DNA of 64,000 nucleotides. It comes from Ophelia neglecta (Eukaryota). The stretch lies in contig OZ260661.1 in the NCBI GenBank assembly GCA_965285935.1, positions 14,012,001 to 14,076,000 of the forward strand. The letters are read 5' to 3'. Under the pieces are notes generated by a model, which was not told the DNA's origin, did not search any database, and was given only the letters and a program-made list of their open reading frames with translations. How positions within the stretch are numbered: position 1 is the stretch's first letter; each line of letters begins with the position of its first letter. The position numbers were made by a program, and so were the translations under genes. Of this stretch, positions 1 to 64,000 are shown piece after piece.

Positions 1-330
1 ACCTGACCCCACCCTGTACCTGACCCCTTCCTGTACCTATCCTCGTCCTGTACCTGACCCCACCCTGTACCTGCCCCCACCCGGTACCTGCCCCCACCCT
101 GTACCTGACCCCACCCTGTACCCGACCCCGTCCTGTACCTGACCCCATCCTGTACCTGACCCCGTCATGTACCTGACCCCGACCTGTACCTGACCCCACC
201 CTGTACCTGACCCCACCCTGTACCGGACCCCGTCCTGTACCTTACCCCACCCTGTACCTGACCACACCCTGTACCTGACCCCGTCCTGTACCTGACCCCA
301 CCCTGTACCTGACCCAACCTTGTACCTAAC
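1..330. repeat. 17-bp minisatellite (ACCTGACCCCACCCTGT)n, about 19 copies, cut by the window edge
   Basis: Directly visible tandem units with minor variants. Confidence 0.9.
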
Positions 331-574
331 CTTGCTCTGTTTTCCTAAATCTGACTTGTATATCTGGTCATCCTTTCTCTAAGTTACACACCGTGCTGTA
401 GTTCGGACACGGAAGACTGGCAGGTAAACATCGTACAATGATTGGTTTTAATTGATTGGCTATTAATTTTCTCGCTAGAGTTTCATGTTGATATTGATTA
501 GGCATAATAACTTATCAAAGAAGCCATCACTGACATGCTTTGCGCTTGTGTAGCTGTATCCGCGCTCCCCTCCG

Positions 575-2340
575 CGCTCCCCTCCTCCCATACCAGACAG
601 GTCACCCTCCTCTGTCCCCAAAACCATCACCTCCTATTAGACAGATCGACGCCCTCCGGTCCTAGAACCCTCCTCTCCTACTTGGTAGGCCAATCTCTTC
701 TTTCTCTAAAAACATCCTCACCTACTAGAAAGATCGACGCCCTCCGGTCCTAGAACCCTCCTCTCCTACTTGGTAGGCCAATCTCTTCTTTCTCTAAAAA
801 CATCCTCACCTACTAGAAAGATCGACGCCCTCCGGTCTTAGAACCCTCCCCTCCTTGTAGACAGATCTACCTTCTCCGTTCCTACAACCCTCCTCTGCTA
901 CTAGACACATCAACGTCCTCCGTCCATTGAACCATCATCTCCTACTGGACAGACCGACCATTCTCTTCGGCCTTCTCCGTCCCTACTACCCTCCTCTCTG
1001 ACTAGAGATAGATCGGCCTTCTCCGTTCCTTTTACCCTCCTCTCTGACTAGACATAAATTGGCCTCCTCCGTCCCTATTACCCTCAAGATATATCAAGAT
1101 ATATCCCAGCGATAATTGTATTAATTCCATTCCTTCGGCATTTTCTTTTAATATTGCAAGGAGATTTTCGATTGAGTGTCGTTAATTGCTGAAGGCCAGG
1201 CCTAATTTAGCGGATGCGCAAATATAAACATTTGGCTTTAGTAAACATGATATTTCGTGTAGTAATTATAGACTTTTGAAAAGGCCCCGTTTCATAAGAA
1301 GTTATTTGTAAAGTCTATATATCTACGAGCTAGTTTTTATTTATTTGTTAGTTAAACTATTCCACAACCAGGTGACAAGAAAGGATAACCCTGCATTGCT
1401 CGGTTATAATTTTGTCAGCTTCAAACCAGATAGCTCCAAATATTCGCAAATATTCCCGCCTTTGCCCTATTACTAGTATATTGTCATGACGGTGCACATT
1501 TTGCTGCCTTCCTTTGATTATTTTCTAATCTGTCTAGATACGGTTCCCATACATGGAACGAATAGTCCAGCCTTTACGTTATAATAGTTATTATCAAACT
1601 GAAGATTACAAAAGGCTATCGAACACGAATGCGATTGTTGACGCGCGAGAAATTTACGGAAATTACCGAGCTTTCATTTTTTTCTTTCAAATTATAATTA
1701 GGTTTGCCATACTCCGTCCCTATAACCCTCCCCTCCTAATGGACAGATCGACCTCCTCCGGCCCTAAAACCTTAATCTCCTACTAGACTTATAGGCCTCC
1801 TCCGCCCCTACAACCATCGTTTTCTATAAAACAGATCGATCATCTCCGTACCTAGGCCCATTATATCAAGACAGATCCGACTTCTCCGTGCTTGAAACCA
1901 TCACCCAGACCTAGACTCAGTCCTGTGCTTCTACTGTTCTGCTCCTATAGAGGCACAGAACCTCGTATCGAAAAACAATGTTTGAAGACCATAAAACTAA
2001 CAACTCCTATTGGACAGATCGGCCTCCTTATTTCTTACAACCCTCTTTTCCTACTAGACAGGTCGACCTCCTCCGTCCTCACTCCTCTTCTACTAGAAAG
2101 GCTAGCCTCCTCCGTCCTAACAACCCTCCTCTCCTACTAGACGTGGATCGGCCTCCTCCGTGCCTACAACCCTCCCTCTGACCAGAAATAGATCTTCTCC
2201 GTCCCTATAACTCCCCTCTCTTACCAGACATAGATAGGCCTCCGCCGTTCCTACTGCCCTCCTCTCTGACTAGACATTGGTCAGTCTTCTCCGTTCCAAC
2301 CCTCCTCCCTGACAAGACATTGGTCAACCTCCTCCCACCC
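575..2340. repeat. Degenerate ~44-45-bp tandem repeat (CCCTCCTCTCCTACTAGACAGATCGACCTCCTCCGTCC...) in two blocks (about 575-1085 and 1710-2340)
   Basis: Recurrent CTACTAGACAGATCG-C-CTCCGT motif; near-exact ~88-bp dimer duplication around 640-840; unrelated sequence between the blocks. Confidence 0.75.
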
Positions 2341-5300
2341 TAAGAAATTGAAAAAGAACACCAACATTGGCATCGCTTGCAGGACCATTTTTTATGCGAA
2401 AGTGTCACGTATTTTTATGTACTAAATTTGCCTCATGGTCTGCCCGGTATGTCACAAAACTAGGTGTCTGGTGTTGTCGCTCTATTATCTCTATTAACTC
2501 TTAAAGGCTACGTGTGAAAGATGAGGTGCAGCCGCAGCTTCGAGGCTATCTCTATATATTCAAAACCCTTAATTTTGACCAGTAAAACGCCGGTGTATGA
2601 GATTAGTTGGTCCTTCGGCTATTAAATCCCCTAGACTAAAAACTAGGGTAATTAGACCCCGGAATGAAATATATAAATATGTTAGGACCGGCGGACGACA
2701 TAAACTAGAAATCTGAAGACCGGATCCCAAATGATCTAGAATTTCTAGACCGCCGGCCTTAAAATACTAAGTTTTCAAGACCGGGGGACTCCCGGGTTTG
2801 AGTAAGGGTGAGTAAAACTAGTCCGGGGACACCTTCCACTCAGGGGACTCAAGCCTCTTACACCAGCACTCAGTACACATACAATATATACCTCGCCGCT
2901 CCGCCACACAGCGCTATTTAATAATACACGTATAGTTAAAGTAATACAAAGCAGCCTTTCCCGCTCGGCAGCACAGCACCTTTCACATATGCCCGTGGTA
3001 AACGTAGACAGTGTGAAAGGGAAACATTTAAACGCCTAGATTCAGATAAGTACAATCAGTGACGGCAAACAATAACATGACTGTAAACAGCGCCCTCCAA
3101 GAGGTATCTTTTATGTGGAAGGCCGCCTAGTTGAAAGGCGTGTTGCTTTGCTGTAGAAAAGGCTACTACAGACCATATCACGGGGAAAGGTAGCCATAAC
3201 CAAATGCTGTTTGTTACAAAGCTTAGATCGGCATTTATGAAATAGTAGAAAATCAGGGAAGTAAAGTACCTGATTATTGCTATGGTTAGCGGCGCTAAAT
3301 ATCCCCAACTTTATACAAGCAAGTAGCTCACGTATGCAATGTGTTTTGAATGATATCTTATAAATAGAAAAGAAATAACAACCACCTTGTTCAATGCGGT
3401 CGGTTTGGCCTCTAGTATGAAATAACTGATACTTATTAATATGACAGAAAGGGAATAGGACCCAACAATTAAAGACAATAATATCTGTCGATTTCAGACT
3501 TTCGTTTAGAACAAAAATGTATAAACTTTACAAACGAATGTATGTCGAAATTCTCGTGAAATGATTAATTCTAATGAACTTTTAAGGATATCAATCTTTC
3601 TGCACACGTCCGTGTTGAAGAAAACGAATGATCTTCGTGTCAAAAATAAATAATGACTCCAGTACGTGGAAGTCAATTTGATATCACTTCCACCCATATG
3701 ATTAGTGAAACCACGTACTAAGTAAGTTGAGGACAATACGCTGTTCACATGTGGGGTTTTACAGATTTGCCACGCAAAGTCGTCTAGAAAAACTCATTTG
3801 CACTAATACCTTCTGCCTTTAGGAAGCAATGTCTTGCCGAGGCTTGAAATTAAATACCGTTTCTTAAAACATGCTGGCATTGGTTTGCAACGCACTGGCT
3901 TTCATCGAAGTTGTTCTTTTATTAGTCTTGATAAGGATGCGTCCTATGGGCTAGACTTTGCTGAGGTTGTCTTTTAAAAATATGCAGATCCTATTGCCGA
4001 CGTTTATCCACGAATTGATAATAAAAGTAGCTATTGCTTTTTCCCCCGAGAAGTTTATATACATTCAAATAAAACTAATACATGTAGCTGTTTGTCATTA
4101 TTGTGCCTTCGCCAAATATCCTCATCATTTGTTGTTTGGAGGCTTTAAATTATACTTAGGCGACAAAATAGGTTCACGAAAATGTCACTCATGAATATGG
4201 CAACTAGAACAGCTCAGAATAGGCCTACATACTATATGTGCGAACGGCAGGATGACACTAAACTTATAAGATAATGTGTTGTGGCCGGCATAAATATAAC
4301 TTGCGGCGGCAAGTTAATAATTAACAACAATAAGTTGCGGCCGCAAGATATTTAGTCGCGACCGCAAGACACTAACTAACAGGAGTGGATACCCTTCAGA
4401 AACAGCGAAATCATTAATCGAGGATTCTCCATTCAACTGGTCTGAATCACCAGGAACCAGCAGCAACCGGCCCTAATAAATACATCCCACCTCCAGACAG
4501 TAAATAAACTTATAATGAGTTCGCGAGATAGGCCACCACGATATATACATCTCTTTCCCCTATTATAGTATACATCTCCTTCCCTGAAACAGATCACTTC
4601 TCGGTAATATACATGTAGTTGGCAAGGAATGGGGCTTTAATGAACCAAACCCTTGTATTTGAGTATAATCATGTTTATTGATACCCCCAATAATATCATA
4701 TGGTCCGCCCCTTAATTACCCGAATGCCAGGTGACACTGCTTACCGGATTAGACTATCTTTGTTATCAAATATGTTTCTTATCCAAAATGTTATTCGCCA
4801 TTTCTCGTCGACTGACAGAAGTTTCGTTGACATCTTGGCGGTGATTCCCCCTATTAAGCTTGTAATGTGTATTAACTTACGTCGACAATGTCCAGAAAAG
4901 ATTGGACGCGAGGGGAATAAAGAAAGCTTGAACTTTATCAAGTGACACCTTTACTTACCTGTTAGTGACACAGTTCTTGCATGACAGCCAAACGTGTCTA
5001 CAAAAGGAAATAGCGCGTCACATGCTTCACAGTATTTTGTTCTGGTACCACCCTGCATGTGTGCCACACTTGTTCTCAATATCAAGTGAGCATTAGGTAT
5101 AGCATACTCCCATTGGAATTACTCTTAATTTGTTTGTATACTTTATCGTTTTCAAACGGGTATCCTGCCCCAGTTTGTATGTTTTCCATTGATTAAGACT
5201 AGTTTAATGTTGGAGGTAAAGTGATGGGTGATTCTTAGTTCATCTCTAGGCAGATTGATGTAAGAGTTATAACACGTGTCAGTGTGTATAATCTGTAGTT

Positions 5301-7935
5301 ATTATGGCCGGCCTGGTTAATACAAGTCATGTTACTCTATTACAGTTTGAGCCGCAATCCCCTGAGCGAGGAGTATCGGACTAGGCTGGAGACGGAGTTC
5401 GGGGATAGAATTTGGTTATGATTATTGTCACCTTTCAATTCCTTGACTACGCCATGATCAGTCGACATAGAAACAAAACACCATATCACCATACAATAAC
5501 ATGACATTATTATTATTGACGTCATGTCGCTTCCGACTCCCAAAAAACATAAGTAGTACTAGTGATGAGTTGTATGGTATGCAGAAGACAAGTAGCATGT
5601 TAAAAATAATCAACTGTTTTTATTGTTAATGCTTAGTTGTGAATCTTTTTTTGTTGATTGATTTGACATCCCATTTGTTTGCCGTGTTTTTTACCTTCAT
5701 ATCTATTTATTCTCACAAATTCGCAAAATTATTAAATGAATGAAGATATTTCTTTCATGTAATAGTGTTTTTGATAATATATTATATCGAAAGAGTTAAT
5801 TTGTGTATGGAGCCCAATAGATGGTGACAAACCCTTGATTACAAAATCATAAAATATATGTTGAATACATGTTGTCTCATGCATTAATTGGCAAGGGGTG
5901 TTTCTTTTTAAATCAAATCGCACTATCGAAACAACTACAAAAGTGCAGACATTCACGTTGAGAAGTAACCAATTTACATTAACTATACAAGCCACAATAT
6001 ACCTACCACCGGAGACCTAAAGTTCCCAGGAATTCATTTTTTTACTATATCGCTGGTAATTGAGTTGGTGTTTGGGCAAAAGAATTAAATACCGATCTCC
6101 TGCGGCTCGTTTGATATCTCTGAGTAATGAATTGTCTTTTACTTCCAACTGGAAAAATTATTCTGCTTTGCACTTCTATTTTTAAGATATAAAATGCACA
6201 AGGCTGTTTTCGTTTGCAATGTGTTTTTGATCAATTCATATCAATGTGTTAATAACATTGCACAATTTCAATGCAGCAGTTAATTTTGTATTCCAGTCGA
6301 GATAGCTATTTATGTTTTGTTTAAGTTGTATTGTAAATGAATAAGATAAACGTATCCATTTGATTCTTGCTTTAGCACATCCATTTATATTTCCAGGAAT
6401 TTATTCGCCACATTATTTTACATTGTAGTCAATAATCTGAAAAGTCAAAGTGAACACCATGTGGTAGATTTCTAATTTCTCTTTAAATTAGTGGACTGTC
6501 TATTTTGGACAATTTCAACAATAAACACATTTGTGCTTTTGTATGGTTTTGTGTCTATACTTACAAATATATTACTCTAATTATAGTTTCGCCGAATTAT
6601 AATAATATATATATATATAGATATTAACAGAACTGTCTCATTGTCCATTCTTATTAATAAATACATAGGAAGTAAAGAATCAGAAACAATAAGACTCTTA
6701 CCTACACAGTAATATTTATGATAGTCATAATTTAAAGAATGATAATTATCTAAAAGTAAATATTATAAATACCACCCAGTCCTTCCTCTCTAGTAATGGA
6801 GTGTTACCGCTTAGCGGACATTATATTAATTAGGTATTGTATAAAGGAAGGAGGATATTGATCCAATGTTAAGTATTTGTTCATACTTGAGATCTGGAAA
6901 TAAATGTCGTTGCATATTTATTTGGAAATCCTGATCAGTGGTGGTACGGAAAATGGGGAAATAAGCAAATTCTTCCATCAAAAATACTCAATTTACCCAG
7001 ATATCATCACCGGCCGTCAGCTGCAGTTCCTCAAACATAAACCCTCACTTCCTAACTGTAAATAAGGTGGTCAGATCAAACATAAAATCAGGTTGAATTA
7101 AAGATAAAAACGTTCTATTTATATTTTAAATTTTCTAGTTTTTTTCCACTCGTTGTCTACTCTTTTGTTCTCTATTTTTATCTCTTTTGCCTTTGCCTAT
7201 TTTCTTAAACATTAGCAAAACCGCCAATTTATTTACATAACAATTGAAATATTAACATAACAATCATATAAAAAAATATCATTCTGCATGCTAAGTCCTG
7301 TTTTTATCCTGTATTTATTGCGTTATTTGTTTATTAATATTAACTGTCTGAAGTTTTAAAAAATAAAACTATTATCCTGAATTTATGTCTAAATTGTCCT
7401 GGTATATCCTGTAGTTTAAAATAGATCTTTAAAAAATGTTCTGAATTGGTAATTGAAATGTCCTTTGTAATATTTAATTATGAGATATCCTTTTTTGTTA
7501 ATTACGTTTGCTTGGTAGTTGAATAAATTGTCTTTGTATAGTCCATTTCTTTGGGCCACAGTCGGCCGGGGAAGCAGCCCCCACCCCAAGCACAGCTGCA
7601 CACACCCGAGCAGGCACTGTGCTACAGTGCCCGGCTAAACCCGGCGGGCATAGACACCTGCACCGCGAGGCAGACACCACCACCCAGGCCACCGCGGCCC
7701 TAGGCTGTTGAAAAGTCACTGTCACAACTATGTACACATTTGTCCTCGCCTCTCTCTCAGTCGTATTCCCAGGGTACTATTCCACTCTGAAGGATCCGTT
7801 GGTGTAGGAGTCCTCCTCACGTTACTACTTGAATATCAATTCCGCCCTCGGTCACCATCGTAGTAGTTCTGGAAAGCAAAACTGAGAGCCGGCAGTATCA
7901 TATTCAAATAATCAAAGACCGTTATCTACAAACAA

Positions 7936-8640
7936 TCAGATATTAAAACTAAGGTTGAAATCATCGTCGACTGTTGCAATGGTATTATTGTAACACCACT
8001 GCTTGATGAATTTCTCCCTTTTAGATTGATCCCTATCTTTATAATAGCTATAATCTTCTTTAACTCTACAATTTAGAAAAAAATAGAACATATAATATGC
8101 AATTACATTGCGGCCATCTAATGTCTGTTTTCGGGCTAACCAAATACAGTGTTTTGCCAGAAATACAAGATAATTTGCCAAATTATTTGTTTCTTCGTCT
8201 AGCTGTTTGTGTTTATGTGAAAACCCGAAACAAATTTCATATAGTCTGGGCGGGCTGCCAGTTAACCTTGTAATATAGGTGCTACTGCAGCCCAGAGCTG
8301 AGCGGCGTGCGGGCATGTCCGCATGCCGTGTAGAACAGTCTCGCTGTTATGATCACATAACGGACAACTAGGGTTATTTTTTATATTCATATGGAATAAC
8401 CTTTTATTAGTAGGTAAAACCATGTGAATGAACTTGAATTGAAAGTCGGATATAATCCTATTCCTTGGTTTGTGATAGACGTTGGCAAACATGTGTTTAG
8501 CCTGTAACGTCGGATTGTTAAATATGTGCTGCCATGCTTTCAATTTAGGGAGGCTAGCAGTCGCAGATTTAGAGCACAAGATTCGATATAATTTAGCCAT
8601 TGTAAATTTATCTAATTCGAGTACACCGTCTTTGAATAGA
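7936..8640 (-). mobile_element. 5'-truncated L1/Tx1-clade LINE fragment: ORF2 C-terminal zinc-binding (zf-RVT-like) region, frameshifted
   Basis: ORFs 8262-8600 (DFQFKFIHMVLPTNKRLFHMNIKNNPSCPLCDHNSETVLH...TCPH..QLW) and 7936-8316 (LAKHCIWLARK...KFIKQW) overlap in different frames. Confidence 0.8.
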
Positions 8641-10787
8641 TCGCAATTAATACCCAGTTAGGTGCGGTTTACTGGAGTAGTTTAGGTCTGAGACATAAAG
8701 AGTCCAAAACTTCCAGAGAAGCTACTTTTTTTGCTAATTATTAATTCATTTTGCTTACAATATCGAATGAAAATTAATCTTAATTAAAAAGAATTTGCGC
8801 AGGGGCGAAAAGCATAAATTGGAAATAATAGTTAAAGTATAAATGTTTATTGACTATGGTCGTGGGCCCATGATCAATAGTCGAACAGATATTTATATAA
8901 TCAGTGTGGTAAGCGACAGTTCCAACCTCATTTAAGTCATTAGCATATTCCTGTCTGATTTAAAGCATCATGGGTAAACACAGCGAAGCTATACACTCTT
9001 ACGAAATCATCAGAGCTATGACTATCAGATAAAGTATAGTATACTTTACAATATAGCGCCTGAAAATGTATACAAATATAGTGGATCTGCACCTTGTGGC
9101 ACTCTGTATGTTATTACATGCCTGTGTATAAATTAAACTTTCAAAGGACATATTATCCTATTCGGAAATTAATGCCTCAGTGATCTGTGTAATTATCACT
9201 TGGATATCTTGCTTATCTAAGTTGTCTAGGTAAGTGTTAATATTAACGTTACTAATAGCTTAAGTTAATTTGAATATTTTCCCAGTGTAAATCTTCATTT
9301 TAAAGCGCCTTCGTTTACATTGCCGCCATTTTATCAGATCTGCACACTATGTCATTTCGAGAATACTGGGAGTCAGATCCAAACTGATATGTTTTAATAA
9401 GTAAGAATTATACATGAGTTCTTAATTTTCAGTGTCGAATAGCAAATGTATATGCAATTGTTCGGAGATAGGACCTGCAGATGGAAGGACGTTTCATGCT
9501 GTTATCACTCTATCTGGAAAAAAGTTTACACATGAGCCATAATATACTTATATGTATGTAATTCATAACCTTCTACCATTCACCCACCACACATGTACGT
9601 GGATGTTACGTGTGGAGGTCGGGATTTATCTGAAATTCATCTGAATTTTAGCGTAACCGAGGTCAGCCATTTTAGGGCCAAATAGATACAATTTTTAAAT
9701 TACCGACTGCCCTCTACCTAAAAGATGAGCCATGCTACACGGTATAAACCGGAATGACTTGGAAACCTTCAAACTTCAGTTTAAAGGAACTAGAGCATAA
9801 GTTTAATTTCAATAGTATTAGATTTTATTATAAACCTGTGTTAATTGCCTCCTTTTTTCATTGGTACAGCATAAATGTCAGTGACCAACTCTGCATGACT
9901 GTCTGCATCTGTAAGGTATAATTGCTTAAGTAATTTTAATGTTTTATGATTCTGTAACTTAAAGGTATTTTGGAGAATACGTATTGCTAACAAAAAATTA
10001 TAATGCAACTCATCAATTAACTACTATGGACCACTCCATAGAAAGAATTTTGTCACATGAATAGTTATAATCCACCATTGCAAGGTTGCCAAGCTCCGGG
10101 CGCGGCATTGCTGGGGATGTGTACGTTTTTAAGGTTACGAGTGGACAAAATGGAAGGTTTGCCTTAAGAACACGTGGCTAAGGAGCTGGAATCTCACCGG
10201 AATGGAATAAACAGATAAAAAAATTAGACGAAAATGTGTCCCGTGACAAAAATAATCGGAAACTTCCGAAAATGCAAGGGATTTATCAGATTTTGTGGCG
10301 TGAACGAGCAAATTGCGTGGGTCGTCCGGCGAATGCGGGGAACTAGGCAGGCCTGTCAATGATCGAAAGCTTTATAAAGTGATTTTCATTTTATTTTTAG
10401 TGCTTGAAGCGTTCGACCTGAAATTAGCTAAACTAATCCGCTTAATTCATCAGGTTTATGTTAATAACTCCGTCATTTAAAAATATAAACCACTGAAGTG
10501 ACGATCGTGAATGTTCAATTCGTATTGATGGTTAGAGATTGTGTTCTATCCACAATTAAATAAAAAGAATCCACAAAAGCCAACATCGTGCAACAGAATT
10601 TACATATGCATGTCAATTAATTCCTACCCTCTACTTGAGTTTATAGTCCACCACTGTTGCTTTGATGAAAGCAAGGTTTTTATTTTGCAGTATTTTTGCC
10701 TTTGTGCAAAATAATATAGCAGAAAATCGCGAAAAATCAGAATTCTAAGTAAATCACGATTCCAATGAAGTTAACTTGGTTACTTAC

Positions 10788-13700
10788 CTTTATCCTTTGT
10801 CTGGAGGCGATCAATTTCCCTGACGTCGGAATATTCGCCTGGAAAATATGATATCACTTTTAATTACGAGCAAGAATAATTGTCCTTTTTATAGGATGAC
10901 ATGCTATTTGTATTTTTTTACTAGCACATTTATGACAATGATCGCTTTAGCAATAAAGCATGAGGGTTAACAAATACAATTACCCTATGTATTATTGATT
11001 AATTCAGGTGAAGTTTCACATATTTCTATTCAACCGGCATTAGAACAAGTTTTTCTTGGTGTCCCTTACCAAATAGATATGATAATTTACAAAGTGTCGG
11101 CTTGATTGGGTTTTTATATGCCAAGCACGCACCCAAGTAATGCACAGTGCATTCTACATGCATACTGCAACCACTTAATAACTTGCATATTAAGTATATG
11201 CATACTTTGTATTTACGTTGGTTGAGAGCCTATACGAAGTGAATGTTAAAACAAGTGTAACCATAGTGCGCATTCTACTTGCTTTCCAATGTTTTTATGT
11301 GATACTATTAGGGACGTTACAAGCTTGTTTGCAAGAATGTTCAACCAGGCAACCTCAACCTTGGATTCAAATGAACAGCCCTCACAAGCATATATTACTT
11401 TTGAGATACAATTTGAATGTATATATGATAGAATTGTTCGACCTAAGGCAATATCACTCTCATAGTAGTTGACAGAATATTCTGGGTTGTCAACGAACTC
11501 AGTATTTTCTTCCTCACTGCTAGCCCCCTCGAACGCATCTGTCGCCCTCTGGGGGTTGTTGGCGCAATTGTCTTTACTTCTGGCAGTGTCTGAATTGTAC
11601 AATATTCAAACTGCGATTAAAGGCGTTCAAAATAGACGGGGAGAGAAAGGGGCGTTTTTTATTATTGTCTTCAATCATGATATCCACAAGTTGGTTTACT
11701 TAAAGGAGAGTGGTGAACAGGTAGCTTTTTGGAGGGAGGGTGCATAAACCAGTAAAATCACCTTAGTGTTGTATGAGCATTCATACTATAAAAGGATCTC
11801 GCCCTAAATATATCCAAATGTAGAAAAAAAACACGTTAATTTAAAAATTAATACCATACATCTATTTCTCCAATAAACAAATGGTTTTAACACACATTTA
11901 TATCTCATATCATTACTAATTACATCGTAACTTTGTTGATTGATTGATTGGTTGATTGTTTTATTTTCCTTGACTTAACAAGAGCACAAATACAAACAGT
12001 GCATCAACCTATACACAAACTATTCATGATATGTTTATCTCAGTAACATTACAAATTATGGAATGTTCCAGATTCACTCAGAGGCAATATACACAAATTC
12101 ATATATACGTTTACAATAAGGGCCGAAGTATGTCAACACCAGGTCTTCCTATATATTTTTATTAGCACAATGTTGTAAAACTTTATTTATCTGTTTTTGC
12201 CAATATACCACCTTTATTAATTTTTTCTTATCTTCAATAATTGTTATTTGTATTTATTCATATATTTTCTATCCTTTAGTTCACTTCGTTTAGCTTGTTT
12301 ATAAACTTTGTTTAATAACATTGATTTATGTGCTTACTTCTCCTCCGATACAGAATCACAATGGCAACCACAACTGCTATGAGTAGTATTGACGAGAAAA
12401 CGACAAGAATGGCGATGATCAGGTTTGCCTTCTTGCCACTTCTTTTTCCTTCTGGACAGAGAACATAGAATAAATCATTGAATCGTTCCCAGTTGTCGTC
12501 TGGAGATGGTTGCTGGGTGGAGATGGTTGCTGGGAACAGTATATACCCACGTCAGCTATGTGGTTGTAATTGATGGCAAGACGCGGTACACCCAATCCGA
12601 GGATAGTTGTAAGTCTCAGGGGTAGATCGTAATTGAGGACCCCAAACATTAGTATGGCTATCACGAGTGGTGATTCCTTCTGGAGGCAGTGTACAAATTA
12701 ATTACAAACGTTTGGAAACTTTAAATAGGGGGGGGGGGGGGCATTCATATATATACAACCGCGTGAAGACCCCCACCAACCACCCCACCCAAGGTAGAAG
12801 TAGCTTTAATTTACAATTCAGGGGGCAGGTTATCCTCTTTTGTAAAGGTTTTAGAGGGGCTAGATGTGGAAGAGGGTGTATATTATTGTGAAGTTTCCGA
12901 AAGGGGTATATAAATTTGTGTATTTTCATTCCATGGCCCTCCCATATGTACCTTTTGTTGCCTTTGACGTTCATCCCCCTGTTGTTAACATATTGTTCAC
13001 ATTATATTTGATCGTGATCTAGTGATGATTCAAATGAATTGACAGCCTTATAAACATATAAACATATAATGTATAATGCATATCAACCGGGAAATGTCCA
13101 CATCATTTCATTAAAGTCATCAGCTGTTTGATTAATCCTGATAGCACCCCATTATGTAAATTATTATAAACATAAATTTACTAATCTCAAACAATCGACA
13201 TGTGCATTTTGTTTTCTTTTCAGGGAGGCGCACAGGCCGCAAGAAAAGTCTAGACCGGCCAGTTGCACTGACACCTTTCAATCGCCACTTCCATAGCCGA
13301 AATCTAAAATCCATTGTCCACATTTTCCACCTGCCTTACGGTTTATATATTGCCAACACAAAGTTTAATATTTACTCGACACATATGTATCAAATGGAAA
13401 ACTACCTCGGATTTCTGATTGATATGAGTCACTTCTGTCGGACCGCAGAGTTGAGTTGATCTCTACCCCTGAACAGCTATAACTGTTACCGCTGTCATCT
13501 TGGTTGAGGATAAGAGAGCGAGTAGTTGTAGGTAGTTTGTTCTCATCGTGGTACCACTCGTACTCCATGTGTGGCCTGAATTCTGCGGGTAGGGATGTCG
13601 AGTTGACATTACAAAGGAGCCGGTTTCCTTCTTGGGTCACCCGAGCCTTCTGAGGTTGACCTGAATTAACATGAGCTGGACTTTGTCTATTGCTTCTTAC

Positions 13701-14779
13701 CGTTTCAGTTATGACGTAGATTCCATACATTCGATATTGGGGTAAAAACCTAAGCTCTACTTTTAGAAATGGATGGATTTTACTGTTCCTGGATCAGGTT
13801 TGTATTATCTATACATAAGAACAGGTTTAATAAATTGTAACAAAAAACATTAATCTTACCCCAAATGAAAAGCACCTTTTCCCCGCAATTTGCTCCTTGG
13901 TGTATGCATTGGTACTCGTCGGCATCAAAAAGGGTAACATTGATAATAGTGAAGCCGAATGTATCATTTCCATTGCCAGCAGCCTGAGTACGGTTCATGT
14001 CACCTTTTACGTTGCCCACTCCAAAGTTAAAGGCTACCAAAGTTATGTTTGCTTTCTGTATAAATACCACCGATTGGCTGGTAACATTTTGTATAACCCA
14101 AACATATGTGACGTTTTTTCCCTCATAATCGCGACTGTTCGGCTTCTTATATACTATAATTCAAGGAAAAATAACATGTTATTTATCTTGGAAACTGATT
14201 TGCAGCTGGCAGTTCACGATACATTATTCGTGGTCAATAAATAATTTTGAAAACCTCTTGTTCTATGTATTTTGCTGCTTAACTCTAGGCTTAGAACTAA
14301 AAGACCACAGGCCATGCGGAAGTACGGTTGGTTCGTTTATAGTTATCATGATGCATAAAGCGCCTACAGATATAGGTGTATATAAAATTTTCCTTGTGAC
14401 TTGGGTTTAGTGTTTACTTATTTTTTCAGCAGCCTTACATATTCATTTGTTCTGGTTTCTACATGGTTAAGGTCAAAGCACTGAACACATTTGAAATACC
14501 CTTATATTCCTTATAAACATATTGTTAGTATACCCAAAATGTTTATCTGGGCAGCACTGGCAAATTTAAATAGAGACCTATTCTTGTCTTTTCCTGTGAT
14601 ACCCGGTGAATCATGTATGCAAAAACAATATTACCAAGGTGGCCTTATCTATCATGAACCACATATATTGCTAAGAATTAAAAACGGTTAAACCTACCTC
14701 TCAATGTACATTGCTTGAGATCAAAGAAAAGGCAGATAAATATTAGCACGGACGCAATTTTCGACATTACGCACATCAT
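10788..14779 (-). CDS. Host Ig-superfamily type-I membrane receptor, paralog A (spliced; 3' end uncertain)
   Basis: Phase-1 GT-AG exons: signal peptide 14779-14698 (MMCVMSKIASVLIFICLFF), V-like Ig 14153-13860 (..DADEYQC..), C2-like Ig 13660-13406 (C..YEWY..YSC), TM 12451-12338 (LIIAILVVFSSILLIAVVVAIVILYRRR), probable cytoplasmic exons starting about 11589 (DNPEYSVNYY) and 10838-10788 (EYSDV). Confidence 0.75.
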
Positions 14780-17390
14780 TAACCTTTGAATGCCTGAAAT
14801 GAAAAATACAGCCTTTATTAACATCATTTTGAAAATAGAAAGTCTTGCCTTTTTTAATCTTATGGCACAAAAAATATTTTATCTTATTATATATTTGAAT
14901 ATGCCTCCTATGTATTTAATTTCTAACCAATGAATGGAAATGATTTTTCTTAAAGCGTAAGATTAGTTACCAAACACCAGTTCCTAGTGTCCAAGCCTAT
15001 GTTATATTTCTAGGATATAAGCATTCATGTACATTCTCTACCCAATGTGGATTATTAAGATTTGATTCTGGACAAATTCGATTTCAGTTTGACTCTGGCA
15101 ATAATATCCAATAGTATATATTATTTTTACTTGAATCAATTGTATCTGTTCACATACTACACTTGGGTACTCCTATATAAAGTAATTGGGTGAACAGATT
15201 ACAACTCCAAAATATGTTTTAAAGCTCCCAATTTGAAAAGAGGAGGTGTCTTGAGTTGTGAGAAAAGTGAGTACACAAATTAGACTATTGCGATTACCTA
15301 GAGGAAACAAAACATTGTCCCAATGTGTTCAACCAAAAGCAACTGAGAGCAGGACATTAACAACCGGAATTTTTATCCAATATTTTTTGTTTCTTGTAAA
15401 AAATGTGGAATTCATGAAGAAGCAAGCTATTAATTTCGATGAGCAACAATTTTGATATGAGAGAGACAGAGAGAGACAGAGACAGAGACAGAGACAGCAG
15501 AAAAATCATAAGTGCAACTTGTTAGGATGGATATTTTCTAAGTATGTTTTCCTGGGGTGAATCTTTCATGAGGATACATTGCTAGGGGTGGATAGTGTCC
15601 AAAGGCGGACAGTTTTTGGAAGCGGAGAGTTTCTAGGGTATGCTACTGACAGTTGATAGTTTCTGACGGAATGCTGCTTAGGGTGAATTGTTCCTGGGGG
15701 CATGTTACTGAGGCGCATAGTTCCTGGGCTCATTAAGTGATAATAGTACACTGTATATATATAAGCGTTTGTATTATGAATTTAAATGTAAGTGTTCCCC
15801 TATGTGCAAAGGTTTAGCTATAGAAGAAAGCTGTTATTAGATTAGATTGTTTCACATGCACATTATTGATACACCCCTAATAAATGCATATTCGGGATAG
15901 GAAAATTTAGTTAAAAATCTTTAAACATCTACTATGTAAACTGTATAATAACCTAGATTTATGCGAAATAACGAAAAAATGGCAAAAGTTTGCCTGCAAG
16001 TAATTTGATTTTTCTCTACAAGGAAAGCGTGATGAAAATAAGTACTTATTTACGCAATATCACTAGTCCACGGATTCATATGCGGCCTTGGCCGTTTGGT
16101 GCTGGTGGTAGAGGTAACTGAAGGAGGCTGTCACCAGTAGGAAAGCGCCACCTGGGAAGCTCACGCGGGTGATTTGACCAGGTCAAATGTGCGCAAAATT
16201 ACCTTGGTTTATACCCATGCGATGACCCAAGAAGGATGGATTTTTCACGCCTAAAATTACTATCAACGTGATCCAAAAAGTCACGTTTTATAGCCAGCAA
16301 AAGCCAACCAATCACCATAAATATGACAATTGAATATTATATAAATGAATGTAGGTGGCAAAATATGAGTTGACCAATATGATATATGTCCTGCATTTCA
16401 TATAAAAACAAGTAAATTTCTCATTGCTTGTTTATTGTTATTTCCACACTGTAGCACTGAAGGGTAGACCGCGGATTGGTCGTTATATATATTTTTTTTA
16501 AGTGCCCGTTCCTCCCAGACGTACTAACCCAAATATGACTCAATAGATTTTGCTCCGGTGAACACTGACCAAAAAGATTTATTCAATTAGTTATTTATAC
16601 AAAACCCATGTTTTTTTTTGAACAGTTCTTATGTTCGATACGTGGCGACTAAAATGATATCTGTTAATTATTCATTCTTTATTAGATGGGGTGGGGTTGG
16701 GGGGGGGGGTATTTCATGCTTCCAATTGTTTTGATAAAATTATCTCATAATTTTTAATTCTTATTGAAACCACTCTAACATATAACTACCCATATTGAAT
16801 TCTTATTGAAACCACTCTAACATATAACTACCCATATACAACTTACATATAAACCATTCCAAAAAGTGCCTTTTTATTGTCAACAGACTTGTTTTTCACT
16901 TTCACGTGAAAAATTAAATTTGCCAATGCGTGCCCGTAATGTTTGATCATGTTGGTCCAGATCTGATGGCCAAAATGAAGTGTAATGGAAGAACAAAGGA
17001 AACCAACCAACAATAAAGACCAAGCTATAGACTTCGTTTCAGCCTACCCCTGTCTCCCTTGCATGGCTAATGATACCATAGGCCGTCGATGACGTGGTTA
17101 TCTGTTGTTGTTAGTGACACGTGATACCCCGGATACTCAGGCAAGTGTGTAATGTGTAGTATGCGCCCATTGAAATTCCACTGTAGTACAGAGCTCGGTT
17201 TCTATAAACGGCCTTTAGTATAGGGATTGGTTTGAGTGATTTAACACCGCTTCTAGAGATAGTTTTGACTGGCAGATCTAGAGACTATCTCACACAAGGT
17301 GCTACAGAAAGACGTGTATGGGGTCGGGCTTAGCCTCTATCTGGCAGTGAGCAGACGCCGCTCATACCCTCTAACATGACAACGCATCCG

Positions 17391-17722
17391 TAGCTCAGAT
17401 TTTCGAAATCCGCCAGTAGAATGCCACTTAGATTTGAATTAAAACTCCATTTTTAATGAGCCCTAGAAACTCGCCTCTCATGTTATTAATATCATTATTA
17501 TCAATTTTAATAATTCGCCATTAAAATATAAAATGATTCTGATACATATAAAAACATAGCTCAGATTTTTTAAATCCGCCAGTAATATGCACTTAGATTT
17601 GAATTAAAACTCCATTTTTAATGAGCCCTAGAAACTTGCCTCTCATGTTATTGATATCAATATTATCAATATTAATAACTCGTCATCAAAATATAAAATG
17701 ATTCTGATACATATGAAAAACA
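17391..17722. repeat. Tandem direct duplication, about 166-bp period
   Basis: TAGCTCAGATTTT..AAATCCGCCAGTA...CTGATACATAT present at 17391 and 17557. Confidence 0.85.
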
Positions 17723-20260
17723 TATAAAAAAGACAAAAGTGGCCGCCTACATTTTCTTCTTGCCCCCCCCCCCCCCCCCTCCTACCCCTCCCTCCCCGAC
17801 TTAATAGGTTTAATGGGCTGAACCATCCAACATCTGGTCAGAAGGCAAATGAAGCGGTCTAAGAAGTGGGTAAGATGGGGCATTAATCTGAACCTGTGGT
17901 CATGCTAGAAATTACTAAAGCCAACGTATGTATCATACTGTGCTGTGAATCATGTGTGTAATATATATATCCATACCTAATCACTGCATTGATAGGTCCT
18001 TCTCTCAGTGGGTGTCTGTCCATATACTCCTAAAACTAAATATTATTCCTTGATTCCATCATAAGCCCGAAAGAGTGTGCTGTTTCTATCATTTAAATGA
18101 TAGCAGTTAAACTAGAACGAATGAGAATACTGTTCTCAGCCAAACCACTATAAACATGATCACTGTAACATGAACCGCAAACTGATAGTAACCGGATTCG
18201 TAGAGAGCAGGGTCCCTGAATACGAGGTAGCAGTACCCATCCCAGAGCACTCGAGACGCTTTCCGGGAGGCCATTTATAAACGCGGACGTGCGGAGGCTA
18301 CCGAAGGTCAAATACATTTCAGAGCCCTTATATGTCCAGAATAGATGGAATTCATTCTAGGGGAAGGTTTAGGGAATTGTGAATCTAGTGTTGTGTTATA
18401 ATCCGAGGTTTTACCTCCGCTAAGCCTAAGCAACTTCGCTTTTAATCCAAAGCCCTTTGCAGTACCGCACATATTAATTATGATAATTACGACACTTGCC
18501 TACCCCCCTACCCCCCCCCCTACCCCCCCCCCCCCCCCCAGAACCTCTCCCTACAAATCCGCATCACTTACATTTCTGTCGTCTGCCTCCACTAGTTCCG
18601 GGTGCATAGATTTTAGATAATACCACTTCACATATAGACCAAGTAGAAAGGTTAATAGTTCCTTATATAGAGCACAGTGCCTTTTTATAGAATACCAATC
18701 ACGACATCGATACAGTACAGTTTGTGGCGGAGCAGGAGGCAGGGTAGTACATAAGGAAGAACTTTTTGATGGAGGGGGGGGGGGGGGGCAATGAAGGTGC
18801 ACTTATTGAAACCAATAAAGACACGCCTGGTAATTTCGGACGTGTCCGTCGGCGTACCGTGGGGCCTAGCTAACCATGCAAATAATGACACCTCTGATGT
18901 GCTCACTCAGTCCTGCTGCACACTTTTTTCCACTTCATGGTTCGGTTGACTTGGACCCACCTGTCGTTTTCGGACACCTCCGAACAATTAAAAACTATCT
19001 ATTACCCTTAACCACATCGAACACTTTTCCTCTGGCTTGATCATGAGGGATTACTCCCACCTGTGCCTTCCAATTCCGTTCCCAACTTCCCCCACCCACC
19101 ATTGTCTTTGTCCAAATACCACACTTAGCTCTCACCCACCTAACCCACAAACTCTACCTCCCAAACCCATCCCCAACACGCCCCCTCCCCTCACCTCCAC
19201 CAAACTCCACTATCCCCTAAACCCTACCTTTACTATACTTTTCATTTTGTTTTTGTTCTTTTGTTTTTTCATCAAGCCAAAATGGGCAGCCACAGTTCAG
19301 CAATTCATTATCTAAGTCTCATTTTGCATGTTGCATGTTCGCATATTTTACTGTTCTGGCTACATAACTGCTGTTATCAGATAAGGCTCTATTTCGCATG
19401 ATTTCAATTCAAACTTGTATATTTTGTATTACAGAATTATTTCGTACATTAATTAATGCTTACATTATGTTATACATTCGTAACTTTATTTCTATTTTGT
19501 TTACAACATTTAATTAGGGGCCCCCTCCGTTAGCGGTGTTAACCTTGGAAGGGTATCCCTCAACCAGGTTACTTTCTATTGTTTTCCTTACTTATCCTGT
19601 CTTATCCTTACTTATCAAATTTAATTTTTTTTTCTTTCTTTATGCAATTATATTTTATTAGTTTTGTTTCTAGGTCAGTTTGGTTTTGAATACATGTTTT
19701 CTGGTTGAACATAAATGATCTGTATCTGTATCATTATGCCACAACCGCCCCCCCCCCCCCCGCCACCCTCCCCAACCACCACCACATACCCAACACTCCC
19801 ACTCTACACAGTAACCTGATGGGGAAATTATGGTAAAATAGTCTCTTTTCCTATACAAAAATACTATATTTACATAATTAGGATACTGCATTTAAGGATT
19901 GGACATCTCCAGTGACAAGTCCATCTTTCTGTACCCACACCACTGTTGAATAGCATTCCTTGTTTAGAGTTTAGTCTCTGGTAAAACGTTATTATTCATA
20001 ATTCATAGAATTGATATAACGTTTGAGGTTCCTATACACATCTAACAATGAGGATGTCCTCAGTTCTGGGTCGTCTACGAGTCAAGTTTATCTGAAAAAA
20101 AGCACCAAGGCAACTTGATAACATGATATTTGCAACATGCACGTAAGGGATGTTCCAGAAATTATCCTCAGGGAGGGGGTGGGGCGTGGGCGCAACGACT
20201 TCCTGTCCGGGATAGGGGGGGGGGGGGGGGGATTGGAAAAGGCCGTCCGCGATATGGGGG

Positions 20261-20266
20261 GTTAAA
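20261..20266. other. Left 6-bp target site duplication GTTAAA (right copy 45668-45673)
   Basis: Identical hexamer abuts both termini; 6-bp TSDs are typical of Polinton integrase insertion. Confidence 0.95.
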
Positions 20267-21007
20267 AGTAGTGTATGTAGGTCCGCGAGGCTCACTCACG
20301 AAAAATAAGAACAAAAATAAGAACAATAACAAAAGCACGTGGTGGAGCTTGATGGCACGTGGTGTCGGGGCCCAGAATCAATTCAACCGAAATTTAACCT
20401 TTGACCTCGATGCGGATTGGTCCCCCTGGGTCATGTGGGGGTAAAGGGTGGGGTGGGGGTAGAGGGGGTAGAGGGGGTGGAGGGGTATAGGAGGGGTATA
20501 GGAGGGGTATAGGAGGGATAGGGGAGGGGGGGAGGGGTGTGGTCACCGGGGTGTGGTCACCGGGGGAGGGGGGATTACTGGGGTGACATATGCTTATACG
20601 TGTACATGTACATACATGCACATGCAAAATACAGGCTGCTGGGGCGATCATACAGGTAAACCTAATTAATTTCATAATTAACTTTCGCGCGGATACCTGC
20701 GAAAGTCAATTTTATAACGCGCAGTCATTTCGAGCCTTTCTTCTAGGCTTTTGTTTCTTTAGCCAGACCCCCCCTAAGATGGCCGCCCGCTGCAAACAAT
20801 GAACCAGCTGAGGCAGCGAGTCGCCTGCCACTCACACACGCACACTGCCACACCCACACACAGTCCTATACGCTATACGCTGCAGCCTGTACAGTGTTGG
20901 CCTATAGCCAGCCAGCCGGCTGCACTGCACTGTGCTCGCACCGCTCGCTCCACCCTGCTCTCGCCATGCATTCAACGTGGTGAAGTAAGTTTGGCGGTAA
21001 AATGGGC
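20267..21007 (+). repeat. Left terminal inverted repeat (about 740 bp)
   Basis: Reverse complement of 44901-45667 with a few substitutions and indels. Confidence 0.95.
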
Positions 21008-21300
21008 ACCAACCATGCGTTTATAGATACTCATATATTAATAAGTATTAATTTGAATCATGCTTTTAAGAATCTCCCTTGCCACATTAATATTGACCTG
21101 GTATAAGAAAACATTATGACTAGCTTATGCATGTGAATGTTCATGCTGTGCATTTAACATTAACAATACGCTGATGTAGCGAAAATAGTATTTAGCTCAT
21201 GCTGTGTAGCGACCATTTTTGTTTTAGGGCGTCATGTTATACGCTTTTCACTATTACGAGCAGTTGGTAACGTGAATACTGACGAGGCGAACGTGCGTGT

Positions 21301-22107
21301 ATGATTATGGATGGTGATAGGAGTTTAGACCTAGTCTCAAACAAGCAAATGATGAATTCTTTCATGAACGATAACTCGATACCCGAGATGAGTCCATTTC
21401 GACTGGGTCAGGAAATGAATGATGCTTATCTTGAAGACGAAGAAAATGATTCGATCTGTGAGCTCAGGACTTCACTGACTTCCGAAGAAAGAAAGTGGGC
21501 TTCGCTTAATCATGAAGTTATCGACCGGGAGTCCATTGTGAAAACATTTTCGGACTATAGCAGTTTAACTGCCTATACATATATAGACTGGATCGTGTTT
21601 GACGATTTCAACATTCCAGCGGGAAAATCTGAACTCGTCTCAGAGCCTCAATATATAAATAGCGGCACTTACAGCTATAGAGTGGGGATGACTATGCAGC
21701 CTCCAGGATATGGAGAGGCCCGCGATTTTTATTCTCTCTTCTTTGTGCTATACCCTGGAGACTATGATCAACTATTGAAATGGCCGTTTCCATATAACAT
21801 AACATTAGCTCTGGTATCAAACTCCAAAGTTTTGTTAGAAGAAAAAAATCAAGGTGGAATTCATATTCCGGCATTCGGAATACCGTCTAAATGTGGTTTA
21901 ACCCCTAAATTACCGGTCGGTTTCCCTGATTTTTTACATAAATCGATGGCAAACAGAACTTTAGCAGGAGAAAATGTGTTTCGGAAGCTTACTAACGGGA
22001 AATCCTATCTTCACTTTGTGCTCAGAATAGAACTGGCAACTGGTAATAGTGTGTTAACTCAGGACACATCCTGTTTGTCTTTTAAAAATGAAACATTTCA
22101 ATACTAA
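21301..22107 (+). CDS. Stand-alone TRAF-C/MATH domain protein without RING or zinc fingers, carried by the Polinton
   Basis: SEPQY...YSYRVGM...GYGEARDFYSLFFVLYPGDYDQLLKWPFPYNITLALV...GFPDFL matches the TRAF MATH signature (SLFF.I..G.YD.LL.WPF); AATAAA at about 22149. Confidence 0.8.
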   Translation: MIMDGDRSLDLVSNKQMMNSFMNDNSIPEMSPFRLGQEMNDAYLEDEENDSICELRTSLTSEERKWASLNHEVIDRESIVKTFSDYSSLTAYTYIDWIVFDDFNIPAGKSELVSEPQYINSGTYSYRVGMTMQPPGYGEARDFYSLFFVLYPGDYDQLLKWPFPYNITLALVSNSKVLLEEKNQGGIHIPAFGIPSKCGLTPKLPVGFPDFLHKSMANRTLAGENVFRKLTNGKSYLHFVLRIELATGNSVLTQDTSCLSFKNETFQY

Positions 22108-22135
22108 GTTTGTTTATATCTATTGTTTGACTAGT

Positions 22136-22470
22136 CCTGTTTTTGAATAATAAATACTCTTTATCCAACCTCTATATACATATGTGTTTTATCAATCTGT
22201 CAGCATGTTTACGCACTGCAACGGCAGTCTGAACAGCTGACAGCAATTCAATACCAACTGCAACGTAACGGTTCGTTTAAATGTAACGGTTATTCGTTGT
22301 TCTTTTTCCATCATACAGTAAAAACTACATTAATTCGTTAAGCCTGCAAGCAAGATGGTGTTTATATGTTATTACTATGAGAAAAGCCTAAATCCCATTA
22401 GATCTGATAAACCATTAAAGTGCTAAATGTCACAGTAAAGTTAATCCTAATAGGCGCTCGGTAGAGATAG
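22136..22470 (+). pseudogene. Degenerate duplicate of the pPolB upstream region and first zinc-finger exon (intact copy about 23155-23455)
   Basis: CCTGTTTTTGAATAATAAAT...TTACGCACTGCAAC...GTAACGGTTATTCG...GATGGTGTTTA.ATGT..TTA...AAAAGCCTAA...GTTAATCC.AATAG..GCTCGGT shared by both; this copy has lost the reading frame. Confidence 0.8.
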
Positions 22471-22630
22471 CTAGATTACATTTATTCATCTAAAAAGATG
22501 TGTTATAAATAATAAAAATAAATAAATAAACCCGACCGATTGGTCTTTTATGATGATTGTGAAAGAACCTTTCTGGAAAGTGTGGTTGGCTCTGAAAAGA
22601 GCCGTTTTTGTATCCCCACCGTTTTCCATC

Positions 22631-22996
22631 TTACTTTCTAGTGAGAAAGAAAAACGGGTGGGGATTTTCCCGGATTTCTCTATCCCAATCTTCAGTTTGG
22701 GGTATGACGAAATCCGGGGAAGGTCCGAAAACTGCCGAGTATTTCGGGTCATTCATCGCAATTTCTTCACCCTCCTCCGTTCGGAAGTCACACTCCTTCA
22801 AGTGGTCTCTCGCGGTCTCTTCCGCAACCATGTGAAGAGCGCTATACGGACATCTTACTAACTTCTCATGTCGAGGATTCCGTTCGCACTTCAGCAGATG
22901 TCGAAGAAGTCGCGAGCACCGTACAACGTGTGCCCTGTTGTACGGGCAGACTATAAGATCAGTGGCAACTGAGTTTCTAGTGGTGAAAGACGCCAT
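22631..22996 (-). CDS. GTSF1: GTSF1/Asterix-like protein with two CHHC (U11-48K-type) zinc fingers and an EDWD segment, 121 aa, intronless
   Basis: CPYNRAH..RCSRL..HLLKC and CPYSALH.V.......HLKEC, then PQTEDWDREI...HPFF; ATG at 22996 in ACCATGG context, TATAAAAG about 45 bp upstream, minus-strand AATAAA at 22481-22486. Confidence 0.85.
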   Translation of the reverse strand: MASFTTRNSVATDLIVCPYNRAHVVRCSRLLRHLLKCERNPRHEKLVRCPYSALHMVAEETARDHLKECDFRTEEGEEIAMNDPKYSAVFGPSPDFVIPQTEDWDREIRENPHPFFFLTRK

Positions 22997-23346
22997 GGTG
23001 ATTTCAGAAATCAGAGTGGCTTTACCTAAGCACCCACGTACTTTTATAGTCAACTAGGTGCTTCTATGTCAAGCTAATTTACATAACGCGTAGCCAGCGC
23101 TAGCCAATAGAATGAGCTCGCACTAAGTTTATGCATATCTACTGCTAGACACGCCCTGTTTTTTGAATAATAAATGTTCTTTGTCTATCTTACATACATC
23201 TGTGTTTTATCCATATGTCAACATGGTTACGCACTGCAACTGTAGTCTGAAAAGCTAACGAAAAACCAATTCAAACTGTAAAGTAACGGTTATTCGTAAT
23301 ATATTTTCAGCACCATCCGGCAAAGTGCGTTCAGGCAGCAAGCAGG

Positions 23347-23572
23347 ATGGTGTTTAGATGTCGTTATTGCGATAAAAGCCTAAGTTCCACAAGAAATCTG
23401 ATTAACCATGAAAGCATTTGTAAGGTTAATCCGAATAGATGCTCGGTGAAAAAGCGTGTAACCTGTCCGCGTTGTGGGCATGATTACAACTGTAAAGGAG
23501 CTTACACAGCTCATTTGCCAAAGTGTAAAGGTGAGTGAATTACATTTGTTAAATTTCTAAGTATGTGAATGC

Positions 23573-23620
<48 letters not shown>

Positions 23621-26600
23621 TTACTCCTATTTTGTGAGCCAAATTATGTTAATTCACCGTTTTCTTCTTCTATTTTTTGGTACTAAGCTGCTGGTAAGGA
23701 AAATCAACTCAAGCAGAGTCATGTCAATCAGCCGCAAAGCACAAGCGATGATGATGGGAACATACCTACTCAAAGTAATCAGTCTACCTCTGCTGTCTCG
23801 GACCGCCTTGACACCTCAACATCGAGTCACGTTTTCAACCGATCTACGGGAAAACGACAGTCGGCCATGCCCACCAACTCCCATGCCAAAAACCCGAGAC
23901 GGAATGGTGATACCTTTGTTGTTAAAAGTGGAAAGAGACCCGCCGCTGCTCCATCTCCTACAAAACAATTTCAAAATATAGGGCTTGAATCTGTGCCTTC
24001 GATTGAACAGAACACCCCTCACCCTATGCGCTTTGAATATGAACAGTTACGGTCGGCGTTGGAAGAAGACTGGGAACCGGAAGCCGTGGAAAAAATTATT
24101 GACATGTACAAAAACAAGTGGCCGTCAATTCGACGACCGAACTATAGACTTAGCGCAAATGTAGTCCTGAGTATCAACCCAGATTTATTGGGAGAAATAA
24201 GATCAATTCTTAAGGATGTGCTCAAATTCCACAGGAAAGCAGTCAAGGTAAATATAACTTTAGGTAAAATGTTATATTCTAGAGTTCAAAATAAGGCGCG
24301 CTGGTTTTTTCCTACCTCTCATGGTAGGGATTCCGTTTTGGATGAGTTTACCAGTATTGCATCTGACGCTGATATTGAAAATATTATGAACGTAATTGAG
24401 CATAAAGATCTTGCAGTTGAACTTACCAAAAACAGACCTAACAGTTCGTGGTCTGGCGTCATGTTTACCAATGTCATTGTGACACATATACCTATTGCTG
24501 CGCTAAATAAAACACATGACGTTGTTAGAAGTATTAGGAAATGCTGTCGAGAGTTTCCTAATTGGAAAGCTAGAGATAATACTATTATCAGTCATTTTAC
24601 TGGTAAAAATAACAAGCGAAAACACTACAAGGATGGGCTTTGCTTTTTTAGAGCCCTTGCCCTTTGGAGATTAGAAGTTACATCTGCAAAGGACGTTAAA
24701 GTCGATGCAGAGTTTCACCAGCTGGTACAAACACTCTTTCTCGAATTTTGCGAGTTCAAAGAGAAATTACTGGTAGATAATGGGACACTAGATCCTAATT
24801 TTCCCAAGGCAAATGAGGGGGTTGACCGAGAGGATATAAGATTAAATGGAATTGCTCCTTGCGAATTACCACTGTTAGAAAAGTGCTTTGGAATAAATAT
24901 AGTTCTTACTAGTAAAGATGAGAGGATGGAAACAATGGTAAAATACATGTCTTGTTTTCGGCATGATCTGGATAATAAAAAAGTGCTCTACCTTGATTTA
25001 TATGAAGATCATGCATCCTACATTCCTGATATAGATAAATATGCAGGCACGTTCCATTGTAAAAATTGTGATTTTATTTGTGGTCGGTTTCAACATTTAA
25101 AACAACATTTGAAAAATCGACAAGGTTGTTCAAAGCACCCTGTACACAAATTTGAGGGTGGAATGTACAAGCGGCACCTGTCTGTCTTTGAAAAAATGGC
25201 TTTAAAGGGTATTAAATTTCAACAAGGTGAGCGGTGGTATCCCTATCATGCCTCATTTGATTTTGAGAGTTTGCATGAGAAGTCTGAGGACTATTCGACC
25301 ATTGATGAATCAGTGGAGGCCATGCTTGCTTCTGAAACTGGTAAAGGTGAAACTAAGTTCATAACCACCCACAGACCTATCTCCGTTAGCGTGTGTACTA
25401 ACGTGCCTGATTTCACTGACCCTCACCACATATGTAGGACAGTTAGTGAGCGAAAGTTAGTTACCGACATGTTTGATTATCTTGGTTGTGTGCAGAAGAA
25501 AGCTGCTAACATAATGCTTGAACAATTTCAAAGCTGCTTTGATCAACTCGATAAGCTTCATCAATCATTGTGCGAATATTCTCACACACTAAAAACAGAA
25601 AGGACAGGGCATTGCTTTAAAGATGATGAGATTGAACAAATCGATAAGTTTGTTTTGGATATGATCAATGCAGATATTGAAACAAAATGTCAAGCAAAAA
25701 AAACAAAGAAAGCTAACGCGCGTTCGGTAGTTATTAATCAAACTAGTGATTGTGAGGAGGAAATGGATGATATATTTGATCTAGAGGAAAATGCGTGTAA
25801 TATAATGGACGTTGATTTTGATGGAGAGTGTGTAAATGCTGAGCAGGGTGGAGAGGAGGATAGGGTAGGGGTGGCAGACGATGCTTATGACACACTTGAA
25901 TATATGTTGGATCCCAATGGGAAAATTTCGTTAAATGGAAAAGTCATTGACCGTTTTGAAAGGGAAGCAGAGGAGGTCAAATCTCTCATTTCATCGTTGA
26001 GACATTGGTGTACCGAGCTACCTGTTTTGGGTTTTAATTCAGGTACATATGATATGAAACTAATTAGAGAATACTTCCCTGAATGCCTAGAAGAATTAAC
26101 GGAGGTTGATGAGAAGGCAAAGGTACGCGTAATCAATGGTGGCAAAGGTTTTATGAAAGTTTCTAATGGTCAATTGAATTTTTTAGATGTGAAAAATTAC
26201 TTAGCACCCGGCAGTAGTTTAGCCGGATTTTTAAAGCAGAGCAACTGTGTTGAGACAAAAGGTACATTTTGTTATGAATATTTAGTGCATATAGATCAGT
26301 TGAAAGAAACTAGTCTACCTCCCATCGAATGTTGGTATAGTAAGCTTAAGGGATGCAGTAGTTTAGGTCGAACCGAAGAGGAAATTAAAAGCACCTACAA
26401 AGAAATGCAAAGCATTTGGGTCAGGGAAGACATGCACTGTCTCGGTGATTTTTTGAAATGGTATAATAATCAAGATGTTGCTCCAATGTGTCATGCTGTT
26501 GAAAAGCTGCGCTTACAGTATGTTAAAAAAGGCATAGACGCTTTCAAAATGTGTATTTCAAGTCCCGGTGCCTCTTTGCATATCGGTATGAAAATTGCCG

Positions 26601-28861
26601 AGGAAGAGGGGTATACATTCCCTCTGATCAATGAATCAAACTGCGACTTCCATTACAAAATTGAGCAAAATCTAACTGGTGGACCAAGTATTGTTTTCAA
26701 CCAAAAGAATTTCTCAAAAATCACAAAAATCAGGGGCACTGAAAATAAAGTCCAATCGATTAAAGGATTAGACGCTAATTCTCTGTATCCGTTCTGTATG
26801 AAACAAAACCTACCTACCTCTACATTTATTAGGAGGAGGGCTACTGAAGGTTTTAGAGCTGAACGGATGGATGGTTTTAATTCCAGCTTTGTTGAAAAGG
26901 AGTTTTTCACTTACCAAAACCACGAGAGAAAGCTACGCAAATTGACTCCGATTATAACAAAAGAAACTAATGGGGGGAGAGACATTAAAGTGGGAAGGTA
27001 CAGGTTGGATGGTCTATCTCAACCAGATCATGATATAAGTGAATTTGAAAGTGATGATATCGCCTTTTTTTCAAAGCATGGTTTATTAGATAGGATGATA
27101 AAACCCATCGCGTGGGAGGTTAATGGATGTTACCATCATGGCTGCTCTTGCATGATCAAAAAAATATTTGAACAGCTAGAACAAACTGAAAACCCCGAAG
27201 ACAAACTGCATAAAGCCTATTTGCTAGAAAAATTACTCCAACGTAGGTTTGAAACAGAGTCAAAAGCTATGAGCCTGGATGCACTTGGGTATGTCGTTGA
27301 AATAATGTGGGAGTGTGAGTGGCGTGAAATATTGAAAACTTTTTCATTTGACCAAATCGAAAATGGTCATAAGATAAAGCCCTATCTGACTCGCAAGTTT
27401 AACAGTGGCAAAGATAAAATAGATGAAGCGTTTTTGATACGCGAGCTAAGCATGGATTTCCCAGAGAACGGAGAAGGTTTTTTTGGTTTGGTCAGGTGTG
27501 ATATCGAAGTGCCGCAAGAAGATATCGACGATGGAAAGTGGGACGAATTGGCGCCCCTTTTTATAAATACTGTCATTACTGAAGAAGATTTAACCGACTA
27601 CCAAATTGAACGCTTATCTCAAATGCCGGGTGCTAAACAACCAGTGAAACTGAAAAGAAGAATGTTAATTGACTGTTGGAAAATAGTGGGAGGAAATGGT
27701 CTTTTCTGTACAGAATTGTTGAGGTGGTATATTAAATTTGGCTTGAGAATAACAAAAATTTATGAAATTTTTGAAACTGTTCCAGGCAAGCCTTTTAACA
27801 ACTATATAGACTCGGTCGTGAAAGATAGAGTTTCTAAAGATAAGGCCGAAGTTATGCTTGACGCATACAATATTGTTATTAACGATCAGGAAAGGATGCG
27901 ACTTTTATCAGCACAACAAATAGAAAAAATGCATAGAGAAGTAGAAAGGTTGAAAGACGTGTGTATGATAGGAGATAGGTCCAAGGTGGATATGAATAGT
28001 TTTTATGGTAAACTTCTCGAAAACAAATCAAAACAAGAGGAGTGTAAATTTGTTAGAGGCATGACATCATCGTGCATAGAAGCTAGCAAACCTGGTTTAA
28101 AAAGTCATGTGCGTATAGGAGAAGACTCCTATCAAATAGGTAGAGCTAAAAGAAATATTAATTTCAACATGCCCAGTTACCTTGGCCTGTTTGTTTTGCA
28201 ACTAGCTAAGCTAACCGTTTTGCGGTTTGTGTACGAGTTTCTGTACAAGTGGTGTGATCCCGACAAAGTTCAGGCTTGTCAGATGGATACCGATAGTTTT
28301 TATGTTGCTATCGCAGGTCAAGGATTAGAAGATTGTTTACGAGAACAAGATTCTGAACTAGAAAATGAATTGTATTTGGAAAATTTTCGGGAGGCTTGTA
28401 AAGTTTGGTTGGCTACCGAGGAAATGGGAAATCTTAGGGCCCCAGGTTATTTTAAACTGGAATGGTCAGGCGAACGTATGCTTTCCCTAGCCTCTAAAAC
28501 ATATGCTGCAGACGGAGAGGGTGTTCAAACAAAAGTTTCGGCTAAGGGTGTACAAAACAGACTCAACGTTGATTTATTAACTGTAGACAATTATGCTCAA
28601 TGTTTGGAATCTGGCCAGCCAGTGCTTGTCACTCAGGCGGGTATTAGAATGGGGCGGGATTATGAATGCGCTGAGTATTGTCAACCGCTCGACAATCATC
28701 TTGTTAAAACATATAAAGGGTGCAAAGTCGGGTTGAACGCATGTAATTTACTGAAACGGAGAGTGTTTTCTGATGGAAGCACCCTCCCACATGCAAGGGC
28801 GTTCGTGATTGAAAAAATAGAACCTATGAAATTTAAACGAAGGCGCCTTGATAGAACCTAG
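23347..28861 (+). CDS. polB: Protein-primed family B DNA polymerase; predicted join(23347..23530,23688..28861), about 1785 aa; unspliced ORF 23867-28861
   Basis: ExoI SFDFES, ExoII GFNSGTYD, ExoIII YNNQDV, polymerase motifs LDANSLYP, K...NSFYGK, MDTDS and KTY; OTU-like DGLCFFRAL and VSR-like EVNGCYHHGC..WECEW; donor AAG|GTGAGT and acceptor after a pyrimidine tract keep the frame. Confidence 0.93.
23576..23618. repeat. (AT)n microsatellite inside the predicted pPolB intron
   Basis: Directly visible. Confidence 0.9.
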
Positions 28862-28929
28862 AATATCAACATGATAAAGTTATATTTACTATGATGTGTA
28901 TTATATGTATATTGTATATTTATATGGTT

Positions 28930-29160
28930 ATACTAAAGAATTAAATCACAACAAGAATAATAATATATTTTTTATTAAACCAAGTTTATTTCTAATGAAT
29001 CATTCGAAAATAATGTGGTATTATGATTATATTCTATGTATTGAAAAATAAAATAAAATGTTCATTAACCAAGTCCACTTTTAATCAATCATTCGAAAAT
29101 AATGTGGTATTATGATTATATTCAATGTATTAAAGAAATAAAATGTTCATTTCTTCAATT
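28930..29160. terminator. AT-rich region between convergent genes, with an 89-bp-period duplication and AATAAA signals on both strands
   Basis: AATCATTCGAAAATAATGTGGTATTATGATTATATTC at 28998 and 29087; AATAAA and TTTATT hexamers; lies between the stops of polB and ORF 29173. Confidence 0.5.
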
Positions 29161-29172
29161 ATTTTTCTGTCA

Positions 29173-29922
29173 TCATCTTGTTATATATTTCTTTACTTTA
29201 GCTCTCGGATCTCCAACTTTATTCGACGTACACATCCGTTTTTTAGGCGAAGGTTTAAGCGGCGTGGGAGGGGGTTGATTGCCTGACACAGTCACTCCAT
29301 TGCTAGCCATCAGATGTACGGGGTAGGGTCCTGCAGGTATTTCCCGTTGAACTAAGTTAGGGTTGGGTTTTTTGTTGATCATTGCTGGCCCAGGTTGTTC
29401 AATATGACCCTGATTGGTAGAGAGCTGGTTCATATTCATCAAGTCAGTGAGAATATGGTCGGCGTTGTAGCTGTCGAACATTTGACCTTCTTGTCCCGCA
29501 TAGGCAGACATATTTTCGGGACACTGAGTTTGGCCTGTCATGTCAGCTACTCCTGCTGCTTCTCCGCTGCTCACCTCGCACTCTTGAAATTGCTCATCTC
29601 CCTCGTCATAAATGCTGTTAATGTCTTTCAGAATCCACACAGCAGGAGCGTTAATTTCTGCTCCTGCAGAAACTTTTACTAATGGTAAAGTGTTCAGGTT
29701 GGTTAAATCTCGCATCGATATATATATAGGACAGTCTCTTACCCCATCAACTATGAAACCGTAGTGAATTGTCCTATTATAGTCACCATCTTCATTCATC
29801 AATTCGCTGATCAGAGTCAATTTAGGTCGGCTATGGCGTTTTCGTTTTGCTATTTTAGTCACTTCATTAGGTAGATCAAGAGCTACTGGTAGAGCCATGA
29901 CGCTTGTTGTTGTGTCTTCCAT
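29173..29922 (-). CDS. Polinton hypothetical protein (249 aa) with low-complexity C-terminal half and NLS-like PSPKKRM
   Basis: Long ATG-initiated ORF within the element; no family recognised. Confidence 0.65.
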   Translation of the reverse strand: MEDTTTSVMALPVALDLPNEVTKIAKRKRHSRPKLTLISELMNEDGDYNRTIHYGFIVDGVRDCPIYISMRDLTNLNTLPLVKVSAGAEINAPAVWILKDINSIYDEGDEQFQECEVSSGEAAGVADMTGQTQCPENMSAYAGQEGQMFDSYNADHILTDLMNMNQLSTNQGHIEQPGPAMINKKPNPNLVQREIPAGPYPVHLMASNGVTVSGNQPPPTPLKPSPKKRMCTSNKVGDPRAKVKKYITR

Positions 29923-30190
29923 GACTAATACTTTTTGAATGAACCGTAAAGTCAGTTTACCAAAAAAATATACAGAGTCTTGACATTCCCAGACAGCATG
30001 AATTTTTCAAATATTATCCGCTACCAGTTTAACCGTCACCCGCTTATTATACATTAACTAGCGCAGCTTGAGATCAGCTGGAAGCATTATTTATGACTCA
30101 CCAACTGTCTAACGGTCACCGTCTAATTTGAAAGAAAAGAATCTCACACCATCGCGTCATGTTATGAGTGACAAAAGGTCAACATCTGGT

Positions 30191-31705
30191 TTATATCCAA
30201 GTGTAAGCAATCTGCCTGTTGCCCATCAATTCTAGATTGTCGTTGTATGTACTGAAAATTATCATGTTCATAGAATGGGCAAGGGGCTGCTTAAATTTAA
30301 CATGAAAGTTTATGGGTGATGTATTTAAAGTATCGAAAATATTAGAACTAGGGTCTTGGTCTTGGTCATTGGTCAAATCAAATGGGAAAAGCGTGTACCC
30401 TTCTTCACACCACTCTCTGTAATTCAAATCTAATGTTTTATTACCGAGTGAATTAAAACCAATCTTTTTAAACTCTTTGTAAGGGTCCATAGCACTGCCT
30501 GTCAGTGCGGCTTCACTGTTATCTTCGGCCAAATTCAAATTTTTATATTTAGAAGCCGGATAATCTTTTCCATTTCTGGTGAAATACATTTCGTCTATAT
30601 TAGCGTTTACAAAATCAAATATGCTATGTCCGTATGACCCTTGGAAGTTGGTTGTGTTTAGCATACCCACTATTACTCTCCGCGGAGATTGATTATTAAA
30701 CAAGCTCTGAGCATTGTAAGTACCTGTGCCTGCAGGAATATTATGTTGTTTAAGCTCGGTTCTGTTAGCTAGGGGGTAATTTGCAGGGTGGGATCTGAGG
30801 TATGAGTTGACTTTCATTTGATCATTATCATCAAGTTTATGACGTACCAGGTTTATGTATATGTCTTCTATAACCATTTTAGTATCCGGTGCCGTGTTGG
30901 CGTTAGCCGGACCCCTCCCATTTTTCCAAAAAATACTCTCGTCGTTAGCAGTCAAATCAACTGTTATGTCAGTATTGGGAATAATGCACTTTGGCTGTTC
31001 GAATAAAAAATGTTTAAGTTTTCCCGATATATAATAACTTTTTGTGGGTTCAGCCGTTTTCCCCAACCTCAAACTTATGTTAGGATTAGATTCGTGGTAT
31101 GGGATGTCTTCTGTACCGACGGCAACGGCGGTTCGGCAAGGTTTGCTAAGTTTTTCGAACCATGTCGTTTCCCCTAAATATTCTACATCTTCTTCCTTCG
31201 TAGTGGTTAATGTTTTAATCCATGCACTAATTGCATAGTTTTGATCGTGGTCGTGAAGAATTTCTTGATTAATAGACACCTTAACAAACTTCCACAGTGA
31301 ATGTAAAATTTGAGTTTCTGGGTAAGACAGCATATCTGCATTCAAAATTGTATTTTCGGCATTTGTAGTTGATTTAGGTTTGTTAGCTCCGTTTCTGTTC
31401 ACAATTTTAAATTTAATACGTATTTCACTTTCTTTAAGGTTCATCCATAAAGCATTACCCCCCAAGAGAAAGGTAAACACACGCACACCAACCGCATCTT
31501 GTTGTATACCTTGTAGTGGTCTAATCAATTCTTCTGTGGTGTTTGTTATCGACCTCTGTACCGGAGGTTTGTAGCCGACATCAAATTGAGGTAGAAAGAC
31601 GGAATTAAGCCTAGCATTGGGGATGGGACTTTTTTCAGTAGGTTCCTGCATAGATCCGCTCTGTCCTTTGAAAGCATGTTTTCTTTTTTTCATACTAGGA
31701 GGCAT
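30191..31705 (-). CDS. Polinton major capsid protein (double jelly-roll, PY-like), 504 aa
   Basis: Size and motifs LHSLWK.VKVSIN, PRRVIVGML...FQGSY..SIFDF, GYTLFPFDLT.DQD typical of Polinton major capsid proteins. Confidence 0.88.
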   Translation of the reverse strand: MPPSMKKRKHAFKGQSGSMQEPTEKSPIPNARLNSVFLPQFDVGYKPPVQRSITNTTEELIRPLQGIQQDAVGVRVFTFLLGGNALWMNLKESEIRIKFKIVNRNGANKPKSTTNAENTILNADMLSYPETQILHSLWKFVKVSINQEILHDHDQNYAISAWIKTLTTTKEEDVEYLGETTWFEKLSKPCRTAVAVGTEDIPYHESNPNISLRLGKTAEPTKSYYISGKLKHFLFEQPKCIIPNTDITVDLTANDESIFWKNGRGPANANTAPDTKMVIEDIYINLVRHKLDDNDQMKVNSYLRSHPANYPLANRTELKQHNIPAGTGTYNAQSLFNNQSPRRVIVGMLNTTNFQGSYGHSIFDFVNANIDEMYFTRNGKDYPASKYKNLNLAEDNSEAALTGSAMDPYKEFKKIGFNSLGNKTLDLNYREWCEEGYTLFPFDLTNDQDQDPSSNIFDTLNTSPINFHVKFKQPLAHSMNMIIFSTYNDNLELMGNRQIAYTWI

Positions 31706-31754
31706 AGCTCTGACACGTCTGTTCCGGTGAGAACTAAAATGTCTAATGGACGCT

Positions 31755-32426
31755 TTAAGCTTCAGACAATACCTTAATAATATGAGGGTTGGAAAAAAGA
31801 ATTTTCTTTTTAGTCAATTGATTGCCTTTGGCTAAAAAAGTAAGGTGCTTTAGGATTTTGTCCTTCCCTTGGAAATCAACTTTTTTTTTCAATATATTTT
31901 TTGCTATATTGGAAAACATTTTAATATCATTGATACCGCTCTTAGACCAGAGGCGGGTGAGAATATCACTTTTCTTCAACCCTCTATATGTTTTCAACAG
32001 CTCCGATACGGAAGTGGAATTAAATCCGTTGTCACCAACACCGCCATTGTTAACTGAGACTTTCACTGATGGTTTCTTTTTTTCGCCCGTTTTCTTTTTC
32101 AATTTAGTGTGGATCTTTTTCAATTTTCTCACACCGGACTCTGATTCTTCATTTTGCCCGTTATCATCAAGCTCTGTTTCACTGTCATTGATGTCGGCAA
32201 TTTTCTTTTTACCTTTACCAAAAGGAAGTTTTTTTCTGGACTTAGACTTAGATTTGGTTGTTTTATTTCTTCGTTTACTAACGACTCGACCATTGAGTTT
32301 CCTTTCTCTTACTTCCATCATGTTCAAACTTTTTGTTGTTGGTTCATTCCAGTGGGCTAAGCTGGTACCATTATTCCATTGATCCATCCTAAAATCAAAG
32401 GCAGTTTTAATTAGAATCATAGGCAC
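31755..32426 (-). CDS. Lys-rich basic protein (223 aa), possible core or DNA-condensing protein
   Basis: ORF with K/R-rich tracts, co-oriented with and directly upstream of the major capsid gene. Confidence 0.6.
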   Translation of the reverse strand: MPMILIKTAFDFRMDQWNNGTSLAHWNEPTTKSLNMMEVRERKLNGRVVSKRRNKTTKSKSKSRKKLPFGKGKKKIADINDSETELDDNGQNEESESGVRKLKKIHTKLKKKTGEKKKPSVKVSVNNGGVGDNGFNSTSVSELLKTYRGLKKSDILTRLWSKSGINDIKMFSNIAKNILKKKVDFQGKDKILKHLTFLAKGNQLTKKKILFSNPHIIKVLSEA

Positions 32427-32477
32427 ATCATAAGCATATCAAACACGCATGTAACATTAAACCGACCTGTACATACA

Positions 32478-32666
32478 TCAGAACCGCAATCCTAATGTAG
32501 GGTGGGGCTTAAACTTTTTCCTCGGTCCTCCAAACGCCGCTTTAAATAGAGGAGCCATTAAAGTTGAACCAACAGCAAATGCAAGTGACAATGATCCGCC
32601 TTTTTGACAACGCTTCTTTCGCCTTTTCAGTTTTTTCCTCACCGAACATTTTCTCTTGCTAGCCAT
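32478..32666 (-). CDS. Small basic core-like protein (62 aa) with QKGG motif followed by a hydrophobic segment
   Basis: MASKRKCSVRKKLKRRKKRCQKGGSLSLAFAVGSTLMAPLF; layout resembles adenovirus pX-type precursors. Confidence 0.6.
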   Translation of the reverse strand: MASKRKCSVRKKLKRRKKRCQKGGSLSLAFAVGSTLMAPLFKAAFGGPRKKFKPHPTLGLRF

Positions 32667-32805
32667 TCTTAAACTGTCTTAACTCTATGCTGACACTCAC
32701 ATATATATTCATCCGTTTAAATCTAAGCTTATTTTTTTACAAGCTTTTTGAGGAGACAGGTCATAACATGGCGAGGTTGGTTTTCTTTATGCATCAAATA
32801 TTTTA

Positions 32806-35589
32806 TAACGTCAGATTTAGTAACGTCAGATTTAGTAACGTCAGATAAAGTAACGTCCGATTTAGTAACGTCAGATAAAGTAACGTCAGATTTAGTAACG
32901 TCAGATTTAGTAACGTCAGATTTAGTAACGTCAGATTTAGTAACGTCAGATAAAGTAACGTCAGATTTAGTAACGTCAGATTTATGTCAGATTTAGTAAC
33001 GTCAGATTTAGTAACGTCAGATTTAGTAACGTCAGATAAAGTAACGTCAGATTTAGTAACGTCAGATAAAGTAACGTCAGATTTAGTAACGTCAGATTTA
33101 GTAATGTCAGATTTAGTAACGTCAGATTTAGTAACGTCAGATAAAGTAACGTCAGATTTAGTAACGTCAGATTTAGTAACGTCAGATAAAGTAACGTCAG
33201 ATTTAGTAACGTCAGATTTAGTAACGTCAGATTTAGTAACGTCAGATAAAGTAACGTCAGATTTAGTAACGTCAGATTTAGTAACGTCAGATAAAGTAAC
33301 GTCAGATTTAGTAACGTCAGATTTAGTAACGTCAGATTAAGAGTAACGTCAGATTTAGTGACGTCAGATTGAGTAACGTCAGATTTAGAGTAACGTCAGA
33401 TTTAGTAACGTCAGATTTAGTAACGTCAGATAAAGTAACGTCAGATTTAGTAACGTCAGATTTAGAGTAACGTCAGATTTAGTAACGTCAGATCTAGTAA
33501 CGTCAGATTTAGTAACGTCAGATTTAGTAACGTCAGATTAAGTAACGTCAGATTTAGTAACGTCAGATTTAGTAACGTCAGATTTAGTAACGTCAGATTA
33601 AGTAACGTCAGATTTAGTAACGTCAGATTTAGTAACGTCAGATAAAGTAACGTCAGATTTAGTAACGTCAGATTTAGAGTAACGTCAGATTTAGTAACGT
33701 CAGATTTAGTAACGTCAGATTTAGTAACGTCAGAATTAGTAACGTCAGATAAAGTAACGTCAGATTTAGTAACGTCAGATTTAGTAACGTCAGATTTAGT
33801 AACGTCAGATTTAGTAACGTCAGATAAAGTAACGTCAGATTTAGTAACGTCAGATTTAGTAACGTCAGATAAAGTAACGTCAGATTTAGTAACGTCAGAT
33901 TTAGTAACGTCAGATAAAGTAACGTCAGATTTAGTAACGTCAGATTTAGTAACGTCAGATAAAGTAACTTCAGATTTAGTAACGTCAGATTTAGTAACGT
34001 CAGATTAAGAGTAACGTCAGATTTAGTAACGTCAGATTGAGTAACGTCAGATTTAGAGTAACGTCAGATTTAGTAACGTCAGATTTAGTAACGTCAGATT
34101 TAGTAACGTCAGATAAAGTAACGTCAGATTTAGTAACGTCAGATTTAGAGTAACGTCAGATTTAGTAACGTCAGATCTAGTAACGTCAGATTTAGTAACG
34201 TCAGATTTAGTAACGTCAGATTTAGTAACGTCAGATTAAGTAACGTCAGATTTAGTAACGTCAGATTTAGTAACGTCAGATTTAGTAACGTCAGATTTAG
34301 TAACGTCAGATAAAGTAACGTCAGATTTAGTAACGTCAGATTTAGAGTAACGTCAGATTTAGTAACGTCAGATTTAGTAACGTCAGATTTAGTAACGTCA
34401 GAATTAGTAACGTCAGATAAAGTAACGTCAGATTTAGTAACGTCAGATTTAGTAACGTCAGATTTAGTAACGTCAGATCTAGTAACGTCAGGTTTAGTAA
34501 CGTCAGATTTAGTAACGTCAGATTTAGTAACGTCAGATTAAGTAACGTCAGATTTAGTAACGTCAGATTTAGTAACGTCAGATAAAGTAACGTCAGATTT
34601 AGTAACGTCAGATTTAGTAACGTCAGATTTAGTAACGTCAGATAAAGTAACGTCAGATTTAGTAACGTCAGATTTAGAGTAACGTCAGATTTAGTAACGT
34701 CAGATTTAGTAACGTCAGATTTAGTAACGTCAGATTTAGTAACGTCAGATAAAGTAACGTCAGATTTAGTAACGTCAGATTTAGTAACGTCAGATTTAGT
34801 AACGTCAGATCTAGTAACGTCAGATTTAGCAACGTCAGATTTAGTAACGTCAGATAAAGTAACGTCAGATAAAGTAACGTCAGATTTAGTAACGTCAGAT
34901 TAAGTAACGTCAGATTAAGTAACGTCAGATTTAGTAACGTCAGATTTAGTAACGTCAGATTAAGTAACGTCAGATTTAGTAACGTCAGATTTAGTAACGT
35001 CAGATTTAGTAACGTCAGATACGTCAGATTTAGTAACGTCAGATTTAGTAACGTCAGATAAAGTAACGTCAGATTTAGTAACGTCAGATTTAGTAACGTC
35101 AGATTTAGTAACGTCAGATTTAGTCAGATTTAGTAACGTCAGATTTAGTAACGTCAGATTAAGTAACGTCAGATTTAGTAACGTCAGATTTAGTAACGTC
35201 AGATTTAGTAACGTCAGATTTAGTAACGTCAGATAAAGTAACGTCAGATTTAGTAACGTCAGATTTAGTAACGTCAGATAAAGTAACGTCAGATTTAGTA
35301 ACGTCAGATTTAGTAACGTCAGATTTAGTAACGTCAGATAAAGTAACGTCAGATTTAGTAACGTCAGATTTAGTAACGTCAGATAAAGTAACGTCAGATT
35401 TAGTAACGTCAGATTTAGTAACGTCAGATAAAGTAACGTCAGATAAAGTAACGTCAGATTTAGTAACGTCAGATTTAGTAACGTCAGATTTAGTTAGGTC
35501 AGATTTAGTAACGTCAGATAAAGTAACGTCAGCTTTAGCAACGTCAGATTTAGTAACGTCAGATTTAGTAAAGTTAGATTTAGTAACGT
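32806..35589. repeat. 15-bp tandem satellite (AGTAACGTCAGATTT, variant ...ATAA), about 185 copies, about 2.8 kb
   Basis: Directly visible; occasional 17-bp and 10-bp variants; variant pattern repeated at about 668-bp spacing. Confidence 0.98.
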
Positions 35590-35591
35590 TT

Positions 35592-36050
35592 ATTCAAATT
35601 GTTAAAGGTCTACCGAATACGGAAATATTTAACAAAATAAGAAAAGACAGGCTCATTATTCTAGATGATTTGATGTCGGATTTACATGGTCAGACTGTGA
35701 ACGATTTGTTTACAAAAGGCTCTCATCACACTAAAACTAGTGTCTGCTTATCTACTCAAAATTTATTCGATGCACATATGAGAACGGTGTCCATCAATTC
35801 TCACTTTATGGTTATTATGAAAAACCCTCGAGACAAAAAAAAATTTAATAATTTAGCCTGTCAAATGTCATCTAAAAGTGGAAATAATTTTCTCAACGAT
35901 TGCTTTAGATGTGCTACATACAAACCTCATGGGTATCTATTTATGGCCCATGATCAAAATACTCCTGACATTCTAAGATTTCGAACTTTTATTTTTCCTG
36001 ACGACCCTAAGAATGTAGTTTTTGTACCGTGGAATAAATCTGGTATTTAA
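35592..36050 (+). pseudogene. Polinton A32/FtsK-HerA-like packaging ATPase, C-terminal half only (Walker A absent)
   Basis: In-frame IQIVKGLP...RLIILDDLM (Walker B), LFTKGSHH..SVCLSTQNLF, RTVSINSHFMVIMKNPRD, HGYL, TPD.LRFRT.IF; no GxxGxGK found upstream. Confidence 0.88.
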
Positions 36051-36091
36051 ACTCATTACTTGTCATATAAAACGCATTACGAGCTTAAGCC

Positions 36092-36529
36092 ATGGTTAGT
36101 GTGGGTGTACTTCGTGCCAGTGTTCGAGTTCCTGTTCTGTCTCAGGAGGGTGCTGGGAACCATCGACAGAGGGGCAGAGGTCAGGGTAAGGTTAGATGGA
36201 GACAGAAAGGGAGAGGCGCCAGGGCTCGAATGAAAAGGACTAAAGCTTTGAACACTTTAGCAGTAGCTGTTAACAAGAGGTCAAAAGTCATTAGGCCGGT
36301 AGCAAAACCATCGGATGATAGAATAAACAGGAGAAAGACTGGCAAAGTTTTAAATCGACTGCACTCGTCTATCAAAAGGTCAGGCATCAAGAATTTTTTA
36401 ACACATGTGGGCAAGAATGTGGTTCGAGCCGCTAAAATAGGCGGTACACGAGTTTTAAAACATACTGGAAAACACGTAAAACGGGAATTGAACAAAATAT
36501 TAAGTTCTGGCATCAATTCTTTAGGATAG
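36092..36529 (+). CDS. Basic core-like Polinton protein (145 aa) with QEGAG, QRGRG and QKGRG motifs
   Basis: R/K-rich ORF in CCATGG context with repeated QxGxG; TATAAAA just upstream. Confidence 0.7.
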   Translation: MVSVGVLRASVRVPVLSQEGAGNHRQRGRGQGKVRWRQKGRGARARMKRTKALNTLAVAVNKRSKVIRPVAKPSDDRINRRKTGKVLNRLHSSIKRSGIKNFLTHVGKNVVRAAKIGGTRVLKHTGKHVKRELNKILSSGINSLG

Positions 36530-36559
36530 ATAACAATTCAACCAACAGACCCGCTAATC

Positions 36560-37408
36560 ATGATTCGACATCCTAAGGAACCTAATAAAACATTCAGAAT
36601 TATGCAAATAGATGACCTCCATACGTCAGGACTTACACTACCTCCAACTCCCCTACCTCCCGATCCGGAAGACAATAAACCGGCTACAAAGAGTGACTTC
36701 AAAGAATTTGTTAATCAAATTGATTACAACCCGATTTATATGAGAGATCCAGATTTAGAGGCATCAAAAAAGTATGATATCCTTAAAGACGAAATATTCA
36801 GAAGACCAGGGAATTTAAGCGCCGCTCAACAGAACACCATTTATAACGAAGCTGACCACAGGTTTAAAACATATAAAGCTAAGGCAGTTGCTAAGTCAGG
36901 TCTTTCTCAAGACACCAACAATAATAGTGCTTCGCAGAAAAGAAGTCGGGAAGACTTACTTATTTTATTGAGCAAGGCACAAAGGGCGAGACATCATGAT
37001 CTATTAGACAAACTTGAGAGACAAGGAATCGATTGGAATGAAAGAGGTGAGATAATGGATCCCAGCACAGGGAAGATAGTACATGGTTCGAATTTGACTG
37101 AAATATTACGCTATCAAACATTACCTAAGAAAGGTTCGACGCGAATACCTCTTGGCTTAGATATTGTTGAATCTACTTTTAAAGCACCTAAACTTTCAAA
37201 AGAACGAGTAAAACAGCTAAAAGCCAAGGCGAAAGTGGTTAAAGCTAAAGCGACAGACACAGCAGCAACTACAACCAGTCTTGCTGAAAAGCGCTTAACA
37301 GAAGCCTTCGCTCGTCAGTTGTTTTATTCCCACAAAAAGAAACAGGCTCAAAAAAAGTCTCGTAAAACTAAGGGCAAAGGTGGTACTCTGGCTTCCAGTT
37401 TATTTTGA
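36560..37408 (+). CDS. Conserved-type Polinton protein (282 aa) with IDWNERGEI...IVHGSNLTEIL motif
   Basis: WN..GE....I.GSN..(D/E)L motif recalled from Polinton ORFs lying near the ATPase and integrase genes; function unknown. Confidence 0.7.
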   Translation: MIRHPKEPNKTFRIMQIDDLHTSGLTLPPTPLPPDPEDNKPATKSDFKEFVNQIDYNPIYMRDPDLEASKKYDILKDEIFRRPGNLSAAQQNTIYNEADHRFKTYKAKAVAKSGLSQDTNNNSASQKRSREDLLILLSKAQRARHHDLLDKLERQGIDWNERGEIMDPSTGKIVHGSNLTEILRYQTLPKKGSTRIPLGLDIVESTFKAPKLSKERVKQLKAKAKVVKAKATDTAATTTSLAEKRLTEAFARQLFYSHKKKQAQKKSRKTKGKGGTLASSLF

Positions 37409-37416
37409 AAAGAAAA

Positions 37417-37752
37417 ATGCCAAGGAGGAAAGGGATATCAAAACAGGATGTGTCCTTTGAGAACAGGTTGGATAATATTTTCACAAATCCACGTAGTGCA
37501 GGAAGCTTTGGGGGTGTAGATGCACTGTTTAAAGCTGTTCATAAAGATTGAAATAAAAAGTTCATTTCAAAAGGCAGAGTGAAAAATTATTTGTTATTTC
37601 AAAGAGCTTACACCCTACACAAACAACCCAAACAAGATCTTCCGAAAGATATCAACCCGGAAATTAACCAAGGCGTCCAACAAGATTTTTTTGGCACGGG
37701 TAACGAAGTGAAGCTGGAATTACATTTTAGACCTGTTAAACATGGCCACTAG
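37417..37752 (+). pseudogene. Integrase N-terminal remnant fused in frame to a penton-like C-terminus, with an internal stop (TGA 37549-37551)
   Basis: Manual translation MPRRKG...LDNIFTNPRSAGSFGGVDALFKAVHKD*NKKFISKGRVKNYLLFQRAYTLHKQPK...EVKLELHFRPVKHGH*; GSFGGV...AYTLHK is the Polinton integrase N-terminal signature; no DDE core. Confidence 0.8.
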
Positions 37753-38725
37753 TGAACTTAACAAGCTCTCTAACGACGATAGTGATTATGAGGACTTTTT
37801 TCTGAGTGTTAGCAGTAAAAGAACACGGTTGACATCTACCAATAACCTTACAGATTTCTCAACTGTTTTAGACGCACCAATAGACTTTAACAAGCAATAT
37901 GAGGTGGGTATAAATCGAGTGTCTATCCCCTTGAAGTGGACATGTTTCGGTTCTAGTTTAAGACAAAGATTATCATATACAGTGCAGTATGTAGAAGCTC
38001 GGGTAAGCACTCAACACGTGCGAAATAAAATGCGCTATTATGAACACGGTCGCCATTTCGCTGATACCCAAAACATGCCTCTAGACAGCATAGCATTTCC
38101 CGATGGAGCTTTTTCTACTCCTAAAGAATTTATTGACACGTTTAAGCTTTTAAGTGGAAGTCATTATGCGGGTCCAAAAGGTTTTATACCTTTCGACCAG
38201 GTCGTTTCTGTAGAGTATCTGCCTACGACTGGTCAAACTGTTTTTACAATAAAAGACGCTTCATTGGGTGTTTTGATAAAATTCAACACACCGGAGGCAG
38301 CTGATATGTTTGGTTTCACTAACGACCATCCCAAGATGGTAAACAATCTTTTGATTTTGTACAGCAGCTCCCCATGCAAAAGTAATGTACGTCCCAAATT
38401 AAATGACTATTTGAAAGGTCATTTCATTTTAACTGCAGATTTTATACAGCCAGAGATCTTTGAAAACCGAAGACTTAATGTTCTAGGGTTAATTGACATG
38501 GGAGTTAGTGAGGCGCGTACATACGACAGGTACTTTTTGAGCAAACCAGGTAAAAATAGAGTGTATAAAAAGCTTTGTAAGAACAGTTTGGATATACTAA
38601 GATTCCAATTGTTTGAATCTAATGGTGAAAAAGGGGACTTTTATCCAAGTCGTACCAACATATTTCAAGAGGAGGTTCGCATTACTTTGCACTTCAGACC
38701 AGTATTGAACAGTGTTGGCATATGA
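37742..38725 (+). CDS. Minor capsid (penton-like single jelly-roll) protein 1, 327 aa
   Basis: FFLSVSS...NNLTDFSTVLDAPIDF..QYEVGI..VSIP N-terminus and ITLHFRP C-terminus. Confidence 0.8.
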   Translation: MATSELNKLSNDDSDYEDFFLSVSSKRTRLTSTNNLTDFSTVLDAPIDFNKQYEVGINRVSIPLKWTCFGSSLRQRLSYTVQYVEARVSTQHVRNKMRYYEHGRHFADTQNMPLDSIAFPDGAFSTPKEFIDTFKLLSGSHYAGPKGFIPFDQVVSVEYLPTTGQTVFTIKDASLGVLIKFNTPEAADMFGFTNDHPKMVNNLLILYSSSPCKSNVRPKLNDYLKGHFILTADFIQPEIFENRRLNVLGLIDMGVSEARTYDRYFLSKPGKNRVYKKLCKNSLDILRFQLFESNGEKGDFYPSRTNIFQEEVRITLHFRPVLNSVGI

Positions 38726-40697
38726 GAGTACATTCAAAATGTCTGCTGTGGAGCTAGACAAACATGTTATTTTACAGTCGTTCGCCTCCAGTAACAGGTT
38801 TGATAACACTATATCGCACTTTACTAATGTTCTCCACGCGCCTATAAACCTGCCAGGCGAATGGGATGTTGCACTAAATTCGATCTCTTACCCTAAAACA
38901 TGGGTAAGTGTTTCTAACGATAAAGGAACGACTATTAAATGCGTGCCAGAATTGATGTTTCCTAGACAGGATAGCCGGAATAACTTTTTACTTAATTCTA
39001 CGTCAGAAGCATCGGTCTTAAGAGATCTATATCACACATCATGTGAACGATTATGGCCAGCCGGGTCGTATTCCACGCCTGAAGCTGTGATCGCTACTTT
39101 TTTTAACCTATTCACAAATATACCTATACTCGATGTTAAAGATTTGAAAGACCCCACGGCCGACTTCAGAATCGCCTGGCCGTCAAAAAATGTTAACTTA
39201 AATTCAGTATATAATCCGTTACAAACAAGGTCACTGACTGCGTTAATTGACATAACATTCTTTAAGAAAACACGCAAGTTTGGGTTTAAGTTGAAAGGAA
39301 TTCATCTCTTGTCTTTACCTGGCAATGTGAAGATGCCATACTTGAATATAATCATACCAGTGCCTGTTCTAGATGATATTGCTAAACAAAGTGCTCTGGA
39401 ATTGATATCTCTTTTGGGTATAGAAAGAGTTGGGAATGTAGGTTATTTACAGATTTCAAGAGCAAAAACCACATTTACCGTAGCGCCATATGCTAGTTCA
39501 ATTGATCAACACATTACCAAACTGTGGGTTGAAGCGCCAGGCCTTGTCGAACCAACTTTTGTAGGCAGTTCGTACAGGTCAATTCTTGGTCTTCTACCGG
39601 TAGGAAATGAAGAAGACGGGACTCAGATAAAAAAGGTTTTAAAAAAACCGTCTTTTATCAGAGTTCAAATGTCACAAATTAGTCAGATCGAAATTAAACT
39701 ATTAGATAATAGGGAACAGCAGGTGCCATTCAGTCACTATTCAGGATCACTGATTTTAGATTTGACATTTAGAAAATCGCTTGAAGTTAGCATAGGTCGT
39801 GAAATACGAGTTAAAGACTTTTCAGTGTACGTCGTTTCAAATCACAGTACAGACATATTCGCGAATAACAAAACTGACTTTACTAATGTGCTGGCTTCGC
39901 CATTAGAATTTAAAGCGTCGTGGGAGGTGGCCTTAACAGAGATATTTTTCAAGCAGTCTTGGACTCATTTGGACTTTGATCATACCATTTCCTTTTTTTA
40001 TACCCTTCCAAACGATTTATCCTATCAAAGAGAATTTATAATACCAGCAGGCCAGTACTCTCAACCGAGTGAATTAAGTAAAGTGTGGAATGAACAGGTT
40101 GTCACAAACTTGCAAGGTGAAGACTTCATGCAAAAGCACATTGTGCGATTAACATACTTAGAAGGTTCCAAACGGTTTTCGCTAGTGTTGGTTGATAAGC
40201 ACAAATATTTCAAATCTGTAACTGTGTTTTTTAACTTGTACAGAGATAACAAATTCAACGACGAAAAGCAGGAGTTGGTTGATTTATTCGGGTTGTATAA
40301 CCCTGAAGACTATACGAAACCAAAAACAGTTGTGCTAATGCATAAACCTCAATTGGGTTTGTGGACAGACTCCTCAACGTATATATTTAACGCACCTTTC
40401 GATGTTCAAAATAACACAGCCAATATATGGGTTCATAGCCCTTTAGTTAAACCGCAGAGAGTTGGGGATATTATGTTGAATTTATTAAATGTATTGCCTG
40501 TTACAACCATGGGTAATCTGAGTGTAAACTATAAATTTGAAAACAGGCTGTACAGAGAAATCAATAACAGCACGATAAATAACATTCGGATTCAACTTAA
40601 ATCGGGTTCCGGCTTCGTCATAGCATTTGACAAAGAGTGTAAAGAAGAGACGGTAGCGGTGTTACACTTTCGGCAATCTGATAGCGTCGTTGAGTGA
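38712..40697 (+). CDS. Minor capsid-like protein 2 with two tandem penton-like domains, 661 aa
   Basis: Two repeats: HFTNVLHAPINLPGEWDVAL..ISYP...LTFRK and DFTNVLASPLEFKASWEVALTEIFF...VLHFRQ. Confidence 0.8.
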   Translation: MLAYESTFKMSAVELDKHVILQSFASSNRFDNTISHFTNVLHAPINLPGEWDVALNSISYPKTWVSVSNDKGTTIKCVPELMFPRQDSRNNFLLNSTSEASVLRDLYHTSCERLWPAGSYSTPEAVIATFFNLFTNIPILDVKDLKDPTADFRIAWPSKNVNLNSVYNPLQTRSLTALIDITFFKKTRKFGFKLKGIHLLSLPGNVKMPYLNIIIPVPVLDDIAKQSALELISLLGIERVGNVGYLQISRAKTTFTVAPYASSIDQHITKLWVEAPGLVEPTFVGSSYRSILGLLPVGNEEDGTQIKKVLKKPSFIRVQMSQISQIEIKLLDNREQQVPFSHYSGSLILDLTFRKSLEVSIGREIRVKDFSVYVVSNHSTDIFANNKTDFTNVLASPLEFKASWEVALTEIFFKQSWTHLDFDHTISFFYTLPNDLSYQREFIIPAGQYSQPSELSKVWNEQVVTNLQGEDFMQKHIVRLTYLEGSKRFSLVLVDKHKYFKSVTVFFNLYRDNKFNDEKQELVDLFGLYNPEDYTKPKTVVLMHKPQLGLWTDSSTYIFNAPFDVQNNTANIWVHSPLVKPQRVGDIMLNLLNVLPVTTMGNLSVNYKFENRLYREINNSTINNIRIQLKSGSGFVIAFDKECKEETVAVLHFRQSDSVVE

Positions 40698-40939
40698 TAG
40701 ATACATAACTTGAATTTGAAACATATGCTTGGAAGGGCAGTCAGCTCATGTGATTTTCTAGACTCCCACGAGGCAATGACTCAATCTTCCCGCGCGTAGT
40801 CAATATGTGCAGGGTCAACTAACACAGCTGTTTCTTTTTAATATAATGTTTGCCTGGTCATCGTTCCGTGTGACATCAAAGTAAGAACGTTGATTATATT
40901 TCTGACATTTTGACATTCATGTGAGAGTGAATTATTAGT

Positions 40940-41386
40940 ATGTCAGAAGAATTTGACCTGGAGCTCTTGGCGGGGAAGGTTGATTCACCGGTAAACTTTG
41001 TGTCATACTTTCCCAAGGCATTGGATTTCGCTGACGGAGGTCTATGGCACGTTGCCTTGAGCAAGGCGGTTTTTTCATTTATCCCGCCAAAAATGGTGTT
41101 CGTGCATTTAGACATTGTCGAACCTGTTGCTTATGGCTCTATAATGAAAAGCCTACTGAGACTGATCATGCCTTTACACGAAAATGAAAGACATTTCGAA
41201 TACACTCCCAATGAATTGCTCTATATAAAAACGCTCACCAAGTCGTTTAATTTCATAAGGGTAACACTTGCGGACGGAAATGGCAACCTGTTAAAACTTC
41301 CTAACCTTAAACACTTGCATAAATACCAGCACTCAGTTAGTTTAACGTTAAGCTTTAAACACGTGTTTCCACCCCCCGAGCTGTAA
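40940..41386 (+). CDS. Minimal penton-like minor capsid protein 3, 148 aa
   Basis: NFVSYFPKALDF..GLWHVAL...VFVHLDIVEP..YG....LLR...YI......IRVTL.D.NG...LTLSFK. Confidence 0.7.
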   Translation: MSEEFDLELLAGKVDSPVNFVSYFPKALDFADGGLWHVALSKAVFSFIPPKMVFVHLDIVEPVAYGSIMKSLLRLIMPLHENERHFEYTPNELLYIKTLTKSFNFIRVTLADGNGNLLKLPNLKHLHKYQHSVSLTLSFKHVFPPPEL

Positions 41387-41427
41387 GGTCAACTTTTATA
41401 AGGGCTTAGCAAGTGAAATAACATATA

Positions 41428-41823
41428 ATGCCCACCTCAACACCTAACACGCTCACAAGTTCAAAGTGGCCAACAACGACAACCAAAACGGATAAAACGG
41501 ACAAAACGGATGGTCTAGCTGATATCGACATTCTTCCGACGGAGTCGAACAGAGACTTAGATAATGTGAAATGGAGCTGGAAAAATTCTATTCCCCAAAG
41601 GAACTTGTATGTGTTCATAATTCAATTCATATTCATATACAGTTTGCTGGGCAGTGTGATCCTCACTAGCCTTTACAACCTTACAACAAAGGTGGAAGGA
41701 CGAGAATATTGGATTGGATTACTTAGCGGAACATTGGGGATTTTAATTCCATCTCCCTCCCAAATTCATAAGGGAGCTGTTAAACCAGAAAAATCTGCTT
41801 CAACGAAAATAGAAAAACAATAA
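41428..41823 (+). CDS. Small two-TM membrane protein, 131 aa
   Basis: Hydrophobic VFIIQFIFIYSLLGSVILTSLYNLT and YWIGLLSGTLGILIPSP segments. Confidence 0.7.
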   Translation: MPTSTPNTLTSSKWPTTTTKTDKTDKTDGLADIDILPTESNRDLDNVKWSWKNSIPQRNLYVFIIQFIFIYSLLGSVILTSLYNLTTKVEGREYWIGLLSGTLGILIPSPSQIHKGAVKPEKSASTKIEKQ

Positions 41824-41826
41824 ACT

Positions 41827-42297
41827 ATGCCTGGAAAGGATGGGAATCTGCATGCTATTAAGCCTTTAAACAATAATCAAATTGTAAGGAAAATGAGACG
41901 CATGACGACTCGATTCAGAGGAGTGTTTGACCAGGATTCGTTGCCTGGAAGAAAGTTTAAATTGCCCTGGGCGATAATAGTCAACACTTTTGTGGATACT
42001 AATCCCATACCCGGCCATTGGGTTGGATTTATTTTTATGAAAAGCGGAAAAGGCTTTTATTATGATTCATATGGAAAACCCCCTCCATTTAAATCTTGGA
42101 TAACATTTTTGAATAAAAACAGCCCTAAAGGCTGGACTTATATAAAAAAGAGATCTCAAAAGTTTGGAACCGCAACTTGCGGACACTTGACGATGGATTT
42201 TATCTTGAGAAAACTTAAAAGTACTGGGATGAATAATTCAAGAATTTTATCTCATCTTAGCGGTTTGAAGTCGTATAGAAGATATCTTAAATATTAA
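41827..42297 (+). CDS. Adenain-like cysteine (maturation) protease, 156 aa
   Basis: FRGVF..D, IVNT, GHWV (His), YYDSYG (Asp), Q....ATCGH (oxyanion Gln and Cys). Confidence 0.92.
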   Translation: MPGKDGNLHAIKPLNNNQIVRKMRRMTTRFRGVFDQDSLPGRKFKLPWAIIVNTFVDTNPIPGHWVGFIFMKSGKGFYYDSYGKPPPFKSWITFLNKNSPKGWTYIKKRSQKFGTATCGHLTMDFILRKLKSTGMNNSRILSHLSGLKSYRRYLKY

Positions 42298-42780
42298 ATA
42301 ATCTTAGAGCGTATATTATCATTTATATCAATTCCGCTTATAGTAAAGGTAACTTGTGGATAAAATAGAATTAGATTATATAAAATCGAGGAGGCTTGTA
42401 TTGAATAAAGACTAAAGAGTTATATCAATTTATACTCCATGGTTGTGTTGGTTTATTTAATACAAATAATACATGTTTGCATATATATGATATATTTAAG
42501 GTCGTACTAGCCTATAGCATTTCACTAAATAATCGTTTAGACTTTAAATCTTTAACTTAAAATTCTTTAAACCATATATCTGTAATCGTCAGGCACAAAG
42601 TTAATTTCTACAGGTTATAATTTCATTTTTGATAGACGGTCGCCGTCTTTTTATTTTAAATTTTTCTGGCAAAGTTTCTCCATATTCAGCCATTGTTCCG
42701 ACTGTGGAAGTTCCGCTTGTTGTACCAATGGCAGTTTCTTGAGCGTCCGTTGGTGCGATTTGATCACATGCATTCTCTAA

Positions 42781-43296
42781 TCAGCGCATTTTCTTCTTCA
42801 CCGGCGATGGTAAGTGAGTTTGGCTAAAGGACAAGTAAAATGCGTTGTTAAAATACGGTAACAAAACTAGCATTCTACATGTGTTTGATCATAATAATAT
42901 ACATACATACATACATTTATATGATAATACATACCAAAATTGTTCGAACTGCTCATCGCTGACATGTATATAATTTCCATTGTGCATGGTTTTTCCTTTC
43001 TTGGTTACAACCACCCCCAAATTGATGATAAGATGGTGTCCAGAATTTAAATCAATAGGTTTTTTCTCGTTTAACAACTTGTTGATAATAGTGTTAGCAT
43101 AGGCTCTTTGCAGAGTCCTACCAGCGCCGCCCTCGGCCACTGTCATAATGAAGTTAGGGTCAGATGAAAAGTTAGAAGCCGTTTCTTCCAAGTTATATAT
43201 CTTGTACGGAACATTCAGCTTAAGCTGAGTAAACGAACAAATCACTTCCAACGGATTCTGCTGCTTGTACAACTGTTGGAAGGCAGCAGAATCCAT
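42781..43296 (-). CDS. Polinton hypothetical protein, predicted spliced: exons 43296-42935 and 42823-42781
   Basis: ORF 42889-43383 read from MDSAAF; donor TG|GTATGT and acceptor TTGTCCTTTAG give C-terminal CQTHLPSPVKKKMR*. Confidence 0.55.
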
Positions 43297-43525
43297 TTCG
43301 AAAGCCAACAAAGTGTTGTCACACATCGTATAGATAAGCACTGATGTGAACACGGCGTAGACAGATGAAAAAATGATCCCCAACTGAAAAATTTGAAACT
43401 TACTATAACCACGCCCTCTTATGACGTCTCGGCATCATGATTGGTTAAGGAAAGCGTTGCCAAGTCTTGGGTAGAATGATAAGGGAGATATGAATAATAG
43501 AAACAATCAACACTTACCTAGTATA

Positions 43526-43783
43526 TTAACGCTTACGACCTCTCATTTTATTGTACACAGAGTCAACGGCTCTACTAGCTACCGCTGAAGCTGCATTTTT
43601 AGCAGCGCTTTTAAACACCTTAGTGCCTAGCCTTCTAACCATTCCAGATTTAACGGCAGCTTTCACTGTTGGTAGTAGCATTTTACCTAACATTCCAAAA
43701 ACACCCCTGCCCTTTTGTTTTCTCACAACCTTTCTACGCCTGCCTTTGCGCCTACGACGTTTACCTCTACCTCGTGCACCCAT
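43526..43783 (-). CDS. Small Arg-rich core-like protein (85 aa) with QKGRG motif
   Basis: MGARGRGKRRRRKGRRRKVVRKQKGRGVFGMLGKMLLP; protamine-like N-terminus. Confidence 0.7.
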   Translation of the reverse strand: MGARGRGKRRRRKGRRRKVVRKQKGRGVFGMLGKMLLPTVKAAVKSGMVRRLGTKVFKSAAKNAASAVASRAVDSVYNKMRGRKR

Positions 43784-43852
43784 GACTTGAAATGAACAAA
43801 TGAAAGAATGGAGGTGTACTTACTCTTTTATTTTTCTCGGAATTGTAGAATA

Positions 43853-44554
43853 TCAGCCTGGCTCTTTTCCTGTGTTCCCCTGGTTTCCGTTTCTGCACAC
43901 CTTGAACAGGGCATAGTCAGATTGAGCATCCCACTGATCGTACAGGTTGTCATTATACTTCAAATGGATGTAGTAATAGTCATATGTAAGAGAGGAACCA
44001 GAGTTTTTGTTTATGACGGTTGGTAAACTCCAAAGATTTTTAACAGCATATGAGTGAGTATATGCGTTTTCTCTGAAGAACTTGTTTCTCACTAATCGAG
44101 CGACTTTGGAATCATGATTACCATAACGATAAATAATAGCACACAATTCGATATCGAGCAAGCATGTCAAGCCAATATCGTCATGAAAGTCGATAGGTTC
44201 ACTACAGTTCTTTCCTTCTTCGAACTCTTTATACGAGGCAAAAGAGGCTTCACAGTTATAAATGAGCGAGAATGTTTTGCTCCTTCCCCGAGGAGACACG
44301 TAGGTACCCCTTAAACTAATGTTTTCGATATGAAAACAGTGAGAACCTCTAAACTTATAATATCGCCTGTCACAAATCCTGATTTTCCGGAATGGAGTTT
44401 CAATGTCGAGATCAAACTCTTCAGGATTAATATGCTCGAATACATGAGTTGACGCCATATCAGCACTAACACTTGCAGAAGCCATGACGAAAGACGAATA
44501 TTGTTGAAGTGGGAAAGAATATTGAAAGTGCGCTAAGATATACATATGAGACAT
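43853..44554 (-). CDS. Polinton hypothetical protein (up to 233 aa; likely start about 44485), possibly a diverged MATH-like beta-sandwich
   Basis: Long ORF; CFHIENIS...YVSP and INKNSG....DYYYIHL weakly resemble MATH domain termini. Confidence 0.55.
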   Translation of the reverse strand: MSHMYILAHFQYSFPLQQYSSFVMASASVSADMASTHVFEHINPEEFDLDIETPFRKIRICDRRYYKFRGSHCFHIENISLRGTYVSPRGRSKTFSLIYNCEASFASYKEFEEGKNCSEPIDFHDDIGLTCLLDIELCAIIYRYGNHDSKVARLVRNKFFRENAYTHSYAVKNLWSLPTVINKNSGSSLTYDYYYIHLKYNDNLYDQWDAQSDYALFKVCRNGNQGNTGKEPG

Positions 44555-44600
44555 ATGACGTTATACAAAAAAAAGCCGTCTACCAATCAGATGACCAGCT

Positions 44601-44906
44601 TTACATATTGATAACAGCCGAGATGCCGCGTGGCATCGCCGACTCGTCTACGCGCAAATCGGCTCGCACATCTATTAGTCTGGCTTGTGGGAATTCAAAT
44701 TCTAAACGAGCCTGCACTCTAATTTCCCAATCGTGAATAAAAACATCTGCCACCGATTGAGCAGGCTCGTCATCGTCTCCTATACAATCGAGATACATAT
44801 AAATAGTATCCCTCAAATCTAGCAGACTCGTAAATATTTCCTCGACTCGCTCAAATGAAAAGGCATTACGATAGGCACTCCTATGAGATGGTTGCATTTC
44901 GCCCAT
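44601..44906 (-). CDS. Acidic hypothetical protein (101 aa) starting at the inner edge of the right TIR
   Basis: ATG-initiated ORF with protein-like composition; no family recognised. Confidence 0.4.
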   Translation of the reverse strand: MGEMQPSHRSAYRNAFSFERVEEIFTSLLDLRDTIYMYLDCIGDDDEPAQSVADVFIHDWEIRVQARLEFEFPQARLIDVRADLRVDESAMPRGISAVINM

Positions 44907-45667
44907 TTTACCGCCAAACTTGCTTCACCATGTTGAGTGCATGGCTAGAGCAGCGAGAGCAGCGAGAGCAGCGTGGTGCGAGCTGTGCGCTAGATGGCGC
45001 GGCAGTACCACTGCAGCACAGTGCAGTGCCGCAGGCTGGCTGGCTGGCTATAGGCCAACACTGTACAGGCTGCAGCGTATAGCGTATAGGACTGTGTGTG
45101 GGTGTGGCAGTGAGCGTGTGTGAGTGGCAGGCGACTCGCTGCCTCAGCTGGTTCATTGTTTGCAGCGGGCGGCCATCTTAGGGGGGGTCTGGCTAAAGAA
45201 ACAAAAGCCTAGAAGAAAGGCTCGAAATGACTGCGCGTTATAAAATTGACTTTCGCAGGTATCCGCGCGAAAGTTAATTATGAAATTAATTAGGTTTACC
45301 TGTATGATCGCCCCAGCAGCCTGTATTTTGCATGTACATGTACACGTATAAGCATATGTCACCCCAGTAATCCCCCCTCTCCCGGTGACCACACCCCGGT
45401 GACCACACCCCTCCCCCCTCCCCTATCCCTCCTATACCCCTCCTATACCCCTACACCCCCTCTACCCCCTCTACCCCCACCCCACCCTTTACCCCCACAT
45501 GACCCAGGGGGACCAATCCGCATCGAGGTCAAAGGTTAAATTTCGGTTGAATTGATTCTGGGCCCCCGACACCACGTGCCAACAACCTCCACCACGTGCT
45601 TTTGTTATTGTTCTTATTTTTGTTCTTATTTTTCGTGAGTGAGCCTCGCGGACCTACATACACTACT
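44901..45667 (-). repeat. Right terminal inverted repeat (about 767 bp)
   Basis: Reverse complement of 20267-21007; ends ...CTACATACACTACT. Confidence 0.95.
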
Positions 45668-47052
45668 GTTAAATACTCATGGCCGGGGTGATCGGGCTCG
45701 GGGGAAAAGCCGGTATCAAAAAGCCTACCTATAAGTTCGAGTAGATTAAGTCACAGTGATGTGTCTGAGGGGCAGAATTACGACAAAAAATTATTCCATG
45801 TATATGTTCTGTCGTTCAGGTACACCGCTGACCGTGTTTCAATTGTACATCCATACAGTCTCTCGCAAGAGGATATATTTGAGTTTTCTTCCATTGTCGG
45901 TCAATCCATGAACAGGGCACAACTGTCCCGGCCACAACCAAAGCGGCAAAACGCAGTTCCGGCAGCGGCAGCACAATTTAAATTTACCTTTCTCAGAGCA
46001 TAGTAAAACCGGAAATAAATTAAGATCAAAACAGCAAAGGCTATAGATAAAGTTATAACTTGGAGCTATTAGATCTATTGACAGCTTGACGGTGCCCGGC
46101 CTGTATCAGCTCGTTTACAAAAAGCTGCTCATGGAAAAGTAGAACCAAGAGGGTTCAATGAGATGTCTTAGGAATATATAGTGCAGTTTGTGCCTCCAAG
46201 CTAGTGCTAAAGACAGGATATTGGGGGCAAATGCATCTGGTAGTTTAATATTAGTCATGTGTGTTTGTCCGGGGGGGCCTCCAGGGCCTGGGCTCGAATC
46301 CGGGCCTGAGGGGGCTGTTTTCAACCAAGCCTTGTGTTGGGGGAGTGATCTATCTGACGTTCGCCTAATCTCTCGAGGAGACCACTTGTCCCGATATGAC
46401 CTCTCCAGTGTTGAAAATTAATCGGTATATTTCAACATTTTGTCCGGGGGAGGGACAATTTCTGGAACAGCCCTAATAAGAAACAATTATTCGTATAAAA
46501 GTCAGAAATTTTATTTGACTGTTATTACTATACATAAATTAAGAGAGATTATAAAAAATACATAAAAACGGATTTTATAGCATAATAACGTTTTGGCATA
46601 TATAATTGCATATATACAAGCATATGTTTATCAAAGATCAGGTGGAGGACTATGCCCTGGCCATAATTTGATAAAAGTCGCTAGCATTATAGTAAAAATG
46701 CGTTTGTTTGTGCAAACTACTGGGGTTTGGCAAGTGATGTTAACAACATAAGAAGTTAGTAGCTGATTAAGAGCTTTGAACACAGATTTAACATGGATTA
46801 AATTTACTCCGTGAATATCACCAAAAGCATGACCCACTGAACATACAGAATATTAGTCTCGCAGATGTGTGTTAACAAACGAGCCGATAGTTAATGAAAT
46901 ATCAGAAAAAAGGGATTGATAACGGTTAGACAAACCAGATGATTAATGAAGAAAGGCCATTGAATAGGTCCAAAATCGTTAGGAACCGGCAGCCCACACA
47001 CATCAATACATCGATTCCAAGCTCACAAACAGTAAAAATGGTAATGCAAATA

Positions 47053-47230
47053 CAGTGAAACCTGATAATTAAGACCACCCAAAGAACTGGAAAATGTAGG
47101 TCTGATTTTGGAGGTGGTCTGTTTAGACAGGTTATTTAACATTGAAAGTATACATCATGGTTTTCATATTAGTGGTCTGAATTGACAGGTGGTTTCATTA
47201 CAGAGGTGGTCTTTAGGGCAGGTTTCATTG
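47053..47230. mobile_element. Tc1/mariner (pogo/Tigger-like) MITE
   Basis: TA|CAGTGAAACCTG...AAGACCACC ... GGTGGTCTT...CAGGTTTCATTG|TA. Confidence 0.75.
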
Positions 47231-47731
47231 TAATAAGAAATGAAAACAATTCATGATACTACTTGCAATGAGACGTACTACTTGCAATGAGACGTACTAT
47301 TGCAATGAGACATATTCAACAGTTTACCAAGAAACGAATTACAACACAAAGCAGAAGAGACAGCAAAGACGTTTCTGCTTAGCTTTAACCGTGTCTAATC
47401 AATTTGATTTCCGAGCGTAGGAAGACCTATTGCGCATCTAAACAAAGTTCTGACCACTTCCCTTGCACATATATAATTACTTTGTGGTTTTAGTCATCTA
47501 GACATTGAATTGGCCGTAGGGATTCCCAGATATTTGATAAAAAGTGCTCTTTCAGGAAAGACATATGTAAGTAAATTCCAAGCACGAGAATGTTACATTG
47601 TAATCATTTATCAGTCTGAAGTTGGTGAATTTTAACGCCGTGGACTCTTTTTAATAGTTTGAAGACAACATTGGACTTTTTTTTTAAATCACCCTTGCCA
47701 AGCAAGGAAATTAAATGGAAATTTTACTTAC

Positions 47732-50700
47732 CTCCGTCTTTTATCCTCAGCAGTTCCATGTCACGGTCTTCAGAACAGCCCCCTTGAAAAATCGACATAG
47801 TCAATATGTGTTATGCAGGATCACACTTAGTTGTGATGTATAAGTTTATTATTTCCGCGATAAGTTTTTAAGCAAGAAGAAACACAATAAGCCAAACCTT
47901 CCTATTTCTGGTCTTTGTGTAAGACCATTCTTGAATTATCCGTGGCTTGTTCTTACAAATCAATTTCTAATATTAAAGACAAGTGAAGCTGCATACTTAA
48001 ATCTGAATCTTAAGTTTTTTTGTAAATCACGAGTTTCATAAATAAACCCCATACAACACTCCTTATATTTGTTCAAATCCTCCACTACCCCCCCCCCCCC
48101 CCACCAGGTTCCACATTAATTACAAGTAAAAATGGTGGGTAATATTTTATTCATTCACTGACCTTTTCTGCGACGTAGATTTACAATGGCAATGGCTACC
48201 GCTATAAGTAGTACTATCAGAAGTACAAACGAGATTGGCACCAGAATAACCATGATCAGGAATTCTGTAGATGCAGTGTCGATGCCGATGTAGGTGTCAC
48301 CACTGGTGGTACTGGCATTGCTCAGGCTGTTATTACTTTCCTCTGAACCTACGTAGATGGATCCAGAGATAAAAGCTACACACGTAAAATCACACAATAG
48401 TTAGGTATCCAAAAAACACCAAGATGACAATATTAATGATCTGTAGTGTATGATAATGAAATGGGGCGGATAAAACGAACTGTGATATTCTTTTTCCCAA
48501 AAAAATAGAGGTTCGTTTTACAGGCTGTGAGAAAAACAATAGCTTATATTTTTATTACTTGCTATTCACATAAAAAACCAATAGAATCATATAAATCAGT
48601 TTTTGATTTATTGTTATTAGTTATCTACATTCCGGATCCAGGGTTTACATGTCAGAACAGGACAGGTGGTGTCAGGGCAAGTCGGTTCAGGTCAGTCAAG
48701 TTATGTAAGAGTAAGGGAGGGATCTCGGTCGGAAGTAGTACGTTATTACAAACCTCATTTACATAGGAGTGCAGGGATAAGTCATGCTTCATACTGAGAA
48801 ATGTGGAGGGGATTGATGCTGCGTGTTATTGACTAAGCTGCAATGGAATCTGCTGGTAAAGATGGAAATATGTAGAACTGTTGACTACTCGCGGAGGAGT
48901 ACAACATGAAGGGTACAGAAAGGAAATATTATGATTAGAGCACATGTCATAATTTAAAGTTTTCGACCAATTTAATAGGGCCTCCCTCGACCGTGGATGG
49001 TTCCACGGGTCCCTGCTAGTATGTAATAATAATAAATAATAATATTGGCATTTATAGAGCGATCGTTCATGATCTCATGGGCACCCTACAACATAAAGGG
49101 AAAAGTGCTCTACATAAACCTCAATTGATATAAAATGCAAGGAACATAACAATAATTTAAAGGCAGAAATAAAAAAAGAATAGTTGCTGACATTAATATC
49201 CAGCCAATCAGCAATTTATTGGGAGCTCGAAAAAATAAGTTTTACTTAAAAGGTTTAGCGTCCTACCCCACTAAATTATATAGAATGTATAGTGAGCCCT
49301 ATTGAAACTCATGGTTAATGGTTTTGCCTTGTTTTTCGGGTATTCACCCATCTTTCTTAGCCTCCTTAGTTACAGTGCAATTTGTTACAGCAATATGGTA
49401 TTGTTGGATGCACTGTGTAAACAGTGTAAACATTCAAATAAACACAAAGATGGAAGATACTATATACCTGAAAATCTGCCACTTTCATTATATACGGGTT
49501 CGAACCAGTCACTTTTTTCCGACAATAAATTGGATCTTTGTTCGGAGCCCGAGCAGCTATAGCTTTGTTTCCTCTGGTTTTTGGTCAGAGTCAGGGTGGG
49601 GAGCCGTGAGCGTATTGGAGTCCCAGTTGTAAACCAATTGTACCTCACAGGGGTTCTGTAATCTGAAGGTTGAGAAGTCGAGTTGACTTCACAATGGAGT
49701 TGGTCTCCCTTCTGTGTCACTTCGGCTTTCTCAGGTCGACCTGAGTAAGTGAAAAAAATATGAAATGTACGTAAGACCTAATTAGGCAGGGTGGAATTTA
49801 AATTCTTGGCATTGGGTTCTTTGTTCTAAATCGTCGATTGAATTAACAAATGTAAAAGTGTGTAGACACATTATTTACCAATAAATCTATGTAGTAACAA
49901 CAATTCTTCTTTAAACAGAGACCACTAGATTAGCATATTTTGACAATTACAGATATGTTTAAACCAATTCGTTTATATCACATTTGACATACACTAAAGC
50001 CGAATCCTGAACTATATTTTAGCGTGTGGAATGAAACCGGCCGATAAACGCAGATTTGACTTAATGAATATGTAAATTATGTAAAGAGTCGGGTTTAGTG
50101 TCATTGAAAATAATTTATGTATGAAAAAATGCAAAATTTAGTTCACTCTTTAGCAGTTTTTTTTTACGAAATTATTGGTACAATGTTCTTCGTGTAAAAT
50201 CACATGTCTGTGAAAACATAAGTTTATTTTCATCCTGCAGACAAACGTTCTTTATGTTTTAAACTTAGGAATGATATATGTAAGGGCCTCAAATATTAGC
50301 CATAAATCGCTCTAATAACAGAAACATAAACGTGTTAGTGTTTTCTTTGATGATCATTCTCTCTAATCTAATTTAACAACTAATTAACTTTGTTCTCACC
50401 CCAAATAAATAATATCATTTTCCCACAGGAAGCTCCATCGTAACGACAACGGTACATCCCGGCGTCGGTCAGGCTGACACTGGGGAAGCAGAATCCGAAC
50501 GAGTTCATTCCATTACCGGCCGGTTGGACGCGCTGACCCCTACTGGAACCGCGTCCAAATAAGAAGGTCAATAAAACCTTGTCATTTGAGTCCTGTATAT
50601 ATAATTGCGTTCCGTGCGTTACGTTTGACACAGACCACACAAAGGTGGCGTTTTCCTTCTCATGAACTCGGATGAGTTGATTGCTCGCAACTAAAATGCA

Positions 50701-51894
50701 AATTGAATAGGAATAATCATTGTGTATATCAAACATCTATTTGTACAAAGACCTTTTATATTCTACAATGGGCAAAGTTTGAATATAAATACTTCCATCT
50801 TTAAACGAACTCTTAATGGGAAATTATACGAAGAAAAAGACAAAGTTTGAATGCTATTTTGAGAAATAGAAATTATGTTCGTCAAATTGTATTCAGTATA
50901 ATTAATTTTATTTCAATCGTAATATTTCAATTCTGGAGTGTTTGTGAGCCAGTGTCCGGTAGTTCCTGATGTGTTTCGACCCAGTCAATAGATTATTCAT
51001 GATTAACTCATTCGCTGCTGACTTATTTGATAGGCTCAGGGGCCTTCAGTGCTGAATTAATTTGAATCATTTTCAACAGAAATGTATGATTACAGATTGT
51101 GGGCAATGCACAAGTTACCTTTGACAAACATATGGAAAGCTATATATCAATAAAAAGCCAAGACATACAGCTACACTCTGTAGTAGGTAACAGATGGAGA
51201 AACCCATGTTTTCATGCTAACGAGCCACACTAAACACAGATTTAGCAATTGTTTTTACATTTTTCAAAGAAATTTGGACTACTGCCCCAAATTAATGAAG
51301 TCAAATGAAGAAAAAAAAACTTTCAAAACCAAACCCGGTGCAAGATAAATGTAAAACCTGGTCAAAATTTGCTACTGGGAGGTGTTTTTCAGGGAAAGTA
51401 AGGGTGGGAAAACCTTGATTAGATTAATGCTCAGGTAAGGAATGTGGTTCTTACAGTACACACATTGCACTTTATTAAGGTAATACATAAGTTGTGTTTC
51501 AGTTGTAAACAGAGCCTGGAGGTAAAATAAATATGTTATTATGGCACATTCATATTCAGCATACTTAACTTACTTCAGAGAGAAAATAAAAATAAAACTT
51601 TTTATCTAAGGCCTAAGTTATGTTATAGCATCACTATTCACCAGTTAAATCTATATATGATCATCAAGTAGTATATAATTCAGTAATAGTACAGATTTAT
51701 GGTATAGATTATACAATGGTCAATGCCCTCAGAAATTAACATTAAAGAAAAAACGGAATGCCCGTTATCATGAGTTCTTTTGGCTTTTTATTAAGTAAGT
51801 GAACATACGTACCGTGGTCCCCAAATACCGGTTGATACGAGCAAAGCATAAAACCCATAATCAACCCAGCTTCATACATCTTGTTTCCACACAT
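47732..51894 (-). CDS. Host Ig-superfamily type-I membrane receptor, paralog B (spliced; 3' end uncertain)
   Basis: Phase-1 exons: signal 51894-51813, V-like Ig 50690-50400 (DAGMYRC..GASCGKMILFIW), C2-like Ig 49740-49468, stalk plus TM 48348-48163, 51-nt exon 47782-47732; exon-by-exon similarity to paralog A. Confidence 0.78.
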
Positions 51895-54800
51895 CCTGAA
51901 ACCACATAAAATATGTAGTTCATGATATATACTACGCCATGTTACATCAGGTAGAGGAGAGTGTTGGTTCGGAGGAGTGGTCGAGGAGGGTAACTTGCAT
52001 CTATGGTGTCCATTTTCGTCTAGGGACGAGCATTTTCTGAGTCGGCTCTATCTTGCTAGCCATGTTTCAGTTCTCGTTATTAGGCCCCGGGATTGTGGGG
52101 GGGGGGATTAAAAATAGAAAGCATGTCAAACAGATGGGGCTGCGTATCAACAAGCATGTCCGGGGTAGGGGGAGCAATCCAGACTCAAATCAAGGGAGAT
52201 CGGTGAGTGGGGCTTCATTCATGTTCAAGTGAAGGTGAAGTGAGGTGACCGAGAGGCGGACTTCCCGTTAAAAACTGCGCCTTGTACTCATACTGTCATT
52301 GAGAATACCGCTAACTGTATCTCTAGTTAGATGAGGAGAATATATGGCTCTACTCATACCGGAAACAAACGCACCCGGCCACAGCCTAAGTGGCCCCTAC
52401 CAAAGCGGCAATAGGCAACCGTAGCAGCGCAGCATAGTCAAACTTGCAAAATTGAATTTAGGTCCGATTTGACAGTACCTAATAAAGGTATATATAACTG
52501 ATATATGACTCTACAAAGGAGTAGATACGTGTTTGTGTGGACTGATTGTGTGAGGATAAGTGTCTGTATATGTATGTATATATGTATGTGTGTGTGCGTG
52601 TAGAGGAATATGAGTATGTATGGGCTTATGTACATTTACGTATATGTATATATGATTCTATTTTTTATTTTGTTCTAAATTTGTGAATTTGTCCTGTATA
52701 TTTTTATACTTTTCTGTAAAGGAGGCATTCTAATAAATAAATATATAAAGGCTCGACCGGTCGGGCTTTGGCTGGGTACGTTTATTAAAGGTAGCGGCCG
52801 GTTTCATCTGATCACATAGTGAAAACGAGATTGAGATGATTCTCCCTGCCATGTTAACTAGGTGGATCCCAATGAGAAATGTCATCGTATTTACACAGTT
52901 TCATAGGATATGTATGTCCATTCTTTTGACATTGTCCAGGTGGACCGGGCACTTTTGATGAAAGTGGTGTCCGGCTCTATGAACAAAGCTTGTACGGGAG
53001 GTGGGGGTTTCACAAGAAATGGTATCCTGGTGTGGTGGTTCTTTGGAAAAGGTTTGTCCTGAAGAGAGAGGATCTTAAAATAATTGCCTCCCTCTCCCTA
53101 GAGGAAAATTTCTGGAACAGCCATGTATCGTAGTTTTATTGTCACCCCTTCATCCAAGAATTGATGGAGGGAGCGGGGGGGGGGGGGGGGTATTGTGTAA
53201 TGTTATGTGGCATTATTTGTTTTATACAAGTATAATATGGATTGTTTACTGGTGAAATCCAATATTCCTCTTTAGCACTTCAAAGGCACATATTTTATGA
53301 AAATATTATACTGGTATATAGGGATTTCTTTAGGGAAGATATGATTTGGAAAAATCATCAAAATACTCGTTATATACTAAAAACAATTTTGATTCAAACA
53401 ATTAAAATATTGTCCGGTACAATTAGTATGGAATATATCCTATTTGAACTCAGTATTTATTTTATGCTTAGATAAAGTATAGACTGGATATACAGCATAT
53501 TGTTATACACATTTCTAAACAACGATTACATTAAGACTTTGAGAATAAAATATTTAACATTTCGATGTATCTCTCCGATTTGAAATAGATGAGCATGATT
53601 TCACATATCAATAACTAACCTTTAAAATTATCGGACCTTACGTAAAATTGGTCTTAGTAATATCGGACACAATGCTACTCTCTCAAACTATTTCTCCCGG
53701 TTTCATCTAACACCTCCTGCCTTCCTGACCCCTTCACACGCCCATTCTTTCTCGCATCTATATCATATCACTCTCATTGTCCAGGGGTGCCCGCCGGTCT
53801 CGATAGGACATCCCCCTCCATACACTCACAAACACGCCCTCTCTCCAACGCATAACAGGACCTATCAATTTCCTATAACACGTGGCATATTGATTGTATC
53901 GAACCGTCATGTAGGTTACACTTGAATGCAGTAATATGATGCCTACACGTGAACTCGTGAGTTCACATTGGCGGATTTAGAAGGGGGCGTTGGTAAGCAC
54001 CCCCGCAAGGTGTGAACCACGAGCATATGGTTTAGTGTAGCAGGCCATATTGTGCCATATGACAAGAGTTAACCTTACGACCCAGAAACATCTGCTTATA
54101 AGAGGGGGCGCTGGTTGGGCATCCTGGCCAGTTATGAACCTCGAGCACGGTTTTGCTGAAGGCGGGAAGTGGGGTGGGGTGGGGGTGGGGGTGGGGGTGG
54201 GGTGGGGGGGGGTGGGGGGTAGAGAGGTGTAGGTGGTAGCAGGCGAAATTCCCATATAACGAAAATTCAATTAACGACCTAAAAAAACATCGTCTTAGCC
54301 ATGTCGTGAGCGTAATAAATAGATTGTCTTGAATGTGTTTGTATTGTTGTAACCACCAACGCCGACGTAACAAATACCCTATACAGGCAATGAAATGGCA
54401 CAGACGCGTCCATACCTAGCCTGTTTTGGTTAGAGCCAATTATAAGATATACTCTTATCATTTTGTTTGTATTTAATCCTGCCCTGTTAATGAATATGGG
54501 TACGTATTTAAACCTTACCTGTTTAACGGGTGGGATATATCTCCGGTACGGGTTTCAGGTCGAACTGTAAATTATCCTAATGCGAGTGGATGAATATAGC
54601 AACATACAACATCGGTGATGTGGCTGCAAACTTCAGTTAACCAAGCAGGTACCAACTAGGACACTGAAGTAAGCCCGTCGCTCTAGGTCAGAGTGTCGCA
54701 GATCCCGGATCCGAGAACTGTACCTCTGCTATTGATAAAGGGGATATGTGCACAAAAGCCACAGGATACACACATTAAGGCGGGGGGGGGGGGGGGGGGT

Positions 54801-55929
54801 GATGAAGACCAAAGGTGGACCTTGAAATTAGGGCCAACTATTAGTTTTGTATAGCCAAAATTCCATATTTTTTATATACAATTAATATCTCCCCTAGCTC
54901 TGCTGACGGTATTGAGGTTTACGGACTTATATATGTCAATAATCGCCTCATAGTCTCCACACTTCATCCCCTCCGTCTTATTATAGTCCTCTGTAAAAGG
55001 CTGAGCTATGGCCACTCGGAGTTTTTCGAAGAGTATAGTTAAGTACAGGGATATACTGCTCAATTTCTACACTAGTAGATATACCTGCGATACAAATGCA
55101 TTTGGCTTCTAATTTTCAAATATTCAGTTCAAAGTAACAGGTAATGGCACGAAATGAAATTAAGGATGGTTGTCACAGCACATAATTGTGATATGAGGAG
55201 AAGACGTTAAAGACAGATGAGAAAGGATTAATTTGTGTTGGCTTATGGCGGGATAGGGCTGAGACTGTTTCAACCACCTGAATGTTATTAGTCCATAACC
55301 CTACCGTAAACCATAAATGTTTTAAATAACAGTCCGAAGCACAATTATTAGATATATTTAAGCATTCGGATACGATATTCCGACCAGGCAATATTCTTGA
55401 CCCTCTTAAAGCTTAGCTATTTATATATAAAGTGACTGGGAAACAAGTCCTGAAACTCAGTGTACCTAGAAGTACTTCAATCAGCAGACCATCACAGACC
55501 ACATTAGCCGATACATTCCTCGCAACAGTTTGTCTTTATATATCTGTGCTGCCAGACATATGTTGCTACGTGTAGCCCAATTACTCAGGGGTACTAGTCT
55601 ATGGTGGTTCTACTTGTCAGCATATGGTAAAACTTACTCTTCATTCCACCTCGTTTGCAAGGACAAAATGATTCAGTAGAATTTGCCGGACAAGTGTACA
55701 ATACTTTTTTAAATGAATACTTCAACTATAACAAGCATAGAGATTTGTTTACTGAATATGTGTATGTATATGTACCTACTTTACAAAACGTTAACATAGT
55801 CATGTTGGTTTTTTTTATTGATGCGAACTTTTTTGCTAGTTGCCCTTGAGTTCTGTGCAATGATCGTGTATTTTAAACTTAATGGTCTGACCAAAAACAT
55901 TGTATTTTTTGCTATATACATCCATTAGT

Positions 55930-56258
55930 GATTGGTAAGATTGATTTTCTGAATACAGAGATTACACTTGCATGGTTCCTCTAGTGAGAATATGTTTGCA
56001 TGTAAATTCCTTAACACAGACAGTACGCTAGTATGGTTTCTCTCTTTGGTTTATGTTGGTGGGAAAAGGGATAGTTTTGATGGGCACACTCGTTACCACT
56101 AACATTAAACTTGTGTAATTTTTCTCCTCTGTTACTACAACGGTGATCAGTGAGATGGTGTATTCTAGTAACTCCTTACCACAGACAGTCGACTTGTATG
56201 GTTTCTCGCCTGTATGGGTACTGTGGTGGCGGCGGGGATCGTTTCGATTAACTAACAC
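55930..56258 (-). pseudogene. Degenerate C2H2 zinc-finger array fragment
   Basis: HTGEKPYKSTVCGKE and REKPY* linkers with lost ligands, frameshifts and a stop; resembles the gene at 60963. Confidence 0.6.
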
Positions 56259-57259
56259 TTAAGGATCATATATAGCCTCGCACTCCAACAGCCGGAGAGT
56301 GGCATGCTATGCTCCACTCGTAAACTGTAAACCGTATACTTGGGCATACAAACACAAGCAGCAATAACTTGTTATTAGAGGTACAGTACAATCCCGATTA
56401 TTTGAATGTCTCGGGTGACAGTAAATGTGTTTGCGAAATCCGATTTTCGTGTTCGGATGTTCGGGCGTCTGGATTGTACAAGCCTTAAATAAATAAATAA
56501 ATTAATAATCAGACAATCCAGATACTCGGAATCTGGATAATCTGTACAGTTTACCTAGTAACAAACTTTTCAGGTACCACATTAGTCTGGGCAAGAAAAT
56601 ACTTGGGGGCAAGAAACTACACGAGTTGTTTTATGCATAATTAGAAGTCATTTCAATGACTCTAAGCACGAAAAAAGATACCACCCGAGAGTGCAGACAT
56701 TTACAGACAATAATATTTTTCCGAGATGGCATTGTTTCAAGGCTTTAGTATATTTTATTTGATACAGATGTTGTTATTACCCCTCCCAATAATTTAATAA
56801 AAATGATATATTACAGTTTTTCCGAATATCCATCTATTACCGGCTTTTCCAACATTTTCTATACATATATCGCACCAGCTACGAGCGCCATGTGGGATGG
56901 TGGTCGAGTGACCTGCCAAATACTCACAACTATGAATACAGAAAGCATTCAAACACATGATTAACTAAAGGGCACAGTACTGGACAACAAACTATAATGG
57001 TTACTTACCAAGAAAAAAAGGCTAAACATGTTAATACGGGACGTAATTACTTTCTATCAGATACACATGGCTAAAATGGTGTTGTGTTCTGGGCATTCGA
57101 ATGAGAACCTCCCTAATACCAGTTCAGTACACGCCCATAACCACTCCTAACTTAAAATACCCAGTCCATATCATGATCCAGAATTTATTTTTTGCCATTT
57201 GTTTCTATCAAATAAAGTATTTTTATGTCGTTGGAACTCTCTCGTTAGAACTGTCTAAT

Positions 57260-57640
57260 AAAGGGTAAAATTGAACTTGTCAACCCTATAAATATTGGTA
57301 GGTGTTGTTGTTGATTCTAATCTCTCCTGGAAAGATCATAACCTTTTATATGAGGCATGATCTCTAGAGGATTGGGGAAGTGCTTGCAAATCCTATATGG
57401 ATCTTCTTCCAAAAATCAAAAAACGTGGTATTCGTATAATCAGTGGTCTGTCACTATTTCTAATCGTCTTATTTCTCGTTCGGTTTTACAAATATTTTGC
57501 TATTAATAACATTCTCAAGCCCATGGTTCATTTCTTAATGCATAAATATATCAATGATGTCCTTCCATTGGCTATCTCTTCTTTATTTGTATCTAATAAG
57601 AATGTTTACGACCATGACACTCGACAGTCTTATCCACTGC
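57260..57640 (+). mobile_element. Highly decayed non-LTR retrotransposon (CR1/L2 group) RT C-terminal fragment
   Basis: GVVVDSNLSWKDH and KRGIRIISG...MHKYINDVLP..ISSLF..NKNVYDHDTRQS. Confidence 0.55.
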
Positions 57641-58359
57641 TAAAATCTCTTGGAACTGCTCCTGCTTTGATCTCATTAGCTGTTCTCCTCACTAATAACG
57701 TGCAACTCTAACCTGACTAATAATTACTACATTGAAAAGGCACCAGTATAGTACACATAAAGTTGTTTTGTAGTTTGTAAGTCGTCTACTGGTTGCCGTT
57801 ATCTCCATTGTTCCGGATATAATTTAAGCTGATCAACTCTGCCTGTCCCAGGCCATCATCAGTCTACCTAATTATAATACGCTGGATGATAAGCACTGCC
57901 TCGTCGGCCCTGATTGGATGACCGGTAACATGTGACCATCTTGAGATGTTGTGACCATAATCTTATGATAGAAGAAGGGAGATATCAGGTGTTTGAATGG
58001 ACTCTACAATGTTGTTGTTGTTTTTTGGCGTTTTACGTGGCTTTCAACACTTATATGGTCATATCGGACATCAGAGATTAAATTATTAGAGGTACAGGCA
58101 TCACAAAGCTGATGATTTAAACTTTTTTGTATTGGACTGGGAATCTCGGATAACACAAATGTGATATATGATTTGGCAATTGTTGTGTACAGAGCAATTA
58201 ACCTGTACTGTAAAGAATTGCTAAATTTCTAGATTCTAATCTGCTAATTCAAAATATTAGTCATTAGAGCCTACTGACTACAGCTGCACCTGTGGTCGTA
58301 GATTGACCAGAAGGCACATGCAATGTGAACAGATCAACGTTAAAGATAATAAAGCTGCT

Positions 58360-59555
58360 TTTTATGGTATGGTTCCTGACAGCTTCAAAAGTGCAAGACT
58401 TCGACCACTGCTTAAAAAGTCCAACCTCAGTAAAGAACAGCTCAAGAATTTCAGACCTGTTTCTAACCTTTCTTTTTTATCTAAGGTCACTGAAAGGGTT
58501 GTGGCTGCTAGACTCATGGCTTATATTAATGACAACGGTATGGGTGAAATATTCCAGTCGGCCTATAAGCCAATGCATAGTGTTGAAACGGCACTGCTCA
58601 AAGTGCAAGACGATATACTCAAGGCCCTTGATGAAAAGAAGGGCACATTACTGGTCTTATTGGATCTCTCAGCGGCTTTTGATACTGTGAGACTTCTATA
58701 GAGGCTTCCCCTTCCGCTAGAAATATTGGGGTTGTCTTTGAGTCAAATGGGTCATTAGATAAGCATATCAGTTTGGTCTGTAGATCTGCATTTAAGGAAC
58801 ATTCACCCTATCAAGAAATATTTGTCACAAGAAGCCCTTATCACAATTGTACATGCCTTTGTCACTTCTAAGATTGACGGCATGAACTCTCTGTATGCAG
58901 GTTTACCTGGCAATGCTACTCACAGACTGCAGCGGGTGTTGAATGCTGCTGCAAGGATGATCACAGGTACTCACTATCGAGCTCATATAACTCCAGTGCT
59001 TAGACAGCTTCATTGGTTGCCTGTAGTTTACAGAATCCATTTCGAAATCTGCCTACTAACCTATTAGGCGATGAATGGTTTAGCACCAGCCTATTTGCCG
59101 GAACTGTTAACCCCTTATCGATCAGTGAGGTGTTTTCGCTCGAAAAATAAAAACTTGTTGGTTGTACCAAAGGTGCGTGCATGCTTATATGGTGAGAGAC
59201 GGTTCTCACATGTCGCACCGGTTCTGTGGAATGCCCTTCCAGAGGAAACAAAAGCTACTTCCACAGTAAACTCTTTTAAAATCAAACTTAAAACCCATTA
59301 TTTTAGATTAGCTTTTGATTGATTTTTTTTTCTTTTAATTTTTTATCAAAGTCTTAATATATTGGGAACTTAGATTTAAATGGTGTATTAAATACTTAAA
59401 AAATTACCTTATTGTACCAATTGATCTTTGCATTGTGATAAATGTACACCTGAACTTATTGTGCCATTTCTTTATATTGTACAGCGCCTTGAGCAGTTGT
59501 TTTTACTGGATATGTGCGCTTTATAAGAAATAAAATTATTATTATTATTATTAAT
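58360..59555 (+). mobile_element. L2-clade LINE, 5'-truncated, internally deleted, with stops; (ATT)n tail
   Basis: FKSA.LRPLLKK..L....LKNFRPVSNLSFLSKV.E, FQSAY..HS.ETALL, LLDLSAAFDTV, then LQRVLNAAAR, HITPVL.QLHWLPV; 3' AATAAA followed by (ATT)n. Confidence 0.9.
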
Positions 59556-60962
59556 CATTATTAAATGATAATAGAGAGCATCAATTAGAACTATCTGGAG
59601 AATTTTGGATATCGTGCCAAAAACAGATATCTTGTCCCAAAAACTCAACAAAATTTTTTTTTGGCTCAAAACTCTTAAAATTATCTGTAATGGCGAGAAA
59701 TACAAAAATTTAGTTTGACATATTCTTGCCGATCACAGTTTAATTTGCGTTGCTATGACAACTAACTATATTTGTCTACCTAAAGTTAATCAGTTCATGT
59801 TAGGCCTAAAACGCTTCCTCCCTGTCAATTTCAGCCCTGTAGCTTCAATATTTTATGTGCGATCTTACTTACGAGCTTTTGTCAACATATTGCTAAATAG
59901 CAAGTAGTATAGACACTAGGGTAGCACCACCTATCTCAAACAAATTTCTAAAGCCTACAAACTATACCTGTGGAATAGAGTTACTGTGGGCCTAATGCTT
60001 CCCAAGCTATTCCGGCGGTGGGGGACGAAATGGCACAATACAAACACTTTTTTTCAAAAAAGGGTGCAATAACATAAAACCAATTGACTTTTCCTATTGT
60101 TGAATTGGACACATGGCATATCAAAACTCTCCGGTGGCACCAATATCCTCGCCTCTCTGACTGACAGTAACAGATTATCATTATGCAATGGCCACATTAT
60201 TAAACCACCCTTTTTTATAGCTGATTTGCTGGAAACAAATCTGGGTTACTTTTATTACCTTCCATTAATTTCAACTGAGTTTTAATTGAACTTTTTTCCT
60301 TTTATATTGTAAATTACTTGAGCTGATTTATGAGAAAAGAGAGCTCTATAAATGCTAACAATTTTTATTTATTCAGACAACAGACTATATAAATAACATT
60401 AAAAGTAATTGTAATTAAAATGAAATGGCAGATAAAGGTACGACGAGTATGTGTTTTTTAAGGGTGGCTAAGGCAAAATTATTAACATTTCACCTATTAA
60501 ATGTGATTGAGTTTATTTTGGCAGTATCAAGCATCTGTACGAAATTCAACTTAAATGGATGAGCTTATGCTTGATACAACCAGAGAAACAAATTTACATT
60601 CTAGTCTGATCCTTTTAACAGCGACATATTGTGTGCCATGCTATGCAGCTGGGCATTTTCTTCCAAAACAATTTTACCTGAACAAGATTATTAAGATTTG
60701 TGATCAGAATGGTTGTCACATCCCAGGTTCTCCCATATTTAGTGGTTATTTTACAAAAAAAGACACAGATACAAAAGAATACGGATGTGGGTAATAATGT
60801 ATGACTGCAGGAGATTAAGCTGAAATATATCAATGTGCAATGCAGTCTCAGTCTCTGGTGGCGTTCACATTAACAATTACTTGTGTATATCTCCTATTTG
60901 TTACTAGCCCTTGTATCCTGATCACTAATTAATTTATTGCTTTAAGGCAAGACAGTATAATG

Positions 60963-62402
60963 TTATGGCCTCTCTTCCCTGTGTATACGATGGTGTCTGT
61001 TGAGATTCGGTTTGTGAGTAAACTCCTTACCACAGACAATACACTTGTATGGTTTTTCACCTGTGTGTGTTCGATGGTGAATTGTGAGACTGTTTTTGTG
61101 AATAAATTCTTTACCACATACATTACACTTGTATGGCTTTTCTCCTGTGTGTGTATGCTGGTGGGAGGTGAGATTGGTTTGATGGACAAACTCCTTCCCA
61201 CAGACAGTACACTGGTATCGTTTCTCTCCTGTGTGAGAACGGTGGTGTCTGGTGAGATTGGTTTTGCGAGAAAAATCCTTATCACAGAGAGTACACTTGT
61301 ATGGCTTCTCACCTGTGTGCGTACAGTGGTGAATGGTGAGAATGTTTTTCTGAGTAAACCCCTTACCACAGACAGTACACTTGTATGGTTTCTCTCCTGT
61401 GTGTGTTCGGCGATGGTCAATGAGAGTGCTTTGGTGGGCGAATTCCTTACCACAGACAGTACATCTATATGGTTTCTCTCCAGTGTGTGTACGATGGTGA
61501 ATTGTGAGAATGTTTTTAAGTGAAAACTCCTTTTCACATACCGTACATTTGTACAGTTTCTCTCCTGTGTGTGTATGGTGGTGATCATTGAGAGTGTTTT
61601 GATGCATGGAATCCTTTCCACAGACAGTACATTTGTATGGTTTATCTGTAGTGTGCATGCGCTGGTGCCTTTTGAGGCGCCCTTCCTTACTAAACCCTTT
61701 ACCACACACAGTACACCCTAATGACTTCTCTCCTGTATCCCCTGTATGTGTGGGTTGATGCTTAGTCAGTTTGTCTAAATCAGCAAACCCTTTATCACAG
61801 ACAGTACAATTGAATGACTTCTGCTGTGTGGGTCTTCCTTGGTGAGTATAGAGATGATGTTTTTGAGAACATCTTGTATTGGAGGTAGTACACTGGCATG
61901 TTACCTTCCCTGAAGAATCAAGGCAGTGTTCAGTATTGCTTCCTGGTGTCTCCACTGTGTGTTGTTCTATTAAGGGACAAGGACTTTCACTGTCTATATA
62001 TTCTTGGTTATCAGTCATGTCGAGTATTGGTGTATCTGTAAACATGTGGTCTAAAGGGGCAATCACTATGACTGGTGGGTCCACCGTAATGTCTTTCCTG
62101 TGGACCTCGTCAGACCTTGGGGTTTGAAAGGCACACTTAGCTTGGCATTCATTATCTGGATTATTAGACAAATCTTTGTTCATAAATGTCCCGTGCAATG
62201 TTTCTTCTTGGTTGGAAATGGCATCAGTATTTTCTATTTTCTTACAACCTCCTCCATGTTTTACCGAAGACAGAATACCTGATACTACTTTCCACCGTTT
62301 TACATCTGTATCAGTGTCAGCTGTATCTAAATCAGAGCTCATGCAAATTTTAGTTTCTGGTTTCTGAAAAGAATACTTTAAATACTTCCCTTTAGATGAC
62401 AA
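60963..62402 (-). CDS. Host C2H2 (Kruppel-type) zinc-finger protein with about 10 tandem fingers; 5' structure uncertain
   Basis: Repeated YxCxxCGKxF....L..H..THTGEKP. Confidence 0.88.
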   Translation of the reverse strand: MSSKGKYLKYSFQKPETKICMSSDLDTADTDTDVKRWKVVSGILSSVKHGGGCKKIENTDAISNQEETLHGTFMNKDLSNNPDNECQAKCAFQTPRSDEVHRKDITVDPPVIVIAPLDHMFTDTPILDMTDNQEYIDSESPCPLIEQHTVETPGSNTEHCLDSSGKVTCQCTTSNTRCSQKHHLYTHQGRPTQQKSFNCTVCDKGFADLDKLTKHQPTHTGDTGEKSLGCTVCGKGFSKEGRLKRHQRMHTTDKPYKCTVCGKDSMHQNTLNDHHHTHTGEKLYKCTVCEKEFSLKNILTIHHRTHTGEKPYRCTVCGKEFAHQSTLIDHRRTHTGEKPYKCTVCGKGFTQKNILTIHHCTHTGEKPYKCTLCDKDFSRKTNLTRHHRSHTGEKRYQCTVCGKEFVHQTNLTSHQHTHTGEKPYKCNVCGKEFIHKNSLTIHHRTHTGEKPYKCIVCGKEFTHKPNLNRHHRIHREERP

Positions 62403-63067
62403 ATTGAAGGCATGGTTGAATTCAAGAGATACTGAAGATTTGACTTCAGACCGAGTTGATACAATGCCATGATTCTAAATGACCTTGTTCTTTGGGGTTA
62501 GATTCAGGTGTTCCCAATGGTGGAGATTTATCATCAAGTTGTACAGATTCATTGTCGGTTTTCACAATGTTCAGATCAAAAGCTGCCTCATAAAATGGAT
62601 GAAGAGTCTTTTCACGCGAATTCTCCATTGTAAAGAGAAGCGTAAAGATTGAAGTCCAGGTTGTATGCTGTTTCTTGGAAAATTGTTGGATGGATTTATA
62701 TTTCTTATTCTAGCTGAACTGCCTTGTTTCAACATTGGTTCTTATGAACACTTTTAATATTGAGTTTTGAAAGATTGATTGTATGACAATACTTTTTTTT
62801 CACCCATGTTGTCTATACCAGGTGGCTTCTTAAATCTCAGATCTGAAAATAAAAGACATATCAGGTAAGTTCATCATTTAAATACTGGAGTAGAAAATCT
62901 ACAGACAATTTACAGACAAATATAAAGTGGTGATAAGAAATACAACCAAACTTATAATATCATTCCAAATTCACCAAAATAGACCAACAGCTTATTCACA
63001 AAACATCAAACCATAGCTCCACGACATAAACAAGTAAGCAATGAATTTATTTGCAATAAAGTTGATA

Positions 63068-63346
63068 CCGTAAAGCCTCTTGATCAAACAGCGTTTTTAG
63101 CCAATTTCAGGTTCAAGAATTCCCCGAAAAGTTGCCAAGAGAAAGTGGTGGGGTTTAATTAAGAAGTCAAAGACTGAACATCTCAAATTTCCTCACAGAT
63201 AAGACCAGCAAGTCTTTTGGCTGATTATGCGGTTTATATCGGAAGTTTTGATATTCTCATTTCAACTGGGAGATTTTTTGATTACCGATCCCCAAAATGC
63301 CTCCGCGGTTTAATTAAGAAGGCAATTTGATCAAGAGGATTTACGG
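63068..63346. mobile_element. pogo/Tigger-like MITE
   Basis: TA|CCGTAAAGCCTCTTGATCAAA ... TTTGATCAAGAGGATTTACGG|TA. Confidence 0.8.
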
Positions 63347-64000
63347 TATGTGTTTATGCCTCTTATCCCCCACACAAAATCCATGCGTCCCCTCTTTCCC
63401 AGTTGATAAAAAAAATGACTGCGCCCTTGGCAGAAAATAGGAGATTTTTTCAGGAATTCCCCCTCCCCATAGGAATATATTTTTTACTTTAATTTCTTAA
63501 AGAAATAGGTAGGGGCATTTATATTTATCCATGATGCTGAAGCCAGAAATGCCCTGATTGGTTTAAGGAAATTCCTGGTAATCTCCCTATAGTGCTCTTG
63601 TCGATACCAGGGAATCCCCGACCCACTGATCCTCCACAATCTGCAAAACGGAAAATTGGCAAGATTATGTCAAAAAGCACATGGTATTGCCTGGAATACT
63701 CTCTGTTACATGTTTTGCAGGTGGGGTAACTATTGATTCAACAGAGTGATGTCAATAGTTAGTTTTAGGAAGAATCTCTGACATTAAATAGTTTTTATGT
63801 GTGTCTAATGGTTATGTTTGTTTGATGTGTGCCATAAAATACTATGTAGTGAAGGTATATACCGGTCTCCTGTCAGGAACAGTCATTATCTACATCTAGG
63901 GGGTGAAGAGGGGGAAAAAAAGTTTCACTTAAGGATTTTCCCACACACCTTGGTGCCTTGGATCTCTTACAATTGTGTTACCATCCCAGAGATTCTCCAA

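Follow-up and report, generated by a model that had tools for sequence, protein, structure and literature searches.

The gene found next to the left end of a Polinton-type element in the window (the whole 64,000-nucleotide stretch of Ophelia neglecta DNA that was analysed) is predicted to encode a whole TRAF domain, that is, a TRAF-N stalk followed by TRAF-C, and not a lone MATH domain. The reading that we place first, with a little less than even confidence, is that its product is a putative non-catalytic decoy that blunts host TRAF signalling.

21301-22107, plus strand: RING-less TRAF gene, 268 amino acids (short N-terminal tail; predicted TRAF-N stalk at residues ~32-87; TRAF-C/MATH at residues 91-247)

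The original prediction had described a 268-amino-acid open reading frame (ORF) with a TRAF-C signature, and this was confirmed by the Pfam family TRAF-mep_MATH (PF21355; 44.7 bits, E 2e-11, cut-off 27.4). At the local base composition, the chance of an open frame of 266 codons is about 1e-8 per start. Sequence search of the PDB with this ORF gave 31 matches at E ≤10, the best being TRAFs, and the identity to solved TRAFs was 17-23%. The AlphaFold2 model, built from an alignment of 67 sequences (mean pLDDT 75.8), consists of a 56-residue helix (residues 32-87; pLDDT 78-97 for residues 31-80) and a strand-rich domain (residues 93-245). This domain was superposed on residues 351-500 of TRAF2 with a Z of 17.5 and an rmsd of 2.1 Å over 142 residues, above meprin (Z 15.6) and SPOP (Z 14.5). 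Both the Pfam match and the superposition thus point to the antiparallel beta-sandwich of the TRAF-C/MATH type, the fold on which the original prediction depended.

Immediately N-terminal to TRAF-C, a TRAF-N coiled coil is present as a prediction. Its heptad pattern at residues 52-86, a stretch picked once the model was known, was equalled by 37 of 20,000 shuffles, and the prediction of the stalk draws on an alignment in which TRAF coils abound, and the control model made from the single sequence was uninformative (pLDDT 30.7). Hence, the N-terminus previously described as acidic does have an acidic tail, whereas most of it would be stalk. Translation likely starts at Met3 (21307), since the commonest form in the sample contigs described below lacks an ATG at the position of the first one. 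No LxCxE/D motif was found in the TRAF ORF or in that of its GTSF1-like neighbour.

The element that carries this gene spans 25,401 bp (20267-45667), starts with AGTAGT, ends with ACTACT and has the hallmarks of a Polinton/Maverick (adintovirus), namely long terminal inverted repeats (TIRs) with AGT-type ends and a 6-bp target-site duplication (TSD). The following features were assigned to it:

20261-20266, no strand: left TSD, GTTAAA (second copy at 45668-45673)
20267-21007, plus strand: left TIR, starting with AGTAGT (donor-like GTAAGT inside, 20985-20990)
23347-23530, plus strand: predicted first exon of polB, with two zinc-finger-like motifs, then a GTGAGT donor at 23531
23687-28861, plus strand: main reading frame of a protein-primed polB, 1,664 codons
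30191-31705, minus strand: putative major capsid protein, named from its position and size (25% identical to the gene at the same position in the related polB locus L002)
32790-35590, no strand: 2.8-kb array of 15-nt units, occupying the place of ~70 N-terminal codons of the packaging ATPase
35589-36050, plus strand: packaging ATPase, C-terminal part only, without Walker A
37423-37650, plus strand: integrase remnant, the N-terminal ~76 codons with an in-frame stop, remainder missing (39% identical to the integrase of L003, E 2e-9)
41827-42297, plus strand: putative maturation protease, presumably of the adenain type (33% identical to a gene in the polB locus L024)
44901-45667, minus strand: right TIR, last bases ACTACT

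The two TIRs are 95% identical across 679 columns and 88% identical across a further 66. The polB gene is of the protein-primed type, as in Polintons/Mavericks; its match to Pfam DNA_pol_B_2 (E 8e-5) lies under the family cut-off, and homologues were found in 21 of 5,038 candidates (best identity 51%; best named homologue from a sea cucumber, 31%). It is apparently spliced, with a predicted first-exon region at 23347-23690. Capsid, ATPase and protease have homologues in related polB loci, the capsid and the protease being without a Pfam match. The integrase remnant marks the element as a member of the Polinton lineage, the intact gene being missing from this copy, and from its sequence the element is read as a non-autonomous, defective Polinton copy in an animal genome, with both integrase and ATPase broken. 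As the 6-bp TSD is exact despite the integrase remnant, either the gene was lost after insertion or the copy was mobilised in trans.

By eye, three adjacent ORFs (327, 652 and 148 amino acids; 37742-41386, plus strand) resemble repeats of one minor-capsid-type module, and the 652-amino-acid one matches the minor-capsid-type gene of loci L006 and L009. Three right-end ORFs (145, 233 and 101 amino acids; 42889-44906, minus strand), the last of which begins within the inner end of the right TIR, form a second accessory block without an assigned function; they were negative in Pfam, and the 233-amino-acid one also in the PDB. A second MATH domain in the right-end ORF at 43853-44554 was considered and rejected, since the profile matched the TRAF ORF alone and Pfam and PDB were negative.

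Viral fibres consist, in outline, of a trimeric coil and a beta-sandwich head. The coil and head predicted for the TRAF protein recall this arrangement, so that a trimeric stalk-and-head protein might serve as a virion spike or fibre. However, the gene adjoins polB, whereas capsid and protease are encoded elsewhere in the element, and no segment that might anchor the protein to a capsid is obvious; we regard such a structural use as highly improbable.

The absence of RING and zinc fingers from the TRAF ORF was upheld. No RING or zinc-finger family of Pfam matched it, residues 1-90 include a single Cys and a single His, and no RING pattern occurs in any of the six frames of the region 15-50 kb of the window. 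The five open frames within the left TIR gave no Pfam match. The protein is, in consequence, without the N-terminal RING and zinc fingers of a canonical E3-ligase TRAF (TRAF2-6). Splicing onto an upstream RING exon, to which the original prediction had declared itself vulnerable, was considered with regard to the nearest acceptor:

21214-21227, plus strand: acceptor-like pyrimidine tract and AG, 5' of the TRAF gene

Two stops are located in the TRAF frame between this site (21227) and the ATG, so that any intron ending there would belong to the 5' UTR. With the nearest acceptor blocked by stops and no RING pattern nearby, a spliced RING-bearing form was rejected on the sequence. A poly(A) signal (AATAAA) is present at 22149, 3' of the TRAF stop.

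Architectures of this kind occur elsewhere. No RING or zinc-finger family was found in 49 of the 71 relatives scanned (of 122 matches), many of which may be fragments. Examples are a TRAF2-like protein of Branchiostoma and a MATH protein of Endozoicomonas, none of them close to the element TRAF. The latter, P0029 from the bacterial symbiont Endozoicomonas ascidiicola, is a RING-less TRAF-type MATH protein and shows the same stripped architecture in an organism that likewise lives in association with animals. In mammals, TRAF1 and RING-deleted TRAF2 share with the element TRAF the combination of TRAF-N and TRAF-C without a RING, and the model was superposed on TRAF1 with a Z of 17.3, stalk range included. 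Unlike the element TRAF, TRAF1 retains the receptor hot spots (PMC6125299) and one zinc finger (PMC2194023).

RING-deleted TRAF2 is a dominant negative that still binds the receptor (PMC2194023). The original prediction drew on RING-deleted TRAFs as dominant negatives, and the corresponding possibility is that the element TRAF, with the architecture of a RING-deleted TRAF, competes with host TRAF2/3/6 for PxQxE/PxExxAr motifs on receptors or MAVS. Px(Q/E)E motifs are held by TRAF2 in a hydrophobic pocket (F410, L432, F447, F456 and C469, hot spot 1) and by R393/Y395 and S453-S455, which make the P0 and P1 contacts (PMC6125299). The TRAF2 positions were transferred to the element TRAF via a TRAF3 chain, with spacings that agree with the TRAF2 numbers, and via the alignment of relatives. 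In the hydrophobic pocket, the equivalents of F410, L432 and F456 are identical (3/5), C469 is replaced by F and the F447 region is poorly aligned. Hot spots 2 and 3 are lost, R393 being replaced by T, Y395 by Q and S453-S455 by I-P-A. The position of D399, which we take to be another receptor-binding residue of TRAF2, reads Y. The arginine of the R393 strand, presumably used by TRAF6 as well, is likewise missing. None of the six polar receptor positions of TRAF2 is thus retained, which argues against a textbook dominant negative competing for PxQxE; the analogy does not hold in the form originally given, and we consider this mode of action improbable. The same six positions were compared in 62 relatives, and none was retained in 10 and all six were retained in 8. 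Hence, loss of the hot spots is no viral hallmark.

Altered hot spots mean other ligands, rather than none, in TRAF4 and TRAF6 (PMC6125299), and with this precedent a new ligand is plausible for a protein whose polar groove has changed but whose fold and, for the most part, hydrophobic pocket are retained. The element TRAF might then be a repurposed adaptor, whose TRAF-C head recruits a host or viral protein through a new peptide specificity and redirects signalling. Among the head replacements listed between the window and the sample contigs, 3 of 4 fall at codons 175-183, near the groove, and virus and host provide parallels: a TRAF encoded by an iridovirus drives apoptosis (PMC3352826), and TRAF1 seems to aid TRAF2 survival signals (PMC2194023). 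Against this stands the lack of a second functional domain for linking in the element TRAF, and we hold the redirected adaptor to be unlikely. The redirection could serve survival signalling, in the manner of TRAF1, or degradation, in that of other MATH adaptors; either version is to us just as unlikely.

The decoy reading is ranked ahead of both the redirected adaptor and the classic receptor competitor. The gene would be expressed from its own promoter region beside the left TIR, and its product would trimerise via the predicted stalk and enter host TRAF trimers, which would then have fewer RINGs and a weaker grip on the receptor. Such hetero-oligomerisation is plausible because the RING-less TRAF1 hetero-oligomerises with TRAF2 (PMC2194023). 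Alternatively, instead of competing for PxQxE, the protein may bind a non-canonical partner through the largely retained hydrophobic pocket. Wherever the element is active, NF-kB, antiviral or death signalling would be dampened. The decoy is favoured by the whole TRAF-C fold, the predicted stalk, the missing RING, the largely retained pocket, the location in the slot upstream of polB, where adintoviruses typically have host-modulating genes (PMC8502044), and the core columns retained and the excess divergence described below. An invertebrate MAVS-TRAF6-NF-kB pathway, moreover, exists (PMC5557890). It is weakened by the divergence of the stalk, which is such that pairing with host TRAFs may have been lost, by the integrase and ATPase defects of this copy, and by TRAF1 itself, a natural RING-less TRAF that can promote signalling and appears to back TRAF2 survival signals (PMC2194023).

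The gene is, as originally described, convergent with a GTSF1-like gene and lies with it between the left TIR (which ends at 21007) and polB. This Polinton therefore has a sub-terminal accessory slot that houses both the RING-less TRAF and GTSF1. The GTSF1-like gene is flanked by a direct repeat of ~350 bp:

22631-22996, minus strand: GTSF1-like gene, with two CHHC fingers and an EDWD motif (Pfam E 1.9e-11)
22103-22471, plus strand: direct repeat copy 1, from the TRAF stop codon and including the AATAAA at 22149; holds, in decayed form, a second version of the region 5' of polB and of the first-exon start
23122-23455, plus strand: direct repeat copy 2, the polB upstream region and the start of the predicted first exon

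The ORF was aligned with mouse GTSF1 over 105 residues (E 1.9e-13), and a TATA-like box ~50 nt upstream and a minus-strand AATAAA (22481-22486) accompany it. GTSF1 accelerates PIWI slicing (PMC9385479), so an intact copy is not self-evidently inhibitory. Of the RNA-binding basic residues named in the same work, R26, R29 and K36 are identical in the element GTSF1 and K39 is replaced by R; together with the tandem CHHC fingers they place the protein with GTSF1/Asterix. One of the three PIWI-contact tryptophans (W107) is in register, whereas W98 and W112 are not (an F stands one position off W98); the gene further differs from GTSF1/Asterix in its location on a mobile element and in being intronless as read. 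By its residues the element GTSF1 looks intact, and since the RNA-binding residues and W107 are retained, nothing marks it as an inhibitor. The proposal that it acts against piRNA silencing thus loses its footing.

The two genes look separately acquired. The GC content at third codon positions (GC3) is 51% in GTSF1 (62/121), which differs from the viral core (p 0.0007) and from TRAF (p 0.02), whereas TRAF (38%, 102/266) matches the core (36%, 1278/3585; p 0.39); besides, GTSF1 has its own direct repeat, whose copies are identical at 261 of 329 aligned bases (79%). This suggests that GTSF1 arrived by a later insertion with duplication, probably as a separate, later capture into the same slot as TRAF. 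In L002, the closest relative with upstream DNA, the polB/capsid layout is the same and other ORFs occupy the 2.6 kb upstream of polB, and membrane segments were predicted by eye in two of these. On the strength of these comparisons, the slot upstream of polB appears to be a variable cargo space with no fixed cassette, and the two-gene unit put forward originally is not supported. No support was found for the division of the two genes between a virus phase and an integrated phase. At position 22794, the contigs of all three sample runs match the 3' part of GTSF1 and then diverge where the second finger lies; they probably represent a second, diverged GTSF1-like gene, perhaps that of the host.

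Protein searches revealed how far the TRAF gene has diverged. With the full library, 122 matches were obtained at E ≤0.001, none of them close, and a word-indexed search yielded no relative of TRAF (0/244 candidates) or GTSF1 (0/1). A tree built from 66 MATH regions gave the element TRAF an end branch of 2.12 changes per site (median 0.55), without supported placement in any TRAF subfamily; the closest relative in this comparison is 32% identical over 118 columns. Even so, 25 of the 44 conserved columns of the MATH region (at least 60% of relatives agreeing) are retained. An open frame and these columns, kept along such a branch, argue for long selection for a folded protein, and the match in GC3 with the core together with the retained columns argues for long residence. 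This suggests that TRAF is a long-term resident of the element, selected to fold, and its origin is likely an ancient capture from an animal that served as host.

The window was also compared with contigs of three runs from one sample, which cover all 30 bins of 18900-32700 and, as they may stem from the window's own source, are non-independent. Two contigs cover the 3' half of TRAF without gaps and show 10 mismatches to the window in 447 bases and 13 in 549 (2.2-2.4%), whereas the remaining pieces listed for these runs show 26 in 9,069 and 27 in 7,270 (Fisher p 5e-6 and 2e-6 against TRAF). The pieces of core genes and GTSF1 listed differ by 0.1-0.7%, and TRAF is about eightfold more different than the core genes from the form of one sample. 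A piece that covers the upstream region and the 5' end of TRAF differs at 45 of 508 bases and has 9 gaps, and a second form was seen among the sample contigs in this region. Among the 40 differences listed (of 366), 15 lie in TRAF, where 9 codons are changed by replacement and 5 silently; there is no stop and no gap within the ORF among them. The proportion of replacement codons (9/14) is compatible with neutrality (p 0.19; head alone 4/8, p 0.07), and the three head replacements at codons 175-183 lie in or beside the groove-lining strand. Since silent and non-coding sites differ too, these differences are read as a sign that the block is variable and that its alleles are old or have been exchanged, rather than as demonstrated positive selection. 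Contig depth was greater over the element than in flank-specific contigs, such depth being no copy number. A contig joint that skips 22663-23751 was not trusted, as 30 letters only supported it.

These data bear on a further possibility, that the gene is a captured passenger, at present without a role, which drifts in a sub-terminal block prone to recombination. The defects of this copy, the fit to neutrality of the differences listed and the divergence of the flanking non-coding DNA agree with such drift. In contrast, the frame is open and the structural core retained after ~2 changes per site, the poly(A) signal is in place and the 3' half is free of gaps in two sample contigs, which makes a passenger very improbable in our judgement.

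Host-like cargo has been described in related viruses. In adintoviruses, host-like 'Oncoid' genes typically precede PolB, and homologues of Bcl2 and IAP have been seen too (Starrett et al. 2021, PMC8502044); the element resembles these adintovirus/Polinton accessory genes in having host-like cargo 5' of PolB. In the legend of Fig. 5 of that work, the map of a related MELD virus includes a gene labelled TRAF, with predicted similarity to TRAF3. On the adintovirus maps of Fig. S2, the label 'MAEL', which we take to stand for the piRNA factor Maelstrom, occurs four times, once near an ITR (PMC8502044). GTSF1 is not named in the text of PMC8502044 or in the part of its supplement that was available. 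TRAF, MATH and piRNA find no mention in the accessible portion of a coral polintovirus survey (PMC11131425), nor do TRAF and GTSF in a term search of the available text of bioRxiv 10.64898/2026.10.13.758929. Among titles and abstracts of a literature that mostly leaves subscription papers outside its coverage, no report of a Polinton-borne GTSF1 was found.

Other viral TRAFs are known as well. The fold matches of the element TRAF among viral proteins are TRAFs of megalocytiviruses and giant viruses, and the viral structures that matched best (E 1.5e-11 and 8.8e-10) are the virus-encoded megalocytivirus TRAFs, ORF111L of ISKNV and its relatives. They belong to another virus group, with 16-20% identity to the element TRAF, and ORF111L, which possesses a RING, is a TRADD-binding, pro-apoptotic protein (PMC3352826). 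When viral contigs were scanned with single proteins, nothing was found for TRAF, capsid or GTSF1, nor with the polB alignment. A TRAF motif scan of the same contigs returned one locus, L001, which was rejected as a Polinton TRAF since the contig belongs to a large DNA virus and its TRAF is complete with a RING. In L001, this RING and zinc-finger TRAF (8744-10387) lies close to IAP-like and thymidine-kinase-like ORFs, named by eye. None of 37 metagenome polB loci had a MATH or CHHC match, a weak absence because just 7 of them extend at least 2 kb before polB and only L002 (43%) is close.

Taken with the published host-like cargo upstream of PolB and the known viral TRAFs, the presence of a TRAF here is of limited surprise. 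Knowledge of animal Polintons comes almost solely from the sequences of genomes. If the decoy reading is true, a long-kept, fast-diverging TRAF decoy would be evidence that they face host immunity in the state of active viruses, in the form of a small, testable protein. The element GTSF1 may perhaps be worthier of attention than TRAF, as it presents a puzzle: a target of PIWI carries the cofactor that speeds PIWI slicing. A wider proposal, which we find doubtful, is a host-conflict island by polB, in which a RING-less TRAF with a rewired groove, exchanged as divergent alleles, poisons host TRAF trimers and a captured GTSF1 tunes PIWI slicing to the advantage of the element. The GTSF1 side of this proposal, doubtful to the same degree, would consist of either unproductive occupancy of PIWI or boosted slicing of rival elements. 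If the island were real, it would provide the first demonstration of a Polinton that acts on innate signalling as well as on the catalytic step of the piRNA pathway.

What the first reader, a model, noticed from the sequence alone, without database searches (positions are those of the whole stretch)
22631..22996. Polinton encodes a GTSF1/Asterix-like piRNA-pathway cofactor: candidate anti-piRNA protein
Seen: inside TIR- and TSD-bounded viral DNA is an intact, intronless 121-aa gene with its own TATA box, Kozak ATG and polyA signal. It has two CHHC fingers (CPYNxxH..RxxR...HLxKC; CPYxxxH...HLxEC) followed by P..EDWDREI...PF. Known: GTSF1/Asterix has this layout, binds RNA through finger 1, binds PIWI through a Trp-containing central segment, and potentiates PIWI silencing and slicing of transposons. 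As I recall the mammalian sequence, the viral copy keeps the finger-1 arginines and the EDWD Trp, alters neighbouring Trp residues and stops right after this segment. Inference: a germline-integrating virus has captured a component of the pathway that silences it, either as a decoy or dominant-negative PIWI inhibitor or to modulate silencing of competitors. I do not know of a described Polinton GTSF1, but I cannot search the literature here.
Basis: partly seen in the sequence, partly recalled or inferred. Interest (0 to 1): 0.93.

Follow-up and report, generated by a model that had tools for sequence, protein, structure and literature searches.

The report
Virus-like transposon carrying a GTSF1 gene
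A 25-kb virus-like transposon integrated in an unidentified animal genome carries an intact copy of GTSF1, the small zinc-finger protein that switches on the PIWI/piRNA transposon-silencing machinery. This makes it a candidate viral modulator of that defence, but whether it blocks or helps silencing is untested.

Summary
Window 22631..22996 (minus strand) is an intact, intronless 121-aa ORF with two CHHC zinc fingers. Its best solved relatives are mouse and silkworm GTSF1 (E 1.9e-13 and 1.4e-11), and U11-48K scores only 0.22.

The ORF lies inside a 25,401-bp element (20267..45667). The element has ~740-bp terminal inverted repeats, a 6-bp target duplication, a protein-primed B polymerase and a probable double-jelly-roll capsid gene. 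No integrase was detectable.

New findings:
- A canonical histone 3' stem-loop (Rfam, above gathering score) begins 27 nt after the stop codon.
- The ~700-bp gene cassette is bracketed by ~310-bp direct repeats that are about 25% diverged. The terminal repeats differ at under 1% of aligned bases. This suggests an old acquisition kept open by selection.

The protein keeps all eight zinc ligands, the four basic RNA-binding positions and the most conserved PIWI-binding Trp.

Sequence therefore supports a working PIWI-cofactor homologue, not specifically an inhibitor.

No close relative exists in 15 billion proteins, and no paper in the library describes a Polinton GTSF1.

The parts
20267..45667 (.). 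Whole Polinton/Maverick-type element, 25,401 bp
   Evidence: Bounded by inverted repeats and a 6-bp duplication. GC 0.389. CpG o/e is 0.95 against 0.66 in the flanks.
20261..20266 (.). Left copy of the 6-bp target-site duplication (GTTAAA)
45668..45673 (.). Right copy of the 6-bp target-site duplication (GTTAAA)
20267..21007 (.). Left terminal inverted repeat
   Evidence: 5 mismatches in 679 aligned bases, 8 gap openings in G-rich repeats. Its 12-nt terminus is identical to that of the right end.
44901..45667 (.). Right terminal inverted repeat
21301..22107 (+). 268-aa MATH/TRAF-C domain gene, a second host-like accessory gene
   Evidence: Pfam TRAF-mep_MATH 2e-11. PDB TRAF family hits from 5e-7 down to 4e-4.
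22109..22425 (+). Direct repeat, copy 1. It starts just after the MATH gene's stop codon and brackets the GTSF1-like cassette.
   Evidence: 216 of 286 aligned bases identical to copy 2, 5 gap events, JC distance 0.30.
22481..22486 (-). AATAAA signal, 144 nt after the stop codon
22563..22608 (-). Histone-type 3' UTR stem-loop. The stem-loop proper is 22588..22603 and begins 27 nt after the stop codon.
   Evidence: Rfam RF00032, 37.6 bits (gathering 34), E 2e-7, full-length match. It is the only exact copy of the 16-mer in the window.
22631..22996 (-). GTSF1-like ORF, 121 aa plus stop, intronless and intact
22883..22957 (-). CHHC zinc finger 1 (aa 14-38; ligands C17, H23, H33, C37; basic R26, R29, K36, R39)
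   Evidence: Predicted with pLDDT of about 90.
22787..22861 (-). CHHC zinc finger 2 (aa 46-70; ligands C49, H55, H65, C69). It carries several rare residues at otherwise conserved positions.
22667..22702 (-). Central segment with the conserved Trp (aa 99-110, W104), predicted as a short helix
   Evidence: W in 106 of 150 relatives. Aligns with mouse W107. Helix 104-110.
23042..23048 (-). TATA box, 46-52 nt upstream of the ATG
   Evidence: read from sequence.
23128..23425 (+). Direct repeat, copy 2, on the other side of the cassette
23867..28861 (+). Protein-primed family B DNA polymerase, 1664 aa, one open frame. It has a ~750-aa N-terminal extension shared with its nearest relatives.
   Evidence: PF03175 7.8e-5, below Pfam's cut-off. 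There are 78 relatives, the best at 52% identity and 1599-1928 aa long. Five of 9 aligned members hit PF03175, best 6.9e-19.
30191..31705 (-). 504-aa ORF, probable double-jelly-roll major capsid protein
   Evidence: The model is low-confidence (pLDDT 45). It still gave 58 BFVD matches at E<=1e-3, dominated by major capsid proteins of MELD virus, adomavirus, mavirus, virophages, adintovirus and giant viruses. One remote homologue was found.
32802..35589 (.). 15-bp-period minisatellite, about 186 copies, inside the element
35670..36050 (+). 126-aa ORF, possibly a remnant of the packaging ATPase (my reading only, unverified)
   Evidence: No family hit. The resemblance is by eye only.
41827..42297 (+). 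156-aa ORF with His, Asp, Gln and Cys in the order of adenain-like (clan CE) proteases (motif reading only)
   Evidence: Translation. No Pfam or PDB hit.
37742..41386 (+). Three ORFs (327, 661 and 148 aa) that share a repeated module of unknown function
   Evidence: BLASTP 4e-7 and 8e-7 between the first two. The 661-aa ORF holds the module twice. No family hits.

Best explanation
Shown: this is a genuine GTSF1-family gene carried as an accessory cassette of a Polinton/Maverick-type virus-like element.

Inferred:
- The gene was acquired from a cellular GTSF1, possibly of chelicerate type. It was acquired well before this copy integrated and has been kept open by selection in the element's lineage.
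- It is built like a histone gene: intronless, with a TATA box, a short leader and a stem-loop 3' end. Its mRNA is therefore probably made and stabilised in replicating cells such as dividing germline and early embryo.
- The protein has two zinc fingers with an intact basic RNA-binding ridge on finger 1 and the family's conserved Trp helix. Most likely it docks on target-engaged PIWI-piRNA complexes as cellular GTSF1 does.
- The element thereby modulates piRNA silencing. My leaning, from the logic of a silenced element and the unusual residues in finger 2, is competition with the host cofactor that dampens silencing.

The direction of the effect is not shown by any result here.
For: Identity:
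- Pfam two CHHC stretches, 1.9e-11.
- PDB GTSF1 1.9e-13 and 1.4e-11, against U11-48K at 0.22.
- 818 relatives at E<=1e-3. Of the 20 best-scoring clusters looked up, 13 carry a name, and 8 of those are named gametocyte-specific factor 1 or GTSF1-like.
- The fold matches GTSF1 in the SIWI-piRNA-target-GTSF1-Maelstrom complex and mouse GTSF1.

Functional residues:
- All 8 zinc ligands are kept.
- R26, R29, K36 and R39 correspond to the four basic residues needed for RNA binding and PIWI potentiation in mouse. W104 corresponds to mouse W107.

Context:
- TIRs, 6-bp TSD, pPolB and a capsid-like gene.

Cassette and age:
- ~310-bp direct repeats bracket the promoter, ORF and stem-loop. They are 24.5% diverged (JC 0.30), while the TIRs have 5 mismatches in 679.
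- If the repeats date the insertion, an open 121-codon frame by chance has P of about 0.004.
- The cassette also has its own composition (GC3 0.51 against 0.29-0.48 for the other ORFs).

Expression signals:
- RF00032 above gathering score, 27 nt after the stop. TATA and start context.

Possible pattern:
- A preprint reports a lepidopteran polinton subgroup linked to a gene labelled mael.
- Maelstrom and GTSF1 sit on the same PIWI complex in 9nhc.
Against: - Only one copy was seen. No protein at 50% identity or more exists among 15 billion, so conservation across copies and dN/dS are untested.
- That blank is uninformative, because the capsid-like gene also has no close relative in the collection.
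- No expression data are available. The host is unidentified.
- This copy has no detectable integrase and at most a possible remnant of the packaging ATPase (by eye only), so it may be decaying.
- Integration is recent (TIRs nearly identical), so an intact ORF in this copy alone proves nothing.
- The selection argument rests on the assumption that the flanking repeats arose with the cassette.
- The protein has every feature of an active GTSF1. The short tail and single Trp are common in cellular members. Nothing in the sequence favours inhibition over activation.
- Finger 2 carries rare residues at conserved positions (S52, A58, T61, A62, D70, F71). Their meaning is unknown and they could reflect relaxed constraint.
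Confidence: 0.45

Rival explanations
1. Passenger gene. This is a working GTSF1 paralogue that the element picked up and spreads as cargo. It has no role in the element's own biology. Any benefit, such as extra or differently timed PIWI cofactor, goes to the host, or the gene is simply neutral baggage that has not yet decayed.
For: - Polintons/Mavericks are reported to carry gene and transposon cargo.
- GTSF1 paralogues are numerous and turn over in animals.
- The protein looks like an ordinary short GTSF1.
- A second host-like gene (MATH/TRAF-C) sits next to it.
Against: - The cassette's flanking repeats are about 25% diverged while the frame is open. This argues for selection within the element lineage rather than recent baggage.
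- The best cellular relative is only 43% identical.
Confidence: 0.25
2. Non-PIWI use of the CHHC fingers. The protein binds structured RNA such as tRNA or the element's own transcripts, or it binds another partner. Nematode GTSF-1 was rewired in this way to an RNA-dependent RNA polymerase.
For: - GTSF1 finger 1 binds tRNA and structured RNA.
- Nematode GTSF-1 binds RRF-3 and not PIWI.
- Finger 2 and the linker of the window protein carry several rare residues.
Against: - Nematode proteins that left PIWI lost the central aromatic residues and the basic ridge.
- The window protein keeps both.
Confidence: 0.1
3. Neutral relic. The gene is a recently duplicated or captured sequence in a decaying element. 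It is neither expressed nor selected, and it is open only because little time has passed.
For: - The TIRs are nearly identical, so the insertion is young.
- The copy lacks a detectable integrase and holds a 2.8-kb minisatellite.
- No relative closer than 43% exists to prove constraint.
Against: - All functional residues are intact despite at most 43% identity to anything known.
- The gene has complete and orderly signals, including a perfect histone stem-loop.
- The divergence of the bracketing repeats against the open frame gives P of about 0.004.
Confidence: 0.15

Closest known systems
Cellular GTSF1/Asterix (mouse GTSF1, PDB 6x46; silkworm GTSF1 in PDB 9nhb-9nhs)
   Same: - Two N-terminal CHHC fingers, a basic ridge on finger 1 and a central Trp segment.
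- Small size.
- Sequence E 1.9e-13 and 1.4e-11, and the fold match.
   Different: - Encoded inside a virus-like transposon.
- Intronless, with a histone-type 3' stem-loop.
- Keeps only one of the three mouse PIWI-binding Trp residues.
- Has no C-terminal region beyond the central segment.
- Has several rare residues in finger 2.
- At most 43% identical to any known member.
Short GTSF1 paralogues such as silkworm Gtsf1-like (PMC10711660)
   Same: Two fingers followed by a short tail. A single conserved Trp in the tail mediates partner binding.
   Different: These are cellular genes. Their partners (Ago3, Vreteno) are known, whereas the partner here is unknown.
TART-A capture of an nxf2 fragment in Drosophila (PMC7785250)
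   Same: A mobile element has taken up sequence from a piRNA-pathway gene, and this is interpreted as counter-defence.
   Different: That case is a gene fragment acting through antisense piRNAs in a retrotransposon. This is a complete protein-coding gene in a DNA virus-like element.
Polinton/adintovirus subgroup linked to a gene labelled mael in Lepidoptera (bioRxiv 10.1101/2025.02.07.637071)
   Same: A Polinton-type element associated with a homologue of a PIWI-complex factor. Maelstrom and GTSF1 occur together in PDB 9nhc.
   Different: - The gene and the host group differ.
- The preprint does not mention piRNAs or propose a function.
- I did not see its sequences.
Cargo genes of nematode Mavericks (Widen et al. 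2023, as cited)
   Same: Host-type genes carried inside Maverick/Polinton elements.
   Different: Those are protease and kinase genes tied to horizontal transfer, with no link to the silencing pathway.
Replication-dependent histone genes (Rfam RF00032)
   Same: Intronless, with a TATA promoter, a short leader and a stem-loop a few tens of nucleotides after the stop codon.
   Different: The ORF is not a histone, and an AATAAA follows the stem-loop.

Membership tests
GTSF1/Asterix family | Two tandem N-terminal CHHC (U11-48K-type) zinc fingers | tested here: met
   Pfam PF05253, two stretches, 1.9e-11. All eight ligands lie in invariant columns.
GTSF1/Asterix family | More similar to GTSF1 than to the other CHHC proteins (U11-48K, TRM13) | tested here: met
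   PDB GTSF1 1.9e-13 and 1.4e-11 against U11-48K 0.22. Named top hits are GTSF1 or GTSF1-like. Foldseek best hits are 9nhc_E and 6x46.
GTSF1/Asterix family | Basic RNA-binding surface on finger 1 (mouse R26, R29, K36, K39) | tested here: met
   R26, R29, K36 and R39 are present at the aligned positions. This is a sequence-level test only.
GTSF1/Asterix family | Central region with conserved aromatic residues that bind PIWI (mouse W98, W107, W112) | tested here: inconclusive
   Only the W107 equivalent (W104) is kept. It is the one conserved family-wide (106 of 150 relatives), and one Trp is the commonest state.
GTSF1/Asterix family | Small protein (described as under 20-30 kDa) | tested here: met
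   121 aa.
GTSF1/Asterix family | Binds target-engaged PIWI and potentiates slicing or silencing; germline expression | not testable with these tools
   No expression or interaction data are available.
Polinton/Maverick (polintovirus/adintovirus-like) elements | 15-25 kb element with long terminal inverted repeats | tested here: met
   25,401 bp with ~740-bp TIRs.
Polinton/Maverick (polintovirus/adintovirus-like) elements | 6-bp target-site duplication | tested here: met
   GTTAAA on both sides.
Polinton/Maverick (polintovirus/adintovirus-like) elements | Protein-primed family B DNA polymerase | tested here: met
   The window ORF alone scores PF03175 7.8e-5, under Pfam's cut-off. Five of 9 aligned relatives hit it, best 6.9e-19.
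Polinton/Maverick (polintovirus/adintovirus-like) elements | Retrovirus-like (rve) integrase | tested here: not met
   No rve hit in any of the 23 ORFs of the element that were scanned, which cover every ORF of 120 aa or more (threshold E 10 for 16 of them, 0.01 for the others). This copy is therefore Polinton-type by its ends, polymerase and capsid, but it is not shown to be a complete Polinton.
Polinton/Maverick (polintovirus/adintovirus-like) elements | Adenain-like cysteine protease | tested here: inconclusive
   No Pfam or PDB hit. ORF 41827..42297 has the catalytic residues in the expected order by my reading.
Polinton/Maverick (polintovirus/adintovirus-like) elements | FtsK/A32-type packaging ATPase | tested here: inconclusive
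   No family hit. There is one possible remnant ORF, judged by eye only.
Polinton/Maverick (polintovirus/adintovirus-like) elements | Double-jelly-roll major capsid protein | tested here: inconclusive
   The model has pLDDT 45. Even so, it gave 58 BFVD hits at E<=1e-3, dominated by DJR capsid proteins, with TM-scores of only 0.15-0.26.
Replication-dependent histone-type 3' end | Stem-loop matching RF00032 at or above the gathering score, on the coding strand, shortly after the stop codon | tested here: met
   37.6 bits against 34, full model. The stem starts 27 nt after the stop.
Replication-dependent histone-type 3' end | Downstream purine-rich element for U7 snRNP; non-polyadenylated transcript | not testable with these tools
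   A purine-rich run follows the stem-loop. Its likeness to a U7 site is only my recollection. No transcript data are available.
U11-48K / TRM13 (other CHHC proteins) | Single CHHC finger in a larger spliceosomal or tRNA-methyltransferase protein | tested here: not met
   This protein has two fingers and only 121 aa. U11-48K scores E 0.22. No TRM13 domain was found.

The most novel reading that the evidence does not exclude
Polinton-type viruses of animals carry protein mimics of PIWI cofactors: GTSF1 here, and possibly maelstrom in lepidopteran polintons. These would act as protein-based suppressors of piRNA silencing. Here the gene is expressed from a histone-like, replication-coupled cassette, so that the inhibitor is present when the element replicates in dividing germline or embryonic cells.
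Probability: 0.2. Interest if true: 0.9.

Novelty: new variant of a known kind. Interest (0 to 1): 0.7.

Why it matters
The piRNA pathway is the main germline defence of animals against transposons. Its genes evolve fast, as if in an arms race, yet few transposon- or virus-encoded factors that act on it were found in the library searched here. The closest case found, TART-A and nxf2, works through RNA.

A complete GTSF1 homologue with all known functional residues, carried by a virus-like element that integrates in the germline, gives a concrete candidate for such a factor. It also gives a defined interface, the GTSF1-PIWI contact now seen in solved complexes, on which to look for signs of conflict.

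The histone-type 3' end on a non-histone gene is itself unusual. It would tie the gene's expression to DNA replication.

If the gene proves to be a passenger instead, it still documents Polinton-mediated spread of a silencing-pathway gene.

Tried and rejected
Searches that gave nothing useful:
1. The word-index protein search with the 121-aa protein found nothing.
2. The exhaustive representative search found only relatives at 43% identity or less. The same blank for the capsid-like gene (one hit at 25%) shows that the collection does not sample this element family. 'No close kin' therefore says nothing about sister copies.
3. Host identification failed. The closest polymerase clusters carry no organism names. 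An exact look-up of the flanking C2H2 zinc-finger ORF found nothing. Rfam and tRNA scans gave no taxon-specific hit.
4. Pfam (at thresholds from E 0.01 up to 10), PHROGs and PDB sequence searches of the other ORFs gave no integrase, ATPase, protease or capsid family. A 9-sequence polymerase profile found no solved polymerase.

Analyses that were inconclusive:
5. Phylogeny. The NJ sister of the window protein is unresolved, with Ixodes in 23% and Nymphon in 16% of 100 bootstraps (one search timed out). A chelicerate-type origin is only a lead, helped by an N-terminal motif shared with tick, horseshoe-crab and sea-spider proteins.
6. BFVD holds no GTSF1-like viral protein at E<=1e-3.

Ideas rejected:
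7. A retrocopy inserted into the element. There is no poly(A) remnant at the 3' side of the gene, and the gene has its own promoter and stem-loop.
8. A second stem-loop-like site at 43102..43117 has 2 mismatches and lies inside an ORF on the other strand. I take it as chance.
9. An 11-nt match between 21015 and 23569 is at chance level.
Full report
**1. The observation**

On the minus strand, 22996 down to 22631 is an uninterrupted ORF of 121 codons plus TAA. Pfam finds the CHHC finger (PF05253) twice, E 1.9e-11.

A sequence search of all solved structures puts mouse GTSF1 first (6x46_A, E 1.9e-13, residues 13-117) and silkworm GTSF1 second (9nhb_E, 1.4e-11). The other solved CHHC protein, U11-48K, scores 0.22.

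An exhaustive HMMER search of 1.84 billion representatives gives 818 hits at E<=1e-3. The best is 43% identical. Of the 20 best-scoring clusters I looked up, 13 carry a name. Eight of those are named gametocyte-specific factor 1 or GTSF1-like, from sea spider, horseshoe crab, spider mite, frog, coelacanth, a teleost, Komodo dragon and fly. The best-scoring hit is an unnamed tick (Ixodes) protein.

An AlphaFold2 model from a 64-sequence alignment has pLDDT 78, with both fingers near 90 and a short helix at 104-110. Its two significant PDB matches are GTSF1 in the SIWI-piRNA-target-GTSF1-Maelstrom complex and mouse GTSF1.

**2. Residues**

All eight zinc ligands sit in columns that are 97-100% invariant among 150 relatives.

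Arif et al. (bioRxiv 10.1101/2021.05.04.442675) report two requirements for mouse GTSF1. It needs R26, R29, K36 and K39 for RNA binding and for potentiating PIWI slicing. It needs W98, W107 and W112 for tight PIWI binding. Alignment numbering coincides through finger 1.
- The window protein has R26, R29, K36 and R39.
- W104 aligns with W107 and is kept.
- The W98 and W112 positions are D95 and R109.

Against 150 relatives it is ordinary.
- The W104 column is Trp in 106 of 150 relatives.
- One Trp in the 55 residues after finger 2 is the commonest state (65 of 150).
- A quarter of relatives have 55 residues or fewer after finger 2. Some of these may be fragments.
- Silkworm Gtsf1L is such a short paralogue. 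It uses one conserved tail Trp to bind its partners (PMC10711660).

Two features do set the window protein apart.
- It has rare residues at otherwise conserved positions, mostly in finger 2 and its surroundings: S52 where 83% have Asn, and also A58, T61, A62, D70 and F71.
- It is distant from everything known.

**3. The element**

Inverted repeats of about 740 bp lie at 20267-21007 and 44901-45667. They show 5 mismatches in 679 aligned bases, plus indels in G-rich microrepeats. The 12 terminal bases are identical and begin AG. GTTAAA flanks both ends. The element is 25,401 bp.

Gene content:
- A 1664-aa ORF hits the protein-primed polymerase family weakly on its own (PF03175, 7.8e-5). It has 78 relatives, the closest at 43-52% identity and 1325-1928 aa long. 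Five of nine aligned members hit PF03175, with a best E of 6.9e-19.
- The 504-aa ORF on the minus strand gave a poor model (pLDDT 45). That model still drew 58 BFVD matches at E<=1e-3. They are dominated by double-jelly-roll major capsid proteins of MELD virus, adomaviruses, mavirus, virophages, adintoviruses and giant viruses. I rate this as suggestive.
- No integrase, packaging ATPase or protease reached any threshold.
- One ORF has catalytic residues in the order of adenain-like proteases. One short ORF may be an ATPase remnant. Both are my reading only.
- A 2.8-kb minisatellite of 15-bp units lies inside the element.

In counts: integrase not detected; packaging ATPase at most one truncated remnant, unverified; polymerase and capsid-like genes open.

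The element is Polinton/Maverick-type by its ends, target duplication, polymerase and probable capsid. This copy is not shown to be complete.

Its CpG o/e is 0.95, against 0.66 in the flanks and 0.32 in a flanking zinc-finger ORF. Together with the near-identical TIRs, this points to a recent integration.

**4. The gene's own signals**

Upstream on the coding strand are a TATA box (23042-23048) and a strong start context.

Downstream, Rfam finds a full-length histone 3' stem-loop at 22563..22608 on the same strand. It scores 37.6 bits against a gathering score of 34, E 2e-7. It is the only Rfam match in the 64 kb that reaches a gathering score. The stem begins 27 nt after the stop. The 16-mer is unique in the window.

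The unit therefore has the layout of a replication-dependent histone gene around a GTSF1 ORF. No paper in the library links histone stem-loops with Polintons.

**5. The cassette**

A ~310-bp segment that starts right after the stop of the neighbouring MATH/TRAF-C gene (22109-22425) recurs at 23128-23425. The promoter, ORF, stem-loop and AATAAA of the GTSF1-like gene fill the ~700 bp between the two copies.

The two copies share 216 of 286 aligned bases, with 5 gap events (JC distance 0.30). This is far more divergence than between the TIRs.

Suppose the repeats arose when the cassette entered. Then the cassette is much older than this integration. An unconstrained 121-codon frame that had drifted half that distance would be expected to carry about 2.4 stops and 3.2 indels, giving P(open) of about 0.004. 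This is an analytic estimate made from counts on the natural sequence.

This is indirect evidence for purifying selection in the element's lineage. It fails if the repeats predate the cassette.

The ORF also has the highest GC3 in the element (0.51 against 0.29-0.48).

**6. Origin**

The NJ position of the protein is unresolved. Its first residues resemble those of tick, horseshoe-crab and sea-spider GTSF1s in a region that is otherwise variable. A chelicerate-type source is a lead and no more.

The host of the window could not be identified.

**7. Function**

GTSF1 binds PIWI only after target engagement and converts it to an active state. [quoted passage not shown] Those regions set paralogue specificity.

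The window protein has what is known to be needed for RNA binding and for the core PIWI contact. I therefore infer that it binds target-engaged PIWI complexes.

Whether it then activates or blocks cannot be read from the sequence. For an element that is itself a piRNA target, interference is the more plausible selective advantage, and finger 2 is atypical. That is why I lean to competition with the host cofactor. This part is inference, and the rivals (passenger gene, non-PIWI RNA binder, neutral relic) are not excluded.

**8. Literature**

No paper in the library combines GTSF1, Asterix, CHHC or U11-48K with Polinton, Maverick or adintovirus, other than a general review. BFVD has no GTSF1-like viral structure at E<=1e-3.

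Two neighbouring cases exist.
- TART-A carries a fragment of the piRNA-pathway gene nxf2 (PMC7785250).
- A 2026 preprint version reports a lepidopteran polinton subgroup linked to a gene labelled mael, without discussing piRNAs. Maelstrom shares a solved complex with GTSF1.

**9. Limits and steps left out**

I did not fetch other copies or relatives of the element, or the loci of the closest homologues. Presence in sister copies and dN/dS therefore remain open.

The window holds no N runs. No contig looked human, and no spliced model was needed.

I recalled some short consensus motifs from memory while reasoning. These were the histone stem-loop and its downstream element, the protease residue order, and zinc-finger linkers. 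None served as evidence except where marked as my reading. The one typed pattern was the window's own 16 nt.

**10. Verdict**

The identity of the gene and its viral context are well supported.

I rate this a new variant of a known kind, with interest 0.7.

Noticed in passing
window 21301..22107 (+): The element's other accessory gene encodes a 268-aa protein with a TRAF-type MATH domain and no RING or zinc fingers (Pfam 2e-11; PDB TRAF, TRAF3 and TRAF2 at 5e-7 to 1e-5). A TRAF-C-only protein in a virus-like element could interfere with host TRAF signalling.
   Followed up: partly
window 32802..35589: A 2.8-kb minisatellite of 15-bp units (about 186 copies, 91% matches) lies inside the element. 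It sits between the capsid-side genes and a short ORF that may be an ATPase remnant.
   Followed up: partly
window 37742..41386 (+): Three consecutive ORFs (327, 661 and 148 aa) share a module of unknown function. The 661-aa ORF contains it twice (BLASTP 4e-7 and 8e-7). There are no family hits.
   Followed up: partly
window 23867..26140 (+): The polymerase has a ~750-aa N-terminal extension with one weak C2H2/C2HE-like finger. Its closest relatives (1599-1928 aa) are equally long and show a similar weak finger.
   Followed up: partly
window 20267..45667 against the flanks: CpG o/e is 0.95 in the element, 0.66 in the flanks and 0.32 in the flanking zinc-finger ORF. The host appears to methylate its DNA, and the element has not yet lost CpGs.
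   Followed up: no
protein P0001 (Ixodes scapularis, KAM7292538.1): The best-scoring relative contains two apparently identical GTSF1-like units, including the residues just before each start-like Met. This looks like a gene model fused across a tandem or repeated intronless unit. Its locus was not fetched.
   Followed up: no
window 60963..62402 (-): A long ORF with an array of C2H2 zinc fingers (Pfam zf-H2C2_2 5e-63), presumably a host gene. An exact look-up found no record.
   Followed up: partly
window 23576..23618: A (TA)21 microsatellite lies about 250 bp upstream of the polymerase start codon.
   Followed up: no
window 1..2335 and 17391..17724: The flanking DNA is rich in C-rich tandem repeats (periods 17, 44/88, 46/87 and 165).
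   Followed up: no
proteins P0161 and P0165: The two closest polymerase relatives come from unnamed contigs of 28.8 and 29.2 kb (ENA, NCBI). That size is close to a whole element or genome. They were not fetched.
   Followed up: no
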